Notes under the pieces: generated by a model
What the model saw: the letters and a program-made list of their open reading frames with translations, nothing else
Told to the model about the DNA's origin: nothing
The model's database searches: none
Part shown: positions 1-64,000 of the stretch, in pieces
How the letters are laid out: every line of letters begins with the position of its first letter
Position numbering within the stretch: position 1 is the first letter of the stretch
Source of the DNA: Folioceros fuciformis
Lineage: Eukaryota
Assembly: GCA_049999805.1 (NCBI GenBank)
Contig: JBNGIO010006345.1
Location: forward strand, 174,093 to 238,092
Reading direction: 5' to 3'
DNA length: 64,000 nt
Translations under genes and position numbers: made by a program

Positions 1-22
1 CATTACTTTCAGACCAAGTCTA

Positions 23-2643
23 TCAATGATCTTGTTGTTGTTCATATATTTGCATGTAAGCCTCCGACAACGCAACCATCTGAGGCAGGGTTTCCGCCAC
101 ATGCAAATCCTGCATTTCATACCTGCAGCCAACCGGCTCAGACATGAAAACAGGTCATCGTACGGTGACAGGTCAATAGCGAGGGTGTTCAGCAATACAG
201 AGGTGTCTGCAACTTACCAAACTTCTTCAGACTTCCGTTGAACAAACACCCTGTAAGACCCCTGCCCTGGTTTGCCATCATGTACGAGGTTGGCTATCAG
301 ATCATATTTTGAGCGGATTCTCTCTGTTCCTCTTGCACTTGGCAAAGGGATGATATCTTTCAGCTCCAAATTCTTCACAGGAAAGTTAACTGCAAATCCA
401 ACACAAATCTGATGTCAAACGCCTTGAGCAGTACGTGGGAAATGACAGGCCAGCCCATGTTGTACGAGGAACCTAACGTGCAAATCAAGATCAAGTGACG
501 ATGCTCACCCAACGTAGGGTTCTTCTCAATGAAAAATCGGTTCTTTGTGAATCTCCTCATGTGCAGAATGAGATATTGCGGAAGTCTTGTGACACGATAC
601 CGCATCCGTGCAAGCTGCGGTCTGACCACCTCTGTTACTGATTCGCCATCAAATTTCTTCAGGATGTTAAAGAGAGGAACCTGCCAACGCGACATGGCCT
701 GGTTAGAAGGGGTATAAACCTCGACAAAGCCATCGGAACTGAACTGCAACCTACGCCCCTTGACAGTTCACACTGCACAGCACAGAAACATTCTCAGTCC
801 GCGCAAGTAGCGTATTCACAGAGCAATTCACCTGCGGGATGATGTTCTTCTCCATGACGTCCTTGAAAAGTGGAGGTGGTGGCAAATCCAAACCAAGCAT
901 GAGGAATGGCATCCTACTAATCTCTTTCTCGATGTTTCTGAGTTCAATTCTAGCGTCCTCAATCTCAACCCCTTCCATACTTTGCTCATCAACTTCGTCC
1001 CGTCGGTCTGAGCTGTTCATTTGGACCTCTTTAACTACCTCCAACTCACCCTGAAAGCATTTATATATGATGCTGCTGTTTTTCTTTTTAGTTCCCGCGA
1101 GATCAAAGTGAAGAGTGTTGAGCAACCAAGACATAAACTCAACAGGATCCGACTGCACTCCAATGCGAAACCGCTTCTTGCTCGCCACCATCACTGCTTG
1201 TAGAAACTCATGAGGACTGACCTGATTCATGAGAAAGAAAAAGGTCACCATGATTAGGTCTACTAAAAGAACGATGAGTAGCCCACATCACCTGCAGGCG
1301 GGAACAATCCACTATCGACGAGTTACCTGCCCCTTGAAGTTCCTCTGGTGCCATATCTTTCTGGTCAGTTCTCCAAATCTTTGAACAAGAGGAGACTTGA
1401 CAGTCGTGTAGTTGTCTGGGATAAGGAAAAAATCTCTGAGAGGTGTCACCCGCATCAAAGACTGAATGCTGACATTCACAAAGTCAGTCTCTTTGATGTT
1501 GTTCAGACCAACCTGCAGTAACATTAAAAAGTTTCGTTTGACATTTGCAAGGAGTTGTAAATACAAGGCTTCAACATTAAACCAAACGGCAACAACACTG
1601 TATGCCTGAACGGGAGACCCCGTGGTGAAGAATCTCACATACCATTCCAGGCAGATAGTCCGAGCCATCCAGCGCTCTTGCCCAAAGTTTATTCCTGTCC
1701 AGCTGCACAACTTGGCTTCTGGTGAACCTGTACGTCGGCAGCATGATGCACTAGCAATTCAAAGCCTACAGAAACCCGCCTATTGCCCTCATTCGGTTCC
1801 ACTATCTATGCAGGAGCTGCCTTCCATGTCAAGCTCCAAGATAATGACAACTGGATCTATTCTCAAAAAGCATAAGCTTAAGTAGCTTCAATGGAACGTA
1901 CCTTGGATTCAAAACGTAACGAATGTCGTCCAAAGAAGAGTCGCTCACTTCGTACCCGTCTGGAAGGCAATACACCTTCTCAGAGTGTAGATTTATGAAC
2001 ACATGGTGACCAGCCTCAAGGCTGTGTGTGTAAGCATGCGAGTTCCGTCCTCTGCCTTGGAAATATTTCCCACAAACCAAACATGCGTAGACGTTCAAGT
2101 TTGATAGAGACACGGAGCAGAACTTTTCGAAGTCAAAGTCCAGGACCTGCATTGGACAGCCAGAAATTGGCCAGTTAATGTAGTTTCCTCCAGTGACTAT
2201 CGCCACAACAAAATAGCCTGGCAGCTTGTCAAGGGTAGACCAAGAATCGGAGCTACAATACACAAAAAAGCCTCCAGAATTTGATGCTTCGGTGTCTGAA
2301 GCAAGCTTAAAACCGTTGACAATACCTGTCGATTGACAGTGTCCAGGTATGGACAATCCCGCCGAACTTCGGTATCTCTTCGGCGGCCTCCCTGAATGTG
2401 GTCCCCTCCATCGTCATCACTTTCATACCCTTCCAGATTCTCAGCCTTCACAGGCCCCTTCCCAGCCGCCTGCTCCTCCTCTTCATCATCAACGTAACTT
2501 AGCAGAGGCAGCAGGCCGTTAGCTGCCTCTGGCTCCTCGGTCCTTTGCCTTTTGTGCTGTCCGTTTCCCGAATGCTCCTGCTCTACATTTCCGTTCCCGT
2601 CATTGCTCCCGCTCCCTTCAGCTTCTTCACGTTCCCGCTTCAT
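23..2643 (-). CDS. USP39: U4/U6.U5 tri-snRNP-associated protein 2 (USP39/Sad1-like; ZnF-UBP plus inactive USP domain), 8 coding exons
   Basis: Motifs DCPYLDTVNRQVLDFDFEKFCSVSLSNLNVYACLVCGKYFQGRG, GLNNIKETDFVNV and FIEKNPTLVNFP. Exons with GT-AG boundaries approx 2643-2326, 2146-1902, 1727-1643, 1512-1327, 1221-832, 680-509, 389-218, 122-23 (TGA). Confidence 0.95.
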
Positions 2644-3019
2644 CCTCCAACAATCACGACGACTGCACACCAGGACGTGAAATTGTAAGAACATGCTTCA
2701 GTTCGATTTTGCATCGTTTCTTGTCAGGGGTAGCTCCAAGCCCTAATTCTCCGATTTGCATTCGGGACGAGACGAGTTGAGTGGAGTCCAGCTCCGTCAC
2801 CACCTGGATTACACCTCACCTTCAGCTTCACAAACTAGACTGGTTTGAACGATTTTGCTTTCCCCACACAGACGCACATCCCAAGCCGAAGACAGTGTCC
2901 GAAGGCAAACTTTTGATTGTCAAAAACACTTCTGAGCTGTATGAAGCGTGAGGGGAGACGACTTCCTGTACATTCTGACCTGTATGAATGGGAACTGTCA
3001 ACTATGTGCTGAGTGGACG

Positions 3020-3575
3020 AGGTGATGTTCAGGGCATGTCTGGTATCTCATATGAAATTTAGAACGGTGTTCTGCGGCAGTAGAGCTATTGAACAAAGGA
3101 CTACGACCACTGGCAGGAGGGCTTGGACTCTGTTATCAAGAGCGATTCTAGTATACTTGCTTCCAACAGTGTCATTCAGACATACGTCAAATCCAGCAAC
3201 ATTGAAGAGGCTCGCAGGGTATTTGAAAACCTTCCAGCAAGGGACTTAGTGTCATGGAACAGTATGATAGCTGGATGCTGCAGGCTGGAGCATGTTCAGG
3301 AGGGGGTTCAGGTCTTCCAGCGAATGCAACAGGTTGGTGTGCATCCGGACAGTTCTTCTAAAAGGATGTTGCACCACGGCCGACCTGATACATGGGAAGA
3401 TGATACACGCTCATGTTGTGGAAGGAGGCCTGAAGTCGGATCTGATTGTGGGCAGCGGCCTCATGAGCATGTATACCAAGTGCGAGAGCCTTGACGACGC
3501 ACAGAAGGTGTTTGACAGTTTGCCTGCCCCAGACCTGATTTGCTGGAATATGTTGTTAGGAGGCTACACACAGCC
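3020..3575 (+). pseudogene. Frameshifted PLS-class PPR protein fragment
   Basis: EEARRVFENLPARDLVSWNSMIAG and GKMIHAHVVEGGLKSDLIVGSGLMSMYTKCESLDDAQKVFD lie in different frames; no complete gene. Confidence 0.85.
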
Positions 3576-3629
3576 ATCTGTAATCACCACCTCAACTTTG
3601 CTATGACCTCGGTCTTTCATGTTCTTTGT

Positions 3630-4915
3630 AATGAGAGGGAGCTGGAAGATTTGCTGAGGGACTTCGTTTGCGGTTTACGAGGACTTCCAATGGAGGAATT
3701 GCCTGTACGACGATATCTTGTGGATCGCAAAGTTTGTCCCGTCTCATCACTCTTGGGCTGAAGTATCAGGTGGCTGAAGAGCCTATTGTGCCAAGTCCTG
3801 GTCACCTGGAAGAGCACATTGGGAGTAAGGAATACCGCATTTTGGACATTCTGTCCAGTCCTGGGCACAGGGTTGTGGCACTTGTGTTCTGCAAACAGGT
3901 TGCAGAGAAAATACATGCATCAAGAGTGTTTGGCGGGGATGACCCCTTTGTGGTTGCTGGTGTGGAGCCGGGTGGATTGAAGCTTTCCTGTTGTGAGAGG
4001 GGACGGGAGTGGCGAACCATGGACACGGCAAGTCCGTGGGTAGATTTTACTCTGTCTCGTGACATCTTGGCTGGTTTGACGCAGTAGGGACACAGCAGTG
4101 TGAGCTTTCTGAACTGGCAGGCTTTCTGAAACTCATCAGGGGTCTGCAAGACAGAATGGATGGCGGAGCCACAGATTCCGATCAAGGTCAGAGCAAAGGT
4201 GCGGTAATGGTTACAGATGAGGTGGCAGTGAGCAAGGCAACGACTGCGGTTTGTGGGGAATGAAAGTTAGAAATGTTTGAGTCATTCGCCTACAGGTGGC
4301 GTAAGCTCTGATGGTGTTGGGTCAAGGGTGCCGGCCCTCTCAAGTGCTGTGCATCAGCAGCAAGGTGGTCATGCATCCACCAGTGGGATCATGGAGATAG
4401 ATTCAGCTATGGGGATGAGTGTGGGAATGAGGTTCCTTTGCTTCCAGATGGGATCGGAGAGGACTTGTGTATTGTTGCTGTGGAAAATTCTGGCGACATG
4501 GTCTCAAGATGGGAGCGGGATAAGCTAGAGGCTGCAGGGGTGGTAAAGCATGCACTGCACTGCACTGCACTGGTGAATCTGGGCGGGTACCCCTGGCTCT
4601 TATCCAGCTACAGGCGCTCTACGCAAAGGAAGATGTCCAGTCCAGCCAGAAACAGTCAAGAGTCGCAGGAAATTGGACGAGGCATTGTCTATCAGAGGAT
4701 GTGTGAAGGGAAGACTGAAGCGGCAATCGCAGCACTCTCTGGTCTTGGGGAGGATGTTGAGGTTTCTCTTCATGAGCTGGCGCTGGGACTAGTAGGCGTG
4801 ATCTCCGCAAGAAAAGCTAGTGCCGAACTGCAAAAACATGGCTGGCTTGGAGCAGATGAGAGAGAGTAACTGGAAACGTTCACGACCTAGAGGGTGTGTA
4901 TCCTGTGTGTATCTG
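3630..4915 (+). pseudogene. Inverted, internally deleted partial copy of the neighbouring spatacsin gene
   Basis: ~3630-4090 matches the reverse complement of ~23125-22665, and ~4096-4915 matches ~21200-20405 (e.g. ITLGLKYQVAEEPIVPSP, VAVENSGDMVSRWERDKL). Contains stops and frameshifts. Confidence 0.93.
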
Positions 4916-5708
4916 CTTTTGGAGTGAAAAGTTGTTGAATCAAGTGATGAAGACAGACCACAAGCAGATCAAGCATATCAGATCAAAGCATACATTACAG
5001 GTGGGGCTGATGCCATGCTGTTCAGCCGTACAACCAAGGAGCTGGCGGCCTTTATCCTCCAGTCCCTCTCAGTCAGTGCAGCTGCCTGCCCTTGCGTAAA
5101 GCACCAGTACTTGCACACCTTAACAAGGCCCGCGCGCGCATGCCTGTTCGTGCTGTCGAAAACCTAACACTAGGTGTCTAAGCAGTGCTATGCTATGCTA
5201 TCTGGCTAAGCTCTTAACTGTTCCTTGCTATCGTTACATCTCCGCTCTTTCGTCTAGGTTATAACCTAAAACTTGGAAGCACTGGTCCCCTAGTCGTCGT
5301 CGTCGTTGTTGTAAAATGATGTTTAAAATGATGCAGAAGTCTATTGTTATGTATGGAGCTTGACTCCTTGGCCGTGCTCTCATATGATCAAGCTTCCATC
5401 ATGTTTTTTATTCTGTAGTGTTTTTCTGTGGGATGTGTTTTTTATCTTTTTTTACTTATATAATCCGTAAATATAAAATAAGAAACAAGATAGAGGGTGG
5501 TTTTTCTTCCATCTAAATCATAATTAAGTTTAATACATATTAGACCCATGGAATGGGTAACATAATGTTGGAAGAAGCTTGCCCGGGCTATGTCAACCTT
5601 GGTAACATATAAGGAGTCTTTATCAACATAAAATCTTTATCAACATAAAAATACAAGTAACTATCGTACTATATTTTTTTCCACACAGTAAGATGTTTCT
5701 TATTAAAT

Positions 5709-5893
5709 TGTGCTGAAATGAAATGTCGGGACTATTGTCAACGTCGATAATGTGCTGAAATGAAATGCCGGGACTATTATCAACGCCGATANNNNNNNNN
5801 NCGATAATGTGCTGAAATGAAATGCCGGGACTATTATCAACGCCGATAATGTGCTGAAATGAAATGCCGGAACTATTGTCAACGTCGATAATG
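5709..5893. repeat. 42-bp minisatellite (at least 4 copies) spanning an assembly gap
   Basis: Unit cgataatgtgctgaaatgaaatgccgggactattatcaacgc repeated head-to-tail; Ns at 5792-5801. Confidence 0.9.
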
Positions 5894-7539
5894 CATTCTA
5901 TCCACCCTACAAGGTGGCAAGAGTAGACAACATGACATACTTGGTTCATGTTGATTTGATATATCACTGTGACTCCCAAGAAATCATCATGCTCATACTT
6001 CACCTCCCAAGAAATCATCATGCTCATACTTCACCTCTTCGATCGGACATGATCTTTCAAAGAGGGATAAGATTGGCAAGGAAGGCAACTCCACACATAC
6101 TCTTTTTGTCAAATCCACTATGGCTAAACATTACCCTTGTATGTCGAATAATATAATTGGCAACCATAAATGGTTCTTATTGTACATGTAACCAAAAGTT
6201 AGGTCATCAGGGAATGGTATAGAATTGCCCAACATAGGTCTGTATCAACTAGTAACAAAATTCAAATCGAATCGGAGCAAGTAATCGAGCTTGAACACAC
6301 TATTATGAGAACATATAGGCCACATAAGGCATTCGCCTTTTGTGGCAAGTATAGTAAACACACACCTATCTTTGAAGGAGGAGTCAGCCAATAATTGTCT
6401 CCAATGCTTCCAAGCGCATCTTGCACCCCACCAATTTGGGATTGCTAATCATGTAAGTGTGAATCTACTGCCCTCAGCATCTAGGCAGTCCTCGAGTTAC
6501 ATCGTCACTGGGCAGCTTTGCAGGTTGATATCACCCCCTCGTAGGGACTTCGAGTCTTGGTTGTTTCTATGGGACCTTCTTATTTTGTTCATAGGTTTGT
6601 GGATGAAGATTTAGCTCTTACCATGGACCTCTCACAAATCGGTGATACTTAGATTGCTTTTGGTATTCTTTCTTCGTGTTTTGCGCAATGAGCAGGTTAC
6701 CTCGCTAAAACTATTGCACCTTCTCCAATTTTCTTATCAAGTCTCATGAAGTTTGACAATCAAGTTATGTAGGCTCTTGGGGGCATCATAGGTCTTGGCA
6801 CCTTCGAGTGTGCCATTAGTGATTTGGCTCTGAAGCATGCTTCCATGCTAGTTGCCTTTGGAGGGGTTGGCCTTTTGGCCATGGAGAACTCTTCCCCAAC
6901 TGCCTTTCTCGATAGCTAGTTCCTCTCGGCTCCCGTTTTGGCCTCTCATTTTTTGCTGCAAGATTTCTCTCTTCTTCAAGGTTTTATCTCAAGCATTGAG
7001 TAGGGTGTTTTCTCTATACTGGTATCCCTTAGGCAAGCAAGGGATTCTTTACCTTTCAAGGCTCGTGATTCTCTACCTCCCTTCACCTCCTTTACTAGGG
7101 AAGGGTTGAGGGGTCTTCAGGCCTCCCTCCTAGAAAAGCAATATGACCAAGCATTAAGACCCCTTCTTGCGACTCATCCATCCCTAGGTCTTCTTGGGCT
7201 TGTATTCACTCTTGTTCAGGTAAGGGGCGAGCTCTTAACTTTTGGCTTGACCTTGCATCCAGGCGTTTCGAATCGCACCAGCAACTTTTGCCACAATGAG
7301 ATTTCGCTTAGGCTTGGCCACCCCTTGGCTTTTTCTCTCTCTACATGCAGTTGTGGGGTTGCCATTGTTGATACAGGGTCCCATTTGGTACATTGACTCG
7401 TTTTGGGGCACCGCATTGCCACCCATGATGCAGTTCGAGATGTCATGTTCTCGATGGCTAAGGAGTGTGGGTTTCTTTTGTATAGGGAGCGTCCATATAC
7501 TTTGCGCAACAAGGTTTGACTTAGAGCCGACTTAGAATG

Positions 7540-9680
7540 AAACCCCATCTCAAAAATCTTTCGGTGCCCCCATGAAATGAAGCAATTCAATCTTAATTTG
7601 ATGCCCTATGTAGCCCTGATGGTGACAAGTGGCGTATATCAGTAGAGGATGAGTATCAATCCTTTATCAAGAACAATACTTGGAAGTTAGTGGATTTGTC
7701 ACCTGGCAGGAAACCCATCTCATGCAAGTGGGTTTTCAAGCACAAGCTCAACTCAAAAGGAGAGATAGCACATTATAAATCTCGACTCGTTGCTAGGGGA
7801 TTCACGCAGGTTGAAGGCCTAGATTATCAAGAGACATTCAGTCCTGTGGTTAGATCTCAATCTATTAGGATGTTACTTGCTATGGCAACAAAACATGATT
7901 TGTATTTGCATCAAATGGATGTTTGCACAGCGTATATATACGGCAAGCTTGAGGAGGAACTTTATATGCAACAAATGGATGTTTGCACAGCGTATATATA
8001 CGGCAAGCTTGAGGAGGAACTTTATATGCAACAAATGGATGTTTGCACAGCGTATTTGTACGACAAGCTTGAGGAGGAACTTTATATGCAACAAATGGAT
8101 GTTTGCATAGCGTATATATACGGCAAGCTTGAGGAGGAACTTTATATGCAACAAATGGATGTTTGCACAACGTATTTGTACGACAAGCTTGAGGAGGAAC
8201 TTTATATGCAACAACTTGAGGGGTATGTTGATTCTAAATACCCCAACAAAGTTTTAAAACTTCTCAAGTGTATTTATGGTCTTAAGCAATCTGGTAGAGT
8301 ATGGTACTTTACCATGCATGTTTATTTATTGAAAATTAACTTTGTACAAAGTATTGCTGATTCCAATATATGTATGCTTACCCAAGGCTCCTCATACGTC
8401 ATTTTGGCTTTATATGTTGATGACGTAATATTAGCCACAAATGACAAGACCCTATTAGAACATGCCAAGCAGCTTTTATCTAACAAATTTGAAATGAAGG
8501 ATATTGGTGACTTGAAGTTTTGTTTAGGGATCCAGTTGGTGAGGGCTAATGCGGTGATGGCCATACATCAAAACAAGTACATCAAGGAAATTTTGACTAA
8601 GTTTCATATGGATGAGGCACGACTAGCCACTACTCCAGCTGCTATGGGTGTGAAGCTCACTAGTCTTCAATGTGCGCAAACCCCAAAGGAGCAGTTGGAT
8701 ATGCAAGATGTTCCATATAGACACGTAGTCGGAAGTCTCATTTTTGTGGTGAATTGGACCCGACCTGATATTCAGTATGCTGTAAGCATAGTGTCGCAGT
8801 TTCTTGAACATTCGGGCAGGGCTCATTGGGTTGCCGTTAAGTGTATTTTTAGATACTTAAAAGGCACTTTGACACATGGGCTCATATATAAGCTTAGTGG
8901 CAAGGCTAAACTCACTCTACAAGGTTTTATAGATGCCGAGTGGGTGTCTGATGCTAACTCCCGTCGCTGCCTCTCCACATATTGCTTTCTCCTTGCAGGA
9001 GCTGCCATCAATTGGAGTTGCAAGAAACAGCCCTCTATATCTTTGTCTTCAATGGAGGCAGAGTATAAATCTCTCACTGAAGCCACCAAGGAGGCTGAAT
9101 GGGAGAGGAGGTTTTTACAAGATTTGGGGTAGACACAACAAGACCCTGCCCCCATGCTTTGTGACAACATGTCAGCACTTGCTTTGGTTGCCAACCCTCG
9201 CTTCCACGCGCGCACCAAGCATGTAAAGATATCCCTTCACTACATCAGGGATGTTATGGATAGAGGGGTAGCAAAGGTTAGCTTTGTTGGAACAGGTGAT
9301 AATGTGGCCGACATTCTAACCAAAGCACTTTCAAAGCCAAATCACTATAAGCATATGGATGGCTTAGAGCTGGGTGATTACTCAGTATATGTGAATGGCA
9401 CATAATACATAGGAGAACAGATAACTCAGTGGATGAAGCTACATGCAGACAACCAGTCGTGAGTTATTTATCTTCAAGTTGTTTGTTTATGAGTTTTTCT
9501 TCAAATTCAGAGCTGTTGCAACTACGTCGCTGGCACATGTGTTTTCTAGCACAGAGTGGGGGACGCCCCATGCATGGAGAATCATTGGCCACTGGTGGAC
9601 TATTGGTGTTGTTTTGTTTTGTGGAGATTGCTAGTGCCCATGGAAAAAGGGTTTCAAGAGAAACCCGATTCTCCCCATAC
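7540..9680 (+). mobile_element. 5'-truncated Ty1/copia LTR retrotransposon (RT + RNase H), defective
   Basis: ORF 7690-9132 has CKWVFKHK, YKSRLVARGFTQVEGLDYQETFSPV, QMDV, IYGLKQSGRVW, LYVDD and TRPDIQYAVS. After an in-frame TAG it continues CDNMSA..FHARTKHV..ADILTKAL to 9405. No gag, protease or integrase seen; outer boundaries approximate. Confidence 0.92.
7912..8211 (+). repeat. Five tandem 60-bp units inside the copia RT, in frame (20 aa)
   Basis: caaatggatgtttgcacagcgtatatatacggcaagcttgaggaggaactttatatgcaa x5 with variants. Confidence 0.97.
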
Positions 9681-9825
9681 GCTGTTATTTGTGTCATTGA
9701 TGTGGTTATTACAAATCCTACTAGAAATTGATTTACGAGCACGTCATCATCAACCCTCTTGGATGGTCAATCAAGGGCTATGACTAAGAGCCTAAGTCTA
9801 TGAGTATTTTCCCTTACAAGACATA

Positions 9826-9968
9826 CATACTTTCATCCCTCTTGCTCTTGAGACTCGTGGGCTATAGGCAAGGACTTTTCAAGGTTCATCAAGACAGATA
9901 TACTTTCATCCCTCTTGCTCTTGAGACTCATGGGCTACTATAAGCAAGGACTTTTCAAGCTTCATCAA
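9826..9968. repeat. ~70-bp tandem duplication within the non-LTR endonuclease region
   Basis: atactttcatccctcttgctcttgagactc..gggcta..gcaaggacttttcaag..ttcatcaag occurs twice. Confidence 0.85.
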
Positions 9969-10255
9969 GGAGTGTGCCAAGATTTATTAGAGTAATAGGA
10001 ATGGTATTTTCCCTCTTTCTCGCGTGGTGGCCTTCTTTTAACAATGCATGTCCATTGCTTTGCAAAAAGAATTGGGATGAAGCAGCTTCTTCAGCATCGG
10101 TGGTAAGTAGGCCTTGTGTTATTTCACATCAGAACATTTTGGGAATAATAAATAATTTTTCAAAATGATATTCAAAGCGATAGTAACTTTTAACCTTAGC
10201 TATGCTTGGGTGTCCTTTGAATCTTTGGAGTAGGTGGGACTTTCCATCTCTTTTT

Positions 10256-10404
10256 CAATAATAAAAAATACTATACATAGGCTTAGGCTTCGAATTATTA
10301 GACCATAAGGTGCCTCACACTCGTAGGTCTCAATAGTAAAAAATACTATACGTAGGCTTAAGGCTTCGAATTATTAGACCATAAGCTGCCCTCACACTCG
10401 TAAG
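10256..10404. repeat. ~75-bp tandem duplication
   Basis: caata(a/g)taaaaaatactatac..taggctt..aggcttcgaattattagaccataag..cctcacactcgta occurs twice. Confidence 0.85.
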
Positions 10405-11132
10405 TCGTAACCTCAGCGACGTGCTGGCCCGTGCTCTCTCCCAGCCGGTCTCCTCTGTGTCTCCCGTCCTCGAGTCTGAGCTCGCGAAGTCAGTCCTACT
10501 ATGTTTGAAACCGACTTTGGGCGCAGGGTTCAGGAGAAGCGGGGCGGAGAGGTTCCCGATGTGCCGACCGGCTTTAAGTCTTTCTACTGGCCGCAGTTGG
10601 CAATGGTTGGGATGCAAGGCACTTTTCCTTTCAGTCTGGCATACACACCAAGATTCCACCATGGACGATGACCTGAAATCCGTAGTCATCAGCGCGATCG
10701 TGTTTGGAGGATACGAGGGAAGAAATTCCGACAGACATAGAGCTAAAGGTCGAATGTGTTCGTCACCAGTCGAATAGACTAGAGGTGTGCCTCGGCAGAC
10801 GTTGTGTGGTAGCGCGCTAAAGGGCCATGCTTGTCAACGAGCGGTGGGACCATTTAGTCTGAGCCAAGATTCAGACAACTTGCTTCCACCTGAACATCGT
10901 CTGCACAAGGGCAGTACGAAAACGAAACCTTATTCTCCGGCAAATCAGATCAACAAGCCCATTGATCTAGGATGCCCACAGGCAACGCCTGCGCACCCTC
11001 AGAGTTCTACAGGGCAAAGAATTGGGTACTGGGAAAGAAGCTTTTGGTGGGGCTCCTTCTCAGGGTTATTGAAATATGTTGGCCATTATGCACAGCTGCT
11101 TTGCCTCGCAGCTCCGGACTGACTTACAAGCG

Positions 11133-13316
11133 CTAGCATCTGTTGCCGGCTGAGGCAATAAGGAGGCTGACAGCAACCGTAAACATCAACAACATTCCTG
11201 TCAGCAGAGCATAGGTTTTGCGTGAAGAGCCATGGTACTCTCCGAATAATATAACGCCCCAGAATGTTCCCACTAAGGGCAAGGCCTGCAACAGGGCACA
11301 AGGCCACGAGTGCGTAGAGGTGAGCGAGTGAGCCTGCAATCAAAGGGGCACTGATACAAGACCTGACTTTGTGGAATGAGATGTGCTCACCTGCACAGCA
11401 TCTGCGGCTGCGTAGCCGGCTGCTTGCCCTCCCATAAACTGGAAGCCATTTCCAAAGCCACAAACAAGGCCTGCCATGATGGCCAAGCCCCTGCCCTTGG
11501 AGTCTCGAAGGTATGCTGACAAACTCGATTTTGGCAATCCCAATATAGGATTGTATAGTAAATATACGTTCACACACACGGCACATACGAAGAAGGCCGA
11601 AGAGAAGTAGAAAAATGTAGTATACACCACCAAATGAGGAACTCCTGGCTTCAATAGATGGAGCTGATCATTTGTTGCGATGTTGAAAAGTGGAGAGAAG
11701 CAGGCGTAGCAGGAGCCAGTCAAGGAAGCAAGAAGAAGCCCAAAGTGATACTTGGACCCTTTCACCTGGAAAATTTGAGAGCCGAGTGTGACTACAGCCA
11801 GTTAGAAGTCGCTCCAGAGGTGAGAGGTAAGGGCTTTGCACAAACGCATATCAGTTCCAGTCGCCCTTGAAAACAGCTTTGCGGCCTTAACACTGGCTCA
11901 AAGAGGGGACAGTGCACAATGCTTCTGCAATTCAAGCAGGCTCCTTGCCTCAAATTCCAAATTGTCTCTTCGGGTGAAAGCAGTCTTGATTGAAACACCA
12001 AACATGGTAAACCCAAACACCCAAACAACTACCGTGGATGTAGAACAACCTTAATTGCTCTACTCTCTTCGACGTGTTTGAGGAACTCTGCACTTCCAGC
12101 CACTAGCTTAGCTGGATCCAGTTGGCTGGCGCTTCCTTTCGAAACCAGGGGATGTTCCTCCGAGCTCGTGTCCGCACTGCCCTTTTCACCTGCTCCACCC
12201 GACAAACCACAAAGCACATAATCCCAAGCCAATGACGCAACAGCCAAGAAAAATCAATGCGCACCAGGAGTATTCCATGGTAACACCGACACAATCTTTT
12301 AAATGGCAACAAGCAATACTTACCCCAACTATCTTGGAAAACTTTCCCTGATCCTGGATCTTTCCTCTCGTCAACCAAGGGCCTAACAAACGGAAAGGGT
12401 AGACAAATTCAGGTGAATTGCTGAGTGTAAGACAAATATAGCTGCACACAACATGGAAAGCCAGGATCTACCTATATCCCAGACTACAGCTGGCTTCATT
12501 GCTTAATTTTGCTTCAATGTCAGCTGAATTGGAAGCATGACAAAAAGAGCCCAAACCAACAGCCACAAGGAAACAGCCAACCCCAGGAAAAAGAATCTCG
12601 GCTTGATTCAAGCCTTTGTCCAAAAAATAATTCACACAAGTCCCTGCAAAGATATCAGAAAGACATCAGGGCCCTGTTTTCTGGTCGGCTTGTCGCTGTG
12701 TAACAATTGGGAAAGCAGAGACAACAATATTTCCCATTTATACCGCCAGCCGACACAGGTTAGTTCCTACATTTTTCTGGTCCTAACCACCCTCGGAGTG
12801 TGTTGCGGGACATTTACCACCAACCACAGACAAACTCGCTGAAACAACTTCTGTTAGAGAGATGCCCGCAAAGGCAAGCGAATACTGCATCAGAATGTTC
12901 CCCGTGCATAGTGCTAGACCGCCTGCCAGAGCGAAGGCAACAGAAGGGCCATTCTCCTGTTTAAGAGCTGAAGTTACGTCAGAGCATATCATCTCACTCA
13001 AGGCGCAACGTGTTCCCCCAATTCAGATAACCTACAACGTGATATGTGATGAGCAGAGAATACAATAACAGCAGCTGACCTGAAAGAGCTGAACTGTGAA
13101 ACGAGGAAACTCAGGGGAGTCCGGCCCAAATTGTCCAAGGGTCAAGGCAAACCCAATAGCCACCAAATACGTCGTGGTTGCATAATCCAGATAAGTGTGC
13201 TGCGGCAATCGGCCCCTTCGTTCCAGGATATTGAAGAACACGGGCCATGAGCCAAGACACCATAAGGAGGCAATTATGAAGCAAATGGCTTCCGCTTTGT
13301 CCCGTACCATCCACAT
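11133..13316 (-). CDS. UPS: Ureide permease (UPS family transporter), multi-exon
   Basis: MWMVRDKAEAICF..LERRGRLPQHTYLDY, NGPSVAFALAGG..QYSLAFAGISLTEV, FSPLFNIATNDQLHLLKPGVPHLVVYT, GFGNGFQFMGGQAAGYAAADAVQ|ALPLVGTFWGVILFGEY. ATG at 13316, TAG at 11133. Confidence 0.93.
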
Positions 13317-14625
13317 CGATGTTTCTGCTTGGGTTACCAAACACCGGCCGACCAATCTGGCCAGAAGATGGAATCCTCCAGATTGCGCTGATGGCTGATG
13401 CAGTGATGTCCTGTTAACATTTGCAGTCCTGTGCTTTCCTGACGTTCTAATCAGATCGCGGACACCACACCAGAGTTTGAACTTAGTCCCACGCACTTTC
13501 AAGTTTTCAGCACTGACTGCACTTCCAGGCACACAGTGACAGCAATCCGAAGGCGGCAATTCTACGCCCAGGTTGCGGAGACGTAGATTCCCGAAGTATT
13601 CTCATCTCAGCTGTCAAATGCCGAAGCTACGCCGCTGAAGCGAATGTCTCAACAACTGCACCACCACACAATCAAACCAAACACTGAATGAACAACAGAG
13701 ATGCCGTCTCCTGTTTGCTTTGCGACAGCACGAAATCTGCAGAACGTCGCGTTCAACCAATTGAAGAAGGACGCCGATTGGGAGAGACTCACATTTGACA
13801 GGCAGGCGAAACTTCCATGACTGGGAGGTAAGCCCAAGGGAGAAGCACGGCCGCTGGCACAACATGGTAAACCGTTGTGCAGCCAAGCCTTCCACGCATC
13901 CGAAAGCTCCGCCGGCCACCCAAACCGAGCGACTCGGATGAGGGATGGAAGACCCGCCTTGCAGTGGAATTTCGGACCAAGCAGCGAATGTGCGGGACAA
14001 CAAACGCTACACGGAACTTCGCTGTCGATGGTTAGTTTTAAGCTTTTACACACCGACAAAGAGGAGTTTTCGTAAAATAGTCTCCCGACAATTACACATA
14101 CATTTATTGGCCCACAGAACCGGTTGTACCCCGAAAGAGGGAAGGATAAGGATGACTGGTGACATGTGTATGTACGTGCTCTGTACGAGTACTGCGACAT
14201 CCACTTGTTTCACAATTACAGAGGACTGCGCATAGGATGTACAAATGTACCTGAAACAGAAAGAAGAAAGGTTAACTGTCAAAAGTTATTGTTGATTGAA
14301 GGAATGTCCTCGTAGGGAAAACCGGCAGACATTCTGGCAGGGGACTGTAGATCTACCATGACACTCGAGCGAACGTCACAGAGCTAGTACATCTGCCACC
14401 CGATCTCCAGGATTGGCTCAAGCAAGCTGCACAGCAAGCTGGTGCGTAAGAATCAACCCCGGATGGTAGAGAAGGCAACTTGCAGGAGTGTTGTAGAGAC
14501 ATACCAACGTTCACAAGGAATCTCCGCTCGAACCAGTGATGATGCATGACATGGCACAGACGTCGAGTACTGGTAGTACGGACAATTATTGTTGGGTAAA
14601 ATCCCTTAAATAAGCACGGGCGGAC

Positions 14626-17600
14626 CTACATGATCGGCAAGTAAGCTCCTCCGTGGCCTCTTTTCAAAAGGAGAGGCCCAGCATTCTCAGGGACTTTATC
14701 CAGCAACCGCGAACAAGTATCAACCACATCTGAAAACCCAGTTGCCATGATAGCCAGCTGTATTCTCAGTCTGATGTCAGGAACGCGATTGAGGAGTAAC
14801 CTAAAACTTTTTGCCAGCGAGGTTTTCAGCTGGACATCTGCTGGCGTAATCCATTTAGAGAAATCAATCTGGTCACCCCGAGCAGCCAGTTCAGCCCTGT
14901 AGAATCTGGTGAGCTCCAACAGCGTGTCTTTGGGTAGAGGCAGGGTCGCCACAAAGTCACTCAGAAAATGATCGAAGCGGGCCGGATAGAGCAGCATGTG
15001 GTTCCAAATCACCGGAACCCATTCGGCCGGTTGATTCAACCCATAAGCCTCTGCAACAATCAATGCCTCCTGAAACCGTGGCTGTTCCACCATTAGACGG
15101 CGTGCATTGGTGTCTGATAAGTTGAGCCAAAGGTGCTCTGGCATAAGCAACTGCAAGGATATCAGGGAGGCTTGAGCGCAGCATTTCTTTGCTTTAATAC
15201 CGGCCTCCACGGCTGCATAAAGCTGACCAGCTTCTGCGAATAACCTCATAACCTCTAAAAGGTCTTCACTTCGTTCTAGATCATTCTGGGCGACCCAGAC
15301 CTCAAGTCCTTTCCGAGCCCTTGCCTGCTTAAGGTTTGCCAGATCATGTTTCATAGAGAAATGGATATACACCTGCTCAAGTGCGTCTAGATCATGAGGA
15401 TTGAAGTGCTTGAGGGCAGAAAGGAGAGCGAGGCAGAAACCCGGGGTACCCGATGATGATTCAAGGCCAGCCTCACTATATGTGCGGAGGAGGAGGTTCA
15501 GCTGTCCATGCTCTATCAGCAGATCCAGAATAAAACGCCATCTACGGAAGTCTGCAATGCCTGTTAACAGCCGAGCCAAACAGATGAAAGCTCCCTCTGC
15601 AACGTAGATTTTCACACGTTCAGATGCCAAGGCCACCAGAATAACCATTCCATCTAAACAATCTGAGGCTTCATAGAAGTGATGAGTCAGTATCAGCAGC
15701 TCCACTTCACAAGCAAGTGGGATTGCTTGTTCTGACGAAACCAGCCGCATGAGTGCATGTCCAACCTCCGGCTCAGAGGGACAAAGCTTTGCCCACTTCG
15801 TAAAATCGGACGTCCTCCATAGCAATGGTGCTGGGCCCTCTTCCTTCTGAGAACCGTTCAGATATCCACCACGATGAGCAGCAACTAAACCCTTCAAAAA
15901 AGATTCTGCCAGAATCTGTGCAATGCTGGGAGCTTCCATTAAATGCGTTGTAACCAAGAGTTCTGCCTCCGCAAGGGCATCTTGCCCTCTCAAAGCAAGC
16001 AGTTGAAGCAATTGTGACGACTCCATTTCAAACGCTTCTGAGAAAGGTAGTCCTAGAACATTAGCTATGTGGGAAACTGCTCCAATCCTTCTGCAGAACC
16101 CCTGCCCACATCCTTGTCGACATGCTGCAGTCAAGGCTTCCAAGGTATCTGGCTTTGACAACGAGGCAACATCCTCAACGAGTCCTCCTGAATACAAATG
16201 CTCCACTACGTTGGTTGACAGAAGATTTGCTATCAGAGGTTTGTCTGCAAGGGCAATATTCCAAGCAGCCTCCACAAGACCAAGTTCTATTGGACTCTGA
16301 CCTATCGACAGAGATTGCTGCAGCTGCTTCGCAGCAGACAAATGACCTGCCTCCAGGAGGTCTAACATCGCTTTTTTGGCACTAGTTGCATCAACTTGCG
16401 CCTTCCAGCCACCAAATGCTTCGTCCAGCTGTGTGCCACTAAATAAATACAGACCAGCTATATCCCGCTCCGTTACTTTGGCCTTGGACGACCTGCTTTC
16501 ATCCGATGCGTTTAATGCCTTGTCATCCAGATGCGCGCGTCTACCCATGTTATGCCCAGGGATCCGTCGTTGCTTCCCTTTACTATGCACCTCAGGTGCG
16601 CCCTTGACTTCAGGGGTATTTCCGGTGGTTGAAAATGGCGGTCTTCTAGCCTGCAGATTTGCTTTGGAGATCACATCTTGTGACTTCTCGAAATGATCTG
16701 AGATGCGCTGAGTGCCATTGGATGGTACCACTTCATTCATCTCCCTTACAACACCTGCACTCTTTTCAGACTCCGCCTCTACTGCCAACATCCACACTCG
16801 TGTCTCGAGCTCACCTAAAAAGTCAGATGGAAAATTACCTTGTGGATCACTGAGCCACTGATACGCAAAGAGTACAAGCTGATGCAGTTCAGATGAGGGA
16901 ATCTTTGAGTCTAAATCATTCGCGTGCTTGAGGAAGAACAAGCCAGCCCGTTGAGGAGGAAAGCAATATTTTGTAAACAATGCATGACAGTGACCCCATA
17001 AAGCAGCTCGTTCCTCAGGAAAGTCCCACAGCAATTCCTTCCAGTCTGTAACCATGGCTTCAGCTTGAGTGTCAGTTACATGATGAAGAGCTGCTCCCGT
17101 GCTGGGCTGACCATCTTTGAGATCCAGCTGACGGGCCCAGCTGCGAGCATCCTCCCACCGCCCTTCTTTTGCCAAAGCCATGAGAAGTTCATCGTCTTCC
17201 AAACTGGTTCCACCTGCCAACGACTGATTCCTGTCCTGCAGGGCTGGCTCTGCCAGTTGCATCTTCCAATACAAACGCCTAAACCGAATAGCAGCTGGAC
17301 CTCCATCTCCAAAGTCTACTGTTGATAAAGGCTGAAGTAAGCGATGACGTTCATACGGGGAAGGACATGCATCAAGCATTGCATCTGCAGCAGATATTGC
17401 AGCTCCTGTTATCCAGGTGGAAGACGACCTGGACTTCTGCAGCTCTTCTTTGAGACGTGTTGAGAATGAAGACAGATGGGCAGAAGCTTCTGCTAGTCGC
17501 ATCTGAGAGAAAGCCTGCAGAAATCTGATGAAAGGCAGGAGAGATGAGCTTGGCGAGAATAGCTCAAAGCCCTTCAAGAGAGGGAAGAACTCCTGCCGTT

Positions 17601-20600
17601 CACAGAACGATGCCACCTTTTTTGCAAGAGATTCGTGATCTACCAGTAACTCGTTCATGGGCAGTTTATCTACAGCTGCTGAGTACTGGATGTCCTGCCC
17701 TATGTCCCCACCACGCTCGGTAGACTCCTGCGTTTCAGGTGTTGCATATGCTGAAATAGTTTTCTGTCGTTTCATTGCTCTCTTCATCCAATCTGAAAGA
17801 CACTCATCCTTCTCACCAGCATGTGCTTCACAAGAAGCAGGCACATCAGGGAGGCCAGATTCTTCCACCGGGGCAATCACACCTAGCCATACATCAAAAC
17901 ACAAAAGGGGATCCACATCATCATAACAGGAGGCAACCACAGGCAAAAGAGGCCATTTCAAAACTCTAGCCTTCTGCAGAAGAGCAAGAGATGGCTTTCC
18001 AGACTTTTCACAAGCTGCTACCAGTGTGAACAACTCTTCCTGGGACCCAGTCTCTTCTGTAATGAAAGAGTCTGCAGCTGATGGCAAAGTTGATGGCAAG
18101 CTTTTCAGTACAATCAAGATATGACTTCTCAGCCTTGTGTCGTTAAAGTCAGCTGCCACTATAGGAATAAGCTTCTCAAGAGGACAAGCTTGAATTTGAG
18201 CTTCAGACAGAAAGTCAACCCAATCATTATCTCGTGCAAGAGCCCTGAGATACGCATAGCTTAAGGGGATCTGATGAGCATGACAAAATGCTGTAACGGT
18301 AGCCCACTGTTCACTGAACGAACGTCCAGAGCCTGCTGTACGCTCATCTTCTTGCTGAGGGTAGCTGACCTTTGACCGGCTGTAATCATGAAGGATGGCC
18401 TTCTCAAGCAACTCTGATATGGCAATGCTGGCTTTTCTGTAGCGATGAGTACCTGCTTTTCCAACCAGGAGTTGCAGATTGTCTGTGTTCATAACTTCTG
18501 ATACATAGTCCTCTACCAGTGTCAGCATATGAGACACAGCAGAGGTGAAGCCAGCCTCCAAGAGCTCCTGGCTGAGTTGCTCAGTGTTGTATGCCTTCTC
18601 AAGGAACTCAGATATCCTTCTCAGTGATAAAACAACAATGCGAACCATACTTGCCGGGACACCACATAGCTCAAGAAAACAAATACAAGCTGTAACAACT
18701 CTTACATTAGCATATTCACGAACTGCCAGCACTACAGCCAACGAAACGACTTTCCGTTCACTGATTGTAAGGGCTGAAAGGACAGCTGAAGGGTCTAGCT
18801 TCTGGTAGTGATCATTCTTCAGCCGTGAGTCCAGGAGATACTGAAAAGCTGCGACACCTCTCCCTCTTCGTAGAAAAAACACCACCTTGGGTTCAGAATC
18901 CTCAGGGTGTCCTACATTCAACTCCCTTTCAATCGACGCCTGGATTAAAGCCTCCCATTTCTCAGGCCCTTCCTCTAGCTCCTGCAGACTATCTACAGAG
19001 TCCTCAAGCTTCAGAAGCCCTTCACCATCAGGCTCTGTTGAGAGCTGGACTAGACGCCTGACACTCTTCGGTGTCCACTGAGGCATCATTCCCAATATAG
19101 ACAGATCATTTCTTGCACATGAGAAAAGACCTTTCCGCCATGACAGATACTCTGCCAAATTTGTAGCACGCTCTCCAGCGTCTAAGGATAGATCTGCCAC
19201 AGGGGAATCACTTGAACAGGCAACCAAATGCTTCCATAAAGTCGGAAACTCTGTTACCCTCTTTCTTGACGGACTGGGCGACAAACTAAACGAATTTGTT
19301 GACAGGCCACTCCACATATAAGTTTTCAAAGGCACAGGTGTATACACAAGATTTGCGTACGCCAGCTTTTCCCCTGCAACTTCGCATAAGTGATCAAAGC
19401 TGCGGAAGGTGTGTTCAACATCCTCAACTCGCGTGCACTTGAAATCACTGGAACCTGAGGCAACCATAAACTTTGCATTCTCCACAGAAGCATCATACTC
19501 ACATCCTTCCATGTAGGATAGGAGAAGCCATGACGCCCAATGACAACCATCCGCAATTGCAAGCATTCTGCTTGCAAACTCCTTATCGCTATTTAACGCA
19601 GCCTGATCAACGTGAAGCGACAGAGTATGTGGCAAAGAGTTCTCAACGCAGTGAAGGACCATCAATTGCTGCACGGCTTTGACAGTGCTCTCATTCAAAT
19701 CAACCTCTTTGAGAGGCCTCGGAGAACTGGAGGTAGACGAAGACTCATCAGCAGTCCCTGTTTCACCACAATGAGAGAATAATCTATCACCCCGTGCTAG
19801 TAAAGCAACCACCTCCGTAGTACCTTTCCATCTTGTTTGAAAAAAAATTCCTTTCCTCAACAGCTTGTCCTCCAGCATCTGCCTCATCCAGATTGTAAGC
19901 AGCCAATCTGAACTGATAGACAAGATCTGTACGTCAGGTATGACAACTTCCACCGACTCAAAATTTAAGTTTGAACTCACGTACAGCTGACCCAGGTGGA
20001 GCGCAGCTGAGGGAATCTCATCAAGAAGGGAGGAAACCTCAGACCAATTGTGACGAGCAATATGGTAGTCCACCTTAGTTTCCCATGGGGTAGAATACCC
20101 TATGATGCCAGGCTGGTCTAGGAGAACCCGATCAAACGTCACCTTGTCCCAGGGGTAAAGCCAGATAGCTGCAGCAGAAAAATAACCGGCAAAAGGATTA
20201 TCCTGAATCACAGATGCACCCGGGGAATCTTGTGCATTGCCAGAAACATTCCATGAGCCAATAACAACTCCATCAACTTCCCCACACTCGATGACTTCAC
20301 CATCGACAGACAGTTGTGGTCTGTCTATATCATTTGATTCAACAACTTTCCCTATACTTGCAAGATACTTTCGTCGTGTGTTGTAAGCACTCCAAAAGCT
20401 ACTCCCAGGATACACACCCTCTAGGTGGTGAACTTTATCCAGTAACTCTCTCTCATCTGCTCCAAGCCAGCCATGTTTTTGCAGTTCAGCACTAGCTATT
20501 CTGCGGAGATCACGCCTAGTGGTCCCCAGCGCCAGCTCATGAAGAGAAACCTCAACATCCTCCCCAAGAGCAGAGAGTGCTGCGATTGCTGATTCAGTCT

Positions 20601-23600
20601 TCCCTTCACACATCCACTGATAGACAATGCCTCGCCCAATTTCCTGCAACTCTTGAAAAAGGTCCTCTGTTTCTGGCTGGACATCTTCCTTTGCGTATAG
20701 CGCCTGCAGCTGGACAAGAGCCAGGGGCACCCGCCCAGATTGCAGTGCATCCTTTACCACCCCTGCAGCATCTAGCTTATCGCGCTCCCATCTTGAGACC
20801 ATGTCGCCAGAATTTTCCACAGCAACAATACGCAAGTCCTCTCTGATGCCATCTGGAAGCAAAGGAACCTCATCCCCACACTGCCCCATACCTGAATCTA
20901 ACTCCAGGATCCCACTGGTGGACGCATGACCACCTAGCTGCTGATGCACAGCACTCGAGAGGGCCGGCACACTTAACCCAACACCATCAGAGCTTATTCC
21001 ACCTGTAGGCGAATGACTCAAAATTTCTAGCTTTCTTTCCCCACCAACCACAGTCGTCGCCTTGCTCACTGGCACCTCATCTGTAACCACCACCGCACCT
21101 TTGCTATGACCTTGATCAGAATCTGTGACTCGGCTATCCACTCTGTCTTGCAGACCCCTGATGAGTTCCAGAAAGCCTGCCAGTTCAGAAAGCTCACTTG
21201 AAACCAGCTGGTCTTCAGGTAGTGCAATTTTGACAGAATTTTGCTTCCGGTTGCGCTGATGTAGCCCCAACCAGCCTTGCTGTTGAATCAAGCTTGTAGC
21301 AAAGGAAGCTGCCATTGCAAGAAACCTAGATGAACGAGCCAGTTCCTTGTCACCTTGCAACCCATTGATCATGAGCTCAACAGCCGCAAAGAGCGTGTGC
21401 AGCACGCCAGGCTTTGACACACTGTCGTGCATCAAGGTTTCCAGTGCCTGCTCTACCTCATCGATTTGGATGAAGCTCAACCCAAGCTCCAGCCGTCTCA
21501 ATCTCAAAAGTGACAAGTTCCACCCGTTCTGCACACAAAGTTGCTCAGTTTCAGTCAGCTTATCATAAATGAGTGCTCTGTCCAAAACTTCCGCTTGCCA
21601 TTTTTGCAAAGCTCCAGGGATGTTCTCCTGCTTTACGCACGTGTCATGATCCAACAGGTCCTCAAACTTGGCACCAGTAGGCCACCATTGCCCAGTGACA
21701 TGTGGTCTTGTAAGTATAGATTCACCTGAACGCAATGCCAGTGAAGGAAGCACAACATGGAGACCAATGGGAGTCACGAAGTATAGGGACCCGCAGAAGG
21801 AGAAAGGTAACACTGTACTACTGCATCTCTTCTTCTTCTTCCCTCTACAATGCAGCATAGCAGAAGCTGATGGGTGTGCAAGGTTAATATCATCCATGAC
21901 GCCATTGGAGAGATCCAGCTCAATGCAGACTATCTCCATGCACCCCGTAGAAGATAACGCGACCACAACATCATAAGGAGTAAGCACCATCTCCTTGAGA
22001 TCCTGTATACTTCTATAAGAGCACAACACCACCTCTCGTCGTCTTCTCCTTACTTCCCTTGCTGATATGTCATTGAGATAATCTCCGCGCTTACTGCTTT
22101 CGTTTTGCAGGCTGACAGCATCTATTGCGGCATTCTTAGCATTATCTGGGTCATGAAGCCACTGATGGTACTTTGTAGTTGTGCAACGCCCGATGTCAAT
22201 GCCTGCTACACCCCACGTCGCCATGGTATGTGTACCACAGGGTATGTCAGAGACAGCCAGTCTTTGACTCGCCCCTGGTAAGACAACGGATAAACCCTCG
22301 TCCAGGGAGACAATGAACACAACGCCCAAAACGTCACCAGCAGCCAGCATCCTACTGTCAGGAGTTAATGCGAGGCGAGTGAAGTGGTGTACAGCATTGG
22401 ACTCATGCCGTTCCGTGAATGGATCAAGATCCTGGTGGCGTCGATTTTGTCCTACTCGAGTTCTTGACAGTCCTTCTGCTCCCTCCATCCACGAATGCCG
22501 TTTGGAGAAACCACTCCAAACAAGCTCCTTCGCCTCATGGTTCCTTGCAATCCCACTCGGATTGCTCGATCCACCTTGGATCTGCGGTGGTACACTTTGT
22601 TTAGTAACATCAATAGAAGACAAAAACTTTCCACTGCCTGCAGTCCAGAGAAAAATCTGTCCCTCCTGTGTCAAACCTGCCAAGATGTCACGAGACAGAG
22701 TAAAATCTACCCACGGACTTGCAGGGTCCATGGTTCGCCACTCGGGTCTCCTCTCACAACAGGAAAGCTTCAATCCACCCGGCTCCACAGCAGCAAGAAC
22801 CACAAAGGGGTCATTCCCGGCAAACACTCTTGATGCATGTATTTTCTCTGCAACCTGTTTGCCAAAGACAAGTGCCACAACCCTGTGCCCAGGACTGGAC
22901 AGAATATCCAAAATGCCGTATTCCTCACTCCCAATGTGCTCTTCCACGTGACGAGGACTTGGCACAATAGGCTCTTCAGCCACCTGATACTTCAGCCCGA
23001 GAGTGATGAGACGGCAAAAACTGTGTGACGGACGAGATATCGTCGTAGTGGCAATTCCTCCCGAGGAAGTCCTCGTAAACCGCAAACCAAGTCCCTCAGC
23101 CAAATCTTCCAGCTCCGCCTCATCGCAAGCAGCATGAAAGCCTTCCCCCTCTCGGAAACTGGCTTTACTGAGCCCACCCTCACCGGCAAGGGGCACACTG
23201 CCTTGCTCGTCATACGCCGAGCTCGAATCCTCCCCTGGCAATTCCTCGGCGTGTCCAACCTGTACATCTGCACGAAGCTGCGCACCTTCTGCAGCCTGGG
23301 AACGGCAACCATCCCATCCCACGATACGCAGGCCATCATCCCCCGCCGCGAAGAGAAACTGCTCAGATCGCGAATCCCCTTCGCATTGCGCCCATGCCAG
23401 ACACTTGACATTTCGTAGCACAGGAAGGTGTGCATTCGGAATCAAGCCCTCGGATCCGGTCCTTAGGGGGAGAACAACCACATTCCCCTCGCGGGACAGC
23501 AGCAAAAGCGTGTCTTGAGATGGAGAGAGAGCAGCAGCACAAAAGTCCGCGAGATAAGACAGTCGCTCAGACCAAGCCTGCAACAAAAGGGAGGGGACCT

Positions 23601-23616
23601 CGTCATCCTCATCCAT
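14626..23616 (-). CDS. SPG11: Spatacsin (SPG11)-like protein, ~2996 aa, single uninterrupted coding exon
   Basis: Open frame from the first ATG (MDEDDEVP, ccATGG context) to TAG. Plant spatacsin C-terminus AQILAESFLKGLVAAHRGGY..EEGPAPLLWR..EQPRFQEALIVAEAYGLNQP..VPENAGPLLLKRGHGGAYLPIM. The ORF track starts at an upstream GTG (23745). Confidence 0.92.
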   Translation of the reverse strand: MDEDDEVPSLLLQAWSERLSYLADFCAAALSPSQDTLLLLSREGNVVVLPLRTGSEGLIPNAHLPVLRNVKCLAWAQCEGDSRSEQFLFAAGDDGLRIVGWDGCRSQAAEGAQLRADVQVGHAEELPGEDSSSAYDEQGSVPLAGEGGLSKASFREGEGFHAACDEAELEDLAEGLGLRFTRTSSGGIATTTISRPSHSFCRLITLGLKYQVAEEPIVPSPRHVEEHIGSEEYGILDILSSPGHRVVALVFGKQVAEKIHASRVFAGNDPFVVLAAVEPGGLKLSCCERRPEWRTMDPASPWVDFTLSRDILAGLTQEGQIFLWTAGSGKFLSSIDVTKQSVPPQIQGGSSNPSGIARNHEAKELVWSGFSKRHSWMEGAEGLSRTRVGQNRRHQDLDPFTERHESNAVHHFTRLALTPDSRMLAAGDVLGVVFIVSLDEGLSVVLPGASQRLAVSDIPCGTHTMATWGVAGIDIGRCTTTKYHQWLHDPDNAKNAAIDAVSLQNESSKRGDYLNDISAREVRRRRREVVLCSYRSIQDLKEMVLTPYDVVVALSSTGCMEIVCIELDLSNGVMDDINLAHPSASAMLHCRGKKKKRCSSTVLPFSFCGSLYFVTPIGLHVVLPSLALRSGESILTRPHVTGQWWPTGAKFEDLLDHDTCVKQENIPGALQKWQAEVLDRALIYDKLTETEQLCVQNGWNLSLLRLRRLELGLSFIQIDEVEQALETLMHDSVSKPGVLHTLFAAVELMINGLQGDKELARSSRFLAMAASFATSLIQQQGWLGLHQRNRKQNSVKIALPEDQLVSSELSELAGFLELIRGLQDRVDSRVTDSDQGHSKGAVVVTDEVPVSKATTVVGGERKLEILSHSPTGGISSDGVGLSVPALSSAVHQQLGGHASTSGILELDSGMGQCGDEVPLLPDGIREDLRIVAVENSGDMVSRWERDKLDAAGVVKDALQSGRVPLALVQLQALYAKEDVQPETEDLFQELQEIGRGIVYQWMCEGKTESAIAALSALGEDVEVSLHELALGTTRRDLRRIASAELQKHGWLGADERELLDKVHHLEGVYPGSSFWSAYNTRRKYLASIGKVVESNDIDRPQLSVDGEVIECGEVDGVVIGSWNVSGNAQDSPGASVIQDNPFAGYFSAAAIWLYPWDKVTFDRVLLDQPGIIGYSTPWETKVDYHIARHNWSEVSSLLDEIPSAALHLGQLYVSSNLNFESVEVVIPDVQILSISSDWLLTIWMRQMLEDKLLRKGIFFQTRWKGTTEVVALLARGDRLFSHCGETGTADESSSTSSSPRPLKEVDLNESTVKAVQQLMVLHCVENSLPHTLSLHVDQAALNSDKEFASRMLAIADGCHWASWLLLSYMEGCEYDASVENAKFMVASGSSDFKCTRVEDVEHTFRSFDHLCEVAGEKLAYANLVYTPVPLKTYMWSGLSTNSFSLSPSPSRKRVTEFPTLWKHLVACSSDSPVADLSLDAGERATNLAEYLSWRKGLFSCARNDLSILGMMPQWTPKSVRRLVQLSTEPDGEGLLKLEDSVDSLQELEEGPEKWEALIQASIERELNVGHPEDSEPKVVFFLRRGRGVAAFQYLLDSRLKNDHYQKLDPSAVLSALTISERKVVSLAVVLAVREYANVRVVTACICFLELCGVPASMVRIVVLSLRRISEFLEKAYNTEQLSQELLEAGFTSAVSHMLTLVEDYVSEVMNTDNLQLLVGKAGTHRYRKASIAISELLEKAILHDYSRSKVSYPQQEDERTAGSGRSFSEQWATVTAFCHAHQIPLSYAYLRALARDNDWVDFLSEAQIQACPLEKLIPIVAADFNDTRLRSHILIVLKSLPSTLPSAADSFITEETGSQEELFTLVAACEKSGKPSLALLQKARVLKWPLLPVVASCYDDVDPLLCFDVWLGVIAPVEESGLPDVPASCEAHAGEKDECLSDWMKRAMKRQKTISAYATPETQESTERGGDIGQDIQYSAAVDKLPMNELLVDHESLAKKVASFCERQEFFPLLKGFELFSPSSSLLPFIRFLQAFSQMRLAEASAHLSSFSTRLKEELQKSRSSSTWITGAAISAADAMLDACPSPYERHRLLQPLSTVDFGDGGPAAIRFRRLYWKMQLAEPALQDRNQSLAGGTSLEDDELLMALAKEGRWEDARSWARQLDLKDGQPSTGAALHHVTDTQAEAMVTDWKELLWDFPEERAALWGHCHALFTKYCFPPQRAGLFFLKHANDLDSKIPSSELHQLVLFAYQWLSDPQGNFPSDFLGELETRVWMLAVEAESEKSAGVVREMNEVVPSNGTQRISDHFEKSQDVISKANLQARRPPFSTTGNTPEVKGAPEVHSKGKQRRIPGHNMGRRAHLDDKALNASDESRSSKAKVTERDIAGLYLFSGTQLDEAFGGWKAQVDATSAKKAMLDLLEAGHLSAAKQLQQSLSIGQSPIELGLVEAAWNIALADKPLIANLLSTNVVEHLYSGGLVEDVASLSKPDTLEALTAACRQGCGQGFCRRIGAVSHIANVLGLPFSEAFEMESSQLLQLLALRGQDALAEAELLVTTHLMEAPSIAQILAESFLKGLVAAHRGGYLNGSQKEEGPAPLLWRTSDFTKWAKLCPSEPEVGHALMRLVSSEQAIPLACEVELLILTHHFYEASDCLDGMVILVALASERVKIYVAEGAFICLARLLTGIADFRRWRFILDLLIEHGQLNLLLRTYSEAGLESSSGTPGFCLALLSALKHFNPHDLDALEQVYIHFSMKHDLANLKQARARKGLEVWVAQNDLERSEDLLEVMRLFAEAGQLYAAVEAGIKAKKCCAQASLISLQLLMPEHLWLNLSDTNARRLMVEQPRFQEALIVAEAYGLNQPAEWVPVIWNHMLLYPARFDHFLSDFVATLPLPKDTLLELTRFYRAELAARGDQIDFSKWITPADVQLKTSLAKSFRLLLNRVPDIRLRIQLAIMATGFSDVVDTCSRLLDKVPENAGPLLLKRGHGGAYLPIM

Positions 23617-25325
23617 GGAGGTCGTCAGTGCGTACGCACCGGTTGGCACAGACGATGAGCCGGAAAGACGAGGACTACGAGTTGGCTGTAGGCGAGCGAG
23701 GGAAGCCCCCTCCGCAGACGGGGCATACGGAAGTAAACGTGTCACGTGGTTGTGCGTCCAGCCACTTGGCTACCAATGCCGTCTCATCGGCTCATCATCT
23801 CCGCACTGTGCTGCAAAGTTACATGCTTTAGCGGTGCAATAACACGATATCGTCCTTCCTTCACAAGAACCCGTGATCTTCACACCACATTCTTCCTCCT
23901 TCAGCGGCACCAGATAAAAATGCTGCAGTACAAGTCGGTCAGTGCTGATACATTCGTGGTGCGATCTCCATAGGCCGACTGATGCCTTCAAGAGATCTCT
24001 TCTGGCCTCAACAGGGGCCGCATCTGCGGCAAGTGCTGGCGCGATGGCAGCAATACAGGAGGCGGAGGATGCGGCTCAGCGCCGCATAAACGCGGATACG
24101 ACCATGATGCCAGCGAAGGAAGTAGAACGGCTTGGGCTCTGGCGTCGGAAACACAAGCCTGGCGTCACTCTGCACCAGATGACCACGGCTACTCACAGGC
24201 AAGATCATTGCTTGCCGATTGCCTGACTGGCACATGTTCTTAACTGTGCTACTGCTTTTGCTGCTGCAATCATGCAGACTGTTTGTATTACTGAGCTTAA
24301 TGGATTGCAAGGCACCTCCTCCTCCGATTGGATTTGTGTAGCAAAACAATTCGTGATGCTCTGCTGTGTGTGTTGAAAGCTTCACGATGTAGGGGGGAGT
24401 GGTGTGTGTTTGATCTTGTCCTGCTGCGTTAAAAAATTGTGAGGCAGTGAAGTCTTGACGATGCTGCACAATCAACGAACAAGGCTTGAGCCAGCTTCCT
24501 TTGGATTTAGGTGACTCATGTATGATCCTGTGGCCTGTGATGCGCGCTGCTTTGCAGCTTTGTTGTGTTAGCTCTGCATGAGGAGGAAGTGTGGTGTGCT
24601 ATCTGTGCGCGATAAATAATCTCACGCCTCTGATGCGTTGCTGCTATACCCCTACTCTTGGTTGGTGTAAGGCAGAGAATTGAAGGTGCTCTACCCGCTT
24701 CTGGCTATGGTGGTCCTAGCCTTCGGGCTCGCAGGTATGACGGCGTATGGGGAGCTGGTGGTGGATCCTACGGTGCAGGTGGACAAGCGCAGAACAATCA
24801 ATTAACAGGTGAAATTGAAATGGCGCAGGAAGTGGTGGCCATGTCGCACGCCAAAGCCGACAGCCCCCTTCAACGTTTGGCCAAGCCAAACCCCTTGGCC
24901 CACAGTCAGCAGGAGCCACTGGTGCTCCCCGGCGAGGACAAGGCTGCTCTTGGGCAGCCCGGCAGCACACATAAGTATGGCCAGCCAATTGGTGGTGGCT
25001 TTTGAAAGAACTGCCATGATCTTACCATGTAGTCATGCACATGGGCAGCTCACAGGGGAGTCTCTTTCCCGCATGTTTAACTGCGCCGCGCAACCGGCCA
25101 TGGTGGGAATGCCCTTTCGCTTGCAACGTGAGATAGAGAAGCCTATCAACCTGGTGGGGTGGTTGATGGGAGGCTTCACGAGCGTGTACAGTAGCCAAAG
25201 ATGCATTGAGAGCGAGGCAAATCCTAAACCAGATTCCTAAACCACCCAGTTTAGGATAAAGTCATCACCAGGAGGCATGCATTGGTAATGTGCGAGATAA
25301 TTGAGTTTATATAGTTTTATTGAGT

Positions 25326-28001
25326 TTATTGAGTTTTCCTTTTGATCCTTTCCAAGGCTTCCAACCTTTCTACAAGAGGTGGATGGGAATAATGATACGC
25401 TGAGTACCAAGGATCGGTGTTCATGGCAGACAAATTCTCCTCCTGCGAGACAAACACAGATAATAAATAACCGGATGCGTTCACGTGCATCACTAGCGAA
25501 GAGGAGTGGGAACGGGTTGGAAACTGTGCACAAGTACCTGCAGCTTGATGAGGCCTCCACACAGAGGGGTGGCATATCCGAGACTCGATGCGAATGCATC
25601 CGCCTAAGACAGACGATTCATCCGTCAGATATGCACGAGAAACACTGGTGCCCACGTAAAAGAACTGCCGCACGGTTGGTACCTGGAACTCAAACGCTCG
25701 GCTCACAAGATTAAGCGCAAAGCTCACTAGATGGTGAATGGGCATGATGGTATGCTGAAAACATTCAGAGAAACATGAATCGGAGACTCGTGGTGCCCCC
25801 GGCGGCTGGTTGGACAGAGAGAGATGTGCCAAGGATATATCAAGGAACCAGGACAATACAATAATAATACTCAAGACCGATTCACCTGAAAAAGTATCAA
25901 TCCAATCAAGACTGGCTGTGACGTGAACCCAAAACTTCGAAATAAGTCTGTTGAGCTCCGTACCAATGTATAGCCACCAAACTGGAGCAGTGTTAACACC
26001 TGCCAGAAGGAGTGATGGTGAGAGAAAGGAGCATTTGAGGCCCTCGATTGGGTTCAAGCAGGCCAGGGTATCAGATTGATTATGATTACTTATACCTGCA
26101 TTGCAAGAAAGGAGTACATCGTATGATTCAGTTTCCAATGACCCAACTCGTGTGCAATCACTGCCACCACCTCTTCCTCATTTTTACACTGCACAGAGGA
26201 ACCAGCGACCTCAGCATAGACCAGGCACAACAAGGTAGAAGACACCAACAATTAAGCCTGGGCTACTCTTTTGCTACGTGCACAGGGACTCAGCTTTACT
26301 TTGACTAGTACCACCTGTGAAATAAGGGTATCATAGAGAACAATTCGTTTGCTGTTGAAGAATCCATACATATACGCCTGCAGGCATTTGAGACATCAAG
26401 AGCACTGGATGGGTCACGCAGGGGACAAACACGCGCAAAGAAATGACAGAATTTCAGGTTAAGAACCAGTCTACTCACATTGCTATGGCTGGATCTTGTT
26501 GACCCATCTATGACAAAGAGTTTCTTCAGAGGAAATTTCAGGGACGCTGCTAGCTTTTCAATCTTTGTGCGCAAATCTCCGGTTGGTAGCTGTGAAAGAG
26601 CAAAAGTCAACATACTGCACTACTTCACATAGGCAAAAGCTCACGAAGACAGAGACAGGCTTACTCACAGGAGTGAATTTGTTGAACAGAGGAGCAATAA
26701 GGACAGGATAAATTGTCATCAGAACCAATGATAGGACCAACATAAAACCCCAGAGATAGATTGCCAGGAACGGTCCGCCAACCTGCAAGAAGGGACATAA
26801 AATCATCCACCACTCCCATTTGAATGTCAAGACATGGTTCCATACAAGTGATCCTTTCATTGCGTTGAGGAATATACCTGGACAAGGCTGATAATTGCTG
26901 CCACAATAGGGGGGCCAAATAGAACCATCAAACCCAACCCCACAAGCATATCTTTAATGAACAACCAGATTGTTTGCTGTCACACGTCAACCGGCAGAGA
27001 ATAAGCTCCTGCACTCTGGCACTATATCGTCCTTCCAGTTATCATATTCAATGAATCACATGGAAACGCTGAGTAGAAGTCACCTTGTTAAAGCCATGTC
27101 TTGCCTCTATTACAAAGGTGGAGTAAAGAGAGAAGGGTAGCTCCACTATCTGCATGAAGGACCAACATCAAGGGACCACAGCCAACACTCTGTAGAATAG
27201 AAATGACTGATGACACCTTGATTTGAAAGAAACGACAAAGCAGGAACTGTCAGAGCTGACGACCTGCGTCCAGACACTCGTGGCTGCAAGAAACACCAAC
27301 GTGTGCACAATCTCATTTCTTGACGAAAAGCCCAGACTTTCAGTCAGAACCTCAGTGACCTGAAACAGAGCAAACACCGAGTGGCAAAGTGAGTAAGACA
27401 CTCTCAGCCACAGAATTGCGTCAGGATGTCTTGCAGGCCAGGATTGAGGGATCACCGTCCACAACCATGGAAGCACTCCCAACAGCAGGATGGCTGATTC
27501 TTCAACAATGTTAACAGCAGCGTGTACAAAATGGAAGCGGCTGCAGTGATCATCCAACACAATTTCAATGTCACAGCAACGCAACTACACCCCCCCTCCC
27601 TAAAAAAAAAAACCTAATTCAAAGCTCCCGCTTCTGCGTGCACCATACCTCTTGTCCAAGCTGTAAGCTCTTGCCTTCTCAAACTTCTCCTGGCTCACAA
27701 CACCCTTCAACGGGGCTGGCAGGGTGGGCAGCTTAAGTGCCTTGTGCTGCCGTAGATCCAAGTACGTCTCGAACACATACATGAAGATCATAAACCCTTC
27801 AATAATAATGTTACACCGTCAGTTCCCGACCATCCTACTCTCAGGAACGACGACAGCAGCAACAGGTACCAATAGGACTCCAGGAATACATGAGGAATTG
27901 GATCAGGGACAGCGAAACGCGAGTCCGGATTGCGTACCTACAACAGCCTCCAGATACGGGAACACCCCCGTATCTGTCTTGTGCAGCACAAACACCACCA
28001 T
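25326..28001 (-). CDS. FACE1: CAAX prenyl protease 1 (STE24/FACE1, peptidase M48), multi-exon
   Basis: MVVFVL..FPYLEAVVG|FMIFMYVFETYLDLRQH, EKFEKARAYSLDK, FPLKKLFVIDGSTRSSHSN, VIAHELGHW at ~26130-26160 (HExxH), NLVSRAFEFQ, EENLSAMNTDPWYSAYHYSHPPLVERL. Confidence 0.95.
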
Positions 28002-28389
28002 GGCGGCGTAGTGGGAAGGTGCAGCATGCAAGATGGAAGGAAGTAAAGCAACGCGAGGCGCAAAGTGTATTCTGAATCACGACGGAGAGTAAGGCTGGAT
28101 CTGAGCGGTGGCTATGGCGAGCATTGCCCTACATACATAGGGAAACGCCAAGGAAGTAAGGAGCGCTGGCTGGCTTCATTTTTGCCTTCACATGGTGACC
28201 GGTGTAAGGAACTAGGGCGCGTCACGCCCGCGGCAGCAGCGTCCTTGGACCTGGTGGAATTTGTATGTAGTGGAATAATGTCGGGCCCGAGATGTTTGCA
28301 GCGGGCCAGTCCCATGGGAAGAAGCGGCTGGGACCGGCGCGGCGCCAGCTCCAGGCTGCTGTGACTGCAGCGCCGGTACGGTGCGGGAG

Positions 28390-29070
28390 ATGGCGGGTTC
28401 CAGGAAGCCGTCGGCTCTTCTGCTGGTTCTGCTGAGCTGTACTATTGCGGTGGCTTGCGGAGCGCCTTTGGATGCTGGAGGCGGCGAGAAGGGCCGGGGT
28501 GAGAAGGACGTGGTGTACAAGGAAAAGCATGGGAACAGCACGTACCACTGCGCACCCGCGGGGTCGTGCCTTCCCTGCACCTCTTCCGAAAGGAATGACG
28601 ACAACTACGCTTGCACCAGGACAGGTTACCACCAGTCGTGGAAATGCACCGAGATCCTGTCCTCTGAGGTGCGGATGAGGAGCGAGGGAGCCAAGGAACG
28701 GGGCCGGAGCGGGTCGGCCAAGAACGTGGGTGACGATCAGGTCGCGAAGGGGGAAGCAGGACGCAGGAAGCTGCTGATGCACGAAGAGGTGCCAAGCATC
28801 CGGACAGGAGACCAGCTTGAGCACAGATCAGCACGGGAGCGGCACGGGGAGAGCTTGTCTGCCGACCCTGCCAAGCCTGCTGCTGGGTACTATGTCTTCA
28901 AGAGCTGCATACCACCCGCTGGCGACGAGGAGAGGCTGAGCGTGCTCGGATTCGAGATGATGATGCTCGCTTTGCTTGCTGTCTGTGGCCCTTTCGTGCA
29001 CTACAGAAAGAAGAAACAGTTCTCTGCTGCCGCCAGATCGTCTGCTGTGCTTTCGAATTCACGCTTCTGA
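28390..29070 (+). CDS. Single-exon type I membrane protein with Cys-rich ectodomain (JTB-like)
   Basis: Signal peptide, C..GSCLPC..YACTRTGY..WKC, FKSC, then LGFEMMMLALLAVCGPFVHYRKK (TM followed by basic residues). The JTB assignment is from the motif pattern only. Confidence 0.75.
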   Translation: MAGSRKPSALLLVLLSCTIAVACGAPLDAGGGEKGRGEKDVVYKEKHGNSTYHCAPAGSCLPCTSSERNDDNYACTRTGYHQSWKCTEILSSEVRMRSEGAKERGRSGSAKNVGDDQVAKGEAGRRKLLMHEEVPSIRTGDQLEHRSARERHGESLSADPAKPAAGYYVFKSCIPPAGDEERLSVLGFEMMMLALLAVCGPFVHYRKKKQFSAAARSSAVLSNSRF

Positions 29071-29995
29071 TTTGAATATTAGCAAGCTGATAGATCTGGA
29101 CGAAGTTGAGACCAAGCATAGCACGGAATGGCATGATTCCGGTTTCAGAGTTGTGCATGGAGCAGTCCTTTGCGGCCGTCTGTCACCCGACTCTTGCTTC
29201 CCCGTGACACTTTTTAAGCTTGCAGTGGAGATCAGTAGGGGCATTGCTGGCCAACAGCTGCCGTCGGACATTGTTTACTTTCTTAGCCTTTGCTGCAAGG
29301 AGAAATTTGTTGTACCGACATGCCGATGGAATTAGGACGACGGATACCTTGCAAATCCTAGTGCACACTCTCCAGTCTTCTGATTGTGTCCCGGACGTGC
29401 AAACTGAGTTGGCTCAGGGTCGTACATTTTGCTATTTGCAACTGTAACATATTCACACAACATGTGCCATAGGTTCATCCAAATGGTGCACTTCCTTTGT
29501 ATAGTGGCGATACCTGCAGCTATGGCGTGCTAGACAACAAGAAAACCGACCTAAACACGAAATCAAATTTCGGTCGCATGGAATTCGAAGGGAAAACAAA
29601 AAAGAAAGAGCAGGGAAAGAGTAGCAGGATGGGACATTATCAGGATGTAGCAGGTTGACAACTACACTTCCTCTACTTGTTGCTTGCAGTCGGTGGAAAG
29701 TGACTTTGTACACAAGAAAGAGGACAAAGGCTGCCTACCAACATCGAAACCCTGGAGATATGTTGATGGCCGAATTTTAGTGACGAGAGACACCAGGAGG
29801 CGAGACCAAGAAAAAAAAGAAGCACAACGCAACACAAATTGTGGAAAACAAGAGCAATAAATTGAGCAGACATCTGGGGCAAACTCCCTGCTGCTGGCTC
29901 AGACTGATACTCAAATTTCGTTCTCAGGCCAAGTCCGGGTACCTTCCTCCCCTTCCCCCTTCCCTTTCCTAGTGTACAACGCGTCCTTGACTGCT

Positions 29996-30502
29996 TCACT
30001 TGGGCACGGTGATGCTCTCCCCGGCCACGATGCTGTCGCCAGTGATGGCGTTCACAGATCTCAGAGCATCCACAGTCGTGTTGAACTTAGCAGCCAGGCT
30101 CCACAGAGTGTCGCCCTTGCTGACCTCGTAAATCTTGGTGGCCTTGAACTTGTAGATCTTGGACGGCGATTTCTTCAGAGAAGAAGACGGGACCGCAGTC
30201 GGCGCGTCATCTCCCAGGCTCCCCTCAGGCACCTTCCCCACATCCAGCGGCGCGTCACCCGAGTCCGACAGCCCGGACTCCAACCCTAGGCTCTCCTCCT
30301 GGATCTTCTTGGGCTTGAAGCTCCTGTAGAGACTCCAGGCAATGCCGGAGGCCACAACCGCGCCGGCGGCGAGCGCAATGGTCTCATCCTTCTTCTTACC
30401 GGGCTTGTCTGGCTTGTCGGGCTTGCCAGCCGCATGCTTGACGGGAGGAGCGACCGTTGGCCCCTTCTTCACACCTCCGTTGGCTCCCGCGGGCGCCGAC
30501 AT
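29996..30502 (-). CDS. Small LysM-domain protein with one N-proximal TM helix
   Basis: TM IALAAGAVVASGIAWSLY; C-terminal LysM YEVSKGDTLWSLAAKFNTTVDALRSVNAITGDSIVAGESITVP. Confidence 0.9.
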   Translation of the reverse strand: MSAPAGANGGVKKGPTVAPPVKHAAGKPDKPDKPGKKKDETIALAAGAVVASGIAWSLYRSFKPKKIQEESLGLESGLSDSGDAPLDVGKVPEGSLGDDAPTAVPSSSLKKSPSKIYKFKATKIYEVSKGDTLWSLAAKFNTTVDALRSVNAITGDSIVAGESITVPK

Positions 30503-30706
30503 CGCGATCTCGCCTGTCTCGCAGCCTCAGCTTCCACACTAGCCCCGACCAGTGCAAGCGCCGCAACAGCTAAGTCTACATGGGTGACGCGAATCGGGCC
30601 AGGCCAATGCCATGCTCTATGGGGCCGACGTGTATGTATCTGTGCCCCTCCACATACACTCCACTCCGGGTAACACGTACCTATCTACTACATCCTCAGC
30701 TATCGG

Positions 30707-30709
<3 letters not shown>

Positions 30710-30753
<44 letters not shown>
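30710..30753. repeat. (AT)n microsatellite
   Basis: ~22 AT units. Confidence 0.95.
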
Positions 30754-30756
<3 letters not shown>

Positions 30757-31074
30757 ATAATACTGACTGATAAGTAAGATGTATAACATTAGATATAATA
30801 GAGTAGTTAAGCTATCATTTTATCAAACTGGAACTCTAAGCATTTGCTACACACCTGCTGCACCTCCGCTTGTATTCATTTTTTTTCATTTCATTTTGCA
30901 TTTAAATTTTTATAGATTAGATAATCACATGTATAGGCATATGGATTGCATGTGTGTGAGTGAATGCAAGCAAATTTTTAGTTTAGACTCAAGATAAAAA
31001 CATCATCAATATATTTGATTTGGATCCTTATGATTTAGGGTTTGGTTATTGATTGAACATGTTCCTTGTTTGGT

Positions 31075-31242
31075 TTGGTTTGAATCCTTTTTGGTCAGGA
31101 TTACATTGGTGAGTTGAGTAAATGCGCAGTTTGATTGAACATTATGGATTACAACATTTTGGTTTGAATCCTTTTTGGTCAGGATTACATTGGTGAGTTG
31201 AGTGAATGCCCAATTTGATTGAACCTTATGGATTACAACATT
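31075..31242. repeat. ~84-bp tandem duplication
   Basis: ttggtttgaatcctttttggtcaggattacattggtgagttgagt..tttgattgaac..ttatggattacaacatt occurs twice. Confidence 0.88.
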
Positions 31243-31401
31243 GACTGTGACTACATGTGTGCACATATGTTGCTGAATATGCAGCCACAATACTTGCAGC
31301 AAGGTGTGGAGATGGTGCACATAGTATTTCTATCCATCGTGTTTGTGATTGAACAAAATGATGTAACGCACAAGGACTTCAAGAGTATACTCTCCAACAA
31401 A

Positions 31402-31787
31402 GTGTTAGATCTTCAAGAGTATACTATGGGACAGAGTGTTCAAATAGGAATTGTGCCTATTAGATCTTCAAGAGTATACTATAGGACAAAGTGTTTAAAT
31501 AGGATTGTGCCTGTTAGATCTTCAAGAGTGTACTATGGGAGAGAGTGTTCAAATAGGATTGTGCCTCTTAGATCTTCAAGAGTGTACTATGGGACTGAGT
31601 GTTCAAATAGGATTGTGCTTGTTAGATCTTCAAGAGTGTACTATGGGACAAAGTGTTAGATCTTCAAGAGTATACTATGGGACAAAGTCTTCAAGAGTAT
31701 ACTTTGGGACGAAGTGTTCAAATAGGATTGTGCCTGTTAGATCTTCAAGAGTATACTATAAGACAGAGTATTCAAATAGGATTGTGT
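31402..31787. repeat. 54-bp minisatellite (~7 copies, some truncated)
   Basis: Unit tagatcttcaagagt(a/g)tactatgggacagagtgttcaaataggattgtgcctgt. Confidence 0.92.
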
Positions 31788-32193
31788 CCGGATCACTATG
31801 GGACTATTGTGACTCCTAAGCAATGCTACGATATATGGTATGAAGATGCAAATGATATAATACTTGTACTCACAGAGCTTGCTATGGAATAAAAAGAGTT
31901 GCTGACAAAAGGTATTCCCAGTCTTCACCCAATCAAACTTGCCCAAACAGTCTAACAGAAAACCTAATAATATTGTTTGTGTGTGCAACGCCGGAGTGAT
32001 CTAGGCTGCTGTGTTGCTTCACCTACTCCACCACCTGCTTCCAAACAGACCTTGCCACTGGCTCCTCGCTGCCGCGAGATCTTCGAACCGGACAGGGTAC
32101 GCTCCAGAGGCTGGTGTCGTGCTCACGAGCTTCCGCCATAATTATCCTAAGATTTACGTTATTGCCGTCACAACTATAGAAGCCCTTATCAAA

Positions 32194-32202
32194 TTAGGGT
32201 TT
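32194..32202. promoter_or_regulatory. Telo-box (TTAGGGTTT) ~100 bp upstream of the RPL32 ATG
   Basis: Exact AAACCCTAA on the minus strand; telo-boxes are a known feature near plant ribosomal protein gene starts. Confidence 0.55.
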
Positions 32203-32298
32203 GCAAGGTGCGGTTTCTTTCGCCGTAGATCTGCCTTGAAGCGGAGACGTGTGTACCCTCCTAGTCTCGGTGCGGGGCGCTGCAGCGCTGCTGGAGCC

Positions 32299-32968
32299 AT
32301 GGTGACGCCGCTTGTGAAACGTGTGGTGGTGAAGAAGCGCGTCAAGAAGTTCAAGCGCATGCAGTCGGACCGCAAGATCTCTGTTAAGGTCAGTGGCTTG
32401 GATGAAATCCGCGGTGACAGGGTTCGGACTGAATTGAGTTGTTTTTGTGGTGTTGGTTCTTGTGTAATGCCGCAAACATCTCAGGCTGAAAATGATGTAC
32501 CGGTACTGTGTTCTGGTCGTCTCAGGAGAACTGGAGACGTCCCAAGGGTATCGATTCTCGGGTAAGGAGAAAGTTCAAGGGCACAACTTTGATGCCTAAC
32601 ATTGGTTACGGCTCCAACAAGAAGACTCGGCATGTGCTTCCCAGTGGTTTCGTCAAATTCCTTGTCCACAACGTGAAGGAGTTGGATCTCCTGTTGATGC
32701 ACAACAGGTGTGCTACGCGTAATCACGTATTTGTATTTTCGCTGCTTGCTGAGTGCCTTGTCCTAGACGGCAGAACATTGTCATTGACTCGAGGTTTGGT
32801 CGCTTTGTGGAGGGCTGACCAGTGTATGCGATGTGCAGGAAGTACAGTGCGGAAATTGCCCACAACGTCTCGACTGCCAAGAGGAAGGCCATTGTCGAAA
32901 GGGCCCAGCAGTTGAATGTTGCTGTGACCAATGCCTCTGCTCGTCTTCGCAGCCAAGAGGATGAATAG
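32299..32968 (+). CDS. RPL32: 60S ribosomal protein L32 (eL32), 3 coding exons
   Basis: Exons 32299-32388 ([30 protein letters not shown]), 32526-32707 ([19 protein letters not shown]..), 32839-32968 ([35 protein letters not shown]). Confidence 0.97.
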
Positions 32969-33459
32969 GCATGTCTGCTAAGCCAGCAGTTTTGACTAGA
33001 ACATAATTTTGTCCTGTCCGGGTACCCCATAACCTTTATGTGGGAACGATTCTATCCCATTTGATCTTTCAAAGGTTGTATGACAGGCCTTTGGCTTTCA
33101 TGAGAGGCAGCTGAATGGCTGGTGTTTGGTTTTCGCCAACTTGGATTGTCTTGTTCACCAACTCAAGTCCTTATGAGAAGCGGAACGTGTGAACCCCAAG
33201 CCTGACTGTCCTAACACTTCCCAGGTCTTTTTGTCTCTCTATCGGGTCCCCAGGTGTATCGTGAATTCAATCGTTCTGAACCAGCGTTTCTTACGGGTCT
33301 TCTTGCGTTTGAGCCGTTGACGGACAAAGGCTTTCGTGCCAAAGCTATGACCTTGAACCCTAAACCCTATCTGATTGGTGCCTTCGCGCGCCAGTGACAA
33401 AGTGCTGCCCCTGATAGGGGTATGGAGGGGGGACACAGCACAACGGTGAGGAGGGCGGC

Positions 33460-35250
33460 ATGGGAAAGAATCCAATTCTTCCTTCCTTGTCTTTGTTCCG
33501 TTTGAGGCAACAGGTGGGAAATGTGATCAAGGTGCTGTTGACACCAGGACGGTCCTACTCACAATCTGCGGATGTGTCAAGTAGGCCCCTTTCGTTTCCA
33601 GATGTTACCGGCAACGGCAGCGGCAGCGGCAGCAGACAAGTTGCTCGCCCTGGTCGACAGTGGATGGGGAGCTGGGAGCTTGACTCAAGCTCGTCGCCAC
33701 GCCCCGGAAGGATGGAGGACAGGTTGAGGATGAATTCCTCGGAGGAGCCGTGGGTTAGGTCACACCGGGGGTATTATGGTAGGCATTTCATTTACTGCAA
33801 GAAGAATCCAAGCATGATTCAGAGCGTGTTCCCAAAAGAGAACTGGCAGAACCTATGCTGGTCGAATTGCACGAAAAGCGGTCTGGATCATGCGGACAGG
33901 ATTCTTGATGATCCGTTCTGGACCCCTGATGCTCACGATGAGAGGGTGCAGGCCAAGCTGCGCAGGGTTCTTGAGGAGATTTATGACCCAGAATTTCTGG
34001 AGTGCTCGCACGGGTTTCGTCCAGGCTTCTCTCAGCTCACTTGTTTGAGGCAGGTGAGACGTGATTATCAAGGCACTGTGTGGTTTATCGCGGTGGAGCT
34101 GTCAAAGCACCTCTCCACATTAAGGTATCCGGTGGTGCTGGGGCTGATCAAGCGAAAAATTCGCGATTCCCAGTTCCTTTCCTTGGTTGACAGAGGGTTG
34201 AAAGGGGAGATGCTGATCACCAGCGTTAAGGCAGGGGCTTCTGCGGAGTTGATGAGGAGCTGTGCTCCTATTCTGACAAACATAGTGCTGCATGAGCTGG
34301 ACAAGTTTTGCATGCGTTTAAAGCGCATTATAGATAGAGGGAAGCTGATTGATGGCAGAATACTGTCATGGAAGACGGTGGATGCAGCAACCACGGCTCC
34401 CTTTCCTGGTTTGCCATCTGATGGGAATGAGACTAAGCTGACCAAGTTTGGACCTGCCAAGGTACTTCAGGATTCTTACTCCCGGCGGTTTCATTATGTA
34501 CGTTTCGGGAATGAGGTTCTGTGCGGGGTAGTAGGCCCGCATGCCCTTGCTGACCGTTTGGTTGCACTTTTGATCCGATTTCTCAAAGTACGCCTTCACC
34601 TTGATCTAACTGAGGATGATTTTGAAATCACCCGGGCTAAGGGAGAGAAGATTCCTTTCCTTGGGTATCTTATTGGCAGAAATCCTGACTTTGCTGAGAA
34701 GTTGGTCCACGTTGAGGATGGGAAGAAAAGGGTCGACAAGGTGTTGAAGCCGGGTAAATTGACTCTCATTGTTGACAAAGATAAAGTTGTTCGCAGATTG
34801 GCCGAGAAAGGCTTTTGCACCAAAGGGGGTGAACCGAGGCCCAACTTTCGGTATTTCCAGATGGCACAGAGTGAGTCTGTTTCTAAGATTGGGGCAATAC
34901 TGAAGGGACTTGCTGAGTATTATCACCTGGCAGAATCAAAGAAACGGGCCATTCTCTACTTCAACTGGATCATGCGTTCTTCCCTTGCTAAAACATTTGC
35001 TGCCAAGTTCAAGTTGAGGAGCCAGAGGAAAGTTTACAAACGTGGGACCCGGGACTTATCTAGGCCCATCGCACGGCAGACTGCAAGTAAGAAGAAGAAT
35101 GTCTACATACCGGAGTCTGAGAAACCTCACAATCAGAAAGGTAAAATGCATGGCAGGAGGATGCAAGGCCTACCTTTCACCCGGAGCCGATTGATACCTG
35201 GACCTGACACAAAGCCCATGCCTCGAGACTGGAAACCCGTGGGCAGGTAG
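33460..35250 (+). CDS. Nuclear-encoded group II intron maturase (degenerate RT + domain X, no D/En; nMAT1/2-type), probably organelle-targeted
   Basis: RT blocks VQAKLRRVLEEIYDPEFLECSHGFRPG, APILTNIVLHELDKF, HYVRFGNEVLCGV, IPFLGYLI; domain X VRRLAEKGF..GLAEYYHLA..SLAKTFAAKFKL..KVYK; basic, Ser-rich N-terminus. Confidence 0.88.
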   Translation: MGKNPILPSLSLFRLRQQVGNVIKVLLTPGRSYSQSADVSSRPLSFPDVTGNGSGSGSRQVARPGRQWMGSWELDSSSSPRPGRMEDRLRMNSSEEPWVRSHRGYYGRHFIYCKKNPSMIQSVFPKENWQNLCWSNCTKSGLDHADRILDDPFWTPDAHDERVQAKLRRVLEEIYDPEFLECSHGFRPGFSQLTCLRQVRRDYQGTVWFIAVELSKHLSTLRYPVVLGLIKRKIRDSQFLSLVDRGLKGEMLITSVKAGASAELMRSCAPILTNIVLHELDKFCMRLKRIIDRGKLIDGRILSWKTVDAATTAPFPGLPSDGNETKLTKFGPAKVLQDSYSRRFHYVRFGNEVLCGVVGPHALADRLVALLIRFLKVRLHLDLTEDDFEITRAKGEKIPFLGYLIGRNPDFAEKLVHVEDGKKRVDKVLKPGKLTLIVDKDKVVRRLAEKGFCTKGGEPRPNFRYFQMAQSESVSKIGAILKGLAEYYHLAESKKRAILYFNWIMRSSLAKTFAAKFKLRSQRKVYKRGTRDLSRPIARQTASKKKNVYIPESEKPHNQKGKMHGRRMQGLPFTRSRLIPGPDTKPMPRDWKPVGR

Positions 35251-36608
35251 GTTAGCAATCACGGGGGATTGCCTCCACGACGGCACTTGTGACCAAACTG
35301 TAAAGCTTGTTCCAGCTGCCCAAGCCGCCCTCGGAAACCAATGGCCTTCCTACGTGGCAACTTCTCTCAATCTTTGTGCTCGCACGCTTTTTCGCAAGTG
35401 CGTGGTTATATCTCTTACCCCTCCCCACCCTCTTGGAGCAATTTCGTAGTCGCTTTTGTCTTGTGACACTAACGGAGGGCATGTGAGTTCCGATGGCTGC
35501 TGTTCGATGTTCCTCTTTGGCTCAGTTCTAGCACGCATTAACCAATGGCATATGGTTGTGTGTTGAACAGGGGTCCGCTAGGTTCAACCCAACAGAGGAT
35601 TAACGTGCTTTGTACAACCAGAGAACGTGTTATGCCAGAGCAGTGGAAGGTATGATTAGTGGCCCTGATGGTAGAGACCAAATTCTCGCACATTTTGAGA
35701 AGGTAGCAATGAGTCACCACTATTCGTGTGGGTTGTGATGGAAGCAACCATTCTAGTTTGAGACCGCCTATAGAATGCAACGTCCCGTTCGTTTTGTCCT
35801 GTACGTTCAATGACAACTTCACAGAAATCGCGGATTCAAACCACGATTCCGAACTAAAACTCTAATTCAATCGGTAAACAACCGAGCCCAATGGACAAAT
35901 CGGTTTTCTCCATTTTCCGATTCGCGGGAAACGGAGCACTCGTCCGACATCTCGGATACTCGTACCCAACCAGTTTTGACCGTTTTAGCCATTGTAATGG
36001 GTGGGCATCAAAGGACTCTAGAGTACACCCTTCCAGGAGTGCTTCAAAAAAGTCTAGTCATGGATCCTACATACAATATCTTCCATGCCCCCCACTGCAG
36101 CCCTTCATTCGAGGCCAAAGCAGGTATGTTCAAAACCTAGTAGAATATTCTTTATGTGTGCAACGCAGGGGATTAGGAGCCAAGGATTAGGGTTTGAAAG
36201 CTTGTGGCCATTTTCGGATGCTGCCGAAAGGAGAGGTTCGTGACCCAAAGAAACGGGGGGGCGGGACGCAGCTTCGCTGTAGAATCAGCCATGGCTACGC
36301 CTGGTTGTGTAAAGAGCTCTTTTTTCTTAACTGTCGTCCCTGAAATGTCCGCACAAAATGAAAAGACGTTCCACTGCCTACTGTCTGTCCGGTGGCCTTT
36401 CTACTACAACTGTCATCAATCTCGCCACCGGTTAGGATAGTTTCGGTGCAACGTGAACCGAACCGGGGGATTGCAAACTGTGATGACCAGATGTCATCTT
36501 AGCAGAGACAAAATGTCTTGTCCTGGTGGCAGACACCGTAAGTGAAGACTCAGGTGCAGAAAACGGAGGGGCTCGCTGTCTTGTTCCTGAGCGCGATGGT
36601 TAGTTAGC

Positions 36609-38807
36609 TCAGTAAGGGGAGCTCAGACTGATCTGGAATCCTCTCCTAACCCGATCATACTCTTGAACACGCAGCAGCTGGCAGTAATTGACCTACAATC
36701 AGACAGTGTCGTATGAGTCTACAGTGGACTGGATGCAGGCAACAAACAACGTGAAAAGGAGTGTGCATGTGTGCACGTTAAGGAGAGAAGAGAAAAGAGA
36801 AGTGAACCTCAAGACGGAAGAGCTTCGTCGGGATGACAATACCCATTCCTGCACAGCACCGGAAGCCGGAAAGGAGCTTGGCCACCGAAATAGGTTGCCG
36901 GTTGGCGCCAGTTAATGACACCAAGTTGCCACCACACGCAAACGAATGTCCATGAATACCGTAGTCTCTACAAAATTTGATTGGCAGATCGAAAGATAGG
37001 TCCGCAAATGTAGACAAGGCCAAATCTCCTCCTAAAGTATCCCTCTTGAGGGGAGCCTTTGCATCCTCTGCCTCAGCACTTCCACGAGGAGCTCGTCGTC
37101 TCTGATCACTTGGACCAACACCCCTGCTGCGAAAACCGGGCAAAGCAGAGGGGCCCCTCAATTCGCCCAACAAAGATGAGTGCCCGCCCATAAAAAATCT
37201 GTCGCTGATGGGAGTGGTCTTATGCATAAAACCTGGTCCCCAAGGAAGAATCAAACCACCTGCCACCCCAAAATTAAGAGCCGCATTGAAGAAACCAAGC
37301 GGAAGAGCCCACCTGAAATCGAACTCCTGCGTCACAGCGGCAACGAAAACTTCACCGCCAATACCCATCCACATTGACCTAGCATTCACCTTAAACATTT
37401 TCCTGATGGGAAAGAAGCATTTGGAAAGAACTGGTCTCACCTGACGAACAAATCTCAAAAGCCGGCTATCAGGTCCGAGGCCTGCCACCTGTGTTGATGA
37501 CACAAATGCAAACCCCTTCGTGGGCCGCAACGCAGAGTTTCTGCGATCGAGTTTGAACGAGTATTTGATAGAAGAGAGCAGGAAATGACCCAGCTGCTGA
37601 CGTACGGTCTGAGAAGCAACCCGAGATGGATCTCTCAAGTCCCGCCAAGTGAGATTGTAGCTGATATCATGGTGTTCGTCATCCAACAGGCCAACGGAGA
37701 AGCCCATCAACCGCTCCCTGTATGATGACCCTTTGGAAAAATCCTGCGTCAGATGAGAAGCACGGGCCTGCAACGCCGCAGGGAAACCTCGAAATCTAGG
37801 ATAATTGAGGCCCACCCCAACTTCGGATGTAGTACCCAAACCGTAGCAACCTGTTCCGTCCCAAGTCTCTCCATACCCAAGTATGTTTTTCCATTTCAAC
37901 GCTCCTTCCAGGGACCAATTCCTCTTCTGCACAAACCATAGACGAGAAATTCAGAGCCTAGGCCAAGCGATTGAATGCACGCGATCAAGATGGCATCCCT
38001 CATAACCCTTGCTATGCTAATTCCCGAGAACTAGGCTGGTTAGCAAGCCATTGGCTTCACATACATAAACCCCTCTCAACCTTTAAACCCTGCAAGCAAT
38101 ATTGGCATGGCGATGGGGTGATCCAGCACTACAAACAGCAATTCTTCACACAAAGACAAATCTGCAACCACACGACATGTTCCACTCACCTCAGGCTTGG
38201 AATAAAACCCAAGATCACCCGAAAAAGGCCTCTTGGTTTCCTCCACTTCCACCACTACGTTTGCAGTGTGAGGCAGCTCAGCAGGGCCTGCATCCAAAGT
38301 GATGAGGCACTTGTCGAAGATCCCCATCTCTTGCATCCGGGCTTTAGCATGTGATGCCTCTTGTATAAGCTCCTGCATTGTCTCCACCCTCTTCACATCT
38401 TCCAGCTGGGCTTCGATCACACTGTCCTTCGTTTTGGTGTTGCCCACAATGGTGATGTCATGCACCCGCACAGGCAGAGGCTTCTCGCTCAATTTCTTAC
38501 TGATCTTCTCAATCAGCTTCTCCCCAACATTTTCCTCGTCCTCGTCGCCCTCCTCCTCACCTCCTGCTCCTTCAGCAAATGCAAACTCCCGCAGGACATC
38601 ATCTGCAATGCTCTCCGGCAACTCTCCAGCCCCATCTTCCTGGCCCGAAGCTGTCCCATCACCTGCATCCCCCTCACCGTCATGAGCAGACGCAGGCTCT
38701 GCCAACTTTAAGCTCGTGTCCTCAGCGACTTCTCCCTCCACCTCTTCTCCCTGTTCTGCACCTGGCGCAGCCTGCCCCTCGCCGGACTCGCCGGCAGCCG
38801 CCCCCAT
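36609..38807 (-). CDS. SAM50: Mitochondrial SAM50/Omp85-family outer-membrane beta-barrel assembly protein, 4 coding exons
   Basis: POTRA-like VRVHDITIVGNTKTKDSVIE, WSLEGALKWKN, DRFFMGG..GFRSRGVGP..LGGDLA, GMGIVIPTKLFRLE|VNYC. Exons approx 38807-38190, 37926-37441, 37326-36808, 36692-36609. Confidence 0.92.
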
Positions 38808-40190
38808 GCCTTGACAGCAGCCCACAAGCCTAGCAGCTAGGAGAAGCACAAATCATGGACCTCGAGAGGCCCAGATCCCTGCATCACCCGACCCCGGCGG
38901 CCGTATCTCAAACCCGCCCACAAACCTCCACCAAGAAGCGCACATGACTTGCTGGGATCTGTCATTCATTTGAGCCCAACTCGTCGGCGCGTTGGGTTTT
39001 ACCAATTTTGGTTGCCGTTCTCACCAATCTCGGTTTCCTTTCGCAACAGCCCGTAGAGGCTTCCCCATCTGTGCTGTTGCTGCTAGTGTGGCATCTTTGC
39101 TCCACTTTTTGCCGGCCATGGTTGTGCCATGCGCGGTTGCAACCTTGCTTCTCTGTACTGCTGCTGCTGCTTCTTCTTCTGAGAAGCCTTGTCACTACAC
39201 GCGCTTCCCGCGAAGCAGGGTGCTGTGTGGCTCCAAGATGGTGCCGGCTGCACCGGATGGACTGGCGGTCTGAGCTCGGGAGCTGCACAGGCCCGCCAGC
39301 TGGTCATTCTGTCCGGGAGAGACGGCACAACAGCTGGGATCTGCTAATTCTTGGAGGGAGGGATGGTGGATGTGTCAACAGGACAGGTGCGGGTATTGAT
39401 GCTGGGAGCTCTTGTTCGTGTCTGCGGCTGTAGGGGAACTGCATTGCCGTGGAATGACGGCACTCGATGATGATGATGATGACGATGATACACCAGGTAC
39501 TCAATCCTGAAGTCGATTTGCTCTGAGCATTGTTCCCATAGGAAGCAAGCTGGGCTACGAATGTGGCATACTAGATCCGATTCCGATCGATGCTGGTTCG
39601 TCTGAGTCCCTTGTGTTGGAATGGAAGCGTGGTAGAGGTGAAACGTTCGTGCTTGGCTTCTAACGTTGCATCTTATTTTCCTTTGTAGAAGTACGTGATG
39701 CGAAGAATCTCTTTCCCCTGTGAAGCTGGCATTGGCTTGGAGTGATTCCTCGAAGGTGAGCCGGCGTAGGTGTGCAAGTTACTGGCCGCACTCTCCCCAG
39801 ACAGACGTGCCTGTTTTTCTTGAGATTGCTCAATCTAATACTTTTGTTTCCGGTATTCCCAGCTTGGGGGTCCCCGACTGGAAGAAGATTGCGAAGTATG
39901 AGAACAATGTGAGCTCTGATTATTTGCAATGTCGTTCAACAGTGTTGATCAGTTGTGGAAAGGTTGAAGCTTATTATACTTGTGCCTGGTCACTCCCTCC
40001 CTACCCATGCATTTCCCTGGGACGTACGATCCTGTGTCTGTCGAATTTAGTACACTTGTAGCGGCATATGAGTAGAGAGAGCAAAAGGTTTTGTGCAAGC
40101 CCTTGGCAAGGTTGTCGGCTATAATTATTGAGTTCGTACCAGTTGTAACTCGGTTTCCTTGTCTCTCAGGTTTTCGGTGAGTGGGTTGTA

Positions 40191-41585
40191 ATGGCAGACG
40201 AGTTGGACAACACAGCAGCAGTTGGTAGTCCCGCAAGTAGAAAAGTTTCAGCAAGGACTAGGACGGAGAATTGGACCTCGCACGAGATCCAATCTCTGGT
40301 GTTTGCAAAAAAGGCGCAGTTGGAGAGTTTGGAAGGAAAGGTACCTTTGGCCGTTTTCCAAGGAAACCAAGATAGATGGAAAGAAATTGTCTGTCACATG
40401 GAATCGGAGTTCAAAGTGACCACAAGATCAGACAAACAGTGCAGGGAGAAGTGGGAAGGATTGCAGAAAGAGTTCAAGAAAATTAAGGAGTATTTGGCAA
40501 CTCCAGGTGCTCCAGACTACTGGGACATGTCACATGTTGATAGGCGACAGCTGAAACTACCTGTTTTTTTTGATAAAACTACCTATGACTGTATGGAGAG
40601 GTTTCAGGGCAAAAAGTATGTCCAGATGTCCAACAATGCAGGCAAAAAAATGCCTTCGAGGACACGGACAGTGAATTGGACTTCTCACGAAATTCAAGCC
40701 CTAGTTAATGCCAAAAAGGCCCAGTGGGAGGCTCTTTCAGGAAGACCCAGTATGGCTAGGTTCCAAGGGCAGCAAGATCGCTGGAAAGATGTGGTAACTC
40801 ACATGGAGAACGAGGCCCAGGTGAAGTCCAGGACAGTGGAGCAGAGCAGAGGCAAGTGGGAAGGCTTGCAAAAGGAGTTCAAAAGGATCAAGGAGTACAT
40901 GGCAAGCCCAGGTGCCAGAGACTTTTGGATAATGTCGCATGCTGAGCGACGGCAATTGAAATTGCCTGTCTACTTTGACAGAGTGGCCTACGATTGCATG
41001 GACGAGTTTCATGGCAAAAGATATGGCCAATTATCCTGCATACCCACAGACCAGCTGTTTGACACCAATAACAGGGGATCTATGTCCAGCAATGTTTCTC
41101 CTCACTCTCCTGAGACCTCGTCTCAGCCTGACATGGCCAACCTTGATAAGATCCAGACATTCTGTGATGATATTGCCCGAGACGCGCATGAGCCAGAGCC
41201 GATGGAAACCATGGAAACCCCCATGCCTCAGAAGGAGAACAGCAGCCACACAAGCGGGCACAGGATTCTAGCGGGTTGTAACTCATCTAGGAAGAGGAAG
41301 GCTCGGGTGTCTGTAGATTCCCTGATCCGGATGGTGAAGGACTCCAACATGTCACTTGTTAACGCCATAGTGGCCGGTAACAATAAACGAGACGAGCACC
41401 GGAAACGGATGATGGTTTTTGAGGAACGTAAGCTGGAGCAGAGGCAGGCATTGATTGAAGTTGAGAACACCAAGCTTGCAGCAGAGAAGGAGCGGGATAA
41501 TAAGGCAGCACAGAACATGGAAAATCTTGTGTCTGTATTAGGGACTTTGGTGTCTGTGCTTGGGAGCCTCACCAAGAAGGACTGA
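40191..41585 (+). CDS. Trihelix (Myb/SANT-like) DNA-binding protein with two tandem ASR3/SH4-type domains and C-terminal coiled coil; single exon
   Basis: Two copies of RT.NWTSHEIQ.LV.AK..RWK..V.H..R...Q.R.KWEGLQKEFK.IKEY...GA.D(Y/F)W.MSH..RRQLKLPV.FD..YDCM. Confidence 0.88.
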   Translation: MADELDNTAAVGSPASRKVSARTRTENWTSHEIQSLVFAKKAQLESLEGKVPLAVFQGNQDRWKEIVCHMESEFKVTTRSDKQCREKWEGLQKEFKKIKEYLATPGAPDYWDMSHVDRRQLKLPVFFDKTTYDCMERFQGKKYVQMSNNAGKKMPSRTRTVNWTSHEIQALVNAKKAQWEALSGRPSMARFQGQQDRWKDVVTHMENEAQVKSRTVEQSRGKWEGLQKEFKRIKEYMASPGARDFWIMSHAERRQLKLPVYFDRVAYDCMDEFHGKRYGQLSCIPTDQLFDTNNRGSMSSNVSPHSPETSSQPDMANLDKIQTFCDDIARDAHEPEPMETMETPMPQKENSSHTSGHRILAGCNSSRKRKARVSVDSLIRMVKDSNMSLVNAIVAGNNKRDEHRKRMMVFEERKLEQRQALIEVENTKLAAEKERDNKAAQNMENLVSVLGTLVSVLGSLTKKD

Positions 41586-42152
41586 GCCACTTCCTAGATC
41601 TAGCCTTCATGTAGCGTAGGTCATTGCTTATCGAGCTCCTGTTATGAATGGGGCATGTTCCTGGATGAAGTGTTTTTCGACCCCCCTCGGGATCTCCGTC
41701 CTTCGCTTGTTACTATCAAGCAGCGAGGCGATGAGTGCATGTTGTGAGGTGATGTAGTTAGATGAAAGCTAAACCCTGTACGCTTAAGCAAAATTCCAAT
41801 CCAGGCAAATTAGCCCGAACTAAGTATCGAAGAAGGATACCATTAGAAGCAGGGGTGTGGATGCGATGCCGATCATCTGATATGCTCTTGGTGAACAATC
41901 GTTCCGGGCAGAGCACGGAAAGCACTGTCCAAGGGCGGCGCATAGCCAAACGACTGCTCCCCGGATCTGGCCATCCGAACTGTTGGAATGGGCCAGTTCC
42001 CTTACAAGGATCCTTCCACATCGCAAAATCCTTGCTAGAGCTATGCGCTTTGGACTTTGTCGATGCTCGCTTGTGAGCCTGGCTTTGCCCGGAGGTATGA
42101 ATACACATCTTGCTCGTTATCATAATGGAGGTCAATGCAACATTGGAACAGC

Positions 42153-42216
42153 TATGTTTGCAATGGTTTGTGCCAATGTTTGCAATGGTTTGTGCCAATG
42201 TTTGCAATGGTTTGTG
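42153..42216. repeat. 22-bp tandem repeat (~3 copies)
   Basis: atgtttgcaatggtttgtgcca repeated. Confidence 0.85.
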
Positions 42217-42399
42217 ATAGCGTGATCGTATATCTCGGAGAATGCTTCACTTCGAAATGTGAACGATCTGAGTGGACTTACACTTTATTAAGAGCGTCGT
42301 AGTGATAAAAAGAGGTGGTTACTCATTTACTTTGTAATCTACCTCTAAGTTTGTAAGTAGACTCTTATGCAATATGTCTACACATTCATAGATATAATG

Positions 42400-44762
42400 G
42401 TTTCTCACTTTACTTGGAAATCCCCCTTGCCATTGAGATGCAGCTCAATCTTCTTCGGGATTCTTCTATCCCCATGCCCGTTCGGGTGTGGCTTCATTCG
42501 TGCTCAAGAAAGGGTGCAAGGTCTTGGCTTGACCTAGCATCTATGTCGTGCTAAACAGCGTCAGCCTGATCAGTTTACTAACAATCACCAGCATTGTGTG
42601 AATGAGCTAAATTCTGAGCACTCACTTTCTAGCTAGTCTAGTGGTCATAAACGTGACCGCAAGGTAAATGGAAAGTCCATCAAAAACAAAATGGTGGTCC
42701 TTGCCAGTCCTGATGGCTTCACATACAAAAACGGAATCACACAGCTTCACGACATTTTCCAGTGGTGTCCAGCCAGGGCAATCGTCTGCATCAACTGACT
42801 AACACTCACTGCCACCAATAGACGTTACTGCATATATCGGTGTCCCCACGAAAACTTCACAAGTGTTGATGCTGATCCCAGTGATGTCTTCCACCAACAA
42901 CGTTGGCAAAGCTCGTTCCTGCCCTCACAACCCTGTTCGTGACTCAAGTCTCCTCTCTTGCTCACAGCCAGCCCAGGCCGGGTTAGCGCTACAATCCAGG
43001 CCCAGTTGCACGATCTAGTCGCAGCGTTGACGTCCAGGTACAGTTTCGTGATTCGGTCGCACCACGTCACAAGCCAGGCACGGTGTCACAGTTCAAGCAG
43101 AACTTCACGATCCAGACACCACGCCACAGGTCAGTCACAGCGCCTCAATCCAAGCATCCTGTCGAAACCCCAAGCACAGTGTCGTGATCCTCGGCTTCTC
43201 AGTCCTGAGAGCGGCGTTGGTGACCTTGCGTGCACACAAGCGTCGCTCCCACACACGCGACCTGTCCTTCTCCGGCTCCAGCTCACGACTAGATGAAGTC
43301 GGCTTCACCTGAGTGTCCTCCCCCCCCCCCCTGCAGATCACAGATTGTACAGCCGCCTCCTCAGCTCCGTGAGCGGCCTTCCACACGGTTGGGTTGGTTT
43401 GGGTTCATGGACAGACTCAGCTTGCGTTCACTGAGTCCTTCTCTCTCGGCTCCTGACACTCACACACACATGTTTGTCGTTGCCCATCAACCCGCTGCTC
43501 AGCACCTCCATACACCGACGCTACCCTGGTGCCCGCGACGGCACACAGCTTGCTGGGACTCCTCTGGCGCTTGAGCTAGGTGCCTCCGCTCACTGTCCAG
43601 CACTGACAATACCCTGATGCCCGCAACGGGACACCATAGCTTGCTCGAATCCCCCTGACACTTGAGCTGAGTGCCTCGGCTCACTGTCCAGCCCTGGCGT
43701 CCACCGACGTCGTGCTGATGCCCACGACGGAGCACCTTAGCACTTGTGAACTTGCCTGCCTGAGCAGTGGGTTTTCGAGTCGTAGTAAGTTCTCCACCTA
43801 GCCCCGGTGCGGTATGCTCAGACGGCCAGTCATTCATGCTCACACTACAATGCAACCCATCAACGATTTTCACTCTGATTCTGAGCAGTAGATTGACAAG
43901 CAGTTTCTTGGCCAGCTACCTTGACCGCAAGCTTAGGCTCAACGAGAGAACTTCTAACAACTGCGGGACTGAGCCTAGAAGGCCGGCTCTTGTCTGTCAC
44001 GCTGCTCCTGGCCGTTACCCCCAGTCCTCCTCTCCTCCATCTCCCCCATCGTCGCCATGCCGCCCACGCTCGAAACCTCTCCACCATTTCGCACAATGAT
44101 GGTTCTGAACCCTAGATGGGTCACACGTTCCTTGCTTGGCTATCCCTCATCTACCTAATCATATAGTTAGACTAATTACATACAATTAGCCTAATTATAT
44201 CTATTAGGCTAATTAGATACCCTAATTAATCAACATGGCTTGACATCTAGGCTTTCTGAATCGCACTAGCCACATTCTCTATTGCCATGAGGTTCCGCCT
44301 TGGTTTGGTCCAACCTTTAGCCTGCTCTCTCGCCTCTTGCATCTACGAGGCGCCACTAAACAACTCTAGTACTAATTTTGCCCGTTGCCCAATTGGGGGT
44401 TAACAGATTGCTGCGCATGATGCCGTGCAAGATGACATGTTTTCTTTGGCCAAGGACCCACCTTTACCCCGCTTGTCATTAAGGCCCATGGGGCTATGTG
44501 CAAGGCATTTTCCAAGTTTTTGAAGTCTTGCGCCAAGATAATTCACAACAAGAAATATGGGCTTGGTCTTCTTCTTTTATATATAGTAGCATTTTTTGGT
44601 AGAGGGTTTCTATTGCTCAATAGCGAGCATTGGCTAATGTCATATATAGGATAACAATGTTAGCAGGAGAGGTGGCGTTAGCAACCCCGCTGGTAAGTAG
44701 ACCCTTTCTCCTCCCGGATCATGATGTTTTAGATGCTATTGGTAGTCATTAGGCTTCAAGGG
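42400..44762 (+). mobile_element. Second fragmented copy of the REL non-LTR family, split by a ~1.86-kb insertion
   Basis: ~42485-42543 (RVWLHSCSRKGARSWL) resembles ~7200-7260; 44406-44456 (IAAHDAVQDDMFSLAK) resembles ~7414-7464; ~44620-44752 gives RVSIAQ*RALANVIYR..VSRPFLLPDHDVLDAIGSH*. Confidence 0.65.
42544..44405. mobile_element. Putative solo LTR / LTR-element remnant
   Basis: Begins TGT and ends ACA exactly where non-LTR homology stops and resumes; no recognisable coding; no TSD found. Confidence 0.4.
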
Positions 44763-45049
44763 GTTGGATTATATGCCTTATTGGAATATTTTATGATTAG
44801 ACTACGTTTGAAACCTAATTGCCTAACATGAAACTCATATTAGGCAAAACTACTAAGCTTAGGTAGAAACTTATTCTCTTGGGAACAAACATGTCGTAAG
44901 CTATATCAACATGTTTTTCCTTGCTGGGGTTTTGAGTTGCACATAAGCAATTACAAACACAATAAGGGGTTAAGCTATCTCAATGCAAGGTTTGATCCCC
45001 TTCAAGCATCACTCTCCCCCCTAGGGGGGGGGGGGGGGGATATCATTCC

Positions 45050-48000
45050 CTCGCAGGGACTTTGAGTTTTGGGTGTTCCTATGGGACTTCCTGTGGAGTG
45101 AAATCTTGTATTCGGAGACACCGTGAGGTCCACATCCACCCTCTATGTCGTTGTAGTCATATGATTCGCTCCCAAGGAAATGATTTGTGCCAAGTAACAC
45201 TGACTTTTACTACTACTGACCCTTACCTAAGTCAAGGCTCATCTACTACCGTCCCTACTACATACCAGCTCCCTACCACTACCCCCATGTAGCCCAGCTA
45301 CTGCGGACCCTACTCTACGACTCTGGTCATTGGTTCCGCGACCGGTAGTGGTCTCCACAACCGTGGTGGGACCCACCCTGAACCCTAACTATTATTTTCC
45401 TGGCGTATGCGCCGCCGCGGGGTTCCACCGCGGGTTCCTGCCCCAAGGCGTCCAGACTTGCCACTCTGGTCTTATTAGAGGCTCTTCACACATGTAAATG
45501 CCAATCCTTGGGGAACAAGGCCCCACGGATCGGCCACACTTCCTCACACCCACACACACACACACCCAAGTTTCTCCACACATGCAAAATTCCGGTGCAC
45601 TCTCGCTCTTCTCAGGCCTAGTTCCAAAGGTTCCCAATCCTCCAACAATGTCCACGAATCCCCAAGAATCTCTTAGCAATCTACCACAATCTCCAACAAT
45701 CTCACACAAACGTCTAGAAATCCCCCAAAAAATCTTCCAGAAATCCGTCCCTGTCATGCTGTTGCTGTATGGGAAACAGAGCACCTAAGACTCTATGACT
45801 GGATACTGACTAGAGCATCCTGGGCATAAGCCCTGAATGCTGAAATGACTAGATACTGACTGGAGCATCTCGGGCATAAGCCCTGATGCTGAAGTGCTTG
45901 ATGATGTCATGTACATGGCCCATGGATGGCCTGCACATGACATGTATGCCATATATGCATGTGTGCCATGTATGCATGCATATGGAGATGAAGGATGACA
46001 TGTGATGTATGTGGACATGTGGCAGGTGATGTGTCATGGCGCATGCAACCTATATGCATGGTTGTGCATGAAAGGCGCGGTGCTATGCCGCATATATAGA
46101 TAGCAGATTTATATTAGAAGATATTAGAAAATACATAAAAATCATAAATCAAGGAAAGTAGGATTATAAAGTGCCCACCATCGATACGGGTGGACACTTC
46201 ATCGAGAACTCCTGGGGGTTTTTGCCTATATATGTAGGCACCCAGCCATGGATTCTCGAATTGTTGATGTTTGTCTTGTTCCAATAGACAGCCATACTTC
46301 GTCCCTGCTGTGTCTTTGTCTCCTAGAGGTTCTTGTGGTTCGTTGCATTGCCAGGTTGGGAGAATTTTCCAGCTTGATTTCACCTGTTGACGGGTCCCGG
46401 GTCTGCCTCTCTTAGGCAAACCTAGTCTCTTTTTGTAGCCTTGCTCTTGGCCATAGGCCAAGGACAAATTAAGGCTAGGATTGTTGCTCCTGGGCCGAAG
46501 GCCAAGGAGATCGCAGGCAGGCGGAAGCTTAGTGACCTAGCGTGGTAGACAGGCTAGGTAGGCATGTAGCTATGCGGCTGCTGCGCGACATCCCACTCTT
46601 TAGCAGTCTTTCACCACACGTCCCTGGTCTCTCAGCAATCTCGTACAGTTTTCCAGTCAGTTCTTCGTCTCCATCTCAGTCTTCAACCTTACACCTCGCA
46701 TCACGTTCAATGATTGGCCACATTTCTCTCCTCCTCTTTCTCTCGTCTTCTCTTCTCACTCACTCAACTCACACGCACATACACACTCTCTTGACTCACA
46801 CCTTCATCTTCACACACACGCTTTCACAATCAGAGTTCGAAACACAGCGGTTAACTTGGGGAATAGCGGAGGCGGAACCTCCCGTGCCAGCAGGTCTTGC
46901 AGACTCGTCCCCCTCGCCACCAGCTGCAAAGCAATGCTCTCGACTACTCCTAGGAGCTTCTCACACACACTCCCCACCTTGAAAACACGGGGATCTCAAC
47001 CAAGAGGTGGTCTTACACACACTCGAATTTCGGACACGACGGGTAACTCGGGGAATAGGGGAGGCCAAACCTCCGGATTCGTCCCCTGTGAAGTAAAATG
47101 TTGTGTCCAAGGATACCGCGGGGCCCACACAAACCCTCTATGTCGTTGTAGCCATGGGATTCGCTCCCAAGGGAATGATTTGTGCCAAGTAACACAGGTT
47201 TCTTCTAATACTAACTCTTGCCTAGATCAAGTCTTATCTACTACCAGTTCCACTACAGACTACGCCCTACCACTACCCCTCAGTTAGCCCAACTACCGAG
47301 GGTCCTACCCTACGACTCTAGTCTTTACTCTATAACTCCGATCCCTACTTTACGACTGCGGTTACTGGTTCCGCAACCATGGTGGGTCCCACCCAAAACC
47401 CTAACAAATATTTTTCCGGCGCATGCGCCGCTGCAGGTTTCCACCATGGGTTTCTGCCCCAGGCTTCTAGACTCACAGATCTGGTGTTATTGGATGCTCC
47501 TCACACATGCGAATGCTAACCCTTGGAGAACAAGACCCCGCGGATCAGCCACACTCCACCACACACACACGCAACACTCCCACACATGTAAAACACACCA
47601 AAGCTCTAGTGTACACTTATTTCTCACCGGCCTGTCTTCAAGTGTCTTCAATCTCTCAACAACGTCCACAAATCTCTAGCGATTCCTCAGCAATCCCTCA
47701 CAACTCCCCACAAACTCAACAATCCCCAATAGTCTTCCACAAACGTCCAGAAATCCCTATGAAACCCTTTAGAAATCACATCCAAACTTCAACACTCTTT
47801 CTCAACCATCCAGCAATTTCTTGGAGATTCTCTTCAGCAACCCTGTAGCAATCTCAGCCATCTTTCGAGGTCCTCCTCGGCCCCTCATCTCACCCACTCC
47901 TTCAGTCTCCGTCTTTCTCACATACACTCACTTCTCTAATGCCAGGTTCAAAACGCAGCCGACAGATCAGGGAATAAGGGAAAGATGAGTTCTCCTTCCA

Positions 48001-48100
48001 CTCCACGCAACGGGTGGATTCGTCCCCCTCTCCTCAGCTACGGTCCACAATCAAACCTCTTCTTCCACACTCACTCCTTCACCCTACTCCTTCTTACACA
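45050..48100. repeat. Two diverged head-to-tail ~1.1-kb units of an unclassified repeat (first unit interrupted by a solo LTR)
   Basis: ccctctatgtcgttgtag.cat.gattcgctcccaagg.aatgatttgtgccaagtaacac at ~45139 and ~47134; colinear similarity continues through accctaa, ttttcc.ggcg.atgcgccg and the CA-rich tracts. Confidence 0.8.
45752..46590. mobile_element. Solo LTR (839 bp) with 4-bp target site duplication
   Basis: Termini TGTCATGC...GCGCGACA (imperfect inverted repeat); TCCC on both sides (45748-45751, 46591-46594); TATA-like cctatatat at ~46225; absent from the second repeat unit. Confidence 0.75.
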
Positions 48101-48300
48101 CTTGCACTACAAAAGGCCTTGGCAAACACGATTTTTCGGACAACATCAAGCGCGGCTGATGCGGCTTCAGCGGTCCTAGTGGTAAGTAGGCCATATCTCA
48201 TACCTGAATGTGACATCTTAGGGGCGATAGGGAGTTACAGGCTAGACAGACGAGGGGGTAGGCCCCATTCTTGGCTTTTCCCCATTGCGGGTTAGTCCCC
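48100..48300 (+). mobile_element. 3'-terminal fragment of the REL non-LTR family
   Basis: LALQKALANTIFR..VVSRPYLIPECDILGAIGSY is homologous to the ends at ~10050-10168 and ~44625-44752. Confidence 0.65.
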
Positions 48301-48869
48301 TTCTCACGGGGTAGATGGAACTTCTATGTCTTTTTTCTTTCTTTAAAGTCTTCAAGTAGGCATAGGAGACTAAGTTAAAACAATATTTGGGTCCAGATGA
48401 AGAGGGAACGAGAGAAGATGGAATAAGTTCTAAGATGAGATATTTATATCGACCCATATAGGAACCATGAAGCTTGACATAAAGATCAAGAAAGTTTAAA
48501 TCATAACATATGATCTTTCAAATAGAACCATGTCACAAGATTATCATTCCATATGAAGCTTGTGTGGATAATAACCCATTTTGGCTTATAAAAGTACTAG
48601 AGATGTCCTTAAAGTGTGATATTGATAGGCTACACATTAAGGTCTATAGATGGATGGCCAAATGTTCTAATGCGTTTGAACACTTATTTTCAGTAATATC
48701 ATCGGACTTTGATAATATTACTAGATCAAGACCTACCCCCATGGACAAGAGGAATTTGTATTGGATTTCGCTTGTTAGATGCCCAAGCCAACATTGAAAG
48801 TAACTTGTGTTCATAGTTTTGAACATTTGAAATCCTAACATGTAAAACTACCTTCTTGCTAATTATATG

Positions 48870-49185
48870 TGAGTGCATAGGTCTATCCATGCACTTGAAG
48901 CATGTGTCCCGGTCTACTAGCGCACTTGGAATGTGTGCGCGCAAGTCTATTGGTGTACTTGGAGCGTGTGTACTTCGATTGACCAGTGCATGCACTTGGA
49001 GCGTGTGTAAGCTAGTATACCAGCGCACTTGAGCATGTGTGCTTCGATTGACCAGTGCGTGCACTTGGGGTGTGTGTACGCCAGTGTACCGACACACTTG
49101 AGCATGTGTGCTTTGATTGACCAATGCATAAGCCTATTTATTGGTAGGTCTATTGGCACAGGCATGTTGAATTGCACTAATAGAC
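48870..49185. repeat. Degenerate tandem repeat array
   Basis: Recurring gcacttg(g)agc(a/g)tgtgt..cttcgattgaccagtgc motifs. Confidence 0.8.
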
Positions 49186-51625
49186 AAGCTCTATCATCCT
49201 AACTTGCATAGAACTTTTAAATGCAAGTTGATTTCTCATACCATTTTTCATCCCACAGATTTTGTGAAACCAATGTATAAAAATAAACGAGCATTATTGT
49301 AATTAACTCCAGAAAAAAATTTAGACACACCATGAACATCAACTTTCACTATGTCCAAAAAATGATCGCGGACACATTTCTCCAGCTATTAATCTACCTT
49401 TTTTCATGTTGTCCTAATACTCTTACCAAGGAAGTAGATGAAAGGAAACAAAGAGCATGATGAACATATGTTTTCAAAAGATTTCTTTTTTTGTTTTGTT
49501 TAAAGCACACCCTCGGAAAACATCATTTGAAAGGATACTAAGTTGGGATTTGCATCCAAATTTTGGCCAATAAGTCTTCAACTTATTTTTATTCGTTTAG
49601 ACTTATTTTTAATCGTGGCCTAAATGGGTGGGGAGAAGGACCTTGTCTCCTTCCAATTTTTTTGCCGGTAAATTCTATTGCTCTTCATTGGATGCATCAT
49701 TGGGCACATCTACATCGTTGTTTTGTACTTGGTTTGAGCACCTTATTTCCTCCAAGTACTTAATAGGAGGATCAACCATTGTGAGCAAAACCAATGGTTC
49801 CGTTTCCTACATGTTAACCAAAGGTTTAAAGGTACCAAGAAAGTCATAGAAATTTGTGTCGAGTATGGTCTCCATTGCTGCAAACTGGATCTTTTCATGC
49901 TAATCTTTAAGACCAAGTGCCACTCTTGTAGGCCATTCTTCATCTCCTTTTGCATGACCTGATTTTGAGCATCAATAGAAAAGAGACATGAAGTTAACAA
50001 TGAACAAGGCAACAACCCTACTACCATTTGACACATGTGCCTCCTCCATGTTTGAGAGCTTGCATGAACAACATGTCAGCTTTTTCAACACCACCAACAC
50101 ACTATGCCCTGGACTCCAACGACATTATGCTACCTTGCATTGTGCCCTTGCCCATGTCTTCTCCTGACTCTGATTTGGCTTCTACATCATTTCAATCTTC
50201 TATATTGAATATGCCACTAGGGCGATAGTGGTCTTCTCATTCACCTCTCCCCACAACTCCTCCTCATCCCACCTTGTCGAGGGGACAATTGTGATGTCTT
50301 GTGTGAGTTCCTCCCAGTGGGGAGGGGAGGCCATTACGTCTAAGTTTGGATCGTGAAGGTGTGTGGGTCTACCCGCGGAGGACTCTTTTCTACCACATTA
50401 TGAGTTTCGGGCAAGATGCGACGACGTGGGCCATGCTTGCTCTACTACAAAGACCCCTTACTTTAGTTGAATGAGGAGTTCACTTCTATTTGAAGTTGCT
50501 TGACAGTAATACTGTTGCTATTGTTACTACAAACAACATATGATATATTATTGCTATAAGAATAGAATAATAGGTAGCTATGAGAGTAGGTAGTAGAGCA
50601 AGTTAGTCCTCCTTTAAAACAATACTTATCTTAAAAAAAGAGCTTATCTTAGAGTCTTCTATTTTTACCTATACATGCATCTATACTGATTGGAAATAAT
50701 CATGAATTCTCGTTTCCAAAACTTATGCGTTCTCGTTTTCGACTCACTGGATGTATACACTATGACTTGATATGGTTGTCGTTAGGACTCTAAACGGGAA
50801 AAGTGGAGTCCGCTGTCGGGTCTCGTGTCGGAGCGCAGAAACGGTGGCGCCACATCTTGCGGGCCCAGCCGTCCTTCCTCGAGATGCGGATCCATGCAAA
50901 TGTTGCCACAGCAACAGAAGATGTAATCGAGCGCAAGCTCATTCAAATTTATGGAGGATTTGAAGCCGGTAGGTGGTGAGCGAAAAGTGCACCTGGTCTT
51001 CATTGTATGCAGAGGTAAGTTCTGTAGGTGGATCGGCGTTGCTGGAATTCTATTCCATTACAGGGGCTAATCATCCCGTCACGAAGGGCCGTTATGAATT
51101 CCGGATAGCATTCTCTTAAGAGCGAAGGATCACAGCGTTTTGTAGCAGACGCCTGCTTAGCTTACATAGCGCAATGCATTAAACACATCATGAACATTTT
51201 TGTAATTCTTGAGCGTAACAGATGAGATGTCTTTTGTCTGTGCCTGTCTAGCATTTAGCACTCGAGAATGCTCCAATTGTTTGGAGCTTGATAATTCCCA
51301 GCGCAGGCTCGAAGTGGGTACGATTGCACAAAGAAAGGGATAAAAGATTAAGGACTGCAAGCGCACAACAGAGCCGTAGTGCAGGTTGATCGGCGAGCAC
51401 GTGAAAATCGCATGGCAGACACTGCGCATGTGTGAAGATAGTTTCTATTATTTGTGTTGTGTGGCCAGGCAATGCCCAAGGTACCGTCTATCCGTCACAT
51501 ATCTCGTAGTGTGAATGAAATGCAGACATACGCTGAGCCCTGTGCATCCGTTGTGATGCCAGCAAGATCGTGGTCGCCCGTTTCCCTTAGCTGAGGAACG
51601 GACATCGATTTGTTCAGCGTTTCCA

Positions 51626-52834
51626 TGGAGGCTCCGAATTCGAAGTGGGGTGGGAAGCATTTCGTGCTGGTGCACGGAGCCGTCCACGGGGCGTGGTGCT
51701 GGTACAAAATTGTTGATATGCTGCAACAGGCGGGGCACAAAGTGTCCGCACTGGACCTGGCCAGCGCCGGAATCAACAATGTGGATCCGAACACTGACAA
51801 CCCTGGAGCAGCTGGCAACTCCTCTCCTGTCCTTCCTTCAGAATCTGCAAGACTCCGAGAAGGTGAACCCTAACCTAGCCTTCCTTGGCCTGGTAGGTGA
51901 TCCCTTGCAGATCTGCTTGCAAGGCGATCATCTCCAATGCGTTTTAAGATGTTTACAAGTGTAATCCGTCTTTCGTGCAAAATATTATGCATGCCGGTGT
52001 TATTTTGCACTTGTAGCATGCCGGTGATCTTATTGCTGCACAGCATGGGGGGCTTGAGTGGCACACTGGCTATGGAGCTGTTCCCCGACAAGATAGCAAC
52101 CGCTGTCTTTGTGGCTGCATTGATGTTCCCCGACCCTGAGAACGAGAACGAGAACGCTGGTGCAGTTGTCCAGGTATTGTATCTACATGTCCGCATTTAT
52201 CATGTGTTGAGTTAGTTTTTGTCCACCACCTTGAGCTCATTGAGTCCTGTCGCTGCACACTGCACTGGGATTGCCAATCCGAAATGGAGCTACCTAGGTG
52301 TTCCAACGTGTGTTTGCCGCACTGGTGACTTGTGGCAAGCTTCGCCTGACGTTCGGGAACGGGGCTGAGAGGCCAGCCACGATTGTGGAGGTGGGGCAGG
52401 ATCAGCAGGTCGACCTCTTCTACCACTTGTCCCCATCGCAGGTACGCGGTTCCTCACTTCGGATGTACTGATATAGTCTCACAGCGGCATCTTAACTTTG
52501 TATCCGAAGACACAGAAATGTTCTGCTGCTCTGAGGTTTGTGTGCGCAGGATGCGGCTCTGGCGAAGCTGTGCTTGAAGCCGTTTCCCTTGTGGGCCGAC
52601 ATTGGGTGGGGATTTCTGTTGCCCATCTCTCAGGAGAGATATGGGAGCGTGCCTAGAGTATACCTGGCCTGCAACGAGGACAGGGCCGTCACCCAAGATC
52701 TGGTGGATGTGATGTGTCGCGCGCTTCCACCCAAGGAACGAATTTTGCTGGAAGCTGACCACAGCGCCTTTTTCTCCGCTCCCGCCGATCTCACGGCTCA
52801 CCTGTTGCGCAGAACATCGCAAAACATCCTGTAG
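51626..52834 (+). pseudogene. Methylesterase (MES/SABP2-like alpha/beta hydrolase), apparently disrupted
   Basis: [25 protein letters not shown]; frameshift at ~51790 before [49 protein letters not shown]. No in-frame AG acceptor seen immediately before exon 2. Confidence 0.8.
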
Positions 52835-53249
52835 AGCGATGTTCGCAGGCCGTCCATTTGTGACGGAGACTTGCAGGACTATGTTCTAGACTGGCTGCCA
52901 TCCCAACCCTCAGGGCTCGGAAAATCCAAGCTGTATGGGTGGTCAACTTGGCCCCACACCTAAGGCCGTCAGTTCTCTTTCTACATCTTCGTTCATAAAT
53001 GATATTATCTTGACTCTTTTACTTCTTTATTAATTGTATATATAAATCATATTATCTATAGCTTCATGGAAACCATTCTTTTCTTTATGAGATAACATGA
53101 TTGGATCCTATTTTCTACCATCCATATATTTCGCTTATTAGAACATGAGGTTCTCTGTTATTTTTAATCTTGTGGCTCATATTTTACATATTTTTGTTAT
53201 GGATTCTGGATTTATTTTTTTATTTTATATCTATTCAACGATATTGGCA

Positions 53250-53342
53250 TAAGGTAAGCATCGACAACTCAAATGGTAGATAGACTCTTTCTTTTTCTTA
53301 ACATGATATTTTAGATATTATTGGTGGTTATTAAGCTTCAAG
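53250..53342 (+). mobile_element. Highly AT-eroded 3' fragment of the REL non-LTR family
   Basis: tggtagatagactctttct..catgatattttagatattattggtggttattaagcttcaag aligns to ~44690-44760 tggtaagtagaccctttct..catgatgttttagatgctattggtagtcattaggcttcaag. Confidence 0.7.
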
Positions 53343-54902
53343 ATTAGCCCGTAGTGTCCTTATACCCCTTTTATGGATATTTTTTTAATTAAATAAATAA
53401 AAAATAATTTATACTATTTTTTGCCTTGAATGAAAAAATCTATGTAATTGAGGCAAAGAATAAATGCATGAATATATTGATATCACAAAAAGAATTCCAT
53501 CTAAAGTTGTTACAAGATTCCCATAGTCTATCTAGGTATATGGTAAACTGAAGGATTTATATTAGAATAAATTTTTTAATCATTTACAAACAAGAGATAT
53601 ATTCCGATTATGAGAATAATATTATATCTTGAATGCCAAGTATATTGTCTATAATGGACATGTTTTTCGATGGTTATAACCTTGTGCTATAAAATAAATG
53701 TAGATTTCAAGGTATGTATTATGGAATACGATAAGGACATATAGTCCACGATTAGTTTTTTTTTTTTTTTCTAACTATATGTTTTTACATGAATATTCTA
53801 CTGCATGCATCTCCGGCATACATGTGGATTTTAGGGCTCCACATCACATTACGAGCTGCCATACAGTTAGACTTTTTTTGTGGATTTTAGGGCTCCACGT
53901 CACATTACGAGCTGCCCTACAGTTAGACTTTTTTTTCTTATGTCATTGCCACTTCGGGGGACCGATCAAGAATAATGAAGAATCTTTTATGGTCCATAAC
54001 TTTGTTTCTTCTTGGTATACTATCTTTTTTGGTCCATAGCTTTCTTCCTTATTGGGGGTCTAATATTTGCCGGGGGGGGAGATTTGCAAATGGCCTTACA
54101 ATAGTGAATAGTGTTGAATGTAGTCTCAAATTGCCTTGAAGATGTTAGCTCCAGATTGCCTGATAGCTGGTGTTGCACGTTATACGAGCAAGTAAGAGAT
54201 GCACAGGGTATTTGAGGATGGTGAGGTAGTTGCATTCTAGATTGTAGGCACCCCAAAGCCTTGCAAGCTAAGTAGAACTTGCAGATTGTTGTTGCAGCTG
54301 TGTCACACTTGCACATTGGCCCAATAGAGTACGTTGAATTGGCATATTGTTCCTATAGACTACGGTGACCAGCAAATTGTCCATGCATAGTGGGTTGCAC
54401 ACTGCATTGCAAATGGCATATGCAGAGTGCATTGTCATTGGTCCCTGCATACTATATTGCACAGTGTCCATGCAGGATTGCCATGCCGCTTGCCCCCTAG
54501 ATTGCCTTGAATATTGCAAATGGCTATGGATGTCACTCTCTCACACACCCCTAGGGTGAGCAGCTGCATAGAGGGATTGGAGAGTTTGATTACAGCTAAG
54601 ATACCATGCAATTGGGCTAGCAAATTTCCTTGCATATGCAGGGTGATGGCCGGATCGGGACGCCGTATAGGGGCCACTAACGACACGGTCATTGGGTTTA
54701 GGGTTTAAGGGCCCATTAGCTTGAAAATATGGGACCGTATATTATAAGAAGGTGTTCGTATCGTATCGATATTCCATAATGTATGTATGGGAAGTGCTGC
54801 AAAACGAGAAGGGGCACGTGCGTAGAGGAGAGGAGAGGAGAGGTGGGTGGCAAGAGAAGGGCACGTATAGCCTGGTTGCTGTAGACAGTTGCAGGGTGGA
54901 GG

Positions 54903-55007
54903 GTGGCAGAGAGGCGGTCAGGCTGTCACGTCGCCCGCCCGAGTGGCAGNNNNNNNNNNGAGTGGCAGAGAGGCGGTCAGGCTGTCACGTCGCCCGCCCG
55001 AGTGGCT
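54903..55007. repeat. 40-bp GC-rich tandem repeat flanking an assembly gap
   Basis: gtggcagagaggcggtcaggctgtcacgtcgcccgcccga on both sides of Ns at 54950-54959. Confidence 0.8.
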
Positions 55008-55013
55008 GGCATG

Positions 55014-57972
55014 GCATATTCTATGAAATACATGCGGGATTTATTACCCGATTCCCCTAAAACTCGTCAAGTTATTAATGCAAGGGTGTCTGCATATGTG
55101 GGCCCCGCCATTCATATTCCGATTTCCCGTTACCACGGGATGCACCGGCATAGGGATGCATGCTGGTGGTGGCCTTATGGTCATGTATCCATCCAAGCAT
55201 CGTATGTAGTTAAGCCTATAGATGACATAATTTTTTCACAAATGGATCACTACGCCATGAACACTATTAAGCTCTATATTCCACTTATGTTATGCACTCA
55301 AACTCGCAAGTGCCTTCTCCAACCGCTCAAACTTTGCAAGTGCCTTCACCAACTGCTCAAACTTTGCAAGTGCCTTCACCACTCACTCTGAATGTCGATC
55401 TATCAATTGTGGAACATTTCGAGTCATTCGTGTAGAAGCAATGGTTGGTCTTGATCGGCCTATTGGGTGGGAGGTACAAGAACCACCACAAGGTCCTTTC
55501 AAAGTCCTTGACTTGATATAATCTTCTGTTGTTGTCTAATGTCACCATCATTCGGTGGGATAGAGTGGAGGACTTGCTCCACGGAGATAGTATGGACCAC
55601 TCATTTTCTACCTCGTTCTAGAAAGAGACTGACAAAAAAGCAAGGGAAACTAACATTGTACGTAGACAAATCATGTGGTCTTGACTTAGGCTACTTGGTG
55701 TGCCTTTGGAGGAACAAATTTTCATAGCAATGAGCTGGTTGTACAGGCATCTTAGGGAAACACAAAGGCAAGATATTAAGACTCTCTACTATGAAGCATG
55801 GCTATCAATACCACTTTGATGTTAAGCAACTTGCTCATTGGCCTCATCTTGCAGCTCTGTTTATTGTCCATAACCAGCTGTGTTTGTTGTCCATAACCAA
55901 CACGTTGACAACTCCGGTGAAATTTGTCATGGCTCTTAGTACAATGCAAACCCATAGGCAAGGTTTGCTGCTCATTTGAGTAATGAGATACGAACATGGG
56001 TCCAACATAGACATTTTACATGAGCTACTAAAAGATAGATTTTTTTGGAGCACGTTTAGAGAGTGGATCTAAAAGCATAGGCATGTGGTTATGAACTCTG
56101 TTGTAATGACTTCCTTCAACCTCATAACATTGATAACATTGCATCAACTGGTACTACATGTGGTTATGAACTCTATTGTGATGACTTCCTTCAACCTCAT
56201 GACATTGATAACATTGCATCAACTGTTACTACAGGCTTTTACCAATATCATTCGAACCATGAGGTAAGTGTGCAGATGTGGATAGAAGCTCACAATAACA
56301 TAGTATGGTACCATTCCAAATCAGGCCCCTTTATAGTAAGGGTGCAAATAGCTTTTTAGATGTCTTTGATGCTTCAATTTGAAAATAATAGTGTGATCTC
56401 CCTTGATGCCACTTTTGGCACCAATAAGGACAAGTTCCACTTGTACACCTTGTTGGTCTTTGATAATTACTATAGTGGAGTCTCTAGTGCTTGGATTATT
56501 ACAGATAGTGGTAAACTGGAGGATATCCAGGCGTGGTCGTATGCATTTCAAATGCATACAACATCACAATCCACTATGGCAGCTCAGTGCTTTCCTTGTG
56601 GATGCTGTTGCTGTTGAAATAGGTGCTCTACGGGCCATATGGGGGGAGGCTGTGCCAAGCTTGCTATGTTTATGGCATGCTAGAAAATGTTGGCTACGTC
56701 ACCTTTTGCTTAAGGTTAGGTAGTGGAGGACAAGAGTGGCAATCTTTAATCGCCTTGGTGATATCATGTAATTTTCTCTATGTTGGCACACAGCAGCTGA
56801 GGCTAGGAAGATGCTACAACAATTATATGTGGTTTATGAAAGAGAAGCTATAGAGATCATTCAATACTTCAAGAATCAGTGGGAGGGGGTGCTACCTACG
56901 TGGCTAAAGTATTCCAGGACCATGCCACATGCTGGCTAGGACTATAATTCATCAATTGAAGCTTGGCATGGCTTCTTAAAGTCCATGTTGAGCCATGATT
57001 TTATGCGTCTACGAGGTCGACCTATGCATGCGACGTATGAATTGGTTGCTCCATACACTAACGGATATAGTATGCAAAGTGTATTGGCACAAGCACTTTA
57101 CAAAACAACATGGCTTCAAGCACCATGGAAAGCAAGAGGTGATTATCGAAAATTGAATGAGGGGCTCTCTGTCTATACCTGAGGACCATGTTACACTTCA
57201 TACTAACCATCAAGAACCAGCTCTTGTGCAAAGCTACACAGATAAAAGGCTGATATACACAGTTTATAATCCTCTAGGGGATTGGGCATGCTACAATTGT
57301 TCAAGAGGAATGCAAGGCTTTTTCTGCAAACACCAAGCAAAGGTATTACACATGAAAGGGTAATTGCATTCAACTCGAGACCTCCTTCTCACGTACGATC
57401 TTGTACAATATATAAATCCTTCTTTGCTCCAGCATGGATATGTTGAAGCTAACATTCTATTACGTCAACTACGACAAGTAGAAGCCCGATTATGTGGAGC
57501 ACAAACCTTGAATTATGTTTAGCTCAACAAAATGGACAATGGTCTTGGCGATAGTTACAGACGGAAAAAGAGCATTATTGAGCTTTCAAATAATTGGAAG
57601 CATCCGAAGAAGGTGAGGAAGGAAAAGATGTCCATAGTCCTCTTGCAAGATGAGAATGAGGTATGATCTTGGTCAACAACTAGCCTTTGTCATCTTTGAA
57701 TGGTTTTCGTAGTCTCCATATTTCGTAGTCTCCATACTTGCCATAGGCATACGTTTCGACCCCAGCATACACTGGCGTATGTGTGTTCGCTGTGCATGTA
57801 TGAGCATTAGACTATGTGCATGCCACCCTCCACCGAGGCCATGCTCCTCAACCGGCTACCGGTGTCAGAGTGGTGGACCCCACGACTGCACATATGCTTC
57901 CATTAATAACTTTGACGAGGTTTAGAGTCGCCGATTTATTAGAAATCCCGCCCAAAACCAAATAAAATATGC
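55014..57972 (+). mobile_element. Degenerate Mutator-like (MULE) DNA transposon with SWIM-finger transposase remnants and diverged TIRs
   Basis: LDATFGTNKDKFHLYTLLVFD..AWII, FLVDAVAVEIGAL..LLCLWHARKCW, SWIM-like ACYNCSRGMQGFFCKHQ, with stops and frameshifts. Inverted similarity between ~55014-55110 and ~57870-57972. Confidence 0.82.
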
Positions 57973-58399
57973 GAATACTCTCGGATTCGTTTTCCTTCAT
58001 TCATTTTCCCGCGACATCGTGTTAGTCAGGTCCCGGCCCCGGCTATACGGCTCAGGCACCACTTCAGCTGGCCGCAGGGCTCTCCGGGGGAGCATTAAAG
58101 CCTGCCTGCTGGCCGCCACTCACGGCTGTCTTCAAGATCGCAGCTGGCCAAGCTACCTCCGCCCTGCATTTCGGCTGCGCAGCTCCCAGCGCATCTCACA
58201 GTTCGGTCCCTCGACTGGACGGGACGCTGGGGTTCGGAGTTGCAATCCCCGTCTCCCCGGCGTGCTCTGGAATCTCGAGCAGGGATGAGCAGGCGGGAAG
58301 GCGTCACATTCGCTGCCCAATCCGGCAGCCTCCTGCTGCTGCTGCTGCTGGCCTGAGCTGGGGCAGCCTATTTCCCAGTAGCTCCTGGCGGCGGTGGGG

Positions 58400-59500
58400 A
58401 TGGGGAAATGGGAGGTGTGTTGTGTTGGGNNNNNNNNNNNNNNNNNNNNNNNNNNNNNNNNNNNNNNNNNNNNNNNNNNNNNNNNNNNNNNNNNNNNNNN
58501 NNNNNNNNNNNNNNNNNNNNNNNNNNNNNGGCGCCTCGGCCTGTTCTGTTTCCTGCTGGCTTGCCTGGTGGGCGGGGGGAGTGGAGCCGGCATTGTTCAT
58601 CCCCGAGGCAGGCGCGCGGCCAGCAACGAGGGCTCCAGTCCGCTGGTGCGGATGACCTACCACATGGGCCCTGTGCTCACGGGGGACATTCGAGTCTACA
58701 TTGTCTGGTACGGTATCTGGAAGGAGGCGGAGAAGAGGATCATCCGGGACTTCTTCGCCTCCGTCTCGGCCTCGGTTGCCTCGCCTTCGGTGGGTGGGTG
58801 GTGGAGCACGGCGCGACTGTACACGGACCAGACCGGCCGCAACATCAGCGGCTCGCTCCGGGTGGCCGGCGAGCTCAGCGACCGGCGCTATTCGCAGGGG
58901 AGATCGCTCACCAGGATCCAGGTGAACAACGTGATCAAAGCCGCGCTCGACGCCGGCCTGCCGGTGGACAGCGACTCCGGGGCCTACTTCGTCTTGTCGT
59001 CCACGGATGTGGTGATGCAGGACTTCTGCCGTGCCGTCTGCGGATTTCACTATTTCACATTCCCCTCCATCGTGGGCGCTACGCTGCCGTATGCCTGGGT
59101 GGGGAATTCCGAGAAGCAGTGCCCGGAATGGTGCGCTTTCCCCTTCGCTATTCCGCCTTTCATGCGGAATGTGGAGCCCAAGTTGCCACCCAATGGCCAC
59201 CTGGGCATTGACGCCATGATCAGCGTCATCGGGCATGAGCTGGCGGAGATGGCTTCCAATCCGCTGGCTAATGCGTGGTATGCCGGGGACGATGCCCGTG
59301 CGCCCAACGAGATTGCAGATCTCTGTGAGGGTATCTACGGGCCCGGAGGAGGTGCAGGGTACGCGGGCGAGGTGCTGCATACTCATGCCGGGGCCAGCTA
59401 CAACATGAAGGGTATCGGAAGGAGGAAGTACTTGGTGCAGTGGCTGTGGAGCCCCGTTCTCAATGCCTGTACCGGGCCCAATGCCAAGCTCACTCGCTGA
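58400..59500 (+). CDS. EXORDIUM-like / phosphate-responsive 1 (Phi-1) secreted protein; N-terminus crosses a 100-N gap
   Basis: MTYHMGPVLTG..YIVWYG, DFCRAVCGFHYFTFPSIVG.TLPYAWVGNS..QCPEWCAFPF, PPNG..GIDAMISVIGHELAEMASNPLANAWYAG. True start uncertain. Confidence 0.93.
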   Translation: MGKWEVCCVGXXXXXXXXXXXXXXXXXXXXXXXXXXXXXXXXXXRLGLFCFLLACLVGGGSGAGIVHPRGRRAASNEGSSPLVRMTYHMGPVLTGDIRVYIVWYGIWKEAEKRIIRDFFASVSASVASPSVGGWWSTARLYTDQTGRNISGSLRVAGELSDRRYSQGRSLTRIQVNNVIKAALDAGLPVDSDSGAYFVLSSTDVVMQDFCRAVCGFHYFTFPSIVGATLPYAWVGNSEKQCPEWCAFPFAIPPFMRNVEPKLPPNGHLGIDAMISVIGHELAEMASNPLANAWYAGDDARAPNEIADLCEGIYGPGGGAGYAGEVLHTHAGASYNMKGIGRRKYLVQWLWSPVLNACTGPNAKLTR

Positions 59501-59759
59501 TGCTTTCTCCATCTGCTGCCCTCTCTGTTTTCGAAAGTTTCCCTAGCCTCATTTCCTTCAATTTATTACTGGGACGGATTTTCTTCTGCGTCCGAGGATT
59601 CTTTTTGCTGCGCAGGCTTCACAGGGCCTGTCATCAGTTCGACTCGAATTTTGAGAGTCACATTCATCTGAGGCGATCCTCCTTCACATGCTTATTTCGG
59701 TGTCAGGGTCTTGCTAGGATAATTTACATCAGCTCATTTTGATGGGTCTTGACCGAGCA

Positions 59760-60012
59760 GTCTGCATCAGCTTGTGCTGCAGGGTGTTGCCAGGCAGGGT
59801 GTTGCCAGAGTGGTTTACATCAGCCTGTCTTGCTGGAGTAGTGCACATCAGCCTGTTTCTGTGGAGTAGTTCACTTCGGCCTGGTTTGTTGTAGTAGTTC
59901 ACGTCAGCCCGTTTTTGGTGGAGCTGTCCATATCTTCCCATTTCGCTGGAGTAGTTAAAATCAGTTTGTCTTGCTGGAGTTGCCCAAATCAGCCTACTTT
60001 GCCGGGTAGTTC
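59760..60012. repeat. Degenerate ~30-bp tandem repeat
   Basis: Recurring catcagcctgt(c/t)ttgctggagtagt(t/g)cac-like units. Confidence 0.65.
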
Positions 60013-63000
60013 GAATCATCTCATTTTGGTACGTCTTGGTAGAGTATGTGGCACACGGCCATGTTGCTGAGTTCTGCCTAGGCAGTTTGCATCATAACTT
60101 TCCCAACCCGGTTTGGAGTCGGGAGTACCTCGATGATGGAAATCGTATGTCGCAAGTCTGGTGCGCCTCGTTGGCTTGTTTATTCCCTGCCAACAAGCAC
60201 CAGCTTGACAATGCTTGGAACATGACCTTGTTCCTGAATCTTCGTTCATCTCAAATGAGGCGGCTGTTGCACGGAATGGTCCGGGATGATCTGTGGCTAC
60301 TACACCGTCGAGCACATTTGTCGGATGTTCGTTTCTGTGGGATGCTCCTCCCTCTGTCAAGGAGACTACCTCGTGCTGCAGTCTCCAACTCAGTCTCGGA
60401 ATGCAGGTGAATGTTAGAGATTCAACACAGGTGAATTTTAGAGATACAATCCTCTGCCACTTACTCTAGCATTTTAGGAAATTCATTAATATCAATGTTT
60501 AGTGACCGAGGGTCGCAAAAAGGCACGGTCCCTGCTGCTCGATCCGGGATCGAGCGTAGCCAGCCAGGCGGTCCCGGGGACTGAGTAGTACTCGGTCAAA
60601 ATGACACCCAGAGTTACTTCCATCCGCCAGCCCGGCGGCGCCGGGCCAGTCAGATGTACCCACCAAGTTGTCGGCTTTAGATGGGATAAACGGGGGAAGA
60701 TGATGCAATAAAGTGCAATGGGTGGTCCCACGTCCCAATGGCTGTCTGCACACTAAAACACTCCAGTGTGACAGATGACTTTATACCCAAGTGTACAAAC
60801 CGCTCGCAAATCCCAACAGAATATCTCTTGACCGTCCTATGGGAGGCCACTGTCCTACTTGAAATCCCTGTCTTTCCTTCAGATTCTGGCACGGTGAGAG
60901 AATGATAAGGAGGGCATGCACAGCTTGCAAGGTACTACCCCCCGTGCTTTCCGTGCTGCAGGTTGCAACAGTGCTGCGCAGGGACTCGAGTCATCAGTCA
61001 CCAGCCAGCCAGGGAAGGCCGGAAACTCTGTCAAGTACTCTGGAACTGGTACAGAGCATACAGAACGTGTCTGGCTCTCCTTTCCAGGCGAACTGGTCAT
61101 CACCTGTCCTCACTCCAGAACGGAATCATCACCAACACCTTCCAGCTTTCTGAAAGACGCAGGTCACCTGTTGCCAGCTCTCATCGCAGACTGCGAGAGG
61201 GCGTCATTGGTGTGGTACTTGTGCTCGGGAGTTCTCTAGTAGAAGGCGGACTTCATCACCTGGCTGGCACCCAGCCAGCTTCTGACTCGCTTCTCATCCT
61301 CTGGTAAGCAAGTATGGAAAGCCGCGGCAGCAGCAGTATCCGATTCTCGATTTGTGGTCAGGATCCGTTTGCTTTGTATGTGGTATTCCGGTGTGAGGTT
61401 TAAATCCACCTCGCTGTCATTCCCGAAGTAGCAAATCGGAAATGGCCAGCAGACAGTCAGCTCTGTCGCTAGCGAACTTCCTGGCAACGAGGAACTTGAC
61501 TGCCCTCAAGTACCTGCAAGCTGGCAATCAGATTCTTGCTAATTTCCTCTCTCTGGTACGTTCTGGGATGCCCCTTCAGCCTCTTCAGCAGCTGCTCCTA
61601 GTCAGGTCTCAGAGACAAGTTTACAGACGTAAAGGCGTGTAGTGTACTGCACTCAAAGTCTTTGATGTTTAGAGTAGGGGGCAATTATTGCTTCTCTAGA
61701 TAGCATTTGTGCGGATTCTCCACGCAGGGAGTGCGGAACTCCTTCCTGTTTAGTGTTTCTCCTCTGGATCATAAAACAAATGCGCGTCTGTTTGTGAGCA
61801 CGAAAACGTGTGAAAACTTCGTCCCAAAGAGTGAGAACTTCACCCCTGATCCCGTCGTCAACTTTAGCGCCCCTCCTCCATAGCCTCACTTGGGGACAGT
61901 ATCTCCCGGCGATACACATTTTCGATTCCGGAGCTGCAACTGGAGTGGAGGTGTCATCTCTGAAGGCTAATGCGGTTGGATGCATGACTCACGAAGGCTC
62001 ATCTCCACGGAGTTAAAATTGGATGCAGCCAGAGTGTTGCAGATACGCCTGAACCCGGAGGAAGGAGTGCAGCTTTCTAATAGGAGAGACAGGTGTTCAT
62101 TCAGAGGGTCATCCAGAAAAGTCACTGCTAGGAACCGCCTTTCTGCTGGGATCGGTGAAGAGCGCTGTGCCTCGTCCCCTAGCCTTTGAGGGAATTCCTC
62201 CTTTTAGTGAAGCAACAAGCAGCTGAGCAAGACTTGCCCTGCAAATCGCGTGTTTCAACACCAGTCTGTGAGACCCTCAGAGTGCCTTTCGCGGTCGCCG
62301 CAGAACCTAACAACCGAGTCATATCCAGTCCCGAGCCCTTTCCGAACTTCATGAATAGTACTGTATGTACTTGGGCCTGGGGGACAGACTGAGCTAAAAG
62401 CCTTAAGCATGGCCGTGCTTTTGTCCTATCCTCTCCCTTCTTGGGTGCTGTTCTGCGGTACTGTGAATGAACTGCGTGTTCCGTGTCCATCGGCATGAAC
62501 TCAAATCATTGATGTCCTCGCCACCTGATTAGCTAAAGGTGCCATAGCCAGAAGCTGCAACCAAGGGACAAGGGAAAGGCTACCGAAAGAACAGGTCTGC
62601 ACCCTGTCGTGGGCTCACATGTTAAACGAAGAAAGTAGTTCTTATTTGCTAGTTCCTTAGCATGCGTTCGGCCATTCCAATCGGAGCATCAATGCTGTCG
62701 TCGAAAGAATTTCCTGGCGCACACATGAACCCCACCCCTCTTTGTACTGCAGAAATATGAAAAGTTCCCAGCACGCCTCCTTCGTGGTGTAGGTTTTAGG
62801 ATGGGATCCTCCAGCTTGCTGCTAATCTACAGGCGTCAGAGTAAAGGGTTTTGTGCCGTTTCGATCCTCTACGGCAAGGACAGTGGCGAAGCGTTGCTCC
62901 TCGGGGTAGCAGGACTAAAAGGATCGTAACAGGGCACCTTGAATTTCGGCCAATATTAATTGTCCTACACAAACCAGAGTACGTGCCTTCGCACCAGAAC

Positions 63001-64000
63001 CACGAACTGTGACCCCACACTGAACTGAAGAGGTTGAACAAGAGGGCGCGCCCCCACTGAAACGCACGTTCTCTTACGCAGTGTGCTCGCAGGCCGGCGT
63101 CGAGCCTGTGAGGTTGTCATCATCGGAGTCCGATGGGCGGGTTTCCACGAGCTTGAAAGAATTAGTTGACCACGCAGCCAACTCTACTTGTCTCTAGCTG
63201 CTCATCAGAACTTCTCTCAACTGCTCATCAGAACAAGTCCGAGTCAAGATGGGAAAGCGGAATGGGTAAGCGGTGACAGAGGCGACAATTCTTGCCTGGG
63301 CAACCGACCGCATCAGACCAGAACACAATTCACGGATAATCCCACCGTGAAGCATTGGCGATTAGGCATGACCAAAAGTTCAAACGAAGAAGGATCCTGA
63401 ATAAGGAAGGGAGCTCCACAGGCTCAAACCTACCTCTGTTGGCTCCAAAAAGTGGTCCTGACACGCTTCATGATTTTCCTTTAAATTGGTAATCGTGACC
63501 AGTTCTGGCTACCCGACTCCATCCATTTTGCTTTGGGATGCTGAAGCGATTTTGTTTTCGTCAACAGAGTCCATACAAGCTTACGACAATCGCAAGGCGA
63601 GAGCGTACTTTCTCTCAATTTACGTATGACGCCAACACATATCGAGCCCCCGTACAGGCTTGGAAGTTGTTGCTCTGAGAGGGTTTCTTATCAGTTCGAG
63701 AGACGCTCAGAAGGCATCTTGTCTGAAGCTGCAGAGACGTAGTGGCCTTTCCAGCAATGCCAGAATTGCTGTCCCGTGGACAGCTTGCATCCGAGCAAGT
63801 CCCTTTTTCACTGATGGAGCGTAGAGTAATTAAATGGCAAGATAAGCCAGGGGAAGTGAGATAGGCCAGGAAATGAATGTGCTGGTGACTGAAGCAAACA
63901 TTTTGTCCCATCAGATCATCAGACACAAGGCACTAAAATTGTCACCATGAAGATAAGGGCATGACCAGGACATCAAAAAAGGAAGGATTCGTCACAAGCT

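Follow-up and report, generated by a model that had tools for sequence, protein, structure and literature searches.

The closest described counterpart of the sequence reported here is R2, whose proteins (R2Bm, R2Tg and turtle R2; 8gh6, 8ibw, 9dou, 9nl2 and 9nl3) give the best sequence-profile and fold match to its family. R2 belongs to the restriction-like-endonuclease (RLE) type of non-LTR (LINE) retrotransposons, which is the most ancient of the LINE groups and the one from which R2-based gene-insertion tools derive. By analogy with known R2 biology, an R2-like protein would bind its own RNA and nick the target DNA with its nuclease, the freed 3′-OH of the target would prime reverse transcription of the element RNA at that site, and this target-primed synthesis would often stop early, leaving 5′-truncated copies. 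The CRE group has, like the family described below, an RLE-type architecture without an APE nuclease, and its classic members target spliced-leader genes. How far RLE-type LINEs extend through the plant lineage has been little documented. Plant L1 and RTE elements are likewise non-LTR, with a related reverse transcriptase (RT) followed by a zinc knuckle, but their cutting enzyme is an N-terminal APE nuclease and they have no C-terminal PD-(D/E)xK domain. These two types are the only ones listed for plants in the consulted part of a review of land-plant transposable elements (PMC9033089).

Positions 6408-10080 on the plus strand of the window (the whole 64-kb stretch of DNA that was analysed) are, with high confidence, a dead copy of an early-branching RLE-type LINE. 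Every motif on which the preliminary description relied is present, on the plus strand and in the order given there: QFG (6432-6440), LQVD (6518-6529), GGVGL (6860-6874, with a second, GGIIGL, at 6779-6796), the CSCG of the knuckle (7346-7357, its H at 7382-7384), HDAVRD (7424-7441), RADL with the first nuclease Asp (7523-7534), IDVV with the second (9696-9707), the doubled FIPLALETRG and FIPLALETHG (9832-9861 and 9905-9934), and SIALQ (10051-10065).

A family HMM of 826 positions, built from 18 database relatives, was searched against the entire window translated in all six frames. Its main match, 6524-7540 on the plus strand, spans profile positions 352-686 of 826 with an E value of 3.1e-42 (hmmsearch), which as a sequence comparison is far above chance; the relatives themselves, used as tblastn queries, reach the same block with E values down to 3e-24. 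This block comprises the end of the RT and the thumb, an alpha-helical linker, the CCHC knuckle, HDAVRD and RADL. Scans restricted to the flanks, with E values calculated for a search space of one (0.073 to 1e-6) and weak singly, recovered five further plus-strand pieces: (i) an RT N-terminal remnant (..HLAPHQFGIA, 6408-6446, profile 171-183, E 0.073), which is the 5′-most detectable homology, (ii) an RT remnant with one in-frame stop that ends in LQVDI at the start of the catalytic-Asp motif A region (6458-6532, profile 188-212, E 0.003), (iii) the point at which the nuclease core resumes, VIDVVITNPTRN, with the second catalytic Asp (9693-9755, profile 696-716, E 0.012), where relatives P0008 and P0010 have DVVIADPTR and DVVVTDPTR, (iv) the duplicated FIPLALETxG segment (9820-9885 and 9881-9949), where profile positions 734-759 match twice, and (v) the C-terminal tail of the ORF (..SIALQKELG, then a stop; 9898-10080, profile 740-798, E 1.3e-6, or 9.6e-4 in the whole-window search). 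These short pieces count as evidence because they are colinear with the main block, and the motifs together are colinear with the family profile. A different reading of the 5′ part, in which LQVD was the post-YxDD motif 'GL.vn..K', QFG a chance occurrence and the copy cut after YxDD, was overturned by the restricted profile scan and by Riccia fluitans P0144, which matches the 6458-6532 piece with 44% identity over 25 aa.

The alignment columns that are invariant across the family (C, H, D and D) are all kept in the window copy, and its last knuckle Cys is a stop. The knuckle reads CSCG-x8-H-x3-stop (7346-7396), with the TGA at 7394-7396; in the family alignment the C, H and C columns of the knuckle are invariant or nearly so.

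The copy is extensively decayed. Profile positions 1-170 are unmatched in any frame of the window, so the copy is 5′-truncated. The proposal that much of the RT core is deleted is borne out by a jump of the profile from 212 to 352 at 6524-6532, an internal-deletion junction whose VDI codons are claimed by both flanking alignments on the plus strand; the roughly 139 positions gone (213-351) comprise the rest of motif A, QGDP, YxDD and the following RT motifs. The element had also been described as hidden across frameshifts. This holds for the pieces starting at 6408, 6458, 9693, 9820 and 9898, which lie in various frames, and for a shifted-frame patch at 7224-7325, but the 1-kb main block is otherwise a single frame, interrupted by 9 in-frame stops in 339 codons. 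Four more in-frame stops fall in the C-terminal tail (9898-10080), and a 73-nt tandem duplication (9817-9969, plus strand, 2.1 copies, 90% matches) makes the FIPLALETxG segment appear twice and puts the reading out of frame. In the reading favoured here, the copy arrived, or became, 5′-truncated and then lost its RT core through the internal deletion; it gathered stops and frameshifts and gained the tandem duplication, and its nuclease domain was split by a 2.1-kb Ty1/copia-derived fragment. The relic is nonfunctional today; it is inert and has no effect on neighbouring genes. No poly(A), defined 3′ end or target-site duplication was seen for the window copy, which also lacks the RT core and the N-terminus, and so it is from its relatives and from known R2 that both the term non-LTR and the insertion mechanism are taken.

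The stretch 7540-9680, which the preliminary description had marked for excision and comparison with LINE proteins, holds a foreign piece, a Ty1/copia fragment. This fragment (7546-9659, plus strand) carries only an RT and an RNaseH-like tail (Pfam RVT_2, E 3.5e-78, at 7597-9129), and apart from this RVT_2 match a Pfam search of the window's own pieces gave nothing real. The copia homology begins at about 7541-7597, at the RT start; the reading frame runs from 7597 to 9405 with one stop (9130-9132) and is followed by a noncoding tail of about 255 nt. Within it, an in-frame tandem repeat of 60 nt in 5.2 copies (7903-8214) reiterates the RT active-site segment. The piece has no recognizable LTR, GAG, protease or integrase, and no long direct repeats flank it; the window holds neither a second copy of it nor an LTR-like repeat. 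It is a copia fragment, not an element.

Two origins of this fragment may be considered, and we regard the question as close to evenly balanced with a slight lean towards the second: either the insertion was of a complete copia element, from which deletions later removed the 5′ portion, LTR through integrase, and the 3′ LTR end, or what was pasted in was a 5′-truncated copy of copia RNA or cDNA, joined through LINE-type priming or captured at a DNA break. The pasting of a truncated molecule is favoured by the presence of the 3′ part of the element alone (RT, RNaseH-like tail and 255-nt trailer) and by sharp junctions with the LINE relic, whose reading resumes within a few codons. Furthermore, the piece is flanked on the plus strand by a direct repeat, GAAACCC (7539-7545 on the left, 9660-9666 on the right), a possible target-site duplication that at 7 nt is longer than the duplication, usually 5 bp, made by copia integrase; since a 7-mer is shared by chance in 153 cases (~3%) when 5000 pairs of 30-nt windows are drawn at random, the repeat is suggestive only. 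Against pasting stand the lack of poly(A) at the 3′ junction and the fact that the LTR start of this copia family is unmarked, the piece being known here from a single copy.

A second, smaller relic of the LINE family lies at 44221-44650 on the plus strand (hmmsearch E 3.5e-9 and 2.3e-3). It comprises the linker and knuckle (profile 579-660) and then jumps to the tail (739-772, weakly 784-802), its nuclease core being deleted. The DNA of the two relics is 71-78% identical over short stretches only. A further 54 nt of debris (DI.PS.GL.VLG.P.G, 45039-45092, plus strand) are about 83% identical to 6527-6580, the similarity starting exactly at 6527, inside the deletion junction of the first relic. 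Two other profile hits, at 42908-43057 (E 0.31) and on the minus strand at 45068-45145 (E 0.9), were taken as noise.

A search of 1.84 billion representatives gave 25 homologues of the window fragment at E ≤ 0.001; one of them, P0002, is a repeat protein and spurious by eye. Most of the relatives are unnamed predictions from metagenomes or run assemblies, and they were read as proteins only. When intact, they are single proteins of about 1000-1130 aa in which an N-terminal Cys/His finger-like region is followed by an RVT_1 RT with its thumb, a helical linker with a terminal CCHC knuckle and a C-terminal PD-(D/E)xK nuclease. RVT_1 was detected by Pfam in 11 of the 12 relatives scanned and an APE domain (Exo_endo_phos, E ≤ 0.1) in none of the 12; precomputed Pfam annotation places an APE domain in 2 of 99 matches, both the weakest, the window copy itself being 5′-truncated. 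The finger-like motifs near the N-termini of P0027, P0029 and P0034 were recognized by eye and have no Pfam match, and in some relatives PHD, RING or RNase H1-N domains are present instead of the fingers. The knuckle spacing, mostly CX1-2C-X9-10-H-X3-C, with the window's form (1-9-3) in 25 of 79 scored relatives, differs from the CX2-3CX7-8HX4C given for RLE LINEs in the consulted portion of a published account (PMC5678591).

The preliminary description had set the element against angiosperm LINEs, and nothing in these matches points to an angiosperm: the closest named relatives are from liverworts (Marchantia paleacea, Riccia) and streptophyte algae (Klebsormidium, Closterium). A host gene in the window has its best named matches in bryophytes, at an identity of only 38-45%, and the DNA looks like that of a non-seed streptophyte. 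For the relic, Marchantia paleacea P0010 shares 60% identity with the 7415-7534 stretch over 40 aa, and the algal and unnamed long proteins are about 30-36% identical over 160-330 aa. The streptophyte members, which belong to the same family by sequence (Klebsormidium nitens GAQ93619.1, Closterium spp., Marchantia paleacea KAG6550858.1, Riccia fluitans R1flu_017480 and R1flu_015020), are annotated only as hypothetical or 'reverse transcriptase domain-containing', and the liverwort entries are short fragments. A search of the ESM Atlas with P0027 returned only 'hypothetical protein / RVT_1' clusters and no clade name.

Compared with the PDB, the family profile finds R2 proteins first (E 7e-36 to 7e-23), in two stretches that correspond to the RT and to the CCHC/RLE region; the latter aligns C..C..H..C, RH, PDL, DVtv, K..KY and 'F.P...E..G' (i-E 3e-4). 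LINE-1 ORF2p is matched in its RT part only, at about 1e-21. An AlphaFold model of the linker, knuckle, nuclease and tail of P0008 (pLDDT 91.1) gave seven Foldseek matches in the PDB at E ≤ 0.001, all seven R2 proteins; weaker ones include restriction enzymes, a Holliday-junction resolvase, cap-snatching endonucleases and Prp8. The C-terminal domain of the family is thus, as modelled, a PD-(D/E)xK nuclease that aligns to that of R2 and folds like it. The family resembles R2 in being a single multifunctional protein with a LINE-type RT, a thumb ending in GGLG, a helical linker, a CCHC knuckle and a C-terminal PD-(D/E)xK nuclease whose catalytic Lys lies far downstream. Taken together with the relatives' architecture, these profile and structure matches agree with the earlier identification of a decayed RLE-type non-LTR element. 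Neither of the outcomes named beforehand as contradicting it was obtained: the family did not group with L1/RTE and carry an N-terminal APE domain, and the motifs did not fail to line up in order.

The resemblance to R2 does not extend to membership. P0027 matches R2 at an E value of about 1e-6 and over part of the RT, whereas genuine R2 proteins in the same database do so at 1e-88 to 1e-131. In an RT tree of 42 rows, the 38 family rows formed one clade (SH-aLRT 98), outside which fell two genuine R2 proteins (P0154 and P0155, PDB E 1e-88 and 6e-131) and, as stand-ins for APE LINEs, two unnamed database proteins. A thumb-to-nuclease tree of 94 rows (FastTree) placed the window copy in a 10-row clade with a Klebsormidium protein (support 97). 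Both trees are quick or FastTree reconstructions with many long branches, and the two APE outgroups are not on one side of a branch. As for 28S rDNA context, every Rfam family stays below its gathering score throughout the 64 kb of the window. Judged from sequence, the family is clearly not R2 proper and forms a separate clade.

We consider it nearly, but not quite, an even proposition that the relic belongs specifically to the CRE clade (CRE1/2, SLACS, CZAR and relatives) and that intact copies are site-specific. The domain order is compatible with this, as it fits any RLE clade, and a protein of a euglenozoan (Diplonema) falls inside the same broad family. In the RepeatMasker table of a liverwort genome, the part of that source used here, 'CRE/SLACS' is the largest LINE class, with 5,729 elements and 0.82% of the genome, and 'R2/R4/NeSL' stands at zero (PMC12130436); among the liverwort proteins that we met, the window family is the only RLE-type LINE lineage. 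The link from that table row to the window family, however, is one that we infer, and the references in the RT tree were R2 proteins and APE stand-ins. Furthermore, no site-specific context is seen at the window relic: no rRNA, snRNA or tRNA that could be a repeated target occurs anywhere in the window, and the flanks of the two relics, both decayed and with undefined ends, share no similarity.

By sequence affinity, the relic belongs to a eukaryote-wide lineage in which its nearest branch is that of streptophyte algae and, from the closest short named matches, liverworts. More tentatively, and in our estimate distinctly below an even chance, it may represent a streptophyte branch, passed down vertically, of an RLE-LINE lineage that is ancient and eukaryote-wide, separate from R2 and marked by a CX1C-X9-H-X3-C knuckle, that survived from charophyte algae to bryophytes and is still the main LINE type in some liverworts. 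If so, reviews of land-plant transposons that stop at L1 and RTE would leave out a type, and the source genome or related ones would be expected to contain copies that are intact and possibly target-specific; the family profile is a means to seek them. A search of the full-text literature, with most subscription journals and Repbase Reports outside its scope, yielded no description of RLE-type LINEs from land plants or streptophyte algae apart from the liverwort repeat table (PMC12130436). The relic and its liverwort and charophyte relatives may provide the concrete protein family behind rows of the 'CRE/SLACS' type, such as that in the portion of the liverwort table cited above (PMC12130436). 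The relic itself is an ordinary fossil, notable mainly as a LINE type missing from textbook lists for land plants.

It is very improbable that the relic is instead an APE-type LINE (L1 or RTE) whose C-terminal motifs are an ordinary LINE zinc knuckle. The match of the family profile to the RT part of L1 ORF2p and the standing of L1 and RTE as the sole plant LINEs in the part of the review cited at the outset (PMC9033089) would accommodate such an element; the relatives, however, are without the N-terminal APE domain, what follows the knuckle matches the R2 nuclease in both alignment and fold, and the APE LINEs lie outside the family clade in the RT tree. Equally remote is the idea that the motifs mark a host gene or a domesticated nuclease- or RT-derived gene, which the gene-dense setting between USP39-like and ureide-permease genes might suggest, given the nine stops of the main block, the frameshifts, the deleted RT core, the tandem duplication, the 2.1-kb copia piece within the nuclease domain and, at a distance of 34 kb, a second copy broken in another way.

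The sequencing runs listed as carrying the sequence are two DNA runs from one study, with no RNA run among them. The window also contains a nuclear maturase-like host gene, for which the best named matches are from Sphagnum (45%) and liverwort mitochondrial maturases (38-40%) and the best unnamed match reaches 65%.

Each of the motifs read in the preliminary description as remnants of a CRE/R2-group-like element at 6380–10170 is present on the + strand and in the order given there. P0001, a window-derived query consisting of the read-through translation of 7004–7537 with X at two TGA stops, had 25 matches at E ≤ 0.001 among 1.84 billion representative proteins. One of these, P0002, is a long repeat protein in which a 22-residue stretch was matched 14 times, and it was dropped as spurious by eye. 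The remaining matches have the same motif series in common, and the long ones also carry an upstream reverse transcriptase (RT) with YADD and a downstream ‘FIP.A.E..G ... S.ALQR’ segment. As these long homologues unite the same motif series in one protein, the window fragments are parts of one protein family.

A profile of 826 positions was built from 18 relatives and run over the six frames of the window. This search located a main block at 6524–7540 (+) in one frame (profile 352–686, E 3.1e-42), a tail at 9904–10080 (+, profile 742–798) and a second locus at 44221–44555 (+). A flank-restricted scan added two RT pieces at 6408–6446 (+, profile 171–183) and 6458–6532 (+, profile 188–212), a nuclease piece at 9693–9755 (+, profile 696–716) and a segment, profile 734–759, that is doubled at 9820–9885 and 9881–9949 (both +). 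All pieces of this relic follow the profile order, and the motifs are thus colinear. The second RT piece has a 44% match to the Riccia fluitans protein P0144, which, together with the flank-restricted scan, rules out LQVD as a post-YxDD motif.

Full-length relatives are ~930–1130 amino acids long, and their sole Pfam domain is RVT_1; an APE domain occurs in 2 of the 99 matches to the family alignment, namely the two weakest. When the profile was compared with solved structures, R2 proteins ranked at the top (E 7e-36 to 7e-23) over two stretches; in the second, the zinc knuckle, RH, PDL, DVtv, K..KY and the ‘F.P...E..G’ segment line up with the nuclease region of R2. For LINE-1 ORF2p, the match was confined to the RT. 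A Foldseek comparison of an AlphaFold model of the relative P0008 (45-row alignment, pLDDT 91.1) with the PDB gave R2 proteins as 7/7 matches at E ≤ 0.001; among the weaker matches that follow are restriction enzymes, a Holliday-junction resolvase, cap-snatching endonucleases and Prp8. At the level of sequence comparison and predicted fold, the architecture and the profile and fold matches to R2 establish a non-LTR retrotransposon family of the restriction-like-endonuclease (RLE) type, which upholds the core of the preliminary description. The kind of retrotransposon is known, and the relic is one of its ordinary dead copies.

The family stands apart from R2 itself. A single family member matches R2 with an E of only about 1e-6. 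Genuine R2 is represented by two more distant database proteins, P0154 and P0155 (E 1e-88 and 6e-131 to R2Bm). A quick search gave a 42-row RT tree that gathers the 38 family rows into a single clade (SH-aLRT 98, branch length 1.0) and leaves these R2 stand-ins and two APE LINEs outside it; no branch splits off the two APE rows together. The knuckle of RLE LINEs has been described as CX2-3CX7-8HX4C (PMC5678591), whereas that of the family is mostly CX1-2C-X9-10-H-X3-C. The 1-9-3 form of the relic is the commonest, found in 25 of 79 scored relatives, with 45 further proteins, many of them fragments, giving no pattern match.

The relic is heavily decayed. The jump from profile position 212 to 352 falls within the codons VDI at 6524–6532, and therefore ~139 positions of the RT core, including the QGDP and YxDD motifs, have been deleted, as had been guessed from the sequence alone. 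Neither the whole-window six-frame search nor the flank-restricted scan matched profile 1–170, so the relic is 5′-truncated as well. The main block contains 9 in-frame stops in 339 codons and a frame-shifted patch at 7224–7325, the tail pieces carry further stops, and the pieces occupy different frames. In the knuckle, a stop codon stands where the final Cys would be, and FIPLALETxG is doubled by a 73-nt tandem duplication at 9817–9969.

A Ty1/copia RT at 7597–9129 (Pfam RVT_2, E 3.5e-78), in a reading frame that extends to 9405 with one stop, splits the relic nuclease between its two catalytic Asp motifs, RADL and IDVV. In a Marchantia paleacea relative, 10 residues separate the equivalent motifs, and hence the relic sequence around the insert is nearly complete. 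The copia fragment lacks LTR, GAG, protease and integrase and has no second copy within the 64-kb window. It may derive from insertion of a 5′-truncated cDNA. A 7-nt direct repeat, GAAACCC, at 7539–7545 and 9660–9666 flanks 7546–9659; it is longer than the 5-bp target duplication usual for copia elements and is compatible with such an event, but it may be a chance match, which occurs in 153 of 5000 randomly drawn pairs of 30-nt windows (~3%). Alternatively, a whole element may have been inserted and then reduced by deletion. Inside the copia RT, an in-frame tandem repeat at 7903–8214 (60 nt × 5.2, 94% matches) multiplies the active-site segment, 20 residues surrounding the first catalytic Asp (MQQMDVCTAYIYGKLEEELY).

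Named family members come from Closterium, Klebsormidium and Cymbomonas, from Marchantia paleacea and Riccia fluitans, from the red algae Porphyridium and Pyropia, and from Symbiodinium, Diplonema and a tardigrade. The best named match of the relic is a Marchantia paleacea fragment (60% over 40 amino acids). In a 94-row FastTree phylogeny of the thumb-to-nuclease region, which has many long branches, the relic falls into a 10-row clade (support 97) with a Klebsormidium protein. Framing the element against angiosperm LINEs is not supported, as neither these matches nor those of a maturase-like gene in the window (below) give any sign of an angiosperm. The lineage is little described in the plant literature: our full-text search found no paper on the family in plants, and the LINEs given in the relevant part of a review of land-plant transposable elements are L1 and RTE only (PMC9033089). 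For one liverwort genome, RepeatMasker results have been tabulated with 5,729 ‘CRE/SLACS’ elements (0.82% of the genome) and zero ‘R2/R4/NeSL’ (PMC12130436).

The relic lies in a gene-dense stretch, flanked by a USP39-like and a ureide-permease gene. No Rfam family or tRNA was found within the 64-kb window, and thus nothing hints at a repeated-gene target. The LINE family has left a second relic at 44221–44650, in which the nuclease core is deleted, and the similarity of a loose 54-nt family fragment (45039–45092) to the first relic begins exactly at the deletion junction, 6527. Just upstream of the first relic, 4007–4963 (+) is an inverted partial copy of 20314–22743 (−), in three pieces of 89–94% identity; between its first and second pieces, the copy omits ~1.46 kb of the parent. 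The parent is a large spatacsin-like gene (14626–23769, a single ORF of 3047 amino acids, Pfam Spatacsin_C), and the copy is a gene-fragment duplication. Tandem repeats around the first relic comprise 42-nt units at 5709–5893 on either side of a 10-N gap (5792–5801), a perfect 31-nt × 2.1 repeat at 5973–6037 and, just downstream of the relic tail, a 75-nt × 2.0 repeat at 10255–10406. An intact ORF of 610 amino acids at 33418–35250 (+), probably a nuclear maturase gene, carries a group II intron maturase domain (Pfam Intron_maturas2) and has its best matches among named sequences in Sphagnum (45%) and in liverwort mitochondrial maturases (38–40%).
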